A stretch of DNA of 64,000 bases from a virus, in IMG/VR virus record IMGVR_UViG_3300048446_000526, positions 1 to 64,000 of that record; one strand, 5' to 3'. Below the pieces are notes generated by a model. That model saw only the letters and a list, made by a program, of their open reading frames with translations. It had not been told where the DNA came from and did no database searches. The position numbers were made by a program, and so were the translations under genes. Position 1 is the first letter of the stretch. Each line of letters starts with the position of its first letter. Positions 1 to 64,000 of the stretch are shown here, piece by piece.

Positions 1-3000
1 CAGACAGGTACTCCCGCCGATACATTTATTACTGTAATATCTGGAGTGGGAGGATACGATCCATATGTTACTTTTGAACAAGGATATAATAGTTTCATTG
101 GATTATTTACTAGCGGAAGCAGTATAGTTCAATGTACAGGGGTTTCTACAGAATATGAAACTACCACATTATATGGAGACCCATGCGGATTATGTACAGG
201 TGTTAGTTTATTGGTAGATTTTGAACGAGGTTCACCAAATCAGGTTGTACAGGTTGAAGAAGTATGGTGTGTCAAAGGCCTACAGGCAACACCGTTACTA
301 AACAGCGGTAAGGTGATCTATACTTATCCAGCCATTTCGCAAAATTCTGTAAGAGTAGGACAAAAATTTAATATAGGTAGTGTAGAATATACAGTAGGCA
401 GCGAACTTCCACAAACCTCTTATAGTAACAAATATGGATTTTCTGCTAGCACTTCCGCAAACGCAAGCACAGAAAGAATTGCTTTAAATCCTAATATAGA
501 ATGGATAAACTATACAGGTTTACCTTCTAATCTTTTCCAACCACCTCAAGGAATTACAGCCACACCAGAGGATATATTCGAGCCAAGAGTTCCTGAGTCT
601 GGATTACTACTAGACTCTAATATAGAAATAGAACTGGAGTTTGATGAGCCAGTAACTAATTTAGTTCTTTGTTTTTCTGGAGTACAAGCATCTAACCTTC
701 AGGGAGGATACATACTACAAGAAGATAAAGACGAAATTTTACTTGAAGACGGCCTTGGTTCTCTGGTAAATGATTTTGCTAATGCTCCAAGTGGAGCAAT
801 TATTTCCGATAGACCTCTTCTGCTTATAGATAAAGCAAATCTCCTACCAATCACTGATATAGTGCCTACGATGGTCTCTTTCACTGGTCTGGACTGTCGG
901 TTTGTACTATGTGCTACTGGAACTTTTGACAAAATTTCCTTTACAGCAGCAGTTGACCAAGGAACAACCTACGCACTATCTATCGGAGAACTTGTGCCTA
1001 AGACTATAGACACAAGTAATACTGCTCTTATACAAATAGATACGCCTTACACTGGATATAACAACAACGAAAATTATATTACTGTTGCGGCTGAAATACT
1101 TTATACAGGCACACCTATTGATTCAGGTAACCTGCCTATCAGCGGACTTAAAGAAGGAAATGTATTTTTTAACTGTCAAGAAAATAGTTCTTCGGGAGTC
1201 TATGGTTATGAAACAACCCAACAATACGATGAGGATGCTTGCTATGTTACAGGTCAATGCCAAGTGTATTCAGCAAAAACTACTGTTGATGAAGATGGAG
1301 AAGTTTTAGGACAGGCTTCCTACAAGGTTACTTTTGATGAAGATATATATATAAGTCAAAATAAAGAATCATACGTACAACTTACAAACTGGACTCCTAC
1401 AGACAGCAATCCAGAAAGAACAATCGTACCTGAAGAAGGACACTATCCTATATCAATTCTTTCAAACATTACCAGTAACAGTTTTGTTATACCAGAAGAG
1501 TATGCCATAGCACTACCTATACCCGGAACAGGAATGAGCAGAGAAGGAACTGTCTCGGGTGAGTTTGATATATATCATCCATACAAGACAGAAGACGAGA
1601 AGATTTTAAACCATATACCAGCACAATTTTTAACTATAGAAAGAACATATAACCCTCCTGTTACTAATCCTAATTATAAGCCTAAAGATAATATGTTTGA
1701 AATAATGGGAATAACAGGCAGCAAAATATTTACAGAAGATAAAGTTAATTATGTACTAATAGAGGACAATAGACCGCCTTACCTAGACCAAAAAATATCT
1801 GGGAATTACACAACAGACTCTAGGGAGTTTTATGCTACTACCAGCCCTTTCAGTAACAGGCTCAGAGATTTAACTTTTGACCCTGATAATATCAGAGACC
1901 TAAACTACGCAGACGCACCTTGGAGCCTAAAAGACATTTATGTATTAGCAGATTATGACAGTGCAAATAGCAGACTCACATTGTACAATATACCGACAGG
2001 TATCTTTAAGCCATTAGACACTATACAGGTTAGTTTTAATAGTCCTACTTCTGCCAATAATTCAGGCTGTAACCTTTTCCCTATATACCATGATGTTCCA
2101 GCAGAGAATATGTATCTTTATACTGGTTTACCGATTACAGAACCTAGCGGAGAAAATATTGGAAATATTCTGTTTACTTTTTCAGAAGCACCACCTGAAG
2201 GATGGGTTGTACTTGATGGCAGTACTTATGATAGAACACAATATCCTGCACTAGCACAGTATCTAGATTTCCATAGAGTATTGTATTCAAGCGGTTGGGC
2301 TTTAGGAAATGAAGGATGGACAGCATCTACCCTACCAGACCTAAGAAAAGTAACTCCTGTAGGACAACATGAAAATACTCTGACTGCTTTCTCTAACATA
2401 GGAGAAATTATTAGAGACACAGGAAATAAACTACTGTTAGAAAACAACAAAAATGGTGAGTTTGGTCAGGCTGATAATATTGTTGGCAACTGGATTATGT
2501 ACACTCAGGGCAGTTTTATTGATCCTAGATATCCTATTAATTTCTCAGACAGCGGCACACTAAATTATGTCATTGACAATGTAGACATAAAAGACTCAGA
2601 CGGCGATAAAACAGAAAACTTTATTACTCCTTATGCTAGGGTTCGTATAGATATTTTGCAATTCCTTGAGCCTGATATTAGAATGAATTATCAGGCAGGA
2701 GAAGACGAACCTAATTATATCTACATACAGCATCAACCAGAAAAGACTAATCAATATGATATTTCTGAGCCTAATGTTTTAATTGATCCTAACGGGTGTG
2801 CATTTACTGGTCCGTATTCTGATCCGTATAAAGTATACACTCCTACCAATGAGGTTACAGTTAAACTCAGATATGATGAAAAAGGAGGCAATGGTCAGCA
2901 GTACAGTTTGGTGTTAGATAATAGATATGGAATGAAAAATTTCGAAGAAGACCTTGGATTTGCTCGTTTGTATACTCCTAAGATGTATGACTTTGATGCA

Positions 3001-6000
3001 GGCATAACAGGTATGGCTTGGTGGCCTGAAGGCGTACTTCCTTTATCCATTGCACATGACGGCCCAGCCAGAACACCTTTACAATATGCCAGCGGAGGCA
3101 ACTCTACACCTACAGGATGGGGTATTGTCAACTCTCCTATGGTTTTTGAATATGACACTGACATAGTACCAAATGAAGAGATAGTATTTGGTAATTATAC
3201 AATGTCGGGTAGTTTTGGAATATGGGTTAAGATTTCAGGAGAAGTAACTGATGCTAGTGCCAATACAGCGGTTAGAGTTCTACACAGAAAATATGATCAA
3301 GAAACGCAACTAGCCTGTAGAAAAATTAACAACCCAAGCAGCGATGGATACGTAGTGTCAGACAACAACGGAGGAAGCCAATTATTTTCGATACCACACG
3401 GTCATGAAGTTGTTATACAGTGGGCCAATGGAATTTGCGACGATACAGAAATACCAGAAGGCACAGGGACTTTATATGCACAGATATACGGAGGAATATA
3501 TCCTGAAGGTCGCGGAACACCCGTATACATAGATGTACCTTCTAACTTCTATATTAGAGAAGACTTTATAGAAGCCAACGAAAGAAACCCCAATAAAAAC
3601 CCAAGAAGAGTTTATCAGTTACCTAGCGTAGAACTCAAGAACAACGTATGTTCACCTGATGTAAGGTACAACGGAGAATGGTTTACTTTACCTTACAAGG
3701 CTAGTATTGATAGTTTAAATGTACCTAAAAGTTACCTAGAATATGGCGACGAATTTAAACTAATGAGCATAAACAAAAACAGTAACTTCTCTGACAAGGT
3801 AACTAGAATTTTAACAAAAATCAATCCTACATCAGAAACCACTAGCGTATCCGGTTTGGCAACCTCGTCAGACTTATGCAGATTTATTCCTTGTACAACA
3901 GATTCGGTTTATACTAAATATCGTAAAACTACAATGTGGGGTGACCACGCCACTGATGATTATCCAGCAGTCTCAAACCTAAACTATAGGATCACGGGGT
4001 ACTTTGAGTCTGGTAGTGTTCAACACATAGACTTTATGGATATTTTTCCTTTATCTGAAGATCAATTTACTTTTACTGTAAATATGTATAATGAAGATGA
4101 CTTGCCTTTTACTGGCTGTGTGCTCACTGAAGAGGATGGTTCTTGGGTTAGTATGGCAGAATATGTAGGATGCACATCTCAGGATCAAAAAACTGTAACA
4201 TTTGAGGCCTTCCCTAGGAGTGTTTCTCTTAAAGTGGCTATGCAGGAATGTAGCGGTATTGTTATATTCTCAGTTACAACAAACGACAATGCTATTAGTA
4301 TGCAGGAGAATTTTCCCAAGTCTTGGTCAGACCCACTATTAATTACAGCAGCAAACTGTCCTCTTTCTTATGCAAACAACACTTTTAAGAATATTGATAC
4401 TTTTTGGCAGTCTCCTTTTGAAAGTTGCAACACAGGACTGTATCAAGACAGACCTCGAAGTGCCACTCCTTTTGGCTTGCAATTAAATCAAAATATTGGA
4501 TGGACAGGAATGTGTGAGTTTGTGCAAACCGTATCAGGAAGAATGTATATTCCAGAAAACAACAATCTCTACTTCCATACTTACGGTGGGACAGCAGCAC
4601 ATTGGCCTTTAGATTACAAGGGCAGCGGCATTCCTACTCAACAAACAGGTGTTTATATTATTGATGATGTTCCTGATTTTGGTGCAGTGAATAGTTGTAG
4701 TTCTGGACTGATGTGTATAGCAATATCAGGTTGGAACAACAATCCTATTACAGGTATACCTACAGTAGGAGATCGTAATGATTTAGGAAGTAATCCTATT
4801 ATTATAGAGTCTAATGGTGTCACTGGAATAGTCAGCAATTACGGTGCAAATAAACAACTATTCTTTGACTTTGATGATGGATTACCTCAGATGTCTAAAG
4901 TCTATAACGTAATAGATTATATAGACGGAACAAGAAAGATTGTAATAAACGCACCGTATGATTCATCTGTAGTCAATAAATCTGGCTTAGTATTCATGAT
5001 AGAAAACGATGAAAATATTAAGACTCATCTTAACCCTAATGTAGATAACGAGTTCAATGTCTATGATCCTAACGTAGTACCTTCTAATATTTTTGATCCT
5101 CAGATTAATCATTTTGACCTCAACACAAGAAGATGGAAACACCTGCTCCACTATGACTTTGATCAGATTGGCACAGGATTGCAGGAGGTTACAATCAGCA
5201 TTAGCGGAACAAGTCAAGATGTCAATATATATCCTATATATCCAGTAGGAATTAATTTATCTGGAGTAAGAATTTCGCAAACTTTAAATGGCACTTTCGA
5301 AGACTACTCTTCTGGAGACGCATTTAGTATTGATGACAGTACTTCTACTTTTTATATGCAGGTGGTCACACTTGATGGTCAGCCACCATTTACTGATAAT
5401 GCTTTTGTAGAACTACCAAAGGTAAGTATATCAGGTATACAAGACTATGAATTTATATTTGATGATACTGTTATTGTTGGAGGCTCGCCATTCACAAGTA
5501 GTCATGGTTCTGGCTGGAACATAGGCATACAGGTAAATCGTACACAGGAAGAGATCGACAGCAGATTAATTACTGTAAGAGCAGAAGATATTACAGGTAA
5601 AAGTGATGTTGCTCTTTCTTTCAGTCAAACAGGACTACCAGAAGTATTACAGTCTTATACTGGTTATTCTTTGGTAGGTGATAATACTTGGTTGATTGTT
5701 TATGATACTAAAAATCTTGAACTTAATACTGCCAATGTAGAATTTGAATTATTAGGTTCTCCTGCTGCTGCTAACCAAATTACTTATCAACCTATCAGAG
5801 ATAATGTACTGTCTGTGTCTGGACCTGTGGATGCTGCGGCGACAACAACTCAATACTACGACGTATCTCTTATTGCAAAAACAGGTTCACAAAAGATACC
5901 TGCTGCTACCGGAACAGGTCTTCTTATAGACCTTAAATTTAATAGGGATTGGTCTCCTCTGAACTTAACATTAAATAATTTTAATAGTTTTGGCAAGAGG

Positions 6001-9000
6001 GGCGAATCTGGTATATTCTATCTTGACCCAGCGATTGATGAAGCAATCAATTTCCAAGTACCGCAACCACAAGGCAATATTATAAGTCAGGGTGGAGACC
6101 CGTTTGAAGTAAGTTATATTAATCAGTCTGCTATATCAGAAGATATGGGATACTTACTAAATGTGGGGTTCCTTACTAATGAAAGAAGATTCAATATTAC
6201 TTTGACTCCTACAGGAGTAGATGGAGAATACTACCAAAGAACAGACAGATTCGCAAACCAACAGTTAAAAATTACTATTCCATACAACGCTTACAACTCA
6301 AGTGATGTAGCAGTAGTGCCAACACCATCTCAAACTCTTGAACCTGTATTTGACACCATATTGTACACAGGCCTAATACTGAGTAATACGAACCCCAATA
6401 CTGTACAATACTATGAAAGTGATGAACCTTGGACCATACAAGTTAAAGTGACAGGAGGCGTTGTGGACCATGATCCTACCAATCCTCCAAATCTTAGAAT
6501 ATTCAATGCTCCTAATCAAGGAAGTTATGCGAATAATAATAATCCTATTGATTGTATTATAACTTATACTCATCAAAATGATCCGGGTAATACTTGCTGG
6601 ATTGTGAATGCTACAGCGAGAAGGGATGTCCTTGGTCAATACATGCCTAATCAAACAGGTGAATTTAGATTGGTCGTCAATGCAGATGATGGCCTGACCG
6701 ATTATGCAACTCTCAATGAAGCGAACGGTATCAATGATCAGTTTGTAATTATCTACAGTAAGCCATCTGGTTTTATAAATCTACCTCCTTTACTACATTC
6801 TGTTCCTTCTGCACCCTTCTTTACTCATTGTGATGTTCTTTCTGCAAACAGTGAGACAAGACCTTCTATTAGTCCTCTAAATCTAAATGGCATCAATTTG
6901 ACTAGTATTGATTATAGATACGACCTTGATTTCCCTCTATGGCAACGTGCATACAGAGGTACACAAGGAAATAATTACATTTGGGATGCGAAAGTAGAAA
7001 TTAGCAATAACGGACTTATTACTAGTTCTGTAAAGGCTATTGGAGACGACAAAGTTCAGGCTGTGGCTAAATTTGAGACTTTAGAAATAGAAAGCGATCA
7101 ATTAAAATCAGTACCCTTTAGAATTTTGAGTGTCATACCAGCAGCCACAGAATCAGAAGACTTTCCTCCAAACACTGGCATTGTGGTTGATCAAGGAGAG
7201 GCTTGGGAATTGACTGTTACCACTATTGGTGGAATACAAGATATCAGATATCCACCTACAATTCTATTAAATAACATGCCTACTTTTTGTACAGGCTACA
7301 ATCCTCTAGATAGTAATGCCAATCAAGACCAGCAATGTATTAATGGAGAACCTAATTTCGATGGATCGACTTGGACATTTAACTTTAGTGGTCAACCTTC
7401 TTGTGATTTGCTTGGTATATATCCATTTGATATTCTTGCATTAGACACGCTACCCGGAAATCAACCAAGTCCTTATGTGGCATCAGATACATTTGATTCT
7501 CAATTTATCTATGAGACAGGAGAATTTAGCATACTACCTCCTGAGATACAATTTACAGGTGAGACGATACTATTCCCTGAGTGTAATACTTGTTATACAG
7601 GATATGTAGAATTTGGTCCAACTATTCAAGAAGACTTGGATTGTAATGGCGTAACAGGGATTAAATCTATATCATTTAGCGGAACCTTGCCTAGTGGATT
7701 GGACTATGAAATATTCTTCCCAGAAACTACAGACGGTCCTGCAATTACCAGAGGTAAAGGAACAGGAATACCTCCTACTGTAGTCTTCCCTGCTCCTTGG
7801 GACAATCTTGCTAGTGGATACATACAGATCACAGGATGTCCTACACACTTTGCTACTGGAGGCAGCACATACACAGAAGTCTCAGAAGCAACAGTCTGCA
7901 ACGCAGTAGACGCTTGCGAGTCGTTAACTATTGAGTTCGAAGATGGTTCTGAACCTATTAAACCTAACATTGACTTTTCTTTCTTCTTTCTTCATTCTGG
8001 CATGGTGCAAACAGCAAAGACAGGAACAAGTGTACTTGGAGAGGGAGGAGAAGTAAGCAAGTCATACGCTCCATCTGCACAAGAATACAATCTAGATTGT
8101 GGAACAAGACTAGAGATTAGCGATTGCAGGACTTATGCAGTATTCTATTCGGGTGAGCCCGGACTTGGTAAAACACACGTTAGTGGTATCTACCCTGAAG
8201 GCCAATCTGAGAATAATAAAATTAGTCTTGAACCTTATCCAAATAACTTTGTCTTTATAACTGGACAAAATAATTCTTTCTTCGGCAGGCATATAGCAGA
8301 AGAATCTCCTCTTCCAGAATACGACGTATTACTCAACGTAAGCCTTGCAGGTAACCAAGGCACAGGTCTAATGGTAGTAGAAAAAGTTCCTCAACAAAAA
8401 CCAAAATCAGATAAATTAAATAAATATTTTGATGATCTACTTTTTGATCCATCTACAACCACCTGCCTACTAGGTAATGGAACAATGGGTGCGGGAGAAG
8501 GTCAAGGAGAGACTACTAAATATGGAATTAGAGGACAGGTATTGCCTAGACTATCTGGACAATTTGTAGACATTAATAGTACTTTTGCGGAAAACGATGA
8601 GTATTTCACTGGATTGAATTTAATTGAGATTAATCAAGATACTGATATACCAATAATTAGTTTACTATCAGTTTCAGACTGTTATTCTACTGGATATATG
8701 AGAATAAGCGGAATAGCAGTTCCTTCTATTCAGACAGAAATTACTGACCCTCCTCCAGCAAGTGAATCTCCATTTTTCTCCTACAAGGGACAACAGTTCT
8801 CACTGGCTACAAGATTGTCTTATGGAGACACTGAAGAACAAAGAAACAATCCAGTAAACAGACGACCTAGCCAAACTTTATATTGGACTGCTTATAATTC
8901 TGTTGATGATGTAGCAATTACTAATGGTCAGGTTCAGTCTAGTGGTGCTTTTACATTTACTGCTGGCTCTAGCAGTGGTGTCGTATATGCCATAAGAATA

Positions 9001-10473
9001 TACAATGAAGCCGACTTTGCACCAACTAATATATCCAACATTAAAGGTTATTCGCAAAACGACTACATATGGATACACAAGGGTGGAAACAGGGCAGATC
9101 AGCCAATAGCCACAACCTTCCCTCCTGTTGTACCTACAGGATTTAGTCCTTCAGGCTTGCATCTAAAACAAAACGTAGCCACCATTCAAGCAGGATTAGC
9201 ATACGGTGGATATGTAATACCTGATGGAACAGAAACAGACCCAGAGGGAACTAAGTACAAGATGATACAGGCTGGTGTGCCAGCGATACCTTACTGGAAA
9301 ACACCTAATCCGGGTTCACAAGATTATACATCAGCAGACTATTTACCAAGTATCAGCGGTATGGTTCTGTCTTCTTTTGGCAACCTAGAACCATTTACCA
9401 CAGGTGTAACTGTAGAAATCAATGAGACTCCTAGAACAGGATTGATACCTGTATCAGATGATTATGTTGGAGTAGGAGATAGAGTAGATATATTTATAGG
9501 AGATGAAAACAATACATTCATTAATGAGTCCTACACATTGACTGCTAATGAATTATTAGGCTCTCCTGTTACAGGAGTACAGGTGACAGGAAGCAACACC
9601 CCTTACTTTGGATTCCGACAACTTGATGCGACTATCACTAAAAAAATAGAAGTTAGTGGAATAGTAGGAGGAACAGGAGTTGTGCTTTATCATCCTAATA
9701 TTGATTATACGATAGGAGACATAGTCACCTTAGAAGTATCAGGAGAATCAAGTAGTCTTTATACTGCTTGCAACGATGTTGACCTAATCATTGTTAACGG
9801 AGATACAATAGGCATGGAACTCGCAGTTGCTCCAACAGAAAATTCTTGGTATGTTGGACTACTTCAAGTAGGAGACACAGTAACTCTGCATAAGCAAGAA
9901 GAAGGAGAGATATTTATTCCATCCAATAGTATTACTGTTAGTACTGAAGGTCAATATGCGTTTGAAATACAAGGAACGCCAACCACTTTGTATAAAGATT
10001 ATACGTTTAGAATCGTAACTTGTGAAAACCCTCAACATCCAGTATATACGCAAACCAGCCTAGAGCCTAAACTATACAAAAAAGATTACAATATGTATGT
10101 ATCTAAGCCTATCAATATTGTTAATTCTAGTGTGGTAATTGATGGCAGTAGATCAAACGGAAACTGGAGAGTAAGATTCAACCTAGAAGGAGGACTAAGA
10201 CCTATAAGAAATCACAGCCCAAGAGTCATGTTAAGATACGGAAGCAATACTCTCGGAACTTTCTGTGGATTCACTAGGACTGTAGTTTACGGACCTCCTC
10301 TAGAAGAACCATACCAAGACAATAGAATATTTGACGAATACGATGCAGTAAATGATCAACTTATAGTAGAACTTAAACAAGCCGAAGGTTTTGATTGGAG
10401 TGGTCAATCTACCATCGAAATTGTTGTTCAAGACGAAACAGGGGAAAGCACTTTAAACGTAACACTTCCTTAG
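1..10473 (+). CDS. Giant (>3490 aa) virion fibre/decoration-type protein with an internal phage tail-collar domain; 5'-truncated
   Basis: Frame is open from base 1 (QTGTPADTF...), so the true start is outside the window. Tail-collar motif IGNILFTFSEAPPEGWVVLDGSTYDRTQYPALAQYL...LPDLR at ~2158-2346. Beta-rich, acidic composition; ILLEDG-type fibre motif. Confidence 0.7.
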   Translation, partial: QTGTPADTFITVISGVGGYDPYVTFEQGYNSFIGLFTSGSSIVQCTGVSTEYETTTLYGDPCGLCTGVSLLVDFERGSPNQVVQVEEVWCVKGLQATPLLNSGKVIYTYPAISQNSVRVGQKFNIGSVEYTVGSELPQTSYSNKYGFSASTSANASTERIALNPNIEWINYTGLPSNLFQPPQGITATPEDIFEPRVPESGLLLDSNIEIELEFDEPVTNLVLCFSGVQASNLQGGYILQEDKDEILLEDGLGSLVNDFANAPSGAIISDRPLLLIDKANLLPITDIVPTMVSFTGLDCRFVLCATGTFDKISFTAAVDQGTTYALSIGELVPKTIDTSNTALIQIDTPYTGYNNNENYITVAAEILYTGTPIDSGNLPISGLKEGNVFFNCQENSSSGVYGYETTQQYDEDACYVTGQCQVYSAKTTVDEDGEVLGQASYKVTFDEDIYISQNKESYVQLTNWTPTDSNPERTIVPEEGHYPISILSNITSNSFVIPEEYAIALPIPGTGMSREGTVSGEFDIYHPYKTEDEKILNHIPAQFLTIERTYNPPVTNPNYKPKDNMFEIMGITGSKIFTEDKVNYVLIEDNRPPYLDQKISGNYTTDSREFYATTSPFSNRLRDLTFDPDNIRDLNYADAPWSLKDIYVLADYDSANSRLTLYNIPTGIFKPLDTIQVSFNSPTSANNSGCNLFPIYHDVPAENMYLYTGLPITEPSGENIGNILFTFSEAPPEGWVVLDGSTYDRTQYPALAQYLDFHRVLYSSGWALGNEGWTASTLPDLRKVTPVGQHENTLTAFSNIGEIIRDTGNKLLLENNKNGEFGQADNIVGNWIMYTQGSFIDPRYPINFSDSGTLNYVIDNVDIKDSDGDKTENFITPYARVRIDILQFLEPDIRMNYQAGEDEPNYIYIQHQPEKTNQYDISEPNVLIDPNGCAFTGPYSDPYKVYTPTNEVTVKLRYDEKGGNGQQYSLVLDNRYGMKNFEEDLGFARLYTPKMYDFDAGITGMAWWPEGVLPLSIAHDGPARTPLQYASGGNSTPTGWGIVNSPMVFEYDTDIVPNEEIVFGNYTMSGSFGIWVKISGEVTDASANTAVRVLHRKYDQETQLACRKINNPSSDGYVVSDNNGGSQLFSIPHGHEVVIQWANGICDDTEIPEGTGTLYAQIYGGIYPEGRGTPVYIDVPSNFYIREDFIEANERNPNKNPRRVYQLPSVELKNNVCSPDVRYNGEWFTLPYKASIDSLNVPKSYLEYGDEFKLMSINKNSNFSDKVTRILTKINPTSETTSVSGLATSSDLCRFIPCTTDSVYTKYRKTTMWGDHATDDYPAVSNLNYRITGYFESGSVQHIDFMDIFPLSEDQFTFTVNMYNEDDLPFTGCVLTEEDGSWVSMAEYVGCTSQDQKTVTFEAFPRSVSLKVAMQECSGIVIFSVTTNDNAISMQENFPKSWSDPLLITAANCPLSYANNTFKNIDTFWQSPFESCNTGLYQDRPRSATPFGLQLNQNIGWTGMCEFVQTVSGRMYIPENNNLYFHTYGGTAAHWPLDYKGSGIPTQQTGVYIIDDVPDFGAVNSCSSGLMCIAISGWNNNPITGIPTVGDRNDLGSNPIIIESNGVTGIVSNYGANKQLFFDFDDGLPQMSKVYNVIDYIDGTRKIVINAPYDSSVVNKSGLVFMIENDENIKTHLNPNVDNEFNVYDPNVVPSNIFDPQINHFDLNTRRWKHLLHYDFDQIGTGLQEVTISISGTSQDVNIYPIYPVGINLSGVRISQTLNGTFEDYSSGDAFSIDDSTSTFYMQVVTLDGQPPFTDNAFVELPKVSISGIQDYEFIFDDTVIVGGSPFTSSHGSGWNIGIQVNRTQEEIDSRLITVRAEDITGKSDVALSFSQTGLPEVLQSYTGYSLVGDNTWLIVYDTKNLELNTANVEFELLGSPAAANQITYQPIRDNVLSVSGPVDAAATTTQYYDVSLIAKTGSQKIPAATGTGLLIDLKFNRDWSPLNLTLNNFNSFGKRGESGIFYLDPAIDEAINFQVPQPQGNIISQGGDPFEVSYINQSAISEDMGYLLNVGFLTNERRFNITLTPTGVDGEYYQRTDRFANQQLKITIPYNAYNSSDVAVVPTPSQTLEPVFDTILYTGLILSNTNPNTVQYYESDEPWTIQVKVTGGVVDHDPTNPPNLRIFNAPNQGSYANNNNPIDCIITYTHQNDPGNTCWIVNATARRDVLGQYMPNQTGEFRLVVNADDGLTDYATLNEANGINDQFVIIYSKPSGFINLPPLLHSVPSAPFFTHCDVLSANSETRPSISPLNLNGINLTSIDYRYDLDFPLWQRAYRGTQGNNYIWDAKVEISNNGLITSSVKAIGDDKVQAVAKFETLEIESDQLKSVPFRILSVIPAATESEDFPPNTGIVVDQGEAWELTVTTIGGIQDIRYPPTILLNNMPTFCTGYNPLDSNANQDQQCINGEPNFDGSTWTFNFSGQPSCDLLGIYPFDILALDTLPGNQPSPYVASDTFDSQFIYETGEFSILPPEIQFTGETILFPECNTCYTGYVEFGPTIQEDLDCNGVTGIKSISFSGTLPSGLDYEIFFPETTDGPAITRGKGTGIPPTVVFPAPWDNLASGYIQITGCPTHFATGGSTYTEVSEATVCNAVDACESLTIEFEDGSEPIKPNIDFSFFFLHSGMVQTAKTGTSVLGEGGEVSKSYAPSAQEYNLDCGTRLEISDCRTYAVFYSGEPGLGKTHVSGIYPEGQSENNKISLEPYPNNFVFITGQNNSFFGRHIAEESPLPEYDVLLNVSLAGNQGTGLMVVEKVPQQKPKSDKLNKYFDDLLFDPSTTTCLLGNGTMGAGEGQGETTKYGIRGQVLPRLSGQFVDINSTFAENDEYFTGLNLIEINQDTDIPIISLLSVSDCYSTGYMRISGIAVPSIQTEITDPPPASESPFFSYKGQQFSLATRLSYGDTEEQRNNPVNRRPSQTLYWTAYNSVDDVAITNGQVQSSGAFTFTAGSSSGVVYAIRIYNEADFAPTNISNIKGYSQNDYIWIHKGGNRADQPIATTFPPVVPTGFSPSGLHLKQNVATIQAGLAYGGYVIPDGTETDPEGTKYKMIQAGVPAIPYWKTPNPGSQDYTSADYLPSISGMVLSSFGNLEPFTTGVTVEINETPRTGLIPVSDDYVGVGDRVDIFIGDENNTFINESYTLTANELLGSPVTGVQVTGSNTPYFGFRQLDATITKKIEVSGIVGGTGVVLYHPNIDYTIGDIVTLEVSGESSSLYTACNDVDLIIVNGDTIGMELAVAPTENSWYVGLLQVGDTVTLHKQEEGEIFIPSNSITVSTEGQYAFEIQGTPTTLYKDYTFRIVTCENPQHPVYTQTSLEPKLYKKDYNMYVSKPINIVNSSVVIDGSRSNGNWRVRFNLEGGLRPIRNHSPRVMLRYGSNTLGTFCGFTRTVVYGPPLEEPYQDNRIFDEYDAVNDQLIVELKQAEGFDWSGQSTIEIVVQDETGESTLNVTLP

Positions 10474-10486
10474 TGAGAATATAATA

Positions 10487-11647
10487 ATGGCTCAATTAAT
10501 AGTAACAGAAAACAGACCTTCAACTTTAGAAATCACAACTTGTGTTGCGAGTTGTCCGGGTATCGCTTCGTCTGTTGATATTATACCGAGCACACAAAGT
10601 CAAGTAGGAATCATATTAGTAGAACAAGGTATTCCCGGTCCACCCGGACCAGAAGGACCGCAAGGCCCACAGGGAACAGGAGAACAAGGTCCACCGGGAC
10701 AACAAGGACCGCCCGGAGATGAAGGACCACCGGGAGCAGGCTTACAACAAATAGACATAACAGACAACACAAACACTATCTCCCTTACCAACCCTACTTT
10801 TGAAGAGATTACAATAGTAGGGGCCACAGGTACTTATTTAGACATAGACGCACAGAACAACATAATCACCATCTCTTCTGAACAAGTAGAAGGTAATTAT
10901 GCACCTATTGTTCATAACCATGTACATACAGATATTACAGATTGGACTGAGGCCGTACAAGACACTATGGCAGATACTCTTGAGGCTGGCTATGGCATAG
11001 AAATAGTTTATAATGATTTTGATTTTAACAATATTATTATTTCTGCCACTGGTCTTGCCGTAGGAACAGATGTGCAAGGTTGGAATATTAACCTGCAAGA
11101 AATATCAGATTTGAGTGTAACAGACAACAAGATATTCTTTGGCGATGGCGTAGACAGCATTAGCCTTATTGACTTCTCAGACTTGGCTGTTGATCTTGTA
11201 GCGGAAAGTACTCAACAAGGTATGCAAAATGTTCTTGGACTAGGCAGTATGGCAGAAGAAGACTCAAACGATTATGCCTTGCTCAATGGAGGCAACGATT
11301 TTACAGGAGACCAGACGTTTAGTGATGATACACTTAGTAGATTCTCTGCTAATTTAGTTAATGTAACAACAAACACATTTACTATAACGCAACAACACAA
11401 TGGTAAGGTTTTGGCTTTTGATTTTGCAAATGGCCCAATTACTGTAGATTTTGACTCTAACCTTATTTTAGGATTCAACTGTCTTGCTGTGCAGATGAAT
11501 GTCGGTCAGGTTAGATTTAATGGTGTCGAAAATAGGTATGGTGAAACAAAACTCGTAGGACAATACTCTATAGGAACTTTAGTTAAGGTGCTTTCTAATG
11601 TTATTATCCTATCGGGAGATGTTACTAAAGCAGACGGAGGGCCATAA
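10487..11647 (+). CDS. Collagen-like tail fibre/whisker protein
   Basis: G-X-Y run [15 protein letters not shown]...GPPG, fibre-type [11 protein letters not shown] motif, C-terminal [10 protein letters not shown]-type fibre domain. Confidence 0.7.
10628..10735 (+). repeat. Collagen-like (Gly-X-Y)n coding repeat
   Basis: About 11 G-X-Y triplets with one GT interruption, read directly from the translation. Confidence 0.9.
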
Positions 11648-11886
11648 TGGTATTACACGTTCCTCCGTTTTATGGATTAAATGCTTCTAAGAAAAACGAC
11701 AATAAAAACGATATTAACAATAGGGTTGGCGTGTCTTTTATTGGCATAGACGTTTTTGTTTTTGGTGGACAAGTGAAGACAGGTGGAGGTTATGACCCTG
11801 AAGCATTAAGCACAAGCAACCTCGACGAATCGACTCTTATAGGAAAAATAGAGTCATATAGACACAGAGACAACGGAGACGTTTAA
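11647..11886 (+). CDS. Small hypothetical virion-region protein (79 aa)
   Basis: TAATG stop/start coupling at both ends (11647 and 11886). Confidence 0.65.
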   Translation: MVLHVPPFYGLNASKKNDNKNDINNRVGVSFIGIDVFVFGGQVKTGGGYDPEALSTSNLDESTLIGKIESYRHRDNGDV

Positions 11887-14800
11887 TGAGCACACTCTTT
11901 TTTGAAGGCTTCGAAAGAGGCTATATATATAATGAATTAGATTCAAACTGGACACAGGATGCTTCACAGTCTACTGCGGCTAATCCTTTGTATTCATTTG
12001 GTGGATATACCAGTATGTCTGGTGTTCAAGGAGAGTACTGCTGGGAACTAGCAGCAGAAAGATATTTAGAGGGGGCGAACCCCAGCCCCAACCTTTCACG
12101 CAGTGCTATTAAGCCTGCTCAAGCAGATTATATGTGGCAGTATGCTACTTCTAAGTTCCCAACTCAACTTATGACAGGAATTACTATACCTCCAGAGGGC
12201 TGGGAGTACTCCTGTGATGTTTTTAGTCCTGCCAATGCCTATCCATGTTTAGGAACACCTCCGGGTTTTTTGAGTTTAACCAATATAAACGGAAGAGACA
12301 TATTTAATTATTCAGAGATAGACTCTGTCAACATCACAGGCATGAATCTTGTAACAGAAGGTTCTGATGCTGTTTTCTTTGGTTGCAGATGGCTCGGAAT
12401 GGAAACTAAACACCCAGACTTTATAGCAAGAGACAAAGCAGGAAGATATGGAGATAGGCATCCTCTTGTTTCTTTTTGTAGCGGAGAGCAAGAACTGCTA
12501 TTTAGTCTAGTAAACGTCAGTGGAACTGGATGGTTTCAAGATCGCAAAATTGATGGAGATAGAACTGCTGCAACAATGGGTTTAAGGGTAGAGCAAAACG
12601 GTGTTTTAAAAGGTGTTTTTGATCTGAATATTAGTGGTGTCAACGGAGTGAATAATTTTCAAATTCAAACCATAGCAGATCAAACCGGACAATACAACAT
12701 GGATATCCAAACAGGTAAAATTCTTGGTATTCAAAATATTGTACAACGACTAGGCTTTAATGGACAACCATTCCCGAACACCAATGAAGTTTGCACCATG
12801 TCTAGATGGGCTTTTCTAAATATAGAAATACGTTATGAGCCTGCTCCTTATGTTTCTCTGCAAATAGAAGGCGTTGACGCTATAGCAATTCCTCTGGACG
12901 ACCCCACAGTTAATCTGAACAATAGAAACGACCCTAATATAGACTATGTAATACCTATAGACGTAGCACACTTTAATAAAATTAGGCTATTTAACAGAAC
13001 GTATGATCCAGATGCAAAGTTTACAAGAAAGTTTTCAGACTTTCCTTATGGCACGTTTGAGTGTGATGGCATAACTACAAGTTTTATGAGATATCCTAGT
13101 TATTATGTGATGGAAGGCTCAGTAGTACTAATAGATGACGTATCTCTTGTGGATACTTCTACAGACCCCGGCCCTAATATGAGAGTAGGTCCAGATTCTC
13201 ATGTGTGTCGCCTGTTTCCGGGTTTAGTTGCTCACGCCTCAAATACTAAAGATGCCCCTTTCGCTGATCCTGAATATGGTCTTGGTGATGATTATATGTT
13301 CTTAGACGGTAAAAGCGAATGGACAGCAGAATACGAACAAGTAGAAAAAGCAGCAGCATTTACAGGTTACAACCCCGATAATAATCGCGGCATCAATGCG
13401 GGTACTATGGTAGGCATTCCAGATAAACCTCAGAAAAGAGCAGCAGTAAAAGACGCAGATTGTACGAGTAGTTATATACATGCATTTAAAGAAGGACAAA
13501 TGCAGACAATGCCTTTTTTGCCTCTAGATTTTGCTCCAGACCAAGATTATTCTCCTTACGATCTAGGTGAATATCATGTAGTTTATGATCCTAATAATCC
13601 TATTAGTCAATCAGGATTTTGTACTGCTAATGTTTTTATAAGCAATGAATTTAACGAAGAAAGAAGAGTTGTGTATCCGGGTGATGGAGAATCTGCTTTT
13701 AGATACTATCTTGCTAGTGGAATAGCAGGGATAAAAGTTTATAATCAGTATTTCCCTAGAAGTTTAAACTCAAGTTTTGAAAATATTTTTTGGGGTCCAG
13801 AGTCAGACGATTGGCCCGATATTGACTTATATAATATAGAAACCCAACTTATATGGTACGACCGGATAGAAGACACTACTAACGTCTTTGATACCGGACA
13901 TCGTATAAATGCCACGTATTATCCAGATGATAGGATGGCATGGGTAACAGGGCTTGGATATAATGTACAGGCAGAAGCAGAACAAGTTAGAGAGTTCTAT
14001 GATCTGTGGGGCAATGGCAGAGGTATAAACCTTAGCGATGCTTATGTTCTACCTTACATGGCAAATCTATCTTATGTACAATTTAATCAAACTCGATACG
14101 GAGCAGGAGGAGACCCTGATGTAAGCATAGCCAATAAAAATTATCAAACATGGAGATGTTCTGGTACACAATCTGGTATGCCTTGGGGAATTAGTGCGTG
14201 GGTTTATTTCAAAGAAGAAGATGATATTATACATTTGCATTCTAGATACTTAGACAATGAACTAGGTGTTTCAGGGGTAGTAGACTTTCAAAGAAACTAC
14301 AAAGGAGATTATAATTCAGGAGCAGGGCCACAAGGAAGTAAGTTTCCAGAAATTATTTTTACAGATTGTACCACCAACCCACAATACTGCCAGTATTACA
14401 ATCCTGCTGGATGGAATCCCGATGATTTTTATAGTGTTATAAATCAATTTTGGTATAACTTTAACCCAGACGGGCCTTCTAACTGGCCTACTGGTCTAGG
14501 AGCATATTGGCCTTATGCAGTATATGCAACTAGAAGCGGTATCAGAATTGCTACTATTGGAGCAGAAACCAATACTGTTTTTCATAGGTTTGGAGCAAAT
14601 CCTAACTACGATCCTTTTACCGCCCCAGATGAAAATGGAGCAGATATCAATACTTACAATGTGCCTGAAACATGGCAATGGAGTGGAACTTTAGATGATC
14701 CTTTGATATACAGAGACTTTTTCTTTAGTGGAGAAATACCAGTAGGAGAATGGTGTCATATAGAAATCAACAAAGATGTTGATCGTTATGTCAGAGTATT

Positions 14801-15356
14801 TTGTTCAGGAGTTCCTAGCACTGGTCATCAAGTTGTAGCAAAATCTCATCCACAAGATTATTACTACGCACTATCTACTCAAATGCTAGGAGAAGAAGTC
14901 ACAGGTCCGACTACCGGACTTTATCAATTTAATCATTCTGGTTTCTTTTGGAGAAACAAAGGCGATGCAGCCGACGATCAGCCACCATTATCCTTTTACA
15001 TACCTACAGACACCGGACCTATGTTTAATTCTCTAATTGCTATTCAAGGCAGTGACATTGGCAATGACAACCATATGTTTATTATAGTACCACCAAGAGT
15101 CGGTCCAAATGTGCAAATAGAAGATTATGTGTATGTAACAGGAGCGGTTCTTCATACAGGAGCGTTCCCAGTACCAGATAAATGGATTCCTATTGTGGAT
15201 GATTTTTATAATTCTTGTGAAGTACAAATGACAGGCAATACAGAATGCAATACAACCAACTACTACTTATACAATGACCCTGTTTCTGAACAAATATGGG
15301 ATTCAGGTTTATTCATAGAACCATCAGGCTTTAGATTCGGAGTAAGAAAGACATGA
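11886..15356 (+). CDS. Virion structural protein with LamG/concanavalin A-like jelly-roll domain(s)
   Basis: N-terminal LFFEGFE. LamG-like motifs WGISAWVYF, IPVGEWCHIEINKD..VRVFCSG and IEDYVYVTGAVLHTGAFPVP. Confidence 0.55.
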   Translation: MSTLFFEGFERGYIYNELDSNWTQDASQSTAANPLYSFGGYTSMSGVQGEYCWELAAERYLEGANPSPNLSRSAIKPAQADYMWQYATSKFPTQLMTGITIPPEGWEYSCDVFSPANAYPCLGTPPGFLSLTNINGRDIFNYSEIDSVNITGMNLVTEGSDAVFFGCRWLGMETKHPDFIARDKAGRYGDRHPLVSFCSGEQELLFSLVNVSGTGWFQDRKIDGDRTAATMGLRVEQNGVLKGVFDLNISGVNGVNNFQIQTIADQTGQYNMDIQTGKILGIQNIVQRLGFNGQPFPNTNEVCTMSRWAFLNIEIRYEPAPYVSLQIEGVDAIAIPLDDPTVNLNNRNDPNIDYVIPIDVAHFNKIRLFNRTYDPDAKFTRKFSDFPYGTFECDGITTSFMRYPSYYVMEGSVVLIDDVSLVDTSTDPGPNMRVGPDSHVCRLFPGLVAHASNTKDAPFADPEYGLGDDYMFLDGKSEWTAEYEQVEKAAAFTGYNPDNNRGINAGTMVGIPDKPQKRAAVKDADCTSSYIHAFKEGQMQTMPFLPLDFAPDQDYSPYDLGEYHVVYDPNNPISQSGFCTANVFISNEFNEERRVVYPGDGESAFRYYLASGIAGIKVYNQYFPRSLNSSFENIFWGPESDDWPDIDLYNIETQLIWYDRIEDTTNVFDTGHRINATYYPDDRMAWVTGLGYNVQAEAEQVREFYDLWGNGRGINLSDAYVLPYMANLSYVQFNQTRYGAGGDPDVSIANKNYQTWRCSGTQSGMPWGISAWVYFKEEDDIIHLHSRYLDNELGVSGVVDFQRNYKGDYNSGAGPQGSKFPEIIFTDCTTNPQYCQYYNPAGWNPDDFYSVINQFWYNFNPDGPSNWPTGLGAYWPYAVYATRSGIRIATIGAETNTVFHRFGANPNYDPFTAPDENGADINTYNVPETWQWSGTLDDPLIYRDFFFSGEIPVGEWCHIEINKDVDRYVRVFCSGVPSTGHQVVAKSHPQDYYYALSTQMLGEEVTGPTTGLYQFNHSGFFWRNKGDAADDQPPLSFYIPTDTGPMFNSLIAIQGSDIGNDNHMFIIVPPRVGPNVQIEDYVYVTGAVLHTGAFPVPDKWIPIVDDFYNSCEVQMTGNTECNTTNYYLYNDPVSEQIWDSGLFIEPSGFRFGVRKT

Positions 15357-18115
15357 GCAACACAATTAATGGAACTGTAAATTTATATGTAAGCGGTCAA
15401 CAACAGAGTATAAACTCATCAAGTCAGGTTGTAAACATATTTCCTGCACAAGATGTTAACCAAACAGGTACTCTAGGAGTAGTTTCCCCGTCTAATCCAG
15501 ACGGTATTTTTATGACAGGTATTTTTATTGTTAATATTAATACCACGCTTCCTGTGTATAAAGATTCTTTGCTGCTTGCTACTATGACTATTGCTGGAAG
15601 TGAATCTACCATATATGATCGTCCAGAACTTAACAGAAGTCCTTTTGCTTTTGTTAACGGTATTCAAATGATGGAGGATTTAATTGATAATCCTGCTGCC
15701 GGTGCTGATATACCACAAGTTGGTGATTATGTAGTTTTTGTGCAAGATGATCTTCCATATCTAGAAGGTGACAAAGGAGCATGGAATGGTAGCAGTTGGA
15801 TAAAATTTGGGCCGTTTGAACCTATAGATATATCTATTGTTCCAACAAACCCACTTGCAGAAATACCAGTAGCAGTTAAAACTCAAAGCACTAGCGATGC
15901 TGAACTTTTCGCCACATATGCTGATTTTGCAAACTCTGCTAAGAACACTGGAGTGTTTGTAAATTTTAATACAGACGGCGTAAATGCCATAGATATAACC
16001 AGCGTACTAAAACCCGTCACAGAAAGTAGTGCATGGGAAAAAAATAATGGTGTCAATATTATTATTGAACCTACAGGTGTAGCAAGACTTTCTAGGCCTC
16101 CGTATACAACAGTAAGTACTCAGGCCGAAATGTTGGCACTTCCTACTCAACTAGACCCAGACGACCCTACTGTTATACCTGTTGTAGGAGGAGACTATGT
16201 TTATTTCACAGCAGATGACTTTCCATATAATGTAGGAGATAAAGGCTCATGGAATGGAACCTCATGGATCAGAGAGCCTGAAATAAATTATTTAATTGAC
16301 GTAGGTGCTATTTCTCCTTCTCAGTATAGAATCGATCTATTATATAGTAAAGTTCCACCGGAAGCACCGCAAAACCTATCAGTAGTTCCGGCATTTCGTT
16401 CATTAGATGTTTTCTGGGAACCTCCTTTGGATGATGGTGGATCACCAGTTATAAACTATGATATACAATTTCAAAAAGACGGAGAAAGTACATGGACTGA
16501 AGTTTTCCCTCCTGTTTCTGAAACATCAGGGGTAATTCCAAACCTAGAACCAAGCACATTTTATTTTGTCAGAGTAAGGGCTAATAACGCTATCGGTAGT
16601 GGGCCATTCGTTACTACAAGCACACCTGACGCACCAAACAATACAAACCCGGCTCCTATATCTTCATTGGATTTCAACAGTGCTAATCCGATACGAGTTA
16701 GGATTAGAAGAGACCTAAAGGCTAATTGGGATGCAGCAGACCCAATTCTAGCCATTGGGGAGCCGGGATACGAACTTGATACTAACTACCTAAAAGTAGG
16801 AAATGGAGTTAGTAGTTGGACGGGGTTGCCTACAATCAAAGTGCCTGACAGCACAATCAATTTCCCTGTTCCAGCAGATGTATTTCTAAAGATCAAAAGC
16901 AATGCATTCGAAAGTCAACCTGTGGTAACATGCAATCTTTCGCAAGATGTCGGCCTGAGTTTAATTGCAGGCACAGGCATGAATTTACTTTATAGTGATG
17001 AAGATAAAAGCGTTACATTTGCTTTAAAAAATACATTTGATCCTATAAACAGTGGAACTATAGCAAATCCTCAGACAACAGGTACTCCCGGTACGGTTAA
17101 CTATGATGAAAACAGAATATACATTTGTGTAAAACAGAACGAGTGGAAACGAGTGATACAAGATATTCCTTGGTTTAATTTTGTTCCTTTGAATGTTTCT
17201 GATTTTAACGGTAATTACCCTAGTGATACCCAGATTCTTTCTAGTGGAGCCTTCTTAACTGTAACATCAAACGGAGACCCATACCCAGCGTTGGCTGGTG
17301 ATCCACTAACTAATGATGGCTTTACTCCTAGAGGTGGTTTTCTTGGAGGTTATATTCCTGTCAATCAAAATATAAATCTTGCTATTGAATACAGAGGAGG
17401 AGAAAACACTTCTAGTCCAATGCCTGTCGTAACCAATGAATTTGTAGGGGTTACAGTAAATGGTGTCCCAATCAAGCCACCAAGTTACTCTGGTCCTGTT
17501 GATGTTTTCCCTGCTCCTGCTAGCCTTCAATGGAATCTTGTTTACTGGAGCAGATACTTTGGCATGGACGACTGTAACGGTTTAGTATTTTCGGATGGTG
17601 CATATAACTACTACGGAGGTGGTTTTGTGTCTGCTTGCTGGGACGATCCTAAATTTTACGGAGCAAACTCATATTACAGTAATACTGACTTTAACCAAGA
17701 CTATATGAGACATTCAGACGGTCATTCTAAAATCATAGGATTGGCTTTAGACGGCTACCCTATATATGGTCCATTTGGCTACTCAGATGCTCTTGACACG
17801 GGTTCTATTATAAAACGTATGGAAACAGGCTATACAACGCTATTTAACGATTCTCACCGCCCTGTGGATTTTAAGTACACTAATGAATTGGTTATAGATG
17901 ATAGTATTTACCCATTAGTTGCTGGGGCTTTTGTGGAAGATTTTGAGTTTAGCAATGCTGGGGATTTAGACGCATATAATGGTAGATACTGTAAAACTCC
18001 AGACTATCCAAATGGCACTTATGCCTACTTTTTGACGTTTTCTGATGACGGTATGCTATTTCCTGCATATCCTTACATAATTGGTACTAGTACTAGGGAG
18101 CAGCGTAGTGTATAG
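15353..18115 (+). CDS. Modular virion protein: FN3 + Mtd-N/hyaluronidase-N-like + YHYH-like domain
   Basis: FN3 PEAPQNL...WEPPLDDGGSPVINYDIQ...YFVRVRANNAIGSG (~16355-16625). RRDLKANW...PILAIGEPGYELDT..LKVGNG..SW..LP (~16691-16830). YHYH-family HSKIIGLALDGYPIYGPFGY and DLDAYNGRYCKTPDYPNGTYAYF. ATGA overlap with upstream gene. Confidence 0.75.
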   Translation: MSNTINGTVNLYVSGQQQSINSSSQVVNIFPAQDVNQTGTLGVVSPSNPDGIFMTGIFIVNINTTLPVYKDSLLLATMTIAGSESTIYDRPELNRSPFAFVNGIQMMEDLIDNPAAGADIPQVGDYVVFVQDDLPYLEGDKGAWNGSSWIKFGPFEPIDISIVPTNPLAEIPVAVKTQSTSDAELFATYADFANSAKNTGVFVNFNTDGVNAIDITSVLKPVTESSAWEKNNGVNIIIEPTGVARLSRPPYTTVSTQAEMLALPTQLDPDDPTVIPVVGGDYVYFTADDFPYNVGDKGSWNGTSWIREPEINYLIDVGAISPSQYRIDLLYSKVPPEAPQNLSVVPAFRSLDVFWEPPLDDGGSPVINYDIQFQKDGESTWTEVFPPVSETSGVIPNLEPSTFYFVRVRANNAIGSGPFVTTSTPDAPNNTNPAPISSLDFNSANPIRVRIRRDLKANWDAADPILAIGEPGYELDTNYLKVGNGVSSWTGLPTIKVPDSTINFPVPADVFLKIKSNAFESQPVVTCNLSQDVGLSLIAGTGMNLLYSDEDKSVTFALKNTFDPINSGTIANPQTTGTPGTVNYDENRIYICVKQNEWKRVIQDIPWFNFVPLNVSDFNGNYPSDTQILSSGAFLTVTSNGDPYPALAGDPLTNDGFTPRGGFLGGYIPVNQNINLAIEYRGGENTSSPMPVVTNEFVGVTVNGVPIKPPSYSGPVDVFPAPASLQWNLVYWSRYFGMDDCNGLVFSDGAYNYYGGGFVSACWDDPKFYGANSYYSNTDFNQDYMRHSDGHSKIIGLALDGYPIYGPFGYSDALDTGSIIKRMETGYTTLFNDSHRPVDFKYTNELVIDDSIYPLVAGAFVEDFEFSNAGDLDAYNGRYCKTPDYPNGTYAYFLTFSDDGMLFPAYPYIIGTSTREQRSV
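15722..16270 (+). repeat. Internal 27-aa duplication (15722-15802 and 16190-16270)
   Basis: GDYVVFVQDDLPYLEGDKGAWNGSSWI vs GDYVYFTADDFPYNVGDKGSWNGTSWI. Confidence 0.85.
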
Positions 18116-18150
18116 TAATATAGGTATTTTACTTTTGAAAGGCAAAAAAT

Positions 18151-18675
18151 ATGTTTGATCATCTCATCACACCGCAATTTAAAAATATTTATAAAGAAGC
18201 AATCGACACGCTTATTGTCAACTCCACCAATTCATTAACCGTACCTTGCAAGTTTATATATGACAGTGCAAAGCGTCAACCTTGTCCTAATTGTGTATTT
18301 GATCCTATACAACAGAGGTCTCTTAATAAATATAACGGCACAGGGCCAGCACCTTTTCCAGATCAAAGCATCTGTCCTGTTTGTGCAGGCTATGGGTTTA
18401 GCAATGTACAGAATGAAGAAGTTGCTCACATGGGAATCATATTCGATAGTAAGTACTGGATGAACTGGGGTTCTAACTCAGTCAATATTACAGAAGGCAT
18501 GGTGCAGAGCCTTTCCACTATCAAACTTTACAACCAGATTAAAAGATGTAGAGAGATGATCATGGACACGAATCTTTCTCATCTTGGTAACTACAATTAT
18601 ACCAGAGCAGGAGAGCCTGAACCAGCAGGTCTAGGTGATCATATTTACTTAATTACTATGTGGAAAAGACTATGA
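18151..18675 (+). CDS. Putative head-closure/neck protein with Zn-binding CxxC pair
   Basis: CPNC...CPVCAGYG motif; first gene of the neck-terminator-tube block. Confidence 0.5.
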   Translation: MFDHLITPQFKNIYKEAIDTLIVNSTNSLTVPCKFIYDSAKRQPCPNCVFDPIQQRSLNKYNGTGPAPFPDQSICPVCAGYGFSNVQNEEVAHMGIIFDSKYWMNWGSNSVNITEGMVQSLSTIKLYNQIKRCREMIMDTNLSHLGNYNYTRAGEPEPAGLGDHIYLITMWKRL

Positions 18676-19310
18676 AACTTACTGTAGATATAAAACAATC
18701 CACAACTCAAATTTCTAAAGACATCGCTAATATTATTTTAGCACAGATGAAAAAGTCTTTTCAAGAAGGAACAGATAAAATTACTCAGCAACTTCCTACA
18801 GTTATACTGAATGCTATTAAATCTCAACCAGAATATAGAGCACTTACATCAGGTGATCTAAGACTTGAATTTGGTTTGACAAATGCAGTAGGTAAAGTTG
18901 ATGCGATACTAGACATATGGGCAAACAGCGTACAAATTTTATATCTTCCTCCAAAACTACAAGGCTATCAAACTGTTGCTGTTTACAATTTTGAGATGAT
19001 ACAGTCTGATTATAGCGACGTTTTAAGTTCCATTGATGCACAACAAGTTATCAAAAATGGCTCATTGCCTTGGCTAGAATGGTTATTGAAGAGAGGTGGA
19101 GACCTGCTTGTTCCAGAATATACGGTTAAATTTGGTCCAAGTGAATTTTCTAGAACAGGTGACGCTATCATGGTAGAAAGTAATAATGGCTACAGGGTAG
19201 ACCCAAAATATGCTGGAGACGTAGGCAATAACTGGGTAACTAGGGCTACTGAAAGCGTAGACAAAGAAATTACAAAACTTATAACTAATTCACTGAAAGG
19301 TACATTATGA
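18672..19310 (+). CDS. Putative neck/tail-completion protein
   Basis: ATG at 18672 overlaps the upstream TGA (ATGA), so it is preferred over the GTG at 18660. Function inferred from synteny only. Confidence 0.4.
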   Translation: MKLTVDIKQSTTQISKDIANIILAQMKKSFQEGTDKITQQLPTVILNAIKSQPEYRALTSGDLRLEFGLTNAVGKVDAILDIWANSVQILYLPPKLQGYQTVAVYNFEMIQSDYSDVLSSIDAQQVIKNGSLPWLEWLLKRGGDLLVPEYTVKFGPSEFSRTGDAIMVESNNGYRVDPKYAGDVGNNWVTRATESVDKEITKLITNSLKGTL

Positions 19311-20386
19311 GTGACGAATGTGGATGTGGAAATAACGTAGGCTTTAGTAAGGTCGATGAAATAGGCGATAGCCAACTTATAAACCAATTAGAAGAAAACA
19401 TGAAAGCCTTTCTAGACTATGGCTTCCTAAACATAGGAGGCTTTATCAATGTAGGCATTGTTACCAGCGGACATTTTGGTGGCTCATTTGACCAGTTATA
19501 TGTATCATCTAACCCTGCTGGCTCTGAAGGAACAATATATGAAACATGGAAGAAAGACTTGGTACATCAGACAAGTATATCTTACAAGGGAATTAACCCT
19601 ACTGCTGTAAGCGGTATATATGTAGATGATACTTTTATTCCCGGTCCAACAGGAGATCAGCAATATGGATACAGCATAAACTATCCTCTTGGTCAGGTAA
19701 TATTCGATCAGCCTGTACCAGAAGGATCAAAAGTACAAATGGCTTACTCTTATCACTGGGTTCAAGTATACAAGAGCAGTGCTAGTCCATATTGGAAAGA
19801 ACTACAAGAACTTAGTTACAAACCCGGAGGTGCTGACAATGGACACAGCACAACTGTGCCACCAACAACAGATTGTGGTCCAATTCCAGTTTATAATGAC
19901 AACTGCAAGTATGTAAATCCTACACTACAAAATCCTAATCACGGAACTCATAATCAGCCTCCATACAACAATTCTATTGGTCACGGACTACAGATGCCTT
20001 GCATAGTAGTGGAACCTATCGCTAGAAGTAGTGCAAAACCCTATCAATTAGGCTGTGTAGACCATTGGATAGACCAAGATATATTGTTGCATGTTTTTGC
20101 TGAAAATGGCATAGACAAGAACAGAATTTGCGATATTATTAGGCTGCAAAAAGAAAAGACAATTTGCTTGTATGACCAAAATAAAGTGGTCAATAGTGGT
20201 GCAAATCCACTAAATTGGGATGGAAGCGTGAATCAAAACGGTCTAAATTACCCTGATTTAGTGACGAATAATGATTATCTTTTTGCAAAATGCTTTTTTA
20301 AAGATATCAAATTAATGGATATGGAAAGTCGTAATAAAAATTTATATTGGTGTACAATAAGGGTAACAACAGAGGTTATCTTGTAG
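19307..20386 (+). CDS. Putative tail terminator/tail-completion protein
   Basis: Immediately upstream of the major tail protein. MPCIVVE...QDILLHVFAE...ICDII pattern resembles terminator-type proteins; ATGA coupling. Confidence 0.45.
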   Translation: MSDECGCGNNVGFSKVDEIGDSQLINQLEENMKAFLDYGFLNIGGFINVGIVTSGHFGGSFDQLYVSSNPAGSEGTIYETWKKDLVHQTSISYKGINPTAVSGIYVDDTFIPGPTGDQQYGYSINYPLGQVIFDQPVPEGSKVQMAYSYHWVQVYKSSASPYWKELQELSYKPGGADNGHSTTVPPTTDCGPIPVYNDNCKYVNPTLQNPNHGTHNQPPYNNSIGHGLQMPCIVVEPIARSSAKPYQLGCVDHWIDQDILLHVFAENGIDKNRICDIIRLQKEKTICLYDQNKVVNSGANPLNWDGSVNQNGLNYPDLVTNNDYLFAKCFFKDIKLMDMESRNKNLYWCTIRVTTEVIL

Positions 20387-20443
20387 TCAGTAAGTACTAC
20401 ATTCTTTTTCCAAATCAAAACAGAACAACTAGTGGAGATAAAC

Positions 20444-21610
20444 ATGGCTAATAACAGAATTTTTTATGCATGTCACAATGTACAGATTTGCGGCCCATCT
20501 GGAACAGAGGCAGCCAAAAATGAAGAGTTTTATACAGTTCAGGGTGCTCAGAGTGTAGGTATGAACACCTCCTTTAATCTTGAGGCCGTGTATCAACTAG
20601 GTCAGTTGAGTCTTTATGACAACTATGAAGAAACTCCAGAAGTTGAAATCACAGTTAATAAAGTACTTGACGGTCAACCAACGATGTATCAGAAATCAAT
20701 GGGTCAGGGAGACCTTGCTTCTGTTGCTAATAGTCGTTGTGGTATTAAATTAAATATTTACCCAGATACAGACACTCGTACTACTGGTACTCCCATCGCC
20801 TCTGTTTTATGTGAACCAGCGTACCTTAGTTCTGTAACTTACACTTTCCCAACTGAAGGAAACTTCACTGAAGAGTGTACTTTTGTTAGTAATGACAAGG
20901 TTTGGTTGAAGAAAACAGCAGACAGTGCATATCCTCCATTCAGTGCCGATGTAAACTCTGCTCCTGTAGCAGAATCACCATCTGGTATCGGTATCATGCG
21001 TCGTCAGGCTTATGATAAGGAGAACAGCATTCTGCCAACAGGCCTATCAAACACAGAACCAACTAAGTTCCACGGTAGTGGTGGTATCCCTCATACCATG
21101 CGTTTCAACAACATTACTGTTAGTATGAACCTTGGTCGTGAAGAAATTCGTGAACTTGGTCGTCGTCAGCCTTTCTATCGTTACATTAGTTTCCCTGTTG
21201 AAGTCACATGCGAAATCGAATGTACCGCTAATACTGGTGATATGGTTGGTACAAGTTCAGGTGCAGAAGGATGTAACACTCCTAAACTTCTTAGTGAAAA
21301 AGAAATTCACTTGAAGTTCTGCGATGGCATGGAACTTGATCTAGGCACTAAGAATAAGTTGCAGAGTGTTAACTACACTGGTGGTGACACTGGTGGTGGT
21401 AATGTTCTTATCACTTACAGTTACAGTAACTTTAATGACTTTACTTTCCTCGGTCCAAATGCTGGCGATGATGATATTAATCTCGAAGCCGGTTACTTTG
21501 TATCAGCCAACTCTGGACCATATCCAGACGAGAGTGGTGGTGAGAGTCGTGTTAAGAAGCCTACTGGTTACCAAGCAGATAACACTGCAACACCTAGTAA
21601 TGGAGATTAG
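20444..21610 (+). CDS. Major tail (tube) protein
   Basis: GGAGA RBS at 20434-20438 favours ATG 20444. Duplicated tube-like halves (VQGAQSVGMNTSFNLEAVYQLGQL; ITVSMNLGREEIRELGR). Frequent CGT/GGT/TTC codons suggest high expression. Lies upstream of chaperones and TMP. Confidence 0.65.
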   Translation: MANNRIFYACHNVQICGPSGTEAAKNEEFYTVQGAQSVGMNTSFNLEAVYQLGQLSLYDNYEETPEVEITVNKVLDGQPTMYQKSMGQGDLASVANSRCGIKLNIYPDTDTRTTGTPIASVLCEPAYLSSVTYTFPTEGNFTEECTFVSNDKVWLKKTADSAYPPFSADVNSAPVAESPSGIGIMRRQAYDKENSILPTGLSNTEPTKFHGSGGIPHTMRFNNITVSMNLGREEIRELGRRQPFYRYISFPVEVTCEIECTANTGDMVGTSSGAEGCNTPKLLSEKEIHLKFCDGMELDLGTKNKLQSVNYTGGDTGGGNVLITYSYSNFNDFTFLGPNAGDDDINLEAGYFVSANSGPYPDESGGESRVKKPTGYQADNTATPSNGD

Positions 21611-21647
21611 TAATAGTTTAAATAGGATTTAATTGTCGGAGGATAAA

Positions 21648-21791
21648 ATGGAAGAGATATTTCAACACCTTGGGCGACTGTACTATGATGTGGTGCAGTC
21701 GCAAAAGGTTATAGAACAAATAAAACAAAAATTAGAAGACAAAGAAAAAGAACTTGAGACTTTAAAACAAGGCATTAAGACGGAAGATTAA
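21648..21791 (+). CDS. Small coiled-coil protein (47 aa), absent from the ORF track
   Basis: GGAGGA RBS at 21638-21643; MEEIFQHLGRLYYDVVQSQKVIEQIKQKLEDKEKELETLKQGIKTED*; fills the gap between genes. Confidence 0.75.
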   Translation: MEEIFQHLGRLYYDVVQSQKVIEQIKQKLEDKEKELETLKQGIKTED

Positions 21792-21799
21792 GGATTACA

Positions 21800-22834
21800 G
21801 TGGATGAAGACAGAAGAATACAGTACTTAGTACATAGGCTATTATCTGGTAAACTCTTAATACCAGATGGAGATCGCATACTAGAATTGCGTTCGCCCTC
21901 TCTTCAGATACAATATGAATCCGACACTGTCTACAAACATCATTATGAACAAAATATTTTTGAGTTTATATTGAAAGAGGATATTAAACCTTTGTTGTTA
22001 GAATCAGGAGTGATAACCCACTTTCATGAACAAGATTTAAAAAAGATGAATAAAAAACTTGAAAGATTAAAAGTTCAATTATTCACAGATTTTTGGGACA
22101 GAACGAAGACGACAAGGCACAGAAAGTCTATTGTAAGTGTCAAAAAAAGAATCAGTCAGTTGGAAAGAGATGGGACATCAATGGACCACTTAACCTTGGA
22201 GCATTTTTGTTTCTTGGAATCAATGAAGTATATTATAAGAAAAACATTGTACGATAGTGAAACAGGGGAGTTGTTTTTTGATGATGACACCCCTCCTCAC
22301 GACTATGAAAGACTTTTGTTGTTAATCAACAAAGAATCCTTAGATATGAGTGAAATTAAAAAAGTAGCAAGAAGTTCGTATTGGAAAAGTTATCATAGTA
22401 TTGGAAATCAAAACACAATATTGGGTCATGTTTCAGACTACAGCAATGAACAAAAAAGTGTGCTTAGTCTAAGCATGATGTATAATAAAATAGCAGAACA
22501 TCCAGAAGCACCTAACGAAGACATCATGAATGATGATGATGCACTAGATGGCTGGATGATCTTTCAACAAGAAAAAAATCAAGAAGAAAAAAGAAACGCA
22601 AACAGCACCACTAAAAAAGATAAAATAAATAATGCACAAGAAGTATTCTACATGGCAGAAAACAGAGAACAAGCAGAAGATATAAGAGGCTTAAACACTA
22701 CAGAATCACATATGGTTTCAAAGAATAGAATGAATCAATTATTCACAAGTGAGACAGAAGTAAATGCAGCAGATTTTAGAGACACAAGAGATATGCTAAA
22801 CAAGGCTGTTGCTAACCACCAAAAGAAAGCATAA
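21800..22834 (+). CDS. Hypothetical helical protein, possible tail assembly chaperone
   Basis: GTG start with AAGGA RBS; lies between tube and TMP genes. Confidence 0.45.
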   Translation: MDEDRRIQYLVHRLLSGKLLIPDGDRILELRSPSLQIQYESDTVYKHHYEQNIFEFILKEDIKPLLLESGVITHFHEQDLKKMNKKLERLKVQLFTDFWDRTKTTRHRKSIVSVKKRISQLERDGTSMDHLTLEHFCFLESMKYIIRKTLYDSETGELFFDDDTPPHDYERLLLLINKESLDMSEIKKVARSSYWKSYHSIGNQNTILGHVSDYSNEQKSVLSLSMMYNKIAEHPEAPNEDIMNDDDALDGWMIFQQEKNQEEKRNANSTTKKDKINNAQEVFYMAENREQAEDIRGLNTTESHMVSKNRMNQLFTSETEVNAADFRDTRDMLNKAVANHQKKA

Positions 22835-22837
22835 ATT

Positions 22838-23134
22838 ATGGCAAACAACAAAGAAGTTTCAACATTAATGAAAAAGAAAATACAAACAACTATGATTGGT
22901 GCATTAGCAAGATTTGAAGAGAACTTCGGTCATCTTTGGGGACACTTTAAAGACCCCAACGATCCCCTTACTGAACAAGAAGAAAAATTTGCTGATATGT
23001 GGGACTATACCAGAAATCAAATTTTGAATCAAGGTAATAGTCAAATAAGAAATATAGAAAAAGACCTTGAAAATATTGTTGGGGGTGTGACTAGATACCA
23101 ATACAATTTCGGAAAACCAAGAGAAAGAGGATAA
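22838..23134 (+). CDS. Hypothetical protein (98 aa)
   Basis: Tightly packed ORF in the tail operon. Confidence 0.6.
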   Translation: MANNKEVSTLMKKKIQTTMIGALARFEENFGHLWGHFKDPNDPLTEQEEKFADMWDYTRNQILNQGNSQIRNIEKDLENIVGGVTRYQYNFGKPRERG

Positions 23135-23135
23135 T

Positions 23136-24050
23136 ATGAATACCTACGATTTTACAGTTAATATTGATGGCAAGGATACAGATTTCGCTGTGGTAAGTCC
23201 TTCTAATGTACATTACACAGAAGCACAGAAGGTTTACAACAATGCCTTTAGCGAAGCCATCAAATCAAAGGCTATAGTTAGGGCTAAAATGGAAGATGTC
23301 TTAAAAGACCAAGGATTATGGGATGATATGAAACAGGCTGAATATACACGGCTTGCAGCAGAAATCAACGAGTGTGAAATGACACTTAAAAAAGGCGGTA
23401 TCAAACTGTCAGACGCTAAGGCAGTAGCCCTAAAAATGCGTGGTTTAAGGGATAAATTAAAAGAATTAGTCTCTGTAAGGACCACTTTAGACAACCAGAG
23501 TGCCGAAGGTCAAGCAGATAACGCTAAATTTAATTATCTCGTATCGGCCTGTGTGGTGTATAAAAACAATAACCAGCCCTATTATAAAAACCTAGAAGAC
23601 TATCTAAATAGTCCTGCCAGTGAGGTTTCTATCATGGGTGCTAAACATTTGGCTAGTATGATTTACGGACTTGAAGACGACTTTGAGAAGAAACTGCCAG
23701 AAAATAAGTTTCTTACTAAATATAAATTTGTAAATGAAGACTTGGAACTGGTCAACAAAGAAGGCCACAGAGTTGATTCCGATGGAAGGCTTATCAACCA
23801 ATTTGGTCGCTTTGTAGATGAAGAAGGCAATTATGTTGATAAAAATGGTAACCCTATTAGTGAATCGGGTGACTATATTGTTGATGAGCAACCCTTCTTA
23901 GATGATGACGGTAATCCTATTGTAGACGAAGAAACAAAGACAGAAGAAACCCCAACAGAAGAACAGCAGGATGAGTCTAAAGAAGAAACAAAATCAAAGC
24001 CAAAAGCAAAGAAGCCAAGGGTTAAAAAGCCTGCTGCTACTACAGAGTAA
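23136..24050 (+). CDS. Putative tail assembly chaperone
   Basis: Directly upstream of TMP. Coiled-coil middle, (V/I)DxxGxx repeats, acidic then Lys-rich tail. Confidence 0.45.
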   Translation: MNTYDFTVNIDGKDTDFAVVSPSNVHYTEAQKVYNNAFSEAIKSKAIVRAKMEDVLKDQGLWDDMKQAEYTRLAAEINECEMTLKKGGIKLSDAKAVALKMRGLRDKLKELVSVRTTLDNQSAEGQADNAKFNYLVSACVVYKNNNQPYYKNLEDYLNSPASEVSIMGAKHLASMIYGLEDDFEKKLPENKFLTKYKFVNEDLELVNKEGHRVDSDGRLINQFGRFVDEEGNYVDKNGNPISESGDYIVDEQPFLDDDGNPIVDEETKTEETPTEEQQDESKEETKSKPKAKKPRVKKPAATTE

Positions 24051-24091
24051 ATCTATACTTTTGATGTCTCTAGAAACATAGGAGAACTAGT

Positions 24092-27000
24092 ATGGCATCA
24101 TTTGATATAACTGCACAAATTAATCTGAGAGGGCCAACGAATGTCAAGAAGATTGCTGCTGACATTCGTAGGCAACTTTCTACTGTTACTACAGGTAGCG
24201 TAAAATTAAATATTGACCCAAAGACCAACCAACAAGTTAATCAACTTAACAAGTCATTTCAGCAGTTTAACAATACTTTAAAGCAGACAAACACTACTGC
24301 TAAACAAGCAGCCGCAAGCCTTAATCAATTAGGTTCTGCTGTTAATACAGTTAACACTAATGCTAGGGCAACCACCAACGCACTAAATCAAGTACAAACT
24401 GCAAATCAAAAAGTGGCAACTAGCACTAAACAAGTAGCCCAAAACGCCCAAGCCGCAGCAACAGGTTTCGATAAACTTGGTAAAAATATTGGTCGTCGTA
24501 TCACAGACTTTTTAGCATTTAGAGCAGTGTCTACTGTGATTGGTGGTTTAAGTTCAGCCATAAGTCAGGCAGCAGGAAACTTTATTGACTTTGAAAGAGC
24601 ACTTGCTAAAGTTCAGCAGGTTACAGGAGGAACGAATGCGTCTATTCAAGTCTTGTCCAACACCATTAATAACGCAGCCGTTGCAACAGGTTCAGCCGCT
24701 AAAGAACTAGCAGAGGTTACAGTAACTTTATCTCAGGCTGGTTTAAGTGCCGATGATACAGCGACAGCGTTAGAGGCTCTAGCACAAACAAAGTTAGCAC
24801 CTACATTTGGAGACATAAAGGATACAGCGGAAGGTGCTATTGCTATTTTAAGACAGTTTGGATTAGAAGCAGATCAATTAGGAGATGCACTAGGTAGCAT
24901 AAATGCTGTAGCAGGTCAGTTTGCTGTTAGTTCAAGTGATGTTATTGTTGCTGTTAAACAAGCGGGTGCTGTGTTTGCAAGTTCAAGCAGAGGAGTTGTT
25001 GATGCTGAGACTGCATTGCAGCAATTTATTGCAACATTTACTAGTGTTAGGCAGACTACGCGAGAAAGTGCAGAAACTATTGGTACTGGTCTTAAAACTA
25101 TTATCACTAGATTACAGAGACTTGATACCATAGAATCATTAAAAAACTTTGGCATTGAACTTACAGACCTTGAAGGTAAGTTTGTAGGACCATTTGAGGC
25201 CATCAAAAGATTAAATGAGGGATTAAAGAATCTTGATACTAGAGACATTCGTTTTGGTGCCATCATTGAAGAACTTGGTGGTTTTCGTCAGGTCGGTAAG
25301 GTCATTCCTCTTATTCAACAATTTGCTGTTGCACAAGAAGCACTAAAGGTGGCACAAGAAGGGCAGGGTTCTATATCAGATCAAGCCGTTATCGCACAAA
25401 AAACTCTAGGCTTTGAAGTTGCACAAACAGCAGCACAATTTCAAAAGTTAATTACAACAATAGGCAACAGCAGTGCTATTCAAGGAACAGTAAGGGTTGT
25501 CTTAGAATTAGCACAAGCACTTCTTTCAGTAGCAGACGCATTAAGTGATATATTGCCCCTGCTTCTTGCAGTAGGAACTAATGCTGCTATTGCAAGCATT
25601 GCAAGTGTTGGAAAAGGCATCGGTAAGTCTTTTGGGTTTAATCAAGGAGGAGTAGTACCAAAAGGCTATGCTAGTGGAGGTTATGTTCCGGGTTCAGGAA
25701 ATCGAGACACTGTACCAGCAATGCTGACTCCCGGTGAGTTTGTTATTCGCAAAAAAGCAGTACAGGCTATTGGCGTTGATAAATTAGGAGCAATGAACCA
25801 AGGAGGAGCATCTACCGTAACACAAGCCAAACACATGGGAGGCAGAATACAAAAGTTTGCAACTGGTGGACAAGTAGCAGTCGATTATGTTCAAAGCAAG
25901 CCTGACGCCGCCACAGAAAAACAGTTAATAGGAAACAATATAATCAATTCTATTAATAATCTTGCAAATTTCTTTAGTCCTGAAGCAAAGAATGTATCAG
26001 AAAGAGCCGATCCTAAGAATGTTGTTCCTAACTATTCTGGTATGGTTGGAGGAATCTTTGAAAAAGCAGTTGAATTAGTAGCAGGAGTTACAGTACCCAA
26101 GTCAAAAAATAATCAGGTATGGGACTATCCTGCTGGACTTGGAGATACCGAACTGTTTAACTATGTACCAAGTTTAAATAGACCTACAGACGCTAAAAAC
26201 AGTGTTAATAGCAATGCTGTTATTGACAAAAAACTACAAGCACATTACAACAACGCTAAAGGTTCAGAAAAATTAAGAACTAAATTTGGTATTGTTGTAT
26301 TTGATGAAGGCGTAGATTATGATTATACTTTTGATCCTTCTTATTTCAAAGAACGAGCATTAGACAAAGATTCTGTAAAGAAAGCAAGAGGAGGCTTGAT
26401 ACAAAATTTTGTTGACGGAGGCGAAGCAATACCTATAGCAAAATCAGGCCGAATCAAAAAGAAAGATTTAGCAGATGCCACTACGCCACAACTAGAACAA
26501 CTATTAAAAAATCCAGCAGTTATAAGCAATCCTTCTACTACACAAGCAATTAACAGCGAACTAGCAAAAAGAGGAAAAGAAGCCAAGGCAGAAAAATTAG
26601 GGGTTGTAGGCATACTTCCTATAAACTACGCTAAGGACTTAGCACCCGCAGATTATGGCGGTACGTTTGCTAAAATCTATGCTAGAGGCTTGCCACAAAA
26701 ATATGAAGAAACCGTACTCAATATCTCTAAAGGACTAAGAGGGGTTGTAGACGAGGCAGCAAGAGGATTAGGTGAAGACAATCCACAGGCTCTTTCTCCT
26801 GAACAAGAAAAAGCAACCGGACTAGAAAACGTACAAGGAACTGTTTTTGAAGCAGTGCTTTCAGCCCTTGGTGCAAGAGGCGGGAGCGTACAAAATCAAG
26901 CCATTGATTACCAAAATGGTCTTGGTCCTGCTGCAAGAATATTTCCGGGTATTGGTCCAGATTGGCCTACAGAGGTCAAACGAGATGTAACTGGTGCTGG

Positions 27001-30000
27001 TATGAGTAGGGCAAAAGGAGAGTTTGCCAGATACTTTAAGGAAAACGCACAAAATAAAAGCATAGGAGGAGCAATACAAAGATTTGCTACCGGAGGCAGA
27101 GTAAATGATAAAGCAGGACTGAAGATTAAAACTACCGGAGGAAGCACAATCACTTCTACTTTTGAAGAAGGCCAAACTAGTTCTGGAGAAGTGGTGGCAC
27201 AGAATATAGGCAAAAATTTATTTTCTGTTGTTGCTGCTCAGGCATCAGGTGGTGGAGGAAGGGCTTTATACGATGCTGCTATGAAACAAGCGACAAGACA
27301 AGGAGGAAGTTTGGTTTCAGATAGAAGCAGAGTTAGTTCATCGGCCTTAAATCGTATTTGGAATACATACTATGGTACGGGTAAGAGTAAAACAGGCCAG
27401 AGAGTTGGCAGGCAACCTGTACCAGAAGACATGCTTTATACAGGTGCGTTCTTTAAAGATTCAGATTTTCCAAGCCCTGATCCTTCAACATGGCAAGGTA
27501 AGGCAGTGTCTTTGCAGTATGCATATCAACAATTTGCAGATGGTGGAGCAGCATCAGGAGGAGATACGGTTCCTGCTATGTTGACTCCCGGCGAATATGT
27601 TATTAATAAAAAAGCAGCAAAACAAATTGGTTTACCCAAACTTAACCAAATGAATTATGCTGATAGGATTAAGGGATATGCAACAGGCGGGCCTGTTGGT
27701 CCGGTGCAGTACTTTAACAATGGAGGATCACCTGCTTCCGGTTCTGCTCCTGCCAGCAATCCTTGGGTAACTGCCGCAAAGATTAATTTGACTGCTGCGA
27801 AACTTAATCAAAAAAACGCAACAACTAATAGTAAGACAGCGGCTACAAACGGGCAAGCAGCAAATACAACCTCGAACAGCGTAAACAATATTCCTAAAGA
27901 AATGGGTATTGGAGCAAGACTTGCTTTCGGGCTCATAGGCCCGCTTATTGAACAAGCAATCGTAAAAATAGCACCAAATAGTGCTATTGCTGCTGGTGCT
28001 GGAGAAGGTATTAGTCAGGGTATTGTGGCTTCTTCAACGTCTAAAGAACTTCTTGGTGGTTTAAGTGGAGCGGCAAAACTTGCCGCTGGAAGGTTTGGAA
28101 AGTTTGGAAAACTTTTAGTTACTAGTGGGAAATTTTTAGAGAAATGGACCGGGACAATTACAACAGGAATAGGCCTCTTCGCTGGTTTTAACGGGTTCCT
28201 TAGTGGTCAATTAAACAAAAGTATAGAACTATTAGCCCTAAGAACCACTGAAGCAGGAAAAGCGGCAGAAGAGGCATTTGCAGGTCTACCGGGAGTAATA
28301 GCAAAAATTGGTACTAACGCAGAAGACTACAATGCCATATTATCAGACGGTGGTGCAAAACTAGCAGATATGATTACAGCAGCAGAAGCACAGAGACAAA
28401 AATCCCAACAAAAAAACCAAGGAGGATATTTTGGTGCAGCATTTAGAGGTCTTGGACTTGAAAGTGAGGAAGGCAGAGAAATTAGAGAGGCTCAAGGAAG
28501 AGACATAGACAGAGAAGCATTTAGGGCAGCAGGTGATTTAGCAACCAAGCAACTGCTGGCGATTGTTTCATCGGGCGACAGCGTAGAAGAGGCATTTGGG
28601 GGCAACAAAGTCGCTTTGGATAGTTTCAAGAGAGCCATAGCACTTACTGATCTTGCATATCAAAAAGAAGAGAGAAGATTACAGGATTTAATTAATAAGG
28701 CTGGAGCACAGTCGGCAGCAGGTCAAGCCTATACAGAAGAACTTAGAAAGGCTCGTGAGGATGCTTTCAAAAAAAGAGCAGCCGATGTTGACGCAGCAAT
28801 AGCATCCCAAAAACTCAAGAAAGAAATAGAGGAGCAAAGAAAGGCTTTAAATTTAGCAACAGTAGCCATTGCAAACTATACCATAGCCTATAACAAGGGT
28901 GCTGACCAAGCAGCATTTGCGTTTAAAAAACTGGCTAAGTCAGCAGATCGTATGGCTGAAGGACTCAGTGGAACTGATCCAAGTCAATTATTTGCTGATA
29001 ACATCAATGTTATACAAAACCCTGAACTCTTTAATCAAACAGACAACACGCTCGCTCTTGAACCTCTGAAAAATATATTAGGAGGTAATCGAGATGCTAT
29101 TCAGGCATTTACAACTCTTCCCGCTGAAATTGCAGGAGCACTGCAAAGAGCCGTTAATCAAAACCCTGAAAACAATGCACAAGGTGCTGCAATCATACAA
29201 GGTGAAATAGACCAAGTTCTCGCTGATAAGTTTGGTAGCAATAGTCTGTTCGCTAGGACACTGAGCAATAGCATAAAAGGTTTAATAGCAGAAGCACAAG
29301 GAAATCAAGATGGTGAATTTAATGCAGCAGCATTGATCAAAGGCACTACGGAGATTATAGAAAAGTTTGGTGAAGATGTTAAAAAAGGTTTAGTAAAAAG
29401 TTTAGAAACCATTCAAGAGGCATTCGGAAAATTAGCACAATCTTCTGCTAGACTTTTCCAAGCACAAAACAATTATGCTAATGCGGTCAGGAATAGTGTT
29501 ACAAGTCAATTAAAACTTAATCAAGAGATTAAGGAGGCATTATCAGAAGTTCGTCAACCTAGAAGTATATCTTCAATAAATGATACAAGTGGTGTTTCTC
29601 AACAACAAGTTAGTAATGCTGGGGACTATTTCCAGCAGTTGGCTATTATACAGCAGGAGCAAACCAGACTCAATGTAGAGCAAGTCAGGCTGACACAAGA
29701 AGGCATAGACAAAGACGGTGAAAACGCCACAGAAATCGCTACTGCTATAGGAGCCAACGAAGCAGCCCTAGCAAACCTAAATGCTAATACCAAGAATTTA
29801 CAAGCCGCTTTACAAGATAAATTAGGTCAACTTCAAAGTGAACTAGGAAGTAGACTAGCAGACCTGAAAGCGGAACAAGCAGCAGCAGAAAGTATTTTTG
29901 AAAGCCTGTTAAAGGATGAAGGAGATACTAATCAAGGCATATCAAGGGCGTTGCAGGTAGCAAGCGGTCAGGGCGTTGGTAATCTTACCGGAGACGAGGC

Positions 30001-33000
30001 TATTCGTGTATTGAAAGATATTAAGCAGTTGCAGGCTGCTGGTATTATAGAAAACAATAAAGAGACAAGAGAAAATGTAGTAGGGGTTCTTGGTGAATCA
30101 AGAGGACTTGGTAATTTTACTGGCTTAGGACAAGAAATTATAGATAAGATTATTAATGCACCGGGAGAGGATGATCAGGTTAAGGCCTATGTAGCAGAAA
30201 TACAAAGAACTAATATTGCTATTAATCAACTTACATCTGCTTTGGCTTTCACAGAATTTAGCAATGCCTCCAAAGCATTGAATATTTCACAGGACGCACT
30301 AAGAGTTTCTATAACAACACTTAACGATACTATAAAGTCGGAAATAGGTAAAATTAAAGCCAACGGAGGACAAGACGTAGAAGGGATTACTAATGAACCA
30401 GAAACAAAAGCAAAAGGAGGTTTAATTTATCGTTCAAGCGGTGGTGGTACACAAAAGGGAGTAAATTGGCAACCTAGAGGAACAGACACTATTCCAGCAA
30501 TGCTCACTCCGGGTGAATTTGTAGTAAATGCAAAAGCCACATCGCAAAATAGAGGTCTTCTTGAGTCTATAAACAGATCGTCTGGTGGTCCTGTATCACC
30601 TGCTAGAAAAAGTACTGGAGGTATTCTTTACAGAAATGCTGGAGGAGGCACTGATAGTTCTTCAACAGAGAGTGTTGGATCAATACTTGATGGACTTAAT
30701 GCAAAGCAGATATTAAATCTCTTGAAAGAAGCAGACTTTATGAAAGAAGGGGGTGCGTTGAACAGCATTAGAGATTGGACATCCAATACAGCAAGTGCCG
30801 TTAAGTCAGCCATAACCAAAAGAGCAAGCGGAGTTTATGGAGGTTTTAAGAATTTTGGAAAAATTAAAATTCCTACATGGATGGATGACGCAGTTAAAAA
30901 CGGCCTTTTAAGTGAAGATGTAGTAGCAGGTTTAGCCGATAAACCATATGCGGTTACTAAATTCCTTAGAGGAAAAATAGATTCTCTTACTGCTGGCCCA
31001 GTTGCACAACGAATAGGACAATTTACTGGTGGGGCTTACAAGTTTGCAAGTAATAAACTAGGCTTACTGGCTCAATCTAAGTGGATTAAAAATATTCTAG
31101 GTCCAGCAAAGAGTGTTCTTAAATATATTCCGAAACTTGGCTCATTCCTTGGTAATTCTCCTGCTTCAAGTCTTGCAAGCAAAGGACTTGCGTGGGCAGG
31201 TCTTGTTGAGCATATGATATCAGGTGCTTATGCAGGAGTTAATAGAAGTCAAGATTTGCAAGATTCGGGAGTTAGTCCTTTGTCGTTTCAAGGAATAATG
31301 TCTCCTTTGGCTGAATTTCTTGCAGGAGGAACCGCTGACGGTGCTTTGCCTCCAAACGCAACAAAAGAGCAAAAGGCAGCATGGATGGAAGGAACCAAGA
31401 ACGGAAAAATTCCTCGATACAATTCGGCTAGTTTTCAGGCATGGGGAACCGCAAGTCTAAGTAATCTACTTAGAATGGTTGGAGGAATGGGTACTGGTTT
31501 TACTCTTGCTGCTCAATATGCCCCAGCGGCAATGCCTTATTCGGGAATGATTGGTGCTGCTGTTGGAGGCGGCATAGTTGTTGCTGGTCAAACTTTCCGA
31601 ACCCTTGAAGAAATCGCTGGTCTTTGGGGAGATCAACCAGACCTTGCTCAAACAAGAAGACAAGAACAACAAAATGAAGACTCGAAGCAAAGTTTCGTTG
31701 GCGACACTAAAGACCAACTACCGGTTCTTGGTGACTTGCAATACAACAGGGCTGTCTTTGCAGGACAAAAGAGAGGAAAACTCAAAAAATATGAGAATGA
31801 TAAAGCCAGATGGAAAGAGGTTGAAAAACAAGGTGCAGCAGTTAAAGTTAATGATGTAGATGCGTGGGCTTACGTAAAAAGTAAATATGAAGCCGGTTTA
31901 CAATCGCATAAGTTTGATGTAGAAGATGGTAAATTTTTAAGAAACCTTATTCCTGTAAAACAGCAAGGTTATCTGTGGGATCAATATAGCGACGAAGATA
32001 TACAAAAAGCCTATACCGCTGTTATGCTGGCTTCAGAAGAGAAGTGGAAAGACTTACCTCTCATAACATCCCTTAATCCTAATAAGAATATTAATTTAAC
32101 TTATGGTGATAATATTAAAAACTTGAGGGCTGTTGCAGAAAGCACACAAACAAGATTATTTGGAGACGGTGAGGATAGACCAGCAGATGAAAATTATTTT
32201 GAAGGAGATGATAAGTTAAGAAGTATTATGGCTCAAAAGGGCGAATTGTATAATGCGAATGCCTCTTGGTTGGAAACATATGTTGGTAGCGAAACAAATC
32301 AAGATAAAAGCGAAATGGATTTCTTAGATTACGAATCTAGTAACTTCACTAAGATATCAGAATACAATAAGGCAATAAAGGCTAGGAGAGCAGAACTTAT
32401 TCAAGAAGAGAAGGATAGGCGAATTGCAGAAGCAGAGACAAAGAAGGCAGCAGAAGACAAGCAAAACGAAGAAGTCAGAAAGTTCGGAGGACTACAACAG
32501 AATTTACAGTCTCTTACATCAGCAGAAAATCCCGACTTTGAGTTTATGCCACAGGCTCCATTTATTAAGCCTAAATCAAGGTTGATACTTCAGCGGCAAA
32601 AAGATAGTTTGGCAATGAGACAGAAACTTGCAGAGACACCTGTATTTTACCCAGATGAAAACGATAATCTTGTACAAGGACCACCAATGGGTGAGTACTT
32701 AGATTGGAAGACAGGTGCGTTTACAGATAAGCCTGAGTTAATTAAAACTAAAAGCGAATATGATTTCTGGTCAGGAATTGGTAATGCTATAGTAGAATAC
32801 AGAAAAAATTACAGAGTCGGTGGTGACCTGTATGATGTGCTTCCTACAGTCCATCCATCTCAGGCTATATTAAAAGACATTGCTGGTGGCACTCAAAGTG
32901 AGCAAATTGCTTTTAGAAACTTTATGAATCCAAAAGCAACAGACGCTAAAACTTCAACCGCTGGTGCTTTTCAAGAGTTGTTCACAGATTATCCTACAGA

Positions 33001-34696
33001 ATTTGCGAATATAACTAAACTTTCTGAAGAAGAGAGCAAACTACCTCAAAAAGAACAAGAAAAACTTATACAAGGCAGAAGAGATGCACTCATTGCTAAA
33101 CTTGCTACCCAAAACGGCTTACTGGATGGTCAAGGTCAGCAGGCAATTTACAATAAAATCGCATTGGCATTATCTCCTCTAGCAGGCGACTATTATGAAA
33201 ACATTAAGGGAGTAAATTTTTATACTGATAAGTACACTCCAGAGCAAATTTGGACTGCTAGTAATCAGAACGGTCAGTTTGGTCTTGGTCTAACATCAAT
33301 GATAGGGGCTATGGGTGTAGACAATGCAAAGGAACTATATCCTCAACTTGCTGGTGCTAAAAAAGGTATGGATTTTGCTGAACTCAAAGGAAATTACCAA
33401 AAGAGAATTCAAAACCTGTATAAGGTTCGTGGAGATGATCCTTTTGAAGAACAAGACTTACAAAGACAAAGAAGCAAAGATAAAGCCCAAGCAGATGCTT
33501 ATGCCAAACAAGAACGACAAAGACTCAAGAAGGTTGAAAACTATGCTAGACTTAATCTTGTAGGTCAAACTTTTCCTGAAGACCCTCTTGAGTATGTAGA
33601 CTTTAGACAAAAACAAACAGATGCTTTCTCAAGGTCTGTAGAAGGTTTTGGTCCAACTTATCCTGTGCCTTCTGATCTTATAGCATTCAAAAACGGTGGT
33701 GTGTCTGAAAGATGGGTAAGAAAATTATTCACTCTTAAAGATCAAGCATCTAATTTTGAACTTAGTCAAAAAACAGCAGAAGCACTACTCAGATACAAGG
33801 CTCAGTTCGGTGAAGGCACTGACGCAGAACAATGGCTCTCTAAGGTTTACCAACTTGATGGCAAAATTGATATTGATGATATATATGCAAGTACTCCGGG
33901 TGAAGGTGGTGCAGCAAGTGCAGCCTCAGATTTATCCAATATTCAAACTAAGATAAGTGATGTAGAGAAGGTAGTAGCAAGCATAAAAGGTAAAGCAAAT
34001 TCTAAAAACGCTGTAGCAAGAAGAAAACTAGAAAATTCTATGGTAGACTTGAAGGTTGCTGGGCTGTGGAATCCTGCTCAGGGCGTAGACCAAAACGCAC
34101 AGAGCCTTATGAGTCTGAGTCAGGGACAATTTGCAGCAGACCCACTTTTAGATAAACTCAAAGAATATGGCGATATCAACCTTTCTGATAAATTCCGTAA
34201 TGCTAAGGCTATAGGCCTAGCAACAGGAGGGATGGTTCCAACAAGCGTATTTACTCCTAGAGGCACAGATACCGTACCTGCTATGCTCACACCGGGAGAG
34301 TACGTTGTAAATAAGAAGGCCGCAGCAGAAAATAGACCTTTACTAGAGTCTATTAACGGTAAAAGAAAGTCCAGAAACCCCAGAAGTTCATACTATCAGG
34401 ACGGTGGTAATGTGAGCAATAATGGTGTAAATAATGTTGTCGCAATAGATGTGCAGGAAATCAGCAAGTTTGTTACCTCATTTGACAGATTTAGTAAAGA
34501 ATTAGCCAATTTGAATATTCCTTCGGAAATTACTCTACAAGGAACACACACAGTTGATGTTAATGTAAACGGGGCTCAAGTCTTGAACGACTTACTTAAC
34601 GGCCCGATTGGTGAAATGGTAGCCAGCGAAGTAGAATTGGCGTTCCAAAGACAAAGCAACGAATCAGAAGGGGCAGTACCAAATCCATTTAGTTAA
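24092..34696 (+). CDS. Tape measure protein (TP901-type core) with embedded enzyme-like domains
   Basis: AGGAGA RBS. TP901/PhageMin_Tail-like core (FERALAKVQQVTG...LSQAG...AILRQF...RESAETIGTGLKTI). Ala/Gln-rich coiled coils; four DT[VI]PAMLTPGE[FY]V motifs. Confidence 0.9.
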   Translation: MASFDITAQINLRGPTNVKKIAADIRRQLSTVTTGSVKLNIDPKTNQQVNQLNKSFQQFNNTLKQTNTTAKQAAASLNQLGSAVNTVNTNARATTNALNQVQTANQKVATSTKQVAQNAQAAATGFDKLGKNIGRRITDFLAFRAVSTVIGGLSSAISQAAGNFIDFERALAKVQQVTGGTNASIQVLSNTINNAAVATGSAAKELAEVTVTLSQAGLSADDTATALEALAQTKLAPTFGDIKDTAEGAIAILRQFGLEADQLGDALGSINAVAGQFAVSSSDVIVAVKQAGAVFASSSRGVVDAETALQQFIATFTSVRQTTRESAETIGTGLKTIITRLQRLDTIESLKNFGIELTDLEGKFVGPFEAIKRLNEGLKNLDTRDIRFGAIIEELGGFRQVGKVIPLIQQFAVAQEALKVAQEGQGSISDQAVIAQKTLGFEVAQTAAQFQKLITTIGNSSAIQGTVRVVLELAQALLSVADALSDILPLLLAVGTNAAIASIASVGKGIGKSFGFNQGGVVPKGYASGGYVPGSGNRDTVPAMLTPGEFVIRKKAVQAIGVDKLGAMNQGGASTVTQAKHMGGRIQKFATGGQVAVDYVQSKPDAATEKQLIGNNIINSINNLANFFSPEAKNVSERADPKNVVPNYSGMVGGIFEKAVELVAGVTVPKSKNNQVWDYPAGLGDTELFNYVPSLNRPTDAKNSVNSNAVIDKKLQAHYNNAKGSEKLRTKFGIVVFDEGVDYDYTFDPSYFKERALDKDSVKKARGGLIQNFVDGGEAIPIAKSGRIKKKDLADATTPQLEQLLKNPAVISNPSTTQAINSELAKRGKEAKAEKLGVVGILPINYAKDLAPADYGGTFAKIYARGLPQKYEETVLNISKGLRGVVDEAARGLGEDNPQALSPEQEKATGLENVQGTVFEAVLSALGARGGSVQNQAIDYQNGLGPAARIFPGIGPDWPTEVKRDVTGAGMSRAKGEFARYFKENAQNKSIGGAIQRFATGGRVNDKAGLKIKTTGGSTITSTFEEGQTSSGEVVAQNIGKNLFSVVAAQASGGGGRALYDAAMKQATRQGGSLVSDRSRVSSSALNRIWNTYYGTGKSKTGQRVGRQPVPEDMLYTGAFFKDSDFPSPDPSTWQGKAVSLQYAYQQFADGGAASGGDTVPAMLTPGEYVINKKAAKQIGLPKLNQMNYADRIKGYATGGPVGPVQYFNNGGSPASGSAPASNPWVTAAKINLTAAKLNQKNATTNSKTAATNGQAANTTSNSVNNIPKEMGIGARLAFGLIGPLIEQAIVKIAPNSAIAAGAGEGISQGIVASSTSKELLGGLSGAAKLAAGRFGKFGKLLVTSGKFLEKWTGTITTGIGLFAGFNGFLSGQLNKSIELLALRTTEAGKAAEEAFAGLPGVIAKIGTNAEDYNAILSDGGAKLADMITAAEAQRQKSQQKNQGGYFGAAFRGLGLESEEGREIREAQGRDIDREAFRAAGDLATKQLLAIVSSGDSVEEAFGGNKVALDSFKRAIALTDLAYQKEERRLQDLINKAGAQSAAGQAYTEELRKAREDAFKKRAADVDAAIASQKLKKEIEEQRKALNLATVAIANYTIAYNKGADQAAFAFKKLAKSADRMAEGLSGTDPSQLFADNINVIQNPELFNQTDNTLALEPLKNILGGNRDAIQAFTTLPAEIAGALQRAVNQNPENNAQGAAIIQGEIDQVLADKFGSNSLFARTLSNSIKGLIAEAQGNQDGEFNAAALIKGTTEIIEKFGEDVKKGLVKSLETIQEAFGKLAQSSARLFQAQNNYANAVRNSVTSQLKLNQEIKEALSEVRQPRSISSINDTSGVSQQQVSNAGDYFQQLAIIQQEQTRLNVEQVRLTQEGIDKDGENATEIATAIGANEAALANLNANTKNLQAALQDKLGQLQSELGSRLADLKAEQAAAESIFESLLKDEGDTNQGISRALQVASGQGVGNLTGDEAIRVLKDIKQLQAAGIIENNKETRENVVGVLGESRGLGNFTGLGQEIIDKIINAPGEDDQVKAYVAEIQRTNIAINQLTSALAFTEFSNASKALNISQDALRVSITTLNDTIKSEIGKIKANGGQDVEGITNEPETKAKGGLIYRSSGGGTQKGVNWQPRGTDTIPAMLTPGEFVVNAKATSQNRGLLESINRSSGGPVSPARKSTGGILYRNAGGGTDSSSTESVGSILDGLNAKQILNLLKEADFMKEGGALNSIRDWTSNTASAVKSAITKRASGVYGGFKNFGKIKIPTWMDDAVKNGLLSEDVVAGLADKPYAVTKFLRGKIDSLTAGPVAQRIGQFTGGAYKFASNKLGLLAQSKWIKNILGPAKSVLKYIPKLGSFLGNSPASSLASKGLAWAGLVEHMISGAYAGVNRSQDLQDSGVSPLSFQGIMSPLAEFLAGGTADGALPPNATKEQKAAWMEGTKNGKIPRYNSASFQAWGTASLSNLLRMVGGMGTGFTLAAQYAPAAMPYSGMIGAAVGGGIVVAGQTFRTLEEIAGLWGDQPDLAQTRRQEQQNEDSKQSFVGDTKDQLPVLGDLQYNRAVFAGQKRGKLKKYENDKARWKEVEKQGAAVKVNDVDAWAYVKSKYEAGLQSHKFDVEDGKFLRNLIPVKQQGYLWDQYSDEDIQKAYTAVMLASEEKWKDLPLITSLNPNKNINLTYGDNIKNLRAVAESTQTRLFGDGEDRPADENYFEGDDKLRSIMAQKGELYNANASWLETYVGSETNQDKSEMDFLDYESSNFTKISEYNKAIKARRAELIQEEKDRRIAEAETKKAAEDKQNEEVRKFGGLQQNLQSLTSAENPDFEFMPQAPFIKPKSRLILQRQKDSLAMRQKLAETPVFYPDENDNLVQGPPMGEYLDWKTGAFTDKPELIKTKSEYDFWSGIGNAIVEYRKNYRVGGDLYDVLPTVHPSQAILKDIAGGTQSEQIAFRNFMNPKATDAKTSTAGAFQELFTDYPTEFANITKLSEEESKLPQKEQEKLIQGRRDALIAKLATQNGLLDGQGQQAIYNKIALALSPLAGDYYENIKGVNFYTDKYTPEQIWTASNQNGQFGLGLTSMIGAMGVDNAKELYPQLAGAKKGMDFAELKGNYQKRIQNLYKVRGDDPFEEQDLQRQRSKDKAQADAYAKQERQRLKKVENYARLNLVGQTFPEDPLEYVDFRQKQTDAFSRSVEGFGPTYPVPSDLIAFKNGGVSERWVRKLFTLKDQASNFELSQKTAEALLRYKAQFGEGTDAEQWLSKVYQLDGKIDIDDIYASTPGEGGAASAASDLSNIQTKISDVEKVVASIKGKANSKNAVARRKLENSMVDLKVAGLWNPAQGVDQNAQSLMSLSQGQFAADPLLDKLKEYGDINLSDKFRNAKAIGLATGGMVPTSVFTPRGTDTVPAMLTPGEYVVNKKAAAENRPLLESINGKRKSRNPRSSYYQDGGNVSNNGVNNVVAIDVQEISKFVTSFDRFSKELANLNIPSEITLQGTHTVDVNVNGAQVLNDLLNGPIGEMVASEVELAFQRQSNESEGAVPNPFS
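25706..25744 (+). repeat. TMP motif copy 1, DTVPAMLTPGEFV
   Basis: Read directly from the translation. Confidence 0.9.
27563..27601 (+). repeat. TMP motif copy 2, DTVPAMLTPGEYV
   Basis: Read directly from the translation. Confidence 0.9.
30485..30523 (+). repeat. TMP motif copy 3, DTIPAMLTPGEFV
   Basis: Read directly; extends as PRGTDT...VVNAKATSQNRGLLESIN. Confidence 0.9.
34268..34306 (+). repeat. TMP motif copy 4, DTVPAMLTPGEYV
   Basis: Read directly; extends as PRGTDT...VVNKKAAAENRPLLESIN, closest to copy 3. Confidence 0.9.
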
Positions 34697-34713
34697 ACAC
34701 AGGAGCCTTAGAC

Positions 34714-37700
34714 ATGGCAGACGAATTTACAACAGGTAATTTATTTTTAGGTTCTGGTACTAATGTATCAGAAACAGAATTTGATATAAGGCTTTCTACT
34801 GATGAAGGTCTTTCTACTTTATTTAATGCTAGTGGAGTAGATACTGATTTCCGTGTAAATGCTTCAGGGAAGGTGGGTCTGCACGTAGACGCAGACACAG
34901 GGCGTGTTGGTATAGGCACCGGCAACAATATAGGAGCAGCATTGCATGTAGTTAGCACTTGTGCGAGTGATGGGCTTAGAGTAGAGACCAGAACAGACTG
35001 TCCTACTGGAGTAGAGATTGAATTTATTCACAAACCCCAGACACCTCCAGTAAATGGTTCACTTCCTGTACAAATTAATCTTGCTGGCAGAAATCAAAAC
35101 AGTTCTGACGTAAATTATGCTAGGATTAAAAGTAGAGCACTCTCTACTGCTACAAGTCAGGAAACAGGCGAATTAGTTTTCACTGTGATTAAAGACGGTG
35201 TTGATGTAGATGCACTTGTAATCAATCCATTGACAACTTCTATCGGATCAGAAAACTCACAATCAGGAGATAATTACCTATTCATTGGTAGCAATAACTT
35301 AGTTTCTGGTAATAGTTTTATTATCTTTGGTTCTAATAATACAGGCTTAATAAACAACGGTATACTTTTAGGTGCCGATAACCACATTCATGGAGACAGA
35401 CTGCTAATTGTTGCAGATAACTCTGTTGTTTCTGGAGACCAGAATATTGTATTTGCTTTAGATAGTGAAATTTATGGTGACTCTAACCTTGTTATTGCAG
35501 AAAATGTATTCACTGACGGCGATCAAAACATTGTCTTTGGACACAATACAAATAGCACTGGTGATTTTAATATCTTGCTTTTAAATGACTCAGATAATAT
35601 AGGCAGTAGCGGAGTAGGTTTTGGTAACCAATCTTTAAATGTTGGTAACAACAATGTCTTTGTCGGTAACTTTAATACTGTGGATGGTGATAATGACCTT
35701 ATTATTGGTTCAGAAGTAGAGGTTACTGGTGACAACAATATTCTTTACGGTTCTGAATCTAGTGTCAGTGGTAGCAACATTATTTCTATAGGTGCTGGAA
35801 ACGATGTACTTAATATCGCAAGCGGTGTGTTTATAGGTTCAGATATTGACTTGAGAAACAGCGAAAAGTCAGTTGTAATCGGTTTGGCGAATGCAACAAC
35901 TGGTAGTTTAACATCTAGTGTTATACTGGGCTTAGAAAATGATACTACCAACGGTAGACCAACAGGGGTAATTATTATTGGACAACAGAATACTGTTTCC
36001 ACTATAGCCAACACAACAATAATCGGTAATCAAAATGAAGCCAGTGGTTTGGTCCTGAACAACTTAATATATGGGACTCTTAACTCTGCACCAACAGATA
36101 GTCGTAATAATGTAGTTGTAGGTGTTATGAATAATACCACAGGCAACATATTGTCCGCTGGTACTTTACAGCCTAGCGGTCGTAAAGATGGTACTATGGC
36201 AAATACTGTAGTATACGGTATTAACAACATAGTTTCTGATGTTAGCGGAAGTAATGTTCTAGGTAGCAAAACTTATGCAGAGGGTCAAAGCATCAATGTT
36301 TTGGGTTCTCTTAATCAACTCAAAGGCTCTAATGATACTCAGATATTAGGACATTCTAATTTTAGTGTGGGCAACCACAATACTATTATTGGTAGCCATA
36401 ATGATATTATGGGTTCTCATTCTATACTACATGCCGCATCTGATGATCGTAACCAATTATTTGGTAGCGGTAACATATCTATTGGTAATAGTGAGGCCGT
36501 AGTTAGCGGTATGACTATTGGTTTTCAAAACGCAATGAATGCACCTTTCGGTATTGTTTATGGTAGCGGAAACCAAATAGGTCTGAGAAGACATTTGTTT
36601 ACCGTAGACAACAACGGCAGTACTACACTGAGAGTTAATGGAGATCAAACAAACGTATATGAACCTAGTATGGTAATCTTGCTTGCTATGGTCAATCCTA
36701 CTTCATCAGGTGATAATACCAATATTAAATCTATTCAAACAGTAACCTATAACAACGGAGGAGGCGTAAATGACTATACTGATATAGTTATAGATTCAGC
36801 ACCTTTGTTGCCTTCTACTACAGTCAACTATCAAGTCAACGAATTTTTTGATGAAGAAACCTATCAATTAGGTGATAACAGTGTTATTAGTGGATGGATC
36901 ATGCCTTATCAGTCAGGACAAAACACTGAGATAGACACCATTAATTTTCCAAGATATGGTTACTCATCAATTATACTAGGTAACAATAACAAATCCCTAC
37001 ATGCCAGCGGTTTGATATTTGGTCAAGAAAATAACGTGTCTGGTAGCAGGCACGTTGTAATTGGGAATAATATTTCTGGTTTTTATAATAACGCAGTACA
37101 AATTGGTACTAACAACACTAACAAAATGTATCTAGATGATGATTCAGTAATTTTTAATACTGGTGCTAGTCAAAATGACATTATTTTTAATAGCAGCACA
37201 GAAGGTGTTACGGCTTACTTTGATCTTGACGAAAACAGAGTAGGGATCAACAACGCTGACCCACAAACTACGCTTGATGTTTCTGGCGTGATTACTGCGG
37301 GTGGTATTAAATTACTTGGAGATTTTTCAGAAAATAGTGGCTGGATACCAATTAATACAGGAGACGGCACTGTACAGTGGCAGAGACCAACTACTCTATC
37401 AGGCATAAACAGCGGTATATGCATGAAGGTTAGTGACTATGTTTCTAGCGGATTAGAAACATTTAACTACAACACATCTAGTCAGACTATATTCTTTGAT
37501 CGTAGCAATATCCGTAGAGATGATAGATATGTTTACGATAAAGATGCCGGAGATTCATTAGAAACCGCTATAATGATCGACACAACCGGGATGTTTTTGA
37601 ATATTGATCCTAATGGAAGAGACAATGGATACAACTTTACTGTTTATGGATCGGGAAGCAATGCTCCTTTAAACAACAGAGATGGTACTGATAACGTATA

Positions 37701-39324
37701 TTTAATTAAAACAGATGTGCCTAGAGCAGAAGTACAGTTTACAAATTTGACAGGACTTAGTGGTGCATTTAATGAGTTTATAATTAATGACGCACTTAAA
37801 GTTCCTCCTAATCTTACAGGAACATTCTTGTACTGTGATTCTAATAATGATAATTTGTTACGGTCAAAAGTCACACCTAATTTCAGTATTTTGTTCACTA
37901 GAAACGACAGTTGGCAAACAGGAGAGGCGAGTTTAAGATATTTTTATAATGATCAAGTATTTACTATTGGTGGAGACGGTGAGACCAATGCAGCATTGGA
38001 TGTAGGTTATGAATCGAATGAACCTAATAGTAATATCGTTTTAGCCCATACTCAAGACCAAAGAACAATATTTAATAATCGTAGTTATGGCACAGAGTTT
38101 GTCATTAAAGAATCTGGTGCTTCTAATGGTAATTTCAACGGTTTTCACTACAATACAGAAAGTGGCGTATTAGGCCTTAATGTTAATGATGCAACAGATG
38201 TCGTTAAAGAAGGAACTGCTAATAGTCCTACTCCTTGGTATGACAGAACTAGCAGTCAAGAAACTATGGTAATGTATGCCAATGGTAAGATTCGTGTAGA
38301 AGGTCTGCAAATGGGTGCTGGTGGTGGAACTTTTAATGCGTCTATAAAAGACCAGTTTCTTACAGTGGTTGACGACTACGGCAATATCGGTTTTGCTACT
38401 CCTTCAGTAGATCAAAGTTTTGATGTTAGATTTCCTTTGGCTATTAATGGTCAGACATCTCAAGACGTTACCATGTATGAAATATCTGAAGATGATGAAG
38501 ATGGAAACAGCCTAACAACAAATCAAAGAGGCATGGCTTTAATATGGGAAGGTACTCGTTGGGTTCAAGGTGCTAGCAACGTAGGCTATTGCACCAGACT
38601 TGGTATTCCAAGTGCCTCCACTCCAGACAATTATTATACTTCAGAAGGTAGTAGTTTTGGACCTTATGCAACACTTCCTTCAGGTCAGCAGAACTCATTT
38701 GTGATTGCTGGTCAACCAATCGTTGAAGAAACAGCCCGTAGAGCAAATCCGGGTCATTCAAGAAGTATGCAACAAGAAACCACTATACTAAAAGCCATAA
38801 CAACAGGAACTAATACTGAAGAATTAACTACAAGTTTCACAAAGGGCAGCACTGGCAACGGTGCTACTGGCACTAATACGATTTCTCTTATTGTAAACCC
38901 AGAAATTCCCAACGATATATATCAGCAAGTTGTATGGAAAGTTGAAATTGACTATGTTGTAATGACACAACAAGACGGTGGAAGCGACAGTAACCTTACC
39001 AATCTTGCTGCAACCGTTGGCAAGTACACGGCTGGCTTAAAAATATTTAGTGATGCTCAAGGTCAACGTCAAGCAGGTGCTCTCTTTGGAGGTGTGTTTG
39101 ATAGTGTTCATGATGGAGGAGGACCGGGGAACATATTTGGAGGGCTTGATGCACAAAATGGCCCGATTACTGTTTCAATAGATTCTACTAGTACTCCGTA
39201 TCGTTTATCGCTCAAGACTGTTGGACCGGGAGGTGGTTACACCTCTATTTATGAAGCAGTAGTTAAACTTACACAAATGCAAGTGCCTTGGAAGATGCCT
39301 TTCACAGGGTCCGATCCAAACTAG
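34714..39324 (+). CDS. Tail fibre/spike with YadA-head-like beta-roll repeats
   Basis: Many ~14-aa N-x-[IV]-[IVF]-G-x-x-N repeats (~35235-36590 and ~36955-37120); fibre motifs GRVGIGT and RVGINNADPQTTLDVSG; AGGAG RBS. Confidence 0.7.
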   Translation: MADEFTTGNLFLGSGTNVSETEFDIRLSTDEGLSTLFNASGVDTDFRVNASGKVGLHVDADTGRVGIGTGNNIGAALHVVSTCASDGLRVETRTDCPTGVEIEFIHKPQTPPVNGSLPVQINLAGRNQNSSDVNYARIKSRALSTATSQETGELVFTVIKDGVDVDALVINPLTTSIGSENSQSGDNYLFIGSNNLVSGNSFIIFGSNNTGLINNGILLGADNHIHGDRLLIVADNSVVSGDQNIVFALDSEIYGDSNLVIAENVFTDGDQNIVFGHNTNSTGDFNILLLNDSDNIGSSGVGFGNQSLNVGNNNVFVGNFNTVDGDNDLIIGSEVEVTGDNNILYGSESSVSGSNIISIGAGNDVLNIASGVFIGSDIDLRNSEKSVVIGLANATTGSLTSSVILGLENDTTNGRPTGVIIIGQQNTVSTIANTTIIGNQNEASGLVLNNLIYGTLNSAPTDSRNNVVVGVMNNTTGNILSAGTLQPSGRKDGTMANTVVYGINNIVSDVSGSNVLGSKTYAEGQSINVLGSLNQLKGSNDTQILGHSNFSVGNHNTIIGSHNDIMGSHSILHAASDDRNQLFGSGNISIGNSEAVVSGMTIGFQNAMNAPFGIVYGSGNQIGLRRHLFTVDNNGSTTLRVNGDQTNVYEPSMVILLAMVNPTSSGDNTNIKSIQTVTYNNGGGVNDYTDIVIDSAPLLPSTTVNYQVNEFFDEETYQLGDNSVISGWIMPYQSGQNTEIDTINFPRYGYSSIILGNNNKSLHASGLIFGQENNVSGSRHVVIGNNISGFYNNAVQIGTNNTNKMYLDDDSVIFNTGASQNDIIFNSSTEGVTAYFDLDENRVGINNADPQTTLDVSGVITAGGIKLLGDFSENSGWIPINTGDGTVQWQRPTTLSGINSGICMKVSDYVSSGLETFNYNTSSQTIFFDRSNIRRDDRYVYDKDAGDSLETAIMIDTTGMFLNIDPNGRDNGYNFTVYGSGSNAPLNNRDGTDNVYLIKTDVPRAEVQFTNLTGLSGAFNEFIINDALKVPPNLTGTFLYCDSNNDNLLRSKVTPNFSILFTRNDSWQTGEASLRYFYNDQVFTIGGDGETNAALDVGYESNEPNSNIVLAHTQDQRTIFNNRSYGTEFVIKESGASNGNFNGFHYNTESGVLGLNVNDATDVVKEGTANSPTPWYDRTSSQETMVMYANGKIRVEGLQMGAGGGTFNASIKDQFLTVVDDYGNIGFATPSVDQSFDVRFPLAINGQTSQDVTMYEISEDDEDGNSLTTNQRGMALIWEGTRWVQGASNVGYCTRLGIPSASTPDNYYTSEGSSFGPYATLPSGQQNSFVIAGQPIVEETARRANPGHSRSMQQETTILKAITTGTNTEELTTSFTKGSTGNGATGTNTISLIVNPEIPNDIYQQVVWKVEIDYVVMTQQDGGSDSNLTNLAATVGKYTAGLKIFSDAQGQRQAGALFGGVFDSVHDGGGPGNIFGGLDAQNGPITVSIDSTSTPYRLSLKTVGPGGGYTSIYEAVVKLTQMQVPWKMPFTGSDPN

Positions 39325-39345
39325 GAAATATTATAGGAGATATAG

Positions 39346-41025
39346 ATGCCACCAAACAGAAATGGCCCTAATATACAATATGGAAATTTTTGGTTTGATC
39401 CGATCAGTGGATTTCCAGTTCCACAGGTAAGTATCAGTCAAAATGTAAACAGAAGCAGTGCCGGTGTGGTGATTGGCTACGAGTCATCAGTTACACTAGA
39501 AGGTATTATTTATGGATTTACAGGCTATAACAATGACTGTCAAAGTCCTAGTCAGTTAGATCAAGATACCGGCTTTGCATTTCTTATGGAGCAGGTTGAA
39601 ACTCTTAGCAAAGTTTTTTCAAGCGATTTTAAAGCACTAGAGATTACTTGTTCGACAGATGAAGGAGACCAAGTATTACTAAGTGCTGATGGTACGGGCA
39701 ATGTAACAAAAGTAAATAGTATAAACTTTAATCAGTCTCAAGACTTATGGGCGATTACTGTGCCTTACAGTATTGAAATAGGTGTAATTACGAGTTCTGG
39801 TATTGCTGGTGGTGGAGAAGGCTATCCTAGCGGTGGCAACAGGCCGTATTTTATTAGCAATTACACAGATAATATACAGATCAATGTAGACACAAGTAAG
39901 AGTTACTATCTTGCAGACGGCAACAATCCGATTAAACAACCATTTCCTAATCCTTTTGATTCGAGTACATCATTCGATGGTGGAAGCAGAATGGTTCCAT
40001 TTGAATCATCTACCGGATACCCTGTCTACACTGTAACAAGAACCATTGGTGCTGTAGGCATAGCGACTTCAGGACTTAATCAAGTAGAGAATGCAAAAGA
40101 TTGGGTAGCCAATCAGTTACTCGTTTATCCCATTGGAACATTAACACAAGACCTAGACCTGTATAATAGAGAAAGAAATATTTCTTCTGATGAAGCAGGA
40201 GGCTCTTATCAGGTTACTGAAACTTATTTAGCAACTAGAGCAGGCACACAAAACGGTTACTTAGAAACTTTTGAAGTTAGTCAAGATATTAGCACTAACG
40301 GAAATAGAACGGTCACAATAGCAGGACAGATACAAGGATTAGAGTGTGGCAATATAGGGATTGAACCTCCAGTAGGTACTTATACTGGTGTTGTTTTTCC
40401 GACACACACGGGAACTTCTCCTGATTGCACAAAATACGATAATGCTCTTAGTGGCTACCTGATTGAGCAGAGCAACTTTTTTCAGCGTTGCATTAATACA
40501 ATGCCTTACTATCAGCCTGTAGAGGACACATCGAAGTTTTTTACAAGTCCTAATTTTTTAAATCCTAATCCTACTAATAAAAGAGACGGTTTTAATCCAG
40601 CAAATGGTACAGTCAGTTACACTTGGTCCTATGATAATAGACCCGGATCGCTTATTGATGGTGCTCAAGGCGAAAGATTAGATATTAACGATAATTATGC
40701 GGTACGTTCTGTTGCAAATGTGTATGTAATAGGTAGGAGATTAGGACCAGTAACACAGGATTTGGGTACTTATACAAAGCCTACTAGAAGAGTAACTTAT
40801 TCAGCAAGGTTTCCTAGACCGAGTGGATTTGAAGGCTATAATTTTGATGTATTGGTAACAAATGATATTGTGAACCTTGTGGCTTTATATGATCCTGCAA
40901 GAGTTAACCCCACTCCAACTAGTGGGCCAGTAGTCAGTAATATAAGATCGGACAATTATTCATTCAACCCTATTGATGCAAGCGTAAGTTATACGGTGGA
41001 ATGGGAATATACAAAATGTAATTAA
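39346..41025 (+). CDS. Putative distal tail/baseplate protein
   Basis: AGGAG RBS; beta-rich (SVTLEG, RTVTIAGQIQGL, GTVSYTWSYDNRP); position downstream of TMP. Confidence 0.4.
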   Translation: MPPNRNGPNIQYGNFWFDPISGFPVPQVSISQNVNRSSAGVVIGYESSVTLEGIIYGFTGYNNDCQSPSQLDQDTGFAFLMEQVETLSKVFSSDFKALEITCSTDEGDQVLLSADGTGNVTKVNSINFNQSQDLWAITVPYSIEIGVITSSGIAGGGEGYPSGGNRPYFISNYTDNIQINVDTSKSYYLADGNNPIKQPFPNPFDSSTSFDGGSRMVPFESSTGYPVYTVTRTIGAVGIATSGLNQVENAKDWVANQLLVYPIGTLTQDLDLYNRERNISSDEAGGSYQVTETYLATRAGTQNGYLETFEVSQDISTNGNRTVTIAGQIQGLECGNIGIEPPVGTYTGVVFPTHTGTSPDCTKYDNALSGYLIEQSNFFQRCINTMPYYQPVEDTSKFFTSPNFLNPNPTNKRDGFNPANGTVSYTWSYDNRPGSLIDGAQGERLDINDNYAVRSVANVYVIGRRLGPVTQDLGTYTKPTRRVTYSARFPRPSGFEGYNFDVLVTNDIVNLVALYDPARVNPTPTSGPVVSNIRSDNYSFNPIDASVSYTVEWEYTKCN

Positions 41026-41041
41026 GGAAAGGAATTAAAGG

Positions 41042-44000
41042 ATGGCAGTAGACAACGGGCCTATAACTTGTAGTAATTTAAGCGTAAATCAAGTAGGGCC
41101 GTATAGCCAAACTCTGGTTTTAGGGTGCAGTGCTACAAATCTAAGTATGAACGTAGGATGGGGTTCTACCAGCAGTACTTGTTCTATTACGATGGTACGA
41201 GACACCTGCCGTCATTGGAGAGATGAAACGTATGATGAATCTAATACCTACTGGCAAAGTCTTCTTCAGCAAGGACCGGACAATCCAATAGGAAATGCGT
41301 TACCAAAAGGCCCAGATGGAAACATAGACCCATCTCAATCAGACCCAAGAAGAACTTGGCAAAAAAATATAGCCCGACAACAAGTAGCAGAACAAAACTA
41401 TAAATTAAATAATCAAGACAGCAATCAAGCATACGGTGACTTTGGAAAACAAATGTGGTATTCTAATTTGGCTGGTGGTTTTGGCATGGTAAATTGGCTT
41501 GGCCCAGACCCCGGATTTTTAGCCAACTCAGACAATGCTGCTACACAGATTAATAATCCCGGTGCTACTGTAGGCTATGATGTAAACGGTACTTGTGTTT
41601 TTGTAAAAATGGAAGACTTGTTTTTTGGAGGAATAATTAAAAGTTGGGAAAACAGAGCAGCCCAAGGAGGAGTCACTACTTCTGTACAATTAGAAAGTAT
41701 GGCAAGCCTACTTAAAGGCACTAGTATGATTATAAATAACTTCAATGGTTCTGTTGGTAGCAGATATTATTCTGGATTTACTGATATTCCTATTGTTACT
41801 GTACCTAGTAATGATGTAGATGGAGATGTTGGTGTTGGTGCCAATATATATAACGGTAGTGTCAGAGGAGGTAATCACCCTAATTTAATCAATTTACAAG
41901 GCCTTGCCAATTTTGTTTATGGTTTTAGTGGTGCTTCTTGGGCAGGAAGCAAGGGTGTTAGTGCTGCTGATATATACTTTATGATTAATAGTGTTCTTAA
42001 CCCAAGTAATATATCTCTACCAACAAGCCCGTACTTTCCTTATGGTGCTTTAGTTGGAAGAAGTTTAATAGACAGATTTACTGGTAGTTTTATTGACACA
42101 AATCAACAGGTTCTATCTTATGGAAATACACAGATTTCTTACGAAGCATTAGGATGGATGCCTACAAAACTCGCTATCGACAACAGGTTCAGACCTATGT
42201 TTTCATTAGATTTAAGCGAAGTTCCTGTTCCTCCAGCAGACATATATTTTACTGAAGACAGTCTAACCATTACAGCATTTTTAGACGCTATCTCTCAAGG
42301 AGGCCAATATGATTACGTCATAGACTGTGCTCCAAGTACCAACCCTCTGTATAGTGCTTGCATCAAGGTTAGAACAGTCAATCGTTCAATAGCGGTTCCT
42401 CCTAATACTCTTGGCAATGCACTTGCTACTAGAGATGATTTTCAAAATGTAAATTATGGTGAAGAATTTGATACGGCAGATGTTCGTGAGGTTATAGTAG
42501 GTGCTCCTCAAAAAAGACTGATGCAGTTTACAACTATAGGCAAGTCTATATTTCAAGAAACAAGAGTTTACGATCCTTTTGTTGAAAGAGGAGGAGGACT
42601 CGTAAGAGGTTCTGATGTAGTTGTTCCTTATGGTTCGCAAATGGTTACAGAGTTTGATCCTGACCCAGAAGTAGAACTAGATACTGTTAATGTCCAGCAA
42701 GGACAAAATTCTTTCCAGCCTAATCTGATAGACATAAGATGGTATAAATCATATAGGGTTGGTGCTGGCGTGGTGGCACAACAAACTACAACAGATCAAT
42801 TTTTTAGAAATTACAATAATGGTGGTAGCCAAGGAGTCAAAAAACTAGGCAACTATGGGCTAAAAACATTTGTTCGTATGCCTGCTGGAATTGACCAAGA
42901 GGCAAACTCATATCCCTTGTGTTCAGACTTAATTAGTCCTTTCTACGGCAAAGACAGCACAGGCAACATTAGGCTTGTTTACTTTGATCGAAAGATGGGT
43001 CAAATTCAAGTTATGACAAGTGTTTTTGATTGGAGACTATGGTGCAGTTATGCAACACCAGATTTTGCACAGCCAACACCTAATAATGCGAACGGTGAAG
43101 GACAAGGCCAAGGAGGAGAACCCGGAGACGATACCATAGGCGATGACGAACCAACCAATCCAGTTTTTAGAGTAGTAGGCACACAATGGGTTATAACAGA
43201 AACCGAAATCAGAGCAGCAATGTCTGGTATCGACATTTTCTTTCATTATTTATTTGATGAATATAAAAATGGTTTTGTTACCATGACTGCTAAATACTTT
43301 TATGATTACATAGCAGAGGCTTTTTGTACGAATGTTGCGGATCAATTACTAAATGGTGGTCAATGGTGGGAAAACACCAAAGAGATAGACTCTAGTAAAG
43401 CAGCATATCCTAATGCAGATGGTATATTTATAGCCGATGGACCAGATGGAGCCACAGACAGTAGATGGGTTCCAGCATTAACAGACTATAGAGTTTTTCA
43501 AGAACTTAAAAAATTAATGAAGTTTCTTGCTGAAGATATTGGTGAATATCATGCAAAATCTTATTTAATCAGAATGCCGCAGGTATACTCTTTTACAGAT
43601 CGTGCCGGAAACAGACAATACAATTACCAGCCATCTGATTTTGGATGGGAAGAAGAAGGTAATCCTTTGGATGACACTATGGTAATAGGTTCTTCAGCAT
43701 CACGAACGCTAGCAAACGGAAATGGTACTTTTGGTCCTATGGTGGGCTTTCTAGCAAATCTAGAATTTGATGGACAGAACCAAACTTTTACTGAAGATGA
43801 AATCACCCAAATGAAATTACCGGAACAATGTCCAGAAGAACCTCCTCCACAGCAACCAGAAGCAGAAGACCCAAAAGAAGATGCTGCTGGTGATAAATTA
43901 CCAAACGGAGCAAACCCTCCTAATGATCCCGGCAGGCCTCCTCTTCCGAAAAATGCACAGCAAGGACCAGCAGCACAATCATCAAGAAATACTGTTTCTA

Positions 44001-46954
44001 TAATGGCAGGCGAAGATGCAGATGGAGATGGTGAAGTTGATAATGTAAATGATAATCCTAATCAGGCTCCTCCTCAAGGTCCGCTTACTGATGCAGGAGA
44101 TGGTGGTTCACCAAAAGATGACAAGAGACCAACTAAAAATCTTGAAAGAGGATGGTATGTACCATTAGATTTATCAAAAGTAGATAAGAGTACTTCTATA
44201 TACTATGTTAGTCAAAATCTAATAAATGACAGAAACAGTTTTTATGCCTCATTAGGCTACCCCGTTGCAACAATCACCAGACCTTTTTATGATACAGAAG
44301 GGGAAGCACACAATTTTAGAAGAAGAAATGTTTCTTGTTATCGTAAAGCATATCTCAAGGCAAATTTTTTAGTACTGAATGATTATGATAAAACACCTGA
44401 TCAACTAGGATTTTCTAGAATGCATGGAGGCAGTCCGTGTGTTGCTTTGCAAGTAAGTTCTACAGTAGATCAGATATCAGAAAGAGGAGTTGATTTTGTA
44501 ATGGAGATGCAGAAATTCCTTCTTCAGTTTAACGGCTACCAACTTCCAAAAGAGTCTGGACTACAAAGAAACTGGCAAAAAGGAAAACAAATCACTTTTA
44601 TTGATAAACTGGACGATGAGACACGTAAACCAGCATCGAAAGCGATTCTTGCTGGTAGAATAAACGCAGCAAGAGCCAGAAGAAGACTTATTGTTTCTGG
44701 TCAAAACGATAAAAGTGCCGACATGGAAAAGTCAAATAGAGTATTTAAAAGAGGTGTTTTTGCTATACCAGTATTTGCAATGGTTCCAGTGCAATACAAT
44801 ATTGCAAACTATGGGCCGTGGGCTACTGTTCCCGGTACTGTAGAAAATATTGTATTTAATGACAGTAACCCTATTTTTAATGCTACTCTTGCAGATAATA
44901 TGGTAGGAGGAGTAAGAGTTAAATATGATAGTAATGCTGCTCCGTGGAATTACGGAGGAATTGAATACCTAGACTATGCTAAACTTACAGAAGTAACATC
45001 TACCCTTAAAGGCCAGCAGTCTTTAGAAAAAGCATCATTTCAAGTTCCGGGTGTATTATTGTCTGACGGCTTTCCTGTTAGTATAGGTTCATTTGTAGCA
45101 GGACAAGGAGCCATTGTGAATAGTCTTAGCACTAATATCAGTGCTCAGGGAGGATTTAGTACCAACTATACTCTTAGAACATATGTAAAGAAAATTGGTT
45201 TTTATAATAATGAAAGAGCCAAAGAAATAGCAGAACTAGGAAAGCAAAACAGCGACATTAGAAATGAACTAACAAGACTGCAACGAGAGGCTTTTGATCT
45301 TCGTGTCAGTACAACTCAAAATACTACTAGAGGAAGTAATGGAAACGGTGGTTCTGACAGTTATAGAGTTCCACCAGATAAAGAAGAAGGTCTTATTGGA
45401 GATACAAGTCCTGTAGAAGCATTAGTCGGTAAGGCAAGACCATACATTCGAACTGGTGCTTCTTTTGCAAACGAACAAGGATATAGTCCTTCTTGGCATA
45501 TCACGCAGTCAACAGCAGGTGCTACTACCGGACCTGATGATACATATCAGCATATATCTAGAACTACACTTTATAAAGACGACGAGTTTATAACTAAGTT
45601 TATGGACCCTGCTATTTATGGTTCTCAGTCTATGATGAGTCTTGACGGTATCATTTCTCCTATATCTTTCTATCCTACTCCATACGGAGCAACTTACCAT
45701 ATCACCAGATATGATAGAAAACATTGTCCATACTGTAAAGGAACAGGGTCATACAAATACAAAGTTGGTAGCACTCTTTCAGTAACCAGTGAATTTCCTA
45801 CCTATGACGAGATGGATGCAGGAGCCACTCTTACGGCAGATTGTACTTTCTGTACAACAGACAAAGAACAAGAAAGAAATGGAAGTGCTGGTAAAACTAC
45901 CATTAGAACTCCTCCTTATATTATTGATAAAGGTACAGATGAAGAATTAGCAGAAGGTGCTACAAACGTAGGAGAAGATGCCTGTCAAGATTCTAGAGTT
46001 CTTATTAACTATACAACTTTAACTCCTGTCGTTATGTCTTCCACTAGTGGTGAGTTTGCTGTTTCTATTAATAGACAAGAAGGCGATCTTTGTGCTCATT
46101 CTATCAGGATGGTTGGGGTAGGATGGCAACCTCCTAGCGGATCACAAAGTTTACACTTACAAGGAGCAGGTAACAGAACCAAGAACTACTCTGATTATGA
46201 CATCAGTTATAATAATGGTTCCACAGACCCCGACTTTGAAGCATTAAACAATGCAAGGTTTATGGGTTTGCGTGGACCAATGATGTTGCACGGCTGGGGT
46301 TATGATGTAGATGGTTATCCAGTACCTAATGCTTCTGGAGATATACAATACGGAGACGACGGTTCTCCTGTTACAGACGCAGATGGAAACACTATTTATG
46401 CTAATCAGGTTCAACAAGCAGACGGTTCATTTTCTGAGCCCTTTCCTGAACAAAAGTTTGCAAAAAATTGGGCAAGTGCTCCGAATACTTGGCCCGTAGG
46501 CCCAATAGATTTAAGATGGAATCCAAAGGCTAAACTTTGGACTGTAGGAACAAGTTATACAGACGTATACGTTACATTAGAGAACGACCTTAAAGGAGAC
46601 ACACCAGTAAGAGCAGTGTTAACAGATGCGGCAGACAACACTGATCCTTTACCTGACGGCTACAGGAAACTAGTATTTGTTCAAGACCCCAATGGTTTCT
46701 TTAGTGCTCCTCGTGGTGCCACCATATATGCCAAATACAATACTGATTCTGGTTTTTACAACCCTATCTTTAACAACACCACTATAGTACTAGGAGTTGT
46801 TAATGCTGCTGGTGCTGCCACGGTGTATATAGATGATAAGGCGTATGATGTAGGGTTTTCTAACCCTTTAGAAATTGGCGTAAATGTTGGAGGAAAAGCC
46901 ATTTTTATGTTTGTCGATGGAGAGTGGATTATTCAAGCGACTAGTTGTAGATAA
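41042..46954 (+). CDS. Putative baseplate hub/tail tip protein (1970 aa)
   Basis: Hub-like N-terminus (LGCSATNLSMNVGWG...FFGGIIKSW); CPYCKGTG...CTFC Zn motif; synteny. Confidence 0.4.
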   Translation: MAVDNGPITCSNLSVNQVGPYSQTLVLGCSATNLSMNVGWGSTSSTCSITMVRDTCRHWRDETYDESNTYWQSLLQQGPDNPIGNALPKGPDGNIDPSQSDPRRTWQKNIARQQVAEQNYKLNNQDSNQAYGDFGKQMWYSNLAGGFGMVNWLGPDPGFLANSDNAATQINNPGATVGYDVNGTCVFVKMEDLFFGGIIKSWENRAAQGGVTTSVQLESMASLLKGTSMIINNFNGSVGSRYYSGFTDIPIVTVPSNDVDGDVGVGANIYNGSVRGGNHPNLINLQGLANFVYGFSGASWAGSKGVSAADIYFMINSVLNPSNISLPTSPYFPYGALVGRSLIDRFTGSFIDTNQQVLSYGNTQISYEALGWMPTKLAIDNRFRPMFSLDLSEVPVPPADIYFTEDSLTITAFLDAISQGGQYDYVIDCAPSTNPLYSACIKVRTVNRSIAVPPNTLGNALATRDDFQNVNYGEEFDTADVREVIVGAPQKRLMQFTTIGKSIFQETRVYDPFVERGGGLVRGSDVVVPYGSQMVTEFDPDPEVELDTVNVQQGQNSFQPNLIDIRWYKSYRVGAGVVAQQTTTDQFFRNYNNGGSQGVKKLGNYGLKTFVRMPAGIDQEANSYPLCSDLISPFYGKDSTGNIRLVYFDRKMGQIQVMTSVFDWRLWCSYATPDFAQPTPNNANGEGQGQGGEPGDDTIGDDEPTNPVFRVVGTQWVITETEIRAAMSGIDIFFHYLFDEYKNGFVTMTAKYFYDYIAEAFCTNVADQLLNGGQWWENTKEIDSSKAAYPNADGIFIADGPDGATDSRWVPALTDYRVFQELKKLMKFLAEDIGEYHAKSYLIRMPQVYSFTDRAGNRQYNYQPSDFGWEEEGNPLDDTMVIGSSASRTLANGNGTFGPMVGFLANLEFDGQNQTFTEDEITQMKLPEQCPEEPPPQQPEAEDPKEDAAGDKLPNGANPPNDPGRPPLPKNAQQGPAAQSSRNTVSIMAGEDADGDGEVDNVNDNPNQAPPQGPLTDAGDGGSPKDDKRPTKNLERGWYVPLDLSKVDKSTSIYYVSQNLINDRNSFYASLGYPVATITRPFYDTEGEAHNFRRRNVSCYRKAYLKANFLVLNDYDKTPDQLGFSRMHGGSPCVALQVSSTVDQISERGVDFVMEMQKFLLQFNGYQLPKESGLQRNWQKGKQITFIDKLDDETRKPASKAILAGRINAARARRRLIVSGQNDKSADMEKSNRVFKRGVFAIPVFAMVPVQYNIANYGPWATVPGTVENIVFNDSNPIFNATLADNMVGGVRVKYDSNAAPWNYGGIEYLDYAKLTEVTSTLKGQQSLEKASFQVPGVLLSDGFPVSIGSFVAGQGAIVNSLSTNISAQGGFSTNYTLRTYVKKIGFYNNERAKEIAELGKQNSDIRNELTRLQREAFDLRVSTTQNTTRGSNGNGGSDSYRVPPDKEEGLIGDTSPVEALVGKARPYIRTGASFANEQGYSPSWHITQSTAGATTGPDDTYQHISRTTLYKDDEFITKFMDPAIYGSQSMMSLDGIISPISFYPTPYGATYHITRYDRKHCPYCKGTGSYKYKVGSTLSVTSEFPTYDEMDAGATLTADCTFCTTDKEQERNGSAGKTTIRTPPYIIDKGTDEELAEGATNVGEDACQDSRVLINYTTLTPVVMSSTSGEFAVSINRQEGDLCAHSIRMVGVGWQPPSGSQSLHLQGAGNRTKNYSDYDISYNNGSTDPDFEALNNARFMGLRGPMMLHGWGYDVDGYPVPNASGDIQYGDDGSPVTDADGNTIYANQVQQADGSFSEPFPEQKFAKNWASAPNTWPVGPIDLRWNPKAKLWTVGTSYTDVYVTLENDLKGDTPVRAVLTDAADNTDPLPDGYRKLVFVQDPNGFFSAPRGATIYAKYNTDSGFYNPIFNNTTIVLGVVNAAGAATVYIDDKAYDVGFSNPLEIGVNVGGKAIFMFVDGEWIIQATSCR

Positions 46955-46963
46955 GGATTTTAA

Positions 46964-49900
46964 ATGTCTTGCTGTAATATTAATTATTCCAGAAATTATG
47001 AAACTGTTGTAACTTCTGCATTTAAAAGCAGTTTTGCTTCAGCACAAAAAAGTTCTGTGTCTAGAGAAAATACACCTAGTACAACAGGGTGGTTTCCTAT
47101 AATCGCTAGATATAGTCCTAGGGGAAATGCTTTTTATACACCTCAGTTAAGTATGCCTCAAATAACAGGATACACTCTTTTTGATCCTATTAATTGCAAC
47201 AATGCAGATTTTACAGACCGGGAGTTAAGCGACCCAAACAGTATAAATATGGACACATCATATTGTGAACAATGGTCTCCCGAAAACAATGCTAGTATTC
47301 AAACAGGGAGAATGAAAAAAGCAGACGGTACTCAGGCTCCTGTCTCTAGGAAAGGCGGCTTGAGTGATGTTATGACCCATCAATCTGATATATATCATGG
47401 TATTCCATACTTGATGACACAATATGCTAGCGGTTTTATGGACAACAAATTTGATGGAACTTTTCCTCTAACTATGAACAACCCTGTAGGATGGAATAGT
47501 GTTGTAGAGTCTACGCCAGAAGAAGGAACAAATAAGAGATATTCTGATTGGCATATTATGCCAAGAATGGGAGAGATAGATTACGATCCTATGACAAGCC
47601 AATATCTAAACGAGCGAGATCATTCTATGGCTAATAAAAAAGCCATGATTGCACATAAAACAGCGGGCAATTTTATTCTGTTTAATATTGGAGATGTTTT
47701 TCAAGAAAATGATGAAGATTGGGAAGATGATTATCTTGCTTATGCAGATATTCTAGAACCTCTTTTGGTGGATACATCACAAGGAGAGAAAATCAATGAA
47801 AGAGGGTCGTGGGACTTAAAACTTCCTGAGCCTGAAGAGTTTATGCAGCCTTATGGCTTTGATGCATTTACTTATAACAATGTTTTTGTTGGAGATAAAA
47901 AACGTGTTTCATATTGGAAATGGGATATAAATAAATGTTCTGCGGCGTGGGTTCTCAAGACGGATGAAGAAATTAAAATAGAGGTAGGAGAAGAAAGCGA
48001 TAAAATGGACTATATAACATATATTCCATCCGGTGATTGTTTTATTGCTAAAATTGATCCTATAGAACCTCAAAATAAATCTAGTGACCCCCAAATGAAC
48101 AAAGAAGGTGAAAAGAGGTGTCCATCTGGTGTTAAATTTATTGACGAAGGCACAGTCTATACAATTCCTCATAACAGTTATGCCGTGTACATATCTTGTA
48201 ATATTTATCCTGCTTTTTATGAGGCTTTCAATGCTTTAAAAAAAATAACAAAAAGTATCGAAAATCTTATGCCTGTTGAACCTGACGAAGAAGGAGATAG
48301 TAAAAATACTCTTTATCGTGTGATTGAACAAGCCATGTATGTGGCTACTCATCCTTTAGTCGATAAAATCACCGTAGACCTGCATAAAAATAACATCCAA
48401 AGTGCTGAAAAACTTACACCTCATATCTGGGGTGGTTATCTTAATCCACAGTATTCGTACATGAACGCATATGATAAAAATTATGCTAGTTTTAATAATT
48501 TAAATCTTTGTAAAACTTGGACAGATTTAGGCAGGACAATTAATAATAAGTATGGATCATATTTTACTGAAGAAATAGAAATAGGATCAGAATCATTTGC
48601 TCCTTATACTTCTTCTCATATAGGCGTTGATGTGCTTTATGATCTTTATGCCAAAGGGGGTTCGTTCAGAACTAAGGGTAGACAAAGTACTGACTATAAA
48701 GATATGACTCCTTGGTATCCTGATTTTCAGGTATCGCTTGGAGGACTAAAATTAAAAGTTGCTGATGAAAGAAGTATTATAGAAAGAACATACTATAGTT
48801 TTAATGAAGATGAAGAAGGGTGTTCTCTTGATGATTGGAAGGCTTTTAGCAATTTGCAATTAAATGATAAAACTTTATATAGCCGTTATTTGCAAAGCGG
48901 ACTATATGAGATGAATAGTTACTATGTAAGAAATGTTAATGAACAAGGTGGCAGCATTAGAGGTTATTGTGATATATGTGACGAGTACAGCACATATGAA
49001 AATTACGGAGGAGAAGAAAACTGTGTTGAACACGATGGATCGCTTCCGTTTTGTGACTGCGACGAAAATCCAGACCCAGAAAAATATCCTGAACTGCCTT
49101 GTGTAGGCATATCCGATAATACTGTAAGACTAGAAAGAAAATACGAAGTTATCGTAGATACTAATTCTTTTCCTATTAATATGGCTTTTCATTTGGACGG
49201 AGGTGCTTATTATAGGGCGAGAAATCTAGAAGAAACAGGATTTATACAAAATGCAAATATTCAAGCATGGGGCAGTATGAAGGTAAGGTTTGCTTCATTC
49301 GATACTCGTGTTGCACAAACTAGGGCTTGGGCTGTAGACGTATACCAGTTACAGACCGACGACCCAAAGACGTTCTCATGTGAAAGGTTTCCTGTATTAG
49401 AAAATTGCGAACAAAGCAAAATTCTTTACGATGACACTTACCCTATTCAAAAAGACACTTTGGTATACGCACATACTACTGCTTATACTCCTGCTCAAAG
49501 CACTAAATACTCTCCTTCTCTTAAATTATATGGAGGCTACGACAAGGGCAAACTTGAAGAATTATTTCCTGCGTATGATTTTCCTGATGTAGGGAAGACT
49601 GTCAGAGGTAAGACTACTTATAGAATAGACCCTGATAACCCATTCGGATGTGAATCAAATGACTATTTAGTACATGAAAATTATTTGAGAAGTTCTATAA
49701 AAATAGAACTCAATAATCAAAATGACCCATATTGCGATCTAGTTATGACTTCTAGAGAAACCGTAGACATTACTGGTCCTAGATACTTTATTACTTTTGA
49801 TGAATTTGGAAATGAAGAACAGATACTCAATAAAGATTTTAAAAGATTTTCTACGAGTGTGACTTATCAGCCACAAGAGCCTGAGCCCACACAAGGATCG

Positions 49901-52900
49901 CCTTCTGTAAAAAGCAATAGTGTAGTATGGCCCGGAGGAGGAAAGTTCCTTGTTCCACAGCAAGACCAAAGCAAAGATAATTGGTTCTTGACTTTTGAAA
50001 ACTCATTCTTAATGGAACTAATGAGCAGTGCAGGAGCACTTTCTCCAGAAGATGAAGACAGCGGTATCTCAGCCAACATATTTCCCGGTATAGAAAATCC
50101 ACAACATCAATTTGAAAATATTTACTTTGATGACATATCTTATACATTATGCAATAATAAAGAATTATGGTTTGATTTCGGAGATCAAACATCTTCAGTG
50201 AGATTAACTTTCATAAAAAGACCTAGACCAGTTAAGGCAAAATTTGCTTTATTCGCCCCAAATCTTGTTGAGTTAGGAGAAAATGTCAAGTTTGATTTTA
50301 ATCAGATTAAGACCGACGATGAAAACATGGCAACCGTAATGCCTAGTTATTTTAGAAATCAGTTAAACTCAGATCAGATGCCTAAGTATACTTTTAACAA
50401 TGACATTTCATCTGAATCAGAACTACCAGAAGCAGCAAGTTGGATAATATCAAGTGAACAAGCGAAAGCCTTAGCCCCTTTATTTAAAACCGTAAGTTCT
50501 TTTGACAGTAATAGAAAAATCAGAATCATATTTAAACAAGACAAAACTTACTGGGAACTTAAAACCTTACCTACTAAATATTACTCTCATGGAAAATCAT
50601 GGCAAGGATATCCTCACTTTGTTAAACCAGTTTTTCAAGGTATTGACACAAATTATATTCCCGGTATGGTTCCCTATGTGCAGAGAACGTCTACTCCTGA
50701 AGAAAGTAGATGGATAGTGAAACCTAATACTGAATATGCTTCAGACAAAGCAGGTTTAGTTATGGGAGAAGATGAAACGGCTTTTGATCCGCAATGGCCT
50801 CTCAATCTACAACTTAATAACTATGCTGTAAACTTAGATAAAAATACAGTAGTATTTCCCGGTGCTAGAATGTTTTTTGCTATGTTTCCTGAGATAGATA
50901 CATGGGATGGTGCTGCGGACAATGCTCCTGCTGGAAGTCTTGTAAAGATAGGTAATTTTATATACTATAAAATACAAGGTGGCAGTCCGTCAGAAGATGA
51001 AAGATTCCAAGACTATTACTTAATATTTAATCCTCTTGATACATACACATGGCAGAAGTATTCTGATTTACATATAGACTTTGCTAATACTAGTTATGCG
51101 GGATATGTGTATAATGGTTCATTTGACTTGCCAAATATACCGTTTTACTTTTATCGTTATCCGTTTGGAGACAGAAGCAAGATTAAAAAGGCTTTGGCTA
51201 CTAAAATTAGTATTAGGTCTACTTTACAAGATAGTTCAGGTCGTAGAATTTTTCCTGCTACGCTTATTGATGGATGTGTAGATTATTGTCAAGAAGGTGG
51301 TGTGTCTTATTTAAAAATAGAAACTGAAATTAAGTTTGCAACTAAGTTAAACAAAGATTGGTTAGAAATTAACAGTAAAAAAACACCTATATCTTCTTAT
51401 CACATATACCACCCAGAATGTGTTGGTGCGGAGAAAGATAGGCTGTTGGCTAATGAGAAATATGCTACTAAATGGGCTGATCTAGAACACTTTGATGATA
51501 TAATATTTGATCACTGGATAGCGAATGAAGTTGGAGAATCTTATTATCCGCAAAGCAGATACCTTAACACTTTTTACAAAACTATAGTTGACAATGGCAA
51601 TTACATTAACACACAAAAAAATTCTGTACTGCCACAAGCAGGACCGTTTAGATTTATGGTTCATCAAAAGTACAGCGTAGACTATAACGCAGGAGAACCT
51701 GTGGCAGCAAGAAGAATAAGCGGTGTTCATAACTATCTTCCGTTTATGGATATAAATGATAAGAGTGCGGTGCAGTCTGCAAATTATTTAATTACAGAAC
51801 CGACTGATAATTTTGATGGATTACTAAAACCAGTAGCAGAAGATGAGAACGGAGTGGTAAGGCCTGACTTGGAGTTCGTGCTTACTGTACCAGTAGAATG
51901 CGAACTAGAACGTGTCTGGTTGCCTGCAAAAAACAAGGCTATGCTTAGTGAGTCTTTAAGAATGGATACACCTCAGTATTGGATAGAAAATATTCAACAG
52001 GAAGAAGAGGACAGATGTGACGGAGAAAGCCTGAGTCAAATATTTCCTCGTCCTATTAAAGGCAAAAACTATGGCAGTTCTTTTGGTGGTGCAGTGAGAG
52101 GTATTACCGCTAGCACTATAGCAGATGATGATAAGTTTCCTACTGCTACGTGGACTCCAGAAGCCTATGCTATATGGACTCAGTATTGTGACTTTGATCC
52201 GAAAGGTTGTGATCCTGTGGGGACGCCTTACCGATCAGGAATTAAGCCCTGCTACATGAATCAGGGAGGCTCAACATCGCTAAAAGCAGAATACAAATTT
52301 GCTAACCCTAATACTATACCTTTCGCAAATGTAGCCACTTCTATAGACGGCGTATATATTACTTACGATGCAGGTATTATCAACGGAATGAACGGATATC
52401 GTCCTCCGATGATTTTAAGGTCTATTTCTGAACCTACATATAATAAACAGAGTAAAAATAATATACAGTACTCCCAAGACTATCCTGACTCTTGTAATGA
52501 TAGTGTGGTCTTGCCTCCTTTGTACCAGTATCCTGAATGGGACGATGAGGTATCAGATACATTTATGGCAGGAGCAGACAAGTGGCGAAAGGCTGCCCTA
52601 GAAAACGATAGGGCTAAAAATGTTTTCTATGCAGATGTCTATGCAGAAGAAATGACTTTTCGTGCTTTATACGGTGAAGTTGAATTTGTAAATAGACAAT
52701 CTATAAACGGTACAAAAAAATTAACTGCGAATGAAATTATTAACTATGTTGATCCTGAGATCACAGTTAGCGAAATGCATGATCAAATTCTGTGGGATTA
52801 TGACAGTGCTGGCGACAGGATACAGAAACCAAAGGTGGAAGGGTTTTTTACTGTAAAATCACCTATGGAAGATGGAGAATCAGTGTCGGTAGTAGTCAAC

Positions 52901-55900
52901 GGTGAAACTATATCTGCATATATTACGGCGGCAGACGGAGGAAGTTACGTTGGCAGTACTATGAATATTAGTTTCAAAGATGAAACTTATTCGTTTCCGA
53001 TACGAATGGTATCAGCAAAATATGCTACAATGATATCTGTTGAAAGCGATTCTGAGCCTCCAGAAGTTGCTGAAGACGAAACCTTAGAATTAGTACAAAA
53101 AGGCAGAGTAGTTCATCCTTATGAAAGTTATACGTCGCTGTCTTGTCAATCTGCGGTAGCAGGCTGTCCAGTTAGTTATCCTCCATCTTATAATGACATT
53201 AGTGATGATGATTGGGGACCGGGAGAAACCCGGACATATGTCCAAAGTACATCTGAAGTTGATATGGGAGATTGGTATTCAATGATCACACTGGTTCCTA
53301 CTGCTGATGTATATAGATGGTACGATACTTATGATGTATGTGAAAGTACTCCAGAATTTTATGGCCCTTATAGCAGAAGATGCAAGCCATATGAATATGG
53401 GTATTGTAACTTTGATAACACTGAATGTCCTCCGTGTGTACCATCTAGAGGTAATGAAACGCAATTTCTAGAAGGAAATGCGAAAAAAAGTTATTATACA
53501 AACAAAAATGTATGGGTTAATAATTTCATTGCATCAGACAATGAACAGTATGATTATGAGTGGAGATATTGTAGGAATATTTTTAAGAATCATGGTTATT
53601 TTAATAGAGATAATTTTTCTTATCATCCAAATGATGTATACCGGACTGATTTAGTTTTAGAGTATGCTGGAGAGTATAATGCTATTCTTGAGGCATATGC
53701 TAGTTGTGTAGGAGAATGCAATGGGGATTGCGGCTGTTACTGTGCCACACCGAAAAACCAAGGAATTGGTTGGTATCCGGGTCGTCCCAACGGAACTAAA
53801 GAAGGATGGGGTTGGTGTGATTTCGAGAGAAACGTATGTCCTTGGGGTACTTACCCGGGACAAACTGGAGAAGTTCCTCCAAATTACTATAAGTGTGCTG
53901 ACTGCGAATGCATTGGAGATACGAGTTGGCTTCCTTCGACAGCAGACCCAATACCAGACGAGTTTTATGCACCGTATGGTGATTCTGGTAGTTGTTTTTG
54001 TAGAGGACAGGGAGGAGGAGGCAATGGGGGTTGTGGACAAAACCCTCCACAGGCGTGTTATCAAAGATATTGTTATCCTGCTACAGTTGCATGTGCTGAA
54101 GGTAAAAACGCTTCGGCGGCAGACAGTGGTTGGTGGCCTAGTTTTGGATACGACCCAGACACAGGAGAAGCCTACACGCATGCCCTATGTTACCCCAAAG
54201 GTTATTGTAATAGTGCTCACGATAGTTGGACCAGAACAGGACCAAAATATGAATGGCGTGACGGTGAGTGTGGATTTCCATACAGAAAAAGAGTAGATCG
54301 CTACAGCAGAGCAGGGAATTTTTCCTATTATAGAGATAGATGTAATTGGGGTCGTGCTACGTGTATGTATAGTTGTGTTGATGATGGTAATGAATTTGCC
54401 CCACCCGGATCAAGTGTTGTAGACCACAAATTTACAACTATAACAGAAACTAAAGAGGTTCTGTACGACACATATATCAGAGAGACAAACTATGGAGGAG
54501 GGGCAGGAGGTATAATTTGTAATTCTGGAGCACTTTTTGATGGATGTCCTAATACATGGTTTACAGTTTCTTATACCAACAACAAAATAAACCTTACTTT
54601 TCAAAGCGGTATTATTGCTTGGATAGAAAGTGATGAAAGACCGGGAGGAATAGACAAATGTACAGGCCCAACAATTTCTGCGGAAAACCACACGATATGT
54701 GAGACTGTAAAATATCAAACGAATGCAAATGTAAGAGCCACTTTTAACAATGAACTAGGACATTTAGATAATTACGTTCAAACCACAGACTGTAATTGTG
54801 GAGAAGATATATCGGTTGACGTACCTGAACAAACTCCTCAGTGGGCTACAAGGACTTTGGAGGGTAAGTGTTATGTTTCTCAATGGATGGAGGAGCATGT
54901 GCATGAAAGTGTTTTTACTGCTGGCTACAACTGGACTGCTGTGTGCCAGAGCAACCAATCTCTAGGAAATTCTTACTTTGGATTCTTGCAAGGTTATAAT
55001 GACGGTGATTGTTACAATAACGCTGCCGGTTCAGACTGTCCTGTTGACAGACCTTGGTATGGAGTAGCACAAGGTAAACTACAAGGGGTTGATTGTGATA
55101 ATACTGATTCTTGTTCGGTTGGTAAAAGAAATTGGGAACAAGAACAAAATAGATATCACGCAAGAAAATTAGAACAATACAACTCTGCAAACGATAGTAT
55201 ACCTGAAGAAAATATTTTAGAGGGTGTGGTTCCCGGTAGTATGTCAGAACTCAAGTTTAAAACTTATAGCATTGAGGGAGGCAAGGCCGTAAGAGCAAAT
55301 CAAGACCAGTTCGGTGCATCTGTTGAAGATATCAATGTTCAGGTTACTGTGGCATACTATGAATATAAATATAGGGTAAGGTGGGATATTAATGATGCCA
55401 TTGCTCAAACAAGAGGAGACACATATTTCGTGCCATCAGAAGGAGCAGGAGCAACAGAAGATGATTTCCAGAGTTGTTTGGCTGGTCGCCCCTTTGGACC
55501 TGCCGATACGTCTAGTCTAGAACCAATAGACGAGTATCTTGATATGAATCAAAGCGAGTCGTTTCAGTTTAGCAAACTGAACTATCGTTGTGATGGAGGT
55601 TCGGGATTTACTTTCGGTAGACCATATCCCAACTGGTATGATTTTCAGGTAGCACCACATGGATGTCTACCTAGATACGGAGAATATTACGGAAGATATG
55701 ATAGTCCTCCAAATAATTTCATATGGACAGTACCCACAATCAGCCAAAAGTCTTGCACAAAACGAAGAACTTGTTATTATAATGATAAGTTATGGCCTTC
55801 TGATGATAGCGATTATTATTCACTCAGTAGTCAACCTACATTTTTACACTGTCATAAATTTTTAAGCAAAAACTGGATATATGATTATATTCGTGGATCA

Positions 55901-55912
55901 CCATTCGGATAA
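46964..55912 (+). CDS. Giant (2982 aa) tail-tip/receptor-binding candidate with Cys-rich C-terminal third
   Basis: Long uninterrupted ORF with AAGGA RBS. No recognised family; dense Cys/Trp/Tyr/Gly segment near 53700-54380. Confidence 0.5.
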   Translation: MSCCNINYSRNYETVVTSAFKSSFASAQKSSVSRENTPSTTGWFPIIARYSPRGNAFYTPQLSMPQITGYTLFDPINCNNADFTDRELSDPNSINMDTSYCEQWSPENNASIQTGRMKKADGTQAPVSRKGGLSDVMTHQSDIYHGIPYLMTQYASGFMDNKFDGTFPLTMNNPVGWNSVVESTPEEGTNKRYSDWHIMPRMGEIDYDPMTSQYLNERDHSMANKKAMIAHKTAGNFILFNIGDVFQENDEDWEDDYLAYADILEPLLVDTSQGEKINERGSWDLKLPEPEEFMQPYGFDAFTYNNVFVGDKKRVSYWKWDINKCSAAWVLKTDEEIKIEVGEESDKMDYITYIPSGDCFIAKIDPIEPQNKSSDPQMNKEGEKRCPSGVKFIDEGTVYTIPHNSYAVYISCNIYPAFYEAFNALKKITKSIENLMPVEPDEEGDSKNTLYRVIEQAMYVATHPLVDKITVDLHKNNIQSAEKLTPHIWGGYLNPQYSYMNAYDKNYASFNNLNLCKTWTDLGRTINNKYGSYFTEEIEIGSESFAPYTSSHIGVDVLYDLYAKGGSFRTKGRQSTDYKDMTPWYPDFQVSLGGLKLKVADERSIIERTYYSFNEDEEGCSLDDWKAFSNLQLNDKTLYSRYLQSGLYEMNSYYVRNVNEQGGSIRGYCDICDEYSTYENYGGEENCVEHDGSLPFCDCDENPDPEKYPELPCVGISDNTVRLERKYEVIVDTNSFPINMAFHLDGGAYYRARNLEETGFIQNANIQAWGSMKVRFASFDTRVAQTRAWAVDVYQLQTDDPKTFSCERFPVLENCEQSKILYDDTYPIQKDTLVYAHTTAYTPAQSTKYSPSLKLYGGYDKGKLEELFPAYDFPDVGKTVRGKTTYRIDPDNPFGCESNDYLVHENYLRSSIKIELNNQNDPYCDLVMTSRETVDITGPRYFITFDEFGNEEQILNKDFKRFSTSVTYQPQEPEPTQGSPSVKSNSVVWPGGGKFLVPQQDQSKDNWFLTFENSFLMELMSSAGALSPEDEDSGISANIFPGIENPQHQFENIYFDDISYTLCNNKELWFDFGDQTSSVRLTFIKRPRPVKAKFALFAPNLVELGENVKFDFNQIKTDDENMATVMPSYFRNQLNSDQMPKYTFNNDISSESELPEAASWIISSEQAKALAPLFKTVSSFDSNRKIRIIFKQDKTYWELKTLPTKYYSHGKSWQGYPHFVKPVFQGIDTNYIPGMVPYVQRTSTPEESRWIVKPNTEYASDKAGLVMGEDETAFDPQWPLNLQLNNYAVNLDKNTVVFPGARMFFAMFPEIDTWDGAADNAPAGSLVKIGNFIYYKIQGGSPSEDERFQDYYLIFNPLDTYTWQKYSDLHIDFANTSYAGYVYNGSFDLPNIPFYFYRYPFGDRSKIKKALATKISIRSTLQDSSGRRIFPATLIDGCVDYCQEGGVSYLKIETEIKFATKLNKDWLEINSKKTPISSYHIYHPECVGAEKDRLLANEKYATKWADLEHFDDIIFDHWIANEVGESYYPQSRYLNTFYKTIVDNGNYINTQKNSVLPQAGPFRFMVHQKYSVDYNAGEPVAARRISGVHNYLPFMDINDKSAVQSANYLITEPTDNFDGLLKPVAEDENGVVRPDLEFVLTVPVECELERVWLPAKNKAMLSESLRMDTPQYWIENIQQEEEDRCDGESLSQIFPRPIKGKNYGSSFGGAVRGITASTIADDDKFPTATWTPEAYAIWTQYCDFDPKGCDPVGTPYRSGIKPCYMNQGGSTSLKAEYKFANPNTIPFANVATSIDGVYITYDAGIINGMNGYRPPMILRSISEPTYNKQSKNNIQYSQDYPDSCNDSVVLPPLYQYPEWDDEVSDTFMAGADKWRKAALENDRAKNVFYADVYAEEMTFRALYGEVEFVNRQSINGTKKLTANEIINYVDPEITVSEMHDQILWDYDSAGDRIQKPKVEGFFTVKSPMEDGESVSVVVNGETISAYITAADGGSYVGSTMNISFKDETYSFPIRMVSAKYATMISVESDSEPPEVAEDETLELVQKGRVVHPYESYTSLSCQSAVAGCPVSYPPSYNDISDDDWGPGETRTYVQSTSEVDMGDWYSMITLVPTADVYRWYDTYDVCESTPEFYGPYSRRCKPYEYGYCNFDNTECPPCVPSRGNETQFLEGNAKKSYYTNKNVWVNNFIASDNEQYDYEWRYCRNIFKNHGYFNRDNFSYHPNDVYRTDLVLEYAGEYNAILEAYASCVGECNGDCGCYCATPKNQGIGWYPGRPNGTKEGWGWCDFERNVCPWGTYPGQTGEVPPNYYKCADCECIGDTSWLPSTADPIPDEFYAPYGDSGSCFCRGQGGGGNGGCGQNPPQACYQRYCYPATVACAEGKNASAADSGWWPSFGYDPDTGEAYTHALCYPKGYCNSAHDSWTRTGPKYEWRDGECGFPYRKRVDRYSRAGNFSYYRDRCNWGRATCMYSCVDDGNEFAPPGSSVVDHKFTTITETKEVLYDTYIRETNYGGGAGGIICNSGALFDGCPNTWFTVSYTNNKINLTFQSGIIAWIESDERPGGIDKCTGPTISAENHTICETVKYQTNANVRATFNNELGHLDNYVQTTDCNCGEDISVDVPEQTPQWATRTLEGKCYVSQWMEEHVHESVFTAGYNWTAVCQSNQSLGNSYFGFLQGYNDGDCYNNAAGSDCPVDRPWYGVAQGKLQGVDCDNTDSCSVGKRNWEQEQNRYHARKLEQYNSANDSIPEENILEGVVPGSMSELKFKTYSIEGGKAVRANQDQFGASVEDINVQVTVAYYEYKYRVRWDINDAIAQTRGDTYFVPSEGAGATEDDFQSCLAGRPFGPADTSSLEPIDEYLDMNQSESFQFSKLNYRCDGGSGFTFGRPYPNWYDFQVAPHGCLPRYGEYYGRYDSPPNNFIWTVPTISQKSCTKRRTCYYNDKLWPSDDSDYYSLSSQPTFLHCHKFLSKNWIYDYIRGSPFG

Positions 55913-55923
55913 AGGAGAAAATA

Positions 55924-56631
55924 ATGCATTGCGTAATGATTCCTATAGGCGGCAAATTTTTTAAAGGAAAACCTGTATATAAATGCACTCAGTGCGGTAT
56001 GACTGTAGGTTTAGAAAATCCTGAGACAAAAATTATCTGCCCCACCAGAGCAAAACTAGATAATATGCATAATCTACACACTAAGAACCATTATAGAGAA
56101 CTAATGCAGAATCAACATCCATCAGAGTTGTCTCATGATGAAGACCTATCAATGAAGCCTAATATGAGCGTTAGGGATAGAATTATATTGATTACTAAAA
56201 GAAAATTAGTTTCTCAAGCCGAACAAAGCAGAAAACTTAATCCCCTGAATCCAAACAATGAAATGGTAATGGAAGACATAGAACGTGAAGCGGAAGCAGC
56301 AGCAGATGCATACCTATCAGGAAAAGCAACCGAGAAAGCAGATAAATTAGACAAGGCAAAACAAAGAGAACAAGAAAAGGCCAAGTGCTCACAAGAAGAA
56401 ATAGATGCAAGACTCGCTATCTGCGACTCTTGTGAGTATTATGAAAATGAATCATGTCTTCAGTGTGGTTGTGCAATATCTAGAGATCGTGTATACGGAA
56501 ATAAATTGGCATATAAGAACAAATCATGTCCTATTGGTAAATGGGGTCCAATCTTTAATCAAATTCCTACGAATGGAGAAACAGGCACTTCTTCTGAAGA
56601 TGGTGATTCAGGTTCAGCGGGATCGGATTGA
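55924..56631 (+). CDS. Cys-rich, probably Zn-binding protein (C-terminal DUF6171-like pattern)
   Basis: AAGGAG RBS; YKCTQCG...CP and RLAICDSC...CLQCGC...KL...CPIGKW. Confidence 0.6.
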   Translation: MHCVMIPIGGKFFKGKPVYKCTQCGMTVGLENPETKIICPTRAKLDNMHNLHTKNHYRELMQNQHPSELSHDEDLSMKPNMSVRDRIILITKRKLVSQAEQSRKLNPLNPNNEMVMEDIEREAEAAADAYLSGKATEKADKLDKAKQREQEKAKCSQEEIDARLAICDSCEYYENESCLQCGCAISRDRVYGNKLAYKNKSCPIGKWGPIFNQIPTNGETGTSSEDGDSGSAGSD

Positions 56632-57566
56632 GATTTACCTCTGTGCTTGACCCAAAAGGTATGTATTCTTTTAGAAGCATAGTTATTTGCTCTAAAAGTA
56701 ACACTGCCATGAAATACTCTAGGTTTTTCACCTTCTTCTTGGAAAAGAACTGTATACTTAACAGCCTTTGCACTCGTATGTTTTCTGTACCAATGTACAT
56801 AAACCCCGTATCTTCCCGCCACAAAGTTTTCTAGGTATATATTTTCTACAGCGTCATTGGTGTTTGGATATACATTCATATCAATGTCAAGATGTGCAAA
56901 CTCTGTTTTTTGATTTTGAAAGCAACACATATCCTTAAACCACTGGCCTTCTTTAGGTAGCAGTTTTTGCTTAACAAGATGAAGGTCTAGGTCGTCTGTT
57001 GTGTTCCAAAATAGAGAAACTGTAATTTTACCTCTTTTTGCACCTAGTCCAGCCAGTTTCTTTAACATACCGCCAACCTGACCGTCACCTCCTGTCCCAC
57101 CTTCCATTATGGTTCCTGTCAGAGGATTACCCATTTCATTGGATTTGCTGTTTGACCCCAACTTCTCAGATAATCCACCCATCAAGTCAGCAGGATTTAC
57201 CTCTGAGAGGCTCATATCGCCTTTCTGAGGCTCTGGATTAAAAATAGGGTCTTCGATAGGGCTAATATCCGCAGGTTTAAAATCTGGCTCTAGTATGGTC
57301 TCAGCCAGTTTTGCTGCTTCTTGTGCTGTTTCTATTTCAGCAAACCAATCTACCATTTCTTGGTTTACATAAGGTTCCTCATCCATAATGATAGAATCTT
57401 CATCGTCCTTGGCAGAACTCATAATAATTTGGATAGGGTTTAGTTCTTCAGGCACAGGAACATAGATGACCATCATCATAACCATGATGCCTATATGAAC
57501 TACCACACTCGCCATCCATCCGGGCGAGTCTCGTTTAGATAGATTGTCTATATCTTTAATATCCAT
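56559..57566 (-). CDS. Membrane-anchored protein with YfaP/DUF2135-like C-terminal domain
   Basis: N-terminal hydrophobic helix WMASVVVHIGIMVMMMVIYV; acidic Pro-rich linker; ITVSLFWNTTDDLDLHL...LDIDMN...AVENIY...GRYGVYVHWY; GGAGA RBS. Confidence 0.65.
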   Translation of the reverse strand: MDIKDIDNLSKRDSPGWMASVVVHIGIMVMMMVIYVPVPEELNPIQIIMSSAKDDEDSIIMDEEPYVNQEMVDWFAEIETAQEAAKLAETILEPDFKPADISPIEDPIFNPEPQKGDMSLSEVNPADLMGGLSEKLGSNSKSNEMGNPLTGTIMEGGTGGDGQVGGMLKKLAGLGAKRGKITVSLFWNTTDDLDLHLVKQKLLPKEGQWFKDMCCFQNQKTEFAHLDIDMNVYPNTNDAVENIYLENFVAGRYGVYVHWYRKHTSAKAVKYTVLFQEEGEKPRVFHGSVTFRANNYASKRIHTFWVKHRGKSQSDPAEPESPSSEEVPVSPFVGI

Positions 57567-57581
57567 AATATTTCTCCAAAA

Positions 57582-57597
57582 GTATAACCAATTATAC
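57582..57597. promoter_or_regulatory. Inverted repeat GTATAA-N4-TTATAC over the -10/+1 region, possible operator
   Basis: Seen directly; only 6-bp arms in AT-rich DNA. Confidence 0.3.
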
Positions 57598-57618
57598 CAG
57601 ACAAAACTAATTTGTCAA
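57591..57618 (-). promoter_or_regulatory. Consensus sigma70-type promoter (TTGACA-N16-TATAAT with TGn extension)
   Basis: Minus strand reads TTGACA aattagttttgtcTGg TATAAT (57618-57613; 57596-57591), about 25 nt upstream of ATG 57566. Confidence 0.75.
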
Positions 57619-58140
57619 GAGTATATTTCTGTATGATTCATAATTTTCTTTTGTGGCTTCTGTTAGATTATGCGGAGCACATCGCCAGTAGTCACCATTG
57701 CCTTGCGGCTCAAACCATTCGTTATAATCCTCACGCTTGGCTTCAGGTGGTATAACTACAAAACCTAGTACATCAACCTGTCGCCATTCTTCACAAGGAA
57801 TAAAACAACCAAATAATATTTTGCCTCTGTCTGTAGGACGGATCGCAGGCCCAACGCCTTTTTTGCGAGACCTGCGAACCTCTATGTCTAGTCCAACATC
57901 AGCATCAAATTTTTTCTCTTGGTGCTGGTCGGAGTGCCACAGTGTAGGCACGTAGTATATGTTTAGTAATTTTGCAACTGCCATTTCGCACAGAATAGCC
58001 GCTGGCTGTGCTACTCTATCGCTTTCCATCAGTTTACGATCATAATAAGACTTGTCACTCTTGCCTTCATTAGCAAGTTGACGCATCAAACCGTACTGAT
58101 TTGCAATCGCTATTTCTACCAAATTCATATCTACCAACAT
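57607..58140 (-). CDS. PD-(D/E)xK-like nuclease-fold protein
   Basis: CEMAVAKLL...ADVGLDIEVR pattern (E...D...ExR variant). Confidence 0.45.
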   Translation of the reverse strand: MLVDMNLVEIAIANQYGLMRQLANEGKSDKSYYDRKLMESDRVAQPAAILCEMAVAKLLNIYYVPTLWHSDQHQEKKFDADVGLDIEVRRSRKKGVGPAIRPTDRGKILFGCFIPCEEWRQVDVLGFVVIPPEAKREDYNEWFEPQGNGDYWRCAPHNLTEATKENYESYRNILLTN

Positions 58141-58142
58141 AA

Positions 58143-58478
58143 TTACTTACCTTTCTTCTTACCTTCCCACTTATACCATCCGTTATTTTCGAGCCAATTA
58201 CCTTGCTCGTCTTTACGCTTAGGAAAGAGAGTGTCGCCTTTCTTGTGTTGTCCAAATGATAGAACAGCACCGCAATCCATGCAACGACATTCGTAATATT
58301 CATTGCCGTCCACATTTCTAACGACAAACTTAATATTATGTGAACCACAGATACCACACTGTACTTCACTAAATACTTCTTGCACAATAGAAAGATTCTT
58401 AAAAAGTTCTTTCTGTCCTGCACCTTCAATATGAAACTCTAATTTTTCGCTTGGTCTAAAAATTGCTTTATTGCTCAT
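58143..58478 (-). CDS. Zn-finger protein
   Basis: CGIC...CMDC; aromatic/basic C-terminus. Confidence 0.6.
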   Translation of the reverse strand: MSNKAIFRPSEKLEFHIEGAGQKELFKNLSIVQEVFSEVQCGICGSHNIKFVVRNVDGNEYYECRCMDCGAVLSFGQHKKGDTLFPKRKDEQGNWLENNGWYKWEGKKKGK

Positions 58479-58481
58479 AAT

Positions 58482-59192
58482 TTATTTCCATGATTCTTCG
58501 TAGCCTAGTAAATTTGCAGAAATATTGGAAGTGTCAGTTTGCAGGTCTGTAAGTTCCCTAACAAGTTTAACAGCATCCTCATGCTTAATATTATAAACAC
58601 CTTCTGCTACAATGTCAAGTGCTTTAATAACATTATGTACATTAATATCGCATCTTTTTGCAATTATATCTATAAAATTAATCTGATTGGGAGTAATCTT
58701 AGACACACTGTCGAAATCCGGGTTATCTTCAGCATCTTCTACCAGTTCTTCAGCGGCTACTACTTTCCGTAGTTTTAATGCTCTACGTAAGGCACGACCT
58801 TCTGCCCTAGTTTCTGCTACAGCCACAGGGTGGTTACGGAACACCTTATCGCAGTTTCCCCAGTATACATCAGCAGAACCGCTAATAGAACGTGTTCTAA
58901 GAACATCCTCCATGTCTTTATCATTCATTATATAAGACAGTGTATGCACAACAGTAGCACGTTTCTCATTATCAGGAGTTGGCTGTTGTAGAACCTCAGA
59001 CATAGCCTGTATGACTGTACAATTCAGTGCAATCTCAAATACTCTACGCAGACCATCTGTTGTAGGATTTCCCTCAATCAGTTCGTCTTTGTTTAACAAT
59101 CCCAGCACATGGTCAGTCCACCCTAATTCATTAGGTGTTACACTTATGCTTACTTCTTCAACTTTTTCTTCAACTTTTTTAGTCCTTGGCAT
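58482..59192 (-). CDS. Putative Rad52/Sak-like single-strand annealing protein
   Basis: GLRR...ATVVHT...SGSAD...AVAETRAEGRALRRAL...AEEL, plus C-terminal ITPNQINFI motif typical of phage annealing proteins. Confidence 0.5.
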   Translation of the reverse strand: MPRTKKVEEKVEEVSISVTPNELGWTDHVLGLLNKDELIEGNPTTDGLRRVFEIALNCTVIQAMSEVLQQPTPDNEKRATVVHTLSYIMNDKDMEDVLRTRSISGSADVYWGNCDKVFRNHPVAVAETRAEGRALRRALKLRKVVAAEELVEDAEDNPDFDSVSKITPNQINFIDIIAKRCDINVHNVIKALDIVAEGVYNIKHEDAVKLVRELTDLQTDTSNISANLLGYEESWK

Positions 59193-59195
59193 AAA

Positions 59196-59984
59196 TTAAT
59201 CCTCTATAGTAGTAATCTTAGTTTTAGTATTCTTAATATTTTTTAACACATCCAAGAGATTTGTCAATACCCTTTTTGCTCTTGCTTCTGAGTATTCATG
59301 TTTTTGTGCAACACGAACCATCTTGTATCCTTTTCCCACGATAAGCCCTGACTTTTTCTTATCATACCTTTGTGTCCTTTCTAAGGCTTCCTCTCCCCAT
59401 ACAGGAAAGAAATGAGATGGGCCATCGACTTCTATCGCTACACTTATAGTAGGCAGGAACAGGTCAAGATGCAAGTTTGTTGTCCCTAAAATTTGCTGCT
59501 TATGCGGCTCCACTTTGTAACCACCCTTAATTAAACCATTTAAAAGATAGTGTTCCAGTTTAGAGCCTGTTTTGCTGGTGGCACGAACTGCTGATCTTGC
59601 TTTTGCAAGCCTTTGCTCTTTGACTTCTTCTGGAATATTTTCCCATAGTGCTTTGGCTGTGTCTTTGCGTTTCTTTAATTCTGCTGGAGATAAATTCTCC
59701 CATGTGGTCATTAGCGTTTCACCAATCTTCTGTTTTGACTCTTCACTGTGGTGTTTGCCTTCTGTTGGATGACTAGCAGAACCAGTTTTAAGTGCATTAG
59801 ATTGTGCAGAACTTTTATCTCTTAACGTAATTCCGTATTTTTTAGCATCACGCCTGATTTTATTTGCGTAAGTACCTAAAACCTTAGCCGTATCTGCTAG
59901 GCTCTTTTTTTCTTGACAATATATTTTTTTAATAGCAGCCTTTTTATCATTATCTGCTAAATCACTGTATTTCTTCGATGACAT
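59196..59984 (-). CDS. HTH + NUMOD3 + Vsr/DUF559-like (EDxHD-type) endonuclease, homing-endonuclease architecture
   Basis: GKHHSEESKQKIG (NUMOD3); SKLE...LDLFLP...AIEVDGPSHF...YDKKK...GYKMVRV; N-terminal HTH-like SLADTAKVLGT. Confidence 0.75.
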   Translation of the reverse strand: MSSKKYSDLADNDKKAAIKKIYCQEKKSLADTAKVLGTYANKIRRDAKKYGITLRDKSSAQSNALKTGSASHPTEGKHHSEESKQKIGETLMTTWENLSPAELKKRKDTAKALWENIPEEVKEQRLAKARSAVRATSKTGSKLEHYLLNGLIKGGYKVEPHKQQILGTTNLHLDLFLPTISVAIEVDGPSHFFPVWGEEALERTQRYDKKKSGLIVGKGYKMVRVAQKHEYSEARAKRVLTNLLDVLKNIKNTKTKITTIED

Positions 59985-60438
59985 TATTAAATTCCTCCGC
60001 TGATAGTTGTGGCAATAGTTTTACAGGTTTTTTCCAGCAAATATCCAGTAAATCATACACTTCTTGACTATGTGCAATAAACTCTAGATTACTAGAGCCA
60101 TACTGGTTTTGCCACTGCGTATACAAATTTTGAGTGGTACTTTCTCTACCCCAAGGTATTTCTGCAATATACATGACTTGTTTTGCTGGTGTTTTAAATG
60201 TCTGAGTAAGAAGCCTAGACTTATGGTCAAACAAATATAAGTTACCCTTGAAAAACTTAGCCTGACTCACATGCAGCATGTAGTACCGATTACCTTGTAT
60301 AATTGCATTAGGAGTATTACTAAATACAACTATATTATCCTTGGGTCTTAAAAGACAAAGATCGTTAATCATTGCCAGTAGACCAAGACAGTTTTGATTT
60401 TCTTGATCAATATCTAATAGGTAAAATCCTATGTTCAT
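59962..60438 (-). CDS. Hypothetical protein, possibly a glycosyltransferase N-terminal-like domain
   Basis: MNIGFYL start, FIAHSQEV...WKKP; coupled within the glyco cluster. Confidence 0.35.
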   Translation of the reverse strand: MNIGFYLLDIDQENQNCLGLLAMINDLCLLRPKDNIVVFSNTPNAIIQGNRYYMLHVSQAKFFKGNLYLFDHKSRLLTQTFKTPAKQVMYIAEIPWGRESTTQNLYTQWQNQYGSSNLEFIAHSQEVYDLLDICWKKPVKLLPQLSAEEFNNVIEEIQ

Positions 60439-61226
60439 ATGTTCTTCCTTATATATGGGACAATTTCATGTTTTGTAAAATACTCAAATGTTCTTTTATC
60501 TAAAAGCGGTACTTCTGGTATTGTTTTACCAGACTCAATAGCCTTTTCTATGCCGTCTGTTAAGTCTAAGTTTTTGATACCACAGGCTTGGGCTTCTAAA
60601 GTGAGATCGTCAGTCAGGTCAATAAAATAACTATATTCGTTTAGTACAAGGCTTAAACTTCTGGGGTCTAACATGCCTAAGTTTTGATGGTTATGAATAT
60701 TTGTATCATTAAATACATTAATTTTATGTTTAGTATTAGGGTACAATACGGGATTGATTACTTTCTCTATTGTTTCTGGCATACCATCAGACATAAGAGC
60801 AATTTTACCATTGCGTTCTTTATTTAAGCCTGCGAAGCAGGTGTTGTCATACTTATTATCATATGTCAAATATATAGGTGGCACTTGACGTTTTACAATC
60901 TTGCTGTTAACAATTAATTTAACCTGAGAAGTTGTCAAATAGTTCCACAGTTCATCGTTTTCTGGTCCTAGGTCTTTGTCAAACAATAAGAATATTTTAC
61001 AGTCAGTCTGGTGTTCAGTAATGAAGTCATGCACTTCTTGACTATAATCTAATATTGACATAAGAATAGCATCTGGTTTGTATCTTACATAGTAGTCGAA
61101 AAGCCTGCCATATATATTGACGACTTCTAAACCCACATTTTCATCTGGCAATGTGCTTTGTAAAGCAATAGAGATACATCTATGTGGAACACTTTTTTGA
61201 CTGAATGCTGTAGCGAATTTTTTCAT
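60435..61226 (-). CDS. Degenerate GT-B glycosyltransferase-like protein
   Basis: KPDAIL and LNEYSYFI...LEAQACG, resembling the GT4 EAxACG motif. Confidence 0.45.
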   Translation of the reverse strand: MKKFATAFSQKSVPHRCISIALQSTLPDENVGLEVVNIYGRLFDYYVRYKPDAILMSILDYSQEVHDFITEHQTDCKIFLLFDKDLGPENDELWNYLTTSQVKLIVNSKIVKRQVPPIYLTYDNKYDNTCFAGLNKERNGKIALMSDGMPETIEKVINPVLYPNTKHKINVFNDTNIHNHQNLGMLDPRSLSLVLNEYSYFIDLTDDLTLEAQACGIKNLDLTDGIEKAIESGKTIPEVPLLDKRTFEYFTKHEIVPYIRKNI

Positions 61227-61903
61227 GTTTTATTCTTTTCCTTTTTTACAATTATGCTGTCACTATTTTTATTAAGTTTTAAAAATGCCAAAGATATGAG
61301 GCCATCTGCTATTGCAGCGTTCAAAATCTCAAACAAGAACATATTATCGTAATACCTATCATTTATTCCTTCTTTTAAACTTTCCCAATCTTTTTTGCAT
61401 ATGTATATACCCTCGTTCCAAACATAGTCCCCTATACCGTAAAACATATAGGCTATTTGTCCTGTACCTTCTTGTAAGGTAAAACCTACAGGTTCTTCGT
61501 GTTTGGTTTTGCTGTTCCTTTTTTTTGCTAATATCCAAGATTTATTATAGTCTTTGGGTTCAAACTTTTTAGGCAAAGTATCTCCATTTAATATAAACAA
61601 TCCGGGGCTATCATCAAGTTTTATTTTTTTCAAAAGCATCTTGATAGCATAGCCATGATTCTTTTCCAAAAACTGTGGATTGTAAATATCAATTACGTCT
61701 TCATTGACAATCTTACGTAAAAGTTTTTCTGTTCCAAAACCTGTGCAGACGTATATTTTCCCATCGAACAATTTGTCCAAGATTTTGATTTGTTTATTAA
61801 TAAGTTCAGTAGCGTTAGGAGATGTTTTAACCAAACCTATAGGGCCAAAGGACTTCATTCCTTTTTTTATCTCGTATGCTAGTATACATGATTTTACTTT
61901 CAT
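61223..61903 (-). CDS. Nucleotidyltransferase (LicC/NTP_transf-like), divergent
   Basis: CILA...MKSFGPIGL...LINKQI...IYVCTGFG...IYNPQF..KN...FILNGD; the canonical LAAGxGxR loop is altered. Confidence 0.6.
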   Translation of the reverse strand: MKVKSCILAYEIKKGMKSFGPIGLVKTSPNATELINKQIKILDKLFDGKIYVCTGFGTEKLLRKIVNEDVIDIYNPQFLEKNHGYAIKMLLKKIKLDDSPGLFILNGDTLPKKFEPKDYNKSWILAKKRNSKTKHEEPVGFTLQEGTGQIAYMFYGIGDYVWNEGIYICKKDWESLKEGINDRYYDNMFLFEILNAAIADGLISLAFLKLNKNSDSIIVKKEKNKT

Positions 61904-62307
61904 TTTTTCCTGATCGTGGCAACAGTGTAGATTCCTTCATAGTGTTGACTATCTAAATCATAACCAATGTTATCTAACCAAGAGTGAAAATCTTTTTCTG
62001 ACCAAACAGACTGTATAGTAGGCAATATAGCAGAATACTTTTCACTACTAAGATCACCACTGGCAATTTGTTTCTGAACCAAATCAAGATTAGTGAACCT
62101 AACAAGCATTTCTCCACCGACCTTAATTTTTTTTGCTGCTTCATTACACACCGTCAAGCGGTCTGCTGAAACCATATTATCCATACAATAAAGTGTCAGT
62201 TTTTCCACATAGCCATTGCTAATTATCTGTAATTGATTCACAGGCACATTATTAACACCTTCGATTTGTTGAGATTCGTGATAGATCACATTCATTTCTT
62301 TAATCAT
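61900..62307 (-). CDS. Truncated class I SAM-methyltransferase-like protein
   Basis: AAKKIKVGGEMLV resembles the LKPGG motif; no glycine-rich motif I. Confidence 0.4.
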   Translation of the reverse strand: MIKEMNVIYHESQQIEGVNNVPVNQLQIISNGYVEKLTLYCMDNMVSADRLTVCNEAAKKIKVGGEMLVRFTNLDLVQKQIASGDLSSEKYSAILPTIQSVWSEKDFHSWLDNIGYDLDSQHYEGIYTVATIRKK

Positions 62308-63203
62308 GCTATGTATGCCTCTCTTATTTTCTTGTTGAATATTTCTGTAATCCTAGTTTGAAAAGTACCAAAACTGTAATTGTCTTCCAAATATTTTCTA
62401 TTCGCTGTAATATCTTGTTTTGTTGACAACAGACTTTGGACTGTTTCTAACATTTTAGCACCGTTATTTTGTATTGTAATTCCCGGTGATTGTTCAATAA
62501 CGCTGTTTGATCCTATTACTGATGCACCGCAAGCGACCGCACATAGAGCCTCATAGTTGCCATTTAAGGTGGTTGTTATAAAAACCTTATGTTTCTTCAC
62601 TTGGTTGCTAAAATCCTCTAATGTATGAAAATGAGGAGTCAGATTGCATGTCAAGCCTGCTTGTTGAAACTGACCAGCCAGTTGTCGTCCCAACATGCTA
62701 GTGTCATGTATAAGGACATCTTCTGATTGTGTAATGTCTTCATCTGTTAAAAGATCAAGAGGTACGCCAAATTTAACAACTTCAGAATTATTAGGCATTC
62801 CCCATGTGTCTGCTATACCTTGCGAAGTATAAAGTTTAAGAACCTGATCACTTCTTTGTGCCAAAATCATCCAATCTTCTTTTTTAATATTGCCTCTTGG
62901 CATATTAAGAACCAAAATCCTATTAACATGACGAGACATTGCTTCTTGAGCACTATTGTCGTTAATATTTCCTGTTACAACAAGACTGTATTTTTGGTCG
63001 CTGTGATATGGCTCTGGTAAAGTAATAGCGGTTCTGCTAGAAGGATTTTTAAAATTTGGATTCTGCATAGGCCTTAAATAGTACCTAAAACCAGTTTCAA
63101 AAAAAGCACAGTCTAGTAGTGAACCAGTAGGGGTCCAAGAGATATTGTGATTATCATCAATAAGACAATGTAAAATATTTGTTGTGGCTCTTGCTAGTTG
63201 CAT
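62304..63203 (-). CDS. Degenerate GT-B glycosyltransferase-like protein
   Basis: VVKFGVP...KVFITTT...EALCAVACGASVI resembles a GT4 C-terminal domain. Confidence 0.5.
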   Translation of the reverse strand: MQLARATTNILHCLIDDNHNISWTPTGSLLDCAFFETGFRYYLRPMQNPNFKNPSSRTAITLPEPYHSDQKYSLVVTGNINDNSAQEAMSRHVNRILVLNMPRGNIKKEDWMILAQRSDQVLKLYTSQGIADTWGMPNNSEVVKFGVPLDLLTDEDITQSEDVLIHDTSMLGRQLAGQFQQAGLTCNLTPHFHTLEDFSNQVKKHKVFITTTLNGNYEALCAVACGASVIGSNSVIEQSPGITIQNNGAKMLETVQSLLSTKQDITANRKYLEDNYSFGTFQTRITEIFNKKIREAYIA

Positions 63204-64000
63204 ATTTTCTTTCCTATGTTTTCGTAAGTAAATTGATCAACAGCATCTATACCTAGTTGCTGTTTGGCTTCGTAGGCTTTTCTGTCTTTTTTGTACATCT
63301 GATAAACCTTTTGCATGTGGTCAATTAGAACATAAACATTCGGCCTATACCAATATGAATTTGCATTATATATATCAAATGATTCTGACAAAGTTCTAGT
63401 GTTGGCAATTACAGGATACTTTTGACTACTGATTATAAAACCATTATCCTTGTTTACAAAGTCTACCATACCAGTGTTAGCAGTTACAATAGGTGTTTTT
63501 CCTAACACAAGTGCTTCTGCGGCTGGACGGCAGTATGCTTCACCAAAAGAAGGCATGACAAAACAATCAGAGGCATTGTGTAGACCAAGCATATCAACAT
63601 CACTAAGTCTTTCTGTAACAACATATTCATCTCTACATTTACCTATATTCATTCTCTTCTTGTGTGCATCAATAGCACTTTTGACAATGTTCATTGCTTC
63701 TCCCGTATTTTTTCCGGGTACGCTAGTTTTTATGACTAGCGATACATTCTCATTGTTGCGAAAAGCAAGATTATATGCTGTGATTAAATCTGTAAGATTT
63801 TTTCTTTCTACAAACTCTCCCACATAGTAAAAAACAAATGATTTTTGTATTTTAGGGTGAATATTTAGTTTATGGTCTTTGTGCTTTTTAATAAATTCTA
63901 CGTCTAAAGCACCAGAAATAACTTTACACTTTGTGGTAATACCAGATGCTTTTACGCTTTTTGCTTCTTGTTTACTGGGGACAAGAATCAAGTCCATGTT
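63194..64000 (-). CDS. GT4-family glycosyltransferase; 5'-truncated
   Basis: FYYVGEFVERKNL...LVIKT...DCFVMPSFGEAYCRPAAEALVLGKTPIVT, with both Glu of the EX7E motif. Frame is open to the window end. Confidence 0.85.
   Translation of the reverse strand, partial: NMDLILVPSKQEAKSVKASGITTKCKVISGALDVEFIKKHKDHKLNIHPKIQKSFVFYYVGEFVERKNLTDLITAYNLAFRNNENVSLVIKTSVPGKNTGEAMNIVKSAIDAHKKRMNIGKCRDEYVVTERLSDVDMLGLHNASDCFVMPSFGEAYCRPAAEALVLGKTPIVTANTGMVDFVNKDNGFIISSQKYPVIANTRTLSESFDIYNANSYWYRPNVYVLIDHMQKVYQMYKKDRKAYEAKQQLGIDAVDQFTYENIGKKICN

Follow-up and report, generated by a model that had tools for sequence, protein, structure and literature searches.

Tape measure proteins (TMPs), the rulers of phage tails, leave the virion before the DNA does. 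In polymorphic toxins, the delimiters VENN (CdiA) and DPxGL (Rhs) mark the seam at which variable cargo is exchanged, and the Rhs delimiter also marks where the cargo gets cut off. Viral polyproteins are cut after Gly-Gly by adenain, ASFV pS273R, and C39-type cysteine proteases. TMP-fused enzymes are already published, namely P23-45 gp96 and T5 pb2. In the case of the Thermus phage P23-45, the 5,002-aa TMP gp96 contains a fused, active virion RNA polymerase, which is delivered by the tail and acts before phage gene expression (PMC10770324). T5 pb2 is cut after R1127 to yield pb2* and pb2C; the cut falls between a hydrophobic stretch and a muralytic metallopeptidase, and this enzymatic C-terminal piece stays in the tail tip (PMC10038345). 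Lambda gpH is proteolytically cut to gpH* and gpHC in the region of the repeated unit described below, although for 40 years neither the exact site nor the responsible protease has been pinned down (PMC12617516). Furthermore, peptidoglycan-hydrolase motifs are embedded in the TMP of mycobacteriophage TM4 (Piuri & Hatfull 2006, as cited in PMC13277306), and contractile injection systems use the TMP-like effectors Sle1/Tme (PMC13277306). The polyvalent proteins of phages and conjugative elements are very large, virion-delivered chains that combine GNAT, ART, and nuclease domains with further domains of the conflict type, and it has been suggested that they are processed into individual parts (Iyer et al. 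2017, PMC5512222).

A giant TMP with repeated units and glycine joints

The window, a stretch of 64,000 nucleotides, derives from an 87-kb record estimated to be 58% complete; complete syntenic or related records measure 171–238 kb. The ORF at 24092–34696 had been taken for a TMP from its letters alone, and this identity is borne out by PF10145 (PhageMin_Tail, TP901-type core) at residues 194–393 (E 7.4e-22; score 78.6 bits, cut-off 33.2) and by matches to 11 PHROG TMP families. By homology, the protein is thus a TMP, encoded by a large, uncultured phage whose tail module is of the siphovirus type, and a member of a giant-TMP family of 2,000–7,000 aa, in which 52 of the 59 giant relatives possess a segment homologous to the N-terminal core. 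On the same strand, small ORFs lie upstream and giant ORFs downstream of the gene, and a tail-fibre-like gene is situated upstream of it in the window. The neighbouring genes matched no family when searched, and the order of seven ORFs around the TMP is kept in the relative L005.

Judged by sequence, residues 1 to ~590 look like an ordinary, complete TMP, comprising the PhageMin_Tail core, a hydrophobic, Gly/Ala-rich stretch at its end (residues 469–509 in the hydropathy scan), and one gpH-type end unit. The chain then runs on past residue ~590, with Gly-rich joints between cassettes and more full units at the block ends. The repeated unit spans about 60–70 aa and is centred on DT(V/I)PAMLTPGE(F/Y)V; its four copies have core motifs at residues 539, 1158, 2132, and 3393. 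Modules A, B, and C are flanked by short joints, GGxIQxF(A/V)xGG, with the consensus phi-x-x-GG-x-I/V-x-x-F-A-x-GG, and these joints are derived from the repeated unit. Every linker peptide quoted in the sequence-only reading is present at its coordinates, and the flanking and later pairs were located at residues 517, 1197, 2107, and 2174, together with LATGG and YYQDGG (Table 1).

Table 1. Position of the TMP gene, its units, joints, and modules in the window
Feature	Residues	Coordinates	Strand	Sequence landmarks	Remark
TMP gene	3534 aa	24092..34696	+		ORF list and translation
N-terminal TMP core	1-515	24092..25636	+		Pfam and PHROG matches
Unit 1	517-593	25640..25870	+	FNQGGVVPKGYASGG, DTVPAMLTPGEFV..., joint 1	peptide match
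Joint 1		25832-25870	+	HMGGRIQKFATGG	within unit 1; FATGG from 25856
Module A	594 to about 764	25871..26380	+		paralogue of B second half (weak)
Joint 2		26381..26422	+	KARGGLIQNFVDGG	peptide match; low pLDDT between modules
Module B	778-988	26423..27055	+		AF2 pLDDT about 90
Joint 3		27056..27097	+	KSIGGAIQRFATGG	peptide match; left edge of module C indel
Module C	1003-1147	27098..27532	+		GNAT-like fold (predicted)
Unit 2	1148-1212	27533..27727	+	FADGG (from 27533), DTVPAMLTPGEYV..., YATGGPVGPVQYFNNGG	right edge of module C indel
Unit 3	2107-2186	30410..30649	+	KAKGGLIYRSSGG, KSTGGILYRNAGG	peptide match
Unit 4	3375-3440	34214..34411	+	LATGG ... YYQDGG	peptide match

The recurrence of these motifs is not due to chance, since the observed counts far exceed those in 2000 shuffles of the TMP sequence: GGxI[QY]x4GG occurs four times (shuffled mean 0.002), [FY][AV]xGG six times (0.33), and the core motif four times (0). 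Simultaneously, the profile of the unit matches residues 731–788 of lambda gpH over 57 columns (hhalign probability 94.8%, E 5.5e-8), and pieces of gpH are matched to the unit by BLASTP at E 0.004–0.006.

Folded modules between the joints

Module C yields a confident model (mean pLDDT 89.8, pTM 0.84), the top structural matches of which are nearly all GNAT-fold proteins, whether drawn from the Foldseek candidates or from an unbiased comparison with 48,161 chains. Residues G1054, G1056, L1059, Y1060, D1061, R1078, and W1090 are invariant, the two glycines across 28 sequences. These glycines sit between strand 45–54 and helix 58–71 of the model, and the glycine loop of GNAT motif A (Q/R-x-x-G-x-G/A) is found at this strand-4/helix-3 junction. 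According to the model, module C has a GNAT acyl-CoA transferase fold with its GxG loop in place. Module C matches no Pfam family even at E 10, its profile matches no PDB sequence, and its small homologues are likewise without a match; in P0055, C-like repeats stand alongside GNAT domains recognised by Pfam, and in P0076 a C-like domain occurs together with an ADP-ribosyltransferase.

Module B is modelled as a confident alpha/beta domain of two halves, B1 (about 812–895) and B2 (about 898–988), in which D939 and K963 are invariant and E920 and E961 nearly so. E920 is located in helix 331–345 and E961-V-K963 in strand 380–385 of the model. Module A possesses E657, D678, and D700-A-K702, so that PD-(D/E)xK-type signature residues, E..D..(D/E)xK, are present in both modules and align with each other. 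The hhalign comparison of A with B (probability 79%, E 1.6e-5, 67 columns), together with cross-hits, indicates that A is a weak paralogue of the B2 half. Module A occurs in just 4 of 59 relatives, and the pLDDT below 50 of its AF2 model is attributable to this scarcity of homologues. Neither A nor B has a Pfam match at E 10 or a PDB sequence match. The matches of module B in Foldseek, VIA, and BFVD include no nuclease, and its core reaches a best structural Z of 3.6, to small GTPases, both with a query model of 422 residues in which module A is poorly modelled. With B lacking a fold match and A a confident model, it is conserved polar residues only that suggest an enzyme in A and B. Meanwhile, in many relatives B1 and B2 are split by an insert of ~145 aa that has all four HAD phosphatase motifs.

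The three globular modules that had been proposed between motif copies 1 and 2 are therefore upheld for B and C, whereas the model of A stays below pLDDT 50. Their enzyme-like character agrees with the GNAT-like C and with the E..D..(D/E)xK residues of A and B, and the structure searches led to a fold for C, to no match for B, and to no confident model for A.

Cassette exchange, probable delivery, and possible cleavage

Sequence comparisons among relatives support a cassette organisation of the TMP, with the joints as evolutionary or recombination seams at which relatives gain, lose, and exchange cassettes. Across 60 giant relatives, [FY][AVS]xGG occurs 376 times, with 25.8 expected, an enrichment of about 15-fold. 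Module C is cleanly missing from the two closest relatives, P0002 and P0003, the edges of the gap being FAxGG joints, and is present in the more distant L005 at 72.7% identity. Furthermore, the rank of identities is reversed across joint 2: module A is 55% identical in L005 and 42% in P0003, and module B is 56.5% identical in L005 and 78% in P0003. The segments between joints, 327 in number, form 100 clusters, of which 71 contain a single member, and module architectures differ from relative to relative. The expectation of constant linkers with variable content between them is matched by this enrichment, indel, and mosaicism. Of the "swappable magazine" of the sequence-only reading, exchange at the joints stands; B and C are kept so widely that they appear less freely swappable than the phrase implies. 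Their recurrence in most relatives is a biased prevalence, however, since the relatives were retrieved using these very modules as query.

Because inserts are added, dropped, and exchanged at the joints in related phages, the tail probably carries ready-made proteins, the putative cargo, into the host. As parts of the TMP, the cassettes would be stretched out or only loosely folded within the lumen or tip of the tail, exit the virion before the DNA, regain their fold in the host, and function there as enzymes. Since a GNAT requires acyl-CoA, the cytoplasm is indicated as the site of action. Against this account, a lumen of ~4 nm cannot fit three folded domains in each of three or six TMP copies. 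The cassettes may remain fused, as in P23-45 gp96, or may be released at or near the joints, as with T5 pb2C and lambda gpHC. Taken together, a giant TMP with folded cassettes at unit-derived seams, which leave the virion before the DNA and act in the host as predicted enzymes, is regarded as the reasonably probable account. A role of the cassettes in host takeover or anti-defence may only be inferred. The cassettes are a source of candidate early-acting enzymes, comprising a GNAT family of divergent sequence, a new alpha/beta domain whose signature is nuclease-like, and, in relatives, the HAD-motif insert.

A true polyprotein, in which units and joints are maturation cleavage sites for a phage or host protease or for autoproteolysis and A, B, and C are freed in the tail or after ejection, is somewhat unlikely. 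The joints are modelled as flexible, exposed, low-confidence stretches, as such sites would be, and both lambda gpH and T5 pb2 are cut near a C-terminal Gly-rich region. In T5, which has the one mapped TMP cut, the sequence there is R1127|AEGGMMYPG, so the cut directly precedes AxGG and frees an enzyme; however, it does not follow GG, and the likeness amounts to four or five residues only, AEGG..PG..GE..VV being the letters that resemble the unit. A pb2-type maturation site was rejected, as the unit profile reaches an hhalign probability of 0.1% with pb2 and BLASTP gives no match at the cut. In lambda, the unit lies inside gpHC and the cut site is probably upstream of it, which also counts against cleavage at the units. 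A search for a matching protease elsewhere in the genome had been suggested; PF03412 (C39), PF02902 (C48, adenain clan), and PF04586 are absent from the record (estimated 58% complete), and the C39, C48, and S78 searches of this record provided no GG-preferring protease. Complete relatives encode a ClpP-family protease, which would suit the polyprotein, and S78 and S77 proteases were not found in them. The stronger proposition, in which the unit and its GGxIQxFAxGG derivatives are recognition elements of a conserved TMP maturation cleavage, the TMP is a genuine polyprotein from which two nuclease-like enzymes and an acetyltransferase reach the host cytoplasm before the DNA, and in which the same rule locates the lambda gpH cut, is unlikely.

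That units and joints dock or hinge on the tail tube, the tip, or assembly chaperones, with the modules as non-catalytic spacers or plugs setting tail geometry, is very unlikely. The unit is general in ordinary, cargo-free TMPs, with one copy in lambda, tblastn matches from 120 phage records are largely confined to the unit-1 and unit-2 stretches at the two query ends, and both the lack of an enzyme fold match for B and the retention of B and C in many relatives would fit such spacers. However, B and C have Gly, Asp, Glu, Lys, and Arg positions that do not vary, as is typical of catalytic or ligand sites and not of spacers, C has the predicted GNAT fold with CoA-loop glycines, a HAD phosphatase-motif domain is inserted into B in relatives, and close relatives dispense with C. 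Finally, a fusion of several genes through errors in assembly or sequencing, or a contig of chimeric origin, for which the unusual length is the sole reason and no support was found, is negligible in view of a frame unbroken over 10.6 kb, about 60 independent giant homologues that agree in N-terminal core and in the arrangement of units, and a syntenic 3525-aa orthologue in a 171-kb record complete by CheckV.

Comparison with known systems

The joints resemble VENN and DPxGL by analogy only, as the sequences and delivery systems are unrelated. TM4 TMP and Sle1/Tme likewise indicate that a TMP scaffold tolerates inserted or exchanged modules acting on the target cell; as presented in PMC13277306, they differ in having single small motifs or C-terminal domains of other folds and no repeated delimiter. 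PMC5512222 describes polyvalent proteins as associated with the head or with DNA (MuF, N4 vRNAP-like, DarB-like) and nowhere contains the word "tape", and no GG delimiter is described for them. A zincin-type processing peptidase domain was not seen in the present TMP. Its predicted content of one GNAT-like and two nuclease-signature modules, to which relatives add HAD-motif and other cassettes, may parallel that of polyvalent proteins, a class not defined on TMPs.

In T5 pb2, the sequence after the cut starts with AEGG and resembles the AxGG of the joints; unlike the present TMP, pb2 has one C-terminal enzyme directed at the cell wall rather than the cytoplasm, and no detectable homology to the unit. 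P23-45 gp96 is also a giant TMP and embeds an enzyme, the activity of which is experimentally established, but this enzyme is a different one, lies near the N-terminus, reportedly acts while fused, and is not described as part of a cassette array with repeated delimiters. If TMPs routinely bear exchangeable enzymes, tails would constitute ready-made protein delivery, of which the P23-45 RNA polymerase and the T5 muralytic peptide have so far been single cases.

Lambda gpH contains one copy of the unit, FATGG...GEFVFTKEATSRIGVGNLYRLMRGYATGGYV (residues 731–788), and, like unit 1 here, this copy comes after a stretch that is hydrophobic and rich in Gly. Its single unit lies near the C-terminus, with no folded insert and no known enzymatic activity, compared with four units and three short joints around cassettes in the present TMP. 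The repeated unit thereby links giant TMPs to lambda gpH, and offers a sequence handle on the old question of its cleavage site and protease.

A giant tape measure gene and its neighbours

The longest complete frame in the window (24092-34696, plus strand, 3534 aa) is identified by its family matches and context as the tape measure protein (TMP) gene of a large uncultured phage. Pfam PhageMin_Tail matches residues 194-393 (E 7e-22) and several PHROG tape-measure families match residues ~40-540, both bearing out the TMP designation of the sequence-only reading; in addition, the source record is an IMG/VR virus contig (87,412 bp, CheckV completeness 58%), and the gene order is conserved in one relative's 171-kb record, rated complete. 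Megablast with the gene as query returned no match from 50,697 phage records, none in GenBank being alike at the DNA level, and single-protein scans of contigs from viruses and metagenomes found no close relatives. Scanned in full with HMMER, 1.8 billion representatives yielded 76 matches to residues 593-1150, nearly all of them proteins of 2,000-7,000 aa, and those that were tested have the PhageMin_Tail N-terminus in common. An assembly artefact as the source of the giant ORF is rejected on the uninterrupted 10.6-kb frame, ~60 independent giant homologues and a syntenic 3525-aa orthologue.

The strand of the TMP gene bears four further giant ORFs, three of which (1536, 1970 and 2982 aa) found no match in a PHROG search, and proteins longer than 1500 aa take up over half of the window. 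Elsewhere in the record, two ORFs make up a split DNA polymerase III alpha gene: the first has the PHP and NTPase domains, the second the finger, HhH and OB domains, and a 230-aa RNase T/DnaQ-like exonuclease ORF separates them. Three group-1 glycosyltransferase genes belong to the phage's early/replication arm. The motif and domain combined in the 357-aa protein are greatly expanded together in Planctomycetota, and this protein may thus hint at a Planctomycetota host.

Positions of the features in the TMP, in the record and in its relatives (L001, part of the same record beyond the window; G001-G003, complete relatives' records)
Feature	Position	Strand
Core DT(V/I)PAMLTPGE(F/Y)V, units 1-4	TMP aa 539, 1158, 2132, 3393	
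Joints GGxI(Q/Y)x4GG	TMP aa 583, 767, 992, 2109	
Near copy of joint, GGILYRNAGG	TMP aa 2176	
Module A	TMP aa 594-764	
Module B	TMP aa 778-988	
Module C	TMP aa 1003-1147	
Hydrophobic Gly/Ala-rich stretch just before unit 1	TMP aa 469-509; window 25496-25618	
Hydrophobic Gly/Ala-rich stretch downstream of unit 2	TMP aa 1273-1296; window 27908-27979	
Hydrophobic Gly/Ala-rich stretch downstream of unit 3	TMP aa 2479-2499; window 31526-31588	
HAD-motif insert, examples in relatives	P0010 aa 1002-1144; P0004 aa 990-1134; L036 TMP aa 1148-1294	
Giant ORF, >3490 aa, open at window start	window 1-10473	+
Giant ORF, 1536 aa	window 34714-39324	+
Giant ORF, 1970 aa	window 41042-46954	+
Giant ORF, 2982 aa	window 46964-55912	+
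Group-1 glycosyltransferase gene	window 63194-64000 (to genome 64315)	-
Group-1 glycosyltransferase gene	genome 64315-65988	-
Group-1 glycosyltransferase gene	genome 85487-86923	-
Split DNA polymerase III alpha gene, two ORFs	genome 66537-70987 = L001:3538-7988, outside the window	-
357-aa protein, prepilin N-methylation motif and SBP_bac_10/DUF1559 (E 5e-45)	genome 72313-73386 = L001:9314-10387, outside the window	-
ClpP-family protease of relative	G001:123259-123705	-
ClpP-family protease of relative	G002:195570-196061	+
ClpP-family protease of relative	G003:132372-132878	-

Repeated units and joints

The TMP contains a repeated unit of ~70 aa and a short Gly-rich linker, the joint, and the observed counts of the core and joint patterns were never reached in 2000 shuffles. 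All peptides quoted in the sequence-only reading are present where it placed them. The repeated unit follows the pattern phi-x-x-GG-x-V-x-x-FAxGG-VPGSG-x-x-DTVPAMLTPGEFVI-x-KKA...IG...L..MN...(Y/F)AxGG, and the joint is its Gly-rich head. Together, 60 giant relatives contain 376 occurrences of [FY][AVS]xGG, where 25.8 would be expected, and in predicted structures the joints are modelled as low-confidence, flexible stretches separating folded domains.

A ten-unit profile matches lambda gpH at aa 731-788 (hhalign probability 94.8%), which makes the unit an ordinary feature of TMPs; this explains the tblastn matches of the TMP region to many TMPs, situated mainly in the unit-1 and unit-2 stretches at both ends of the query. 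In lambda gpH, a hydrophobic stretch precedes the unit, and the same arrangement exists before unit 1 here; hence, residues 1-593 resemble an ordinary TMP in full, to which the remainder of the protein appears to have been added. The hydrophobic stretches downstream of units 2 and 3 are possible membrane-insertion segments.

Modules between units 1 and 2 and their variation

Joint 1 precedes module A, joints 2 and 3 separate A from B and B from C, and unit 2 closes C. The model of C, built from an alignment of 28 sequences, has a mean pLDDT of 89.8 and a pTM of 0.84, and its best Foldseek matches are all GNAT acetyltransferases, albeit weak (best E 0.03). The invariant G1054 and G1056 are placed exactly at the strand 4/helix 3 junction, the site of CoA pyrophosphate binding in GNATs. 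C is accepted as a GNAT-like fold and a putative enzyme. The C family is also found outside TMPs, beside conflict-type enzymes: a 1367-aa protein (P0055) carries three C-like repeats, followed by a pair of Pfam GNAT domains and an HNH motif, and in a 343-aa protein (P0076) a C-like piece is fused with an ADP-ribosyltransferase exoenzyme domain. Neither a match of the C profile to PDB sequences nor, by word-index search, a small homologue of C was found, and Pfam at E 10 gives nothing for A, B, C or two long later TMP segments.

Module B is modelled confidently (pLDDT about 90) and conserves E920, D939, G943, G945, P959, T960, E961, K963 and R964, an E..D..ExK pattern resembling PD-(D/E)xK nucleases; four structure searches with B returned no nuclease and nothing else convincing, and an A+B profile found no match among PDB sequences. 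Module A, with few homologues and a model at pLDDT <50, is related by profile comparison to B's second half (probability 79%, E 1.6e-5), with the same residues kept. The globular character claimed for the inserts holds for B and C; B is without a fold match and A is poorly modelled. A segment of ~145 aa splits B into its two halves in many of the giant relatives; DFDxTL, TARP, K and DDn, the four HAD phosphatase motifs, are conserved in its consensus (45 distinct sequences), and the HAD assignment is by these motifs, with no Pfam match to the insert.

In the two closest relatives, P0002 and P0003, C is entirely absent, and the edges of the gap are FA(T/E)GG of joint 3 and FADGG of unit 2; P0002 is 94% identical in A and 89% in B. 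In L005, a syntenic and more distant TMP (41% identity overall), C occupies this position and is 72.7% identical. The identity ranks flip across joint 2 (A, L005 55% versus P0003 42%; B, P0003 78% versus L005 56.5%), which reads as a mosaic pattern. In the family as a whole, A and C may be present or missing, further slots hold other unknown segments, and the 327 inter-joint segments form 100 clusters, of which 71 are singletons. The expected constancy of joints and variability of modules agrees with the C indel, the rank flip and these singletons, but B looks like a retained rather than freely swapped part, and the prevalence of B and C among the relatives is biased because these were collected with A-B-C as the query. 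At the DNA level, the three joints have only short identities in common, such as ATACAAA, enough for micro-homology but too little for classical homologous recombination. As far as these comparisons reach, a role of the repeated gpH-type joints as evolutionary seams is supported.

Cleavage and comparison with known systems

The TMPs known to be cut are those of lambda and T5 only (PMC12617516). In lambda, gpH is cut in a Gly-rich region to release a ~14-kDa C-terminal piece, gpHC (roughly aa 690-853), the precise site and the protease not being established (PMC12617516); the unit falls inside gpHC. T5 pb2 is cut after R1127, and the freed muralytic piece remains in the tail (PMC10038345). The sequence at this cut, FVPR/AEGGMMYPG, is joint-like in appearance; the cut lies before AxGG, whereas the adenain analogy would predict one after GG. 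Homology of T5 pb2 to the unit is rejected, since neither BLASTP nor hhalign detects a relationship, and the likeness is taken as a few-letter resemblance.

A GG-type protease matching the joints, which the sequence-only reading proposed to look for, did not emerge: this 58%-complete record contains no C39 or C48 protease, and no S78 or ClpP. S78 and S77 are also absent from three complete relatives, each with a single ClpP-family protease (about 225 aa) that is probably the prohead (head maturation) enzyme; this record lacks the equivalent part. Cleavage at the joints is rated possible but rather unlikely.

No paper on TMP cassette arrays separated by repeated gpH-type joints was found in a literature search. 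One paper (PMC5512222) describes, among head-packaged proteins, giant 'polyvalent proteins' that combine several enzymes, GNAT and ART domains among them; it never mentions tape measures. Enzymes fused to TMPs are exemplified by the virion RNA polymerase gp96 of P23-45 (PMC10770324) and the peptidase of T5 pb2 (PMC10038345), with mycobacteriophage TMPs bearing hydrolase motifs, as cited in PMC13277306, as a further precedent; contractile injection systems possess TMP-like effectors with exchangeable domains (PMC13277306). The linker-bracketed modules first noticed in the sequence are confirmed and their interpretation as a swappable, delivered cargo is partly supported; this TMP likely delivers active enzymes. 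As a giant TMP that bears cassettes, the protein falls within the known theme of an enzyme fused to a TMP.
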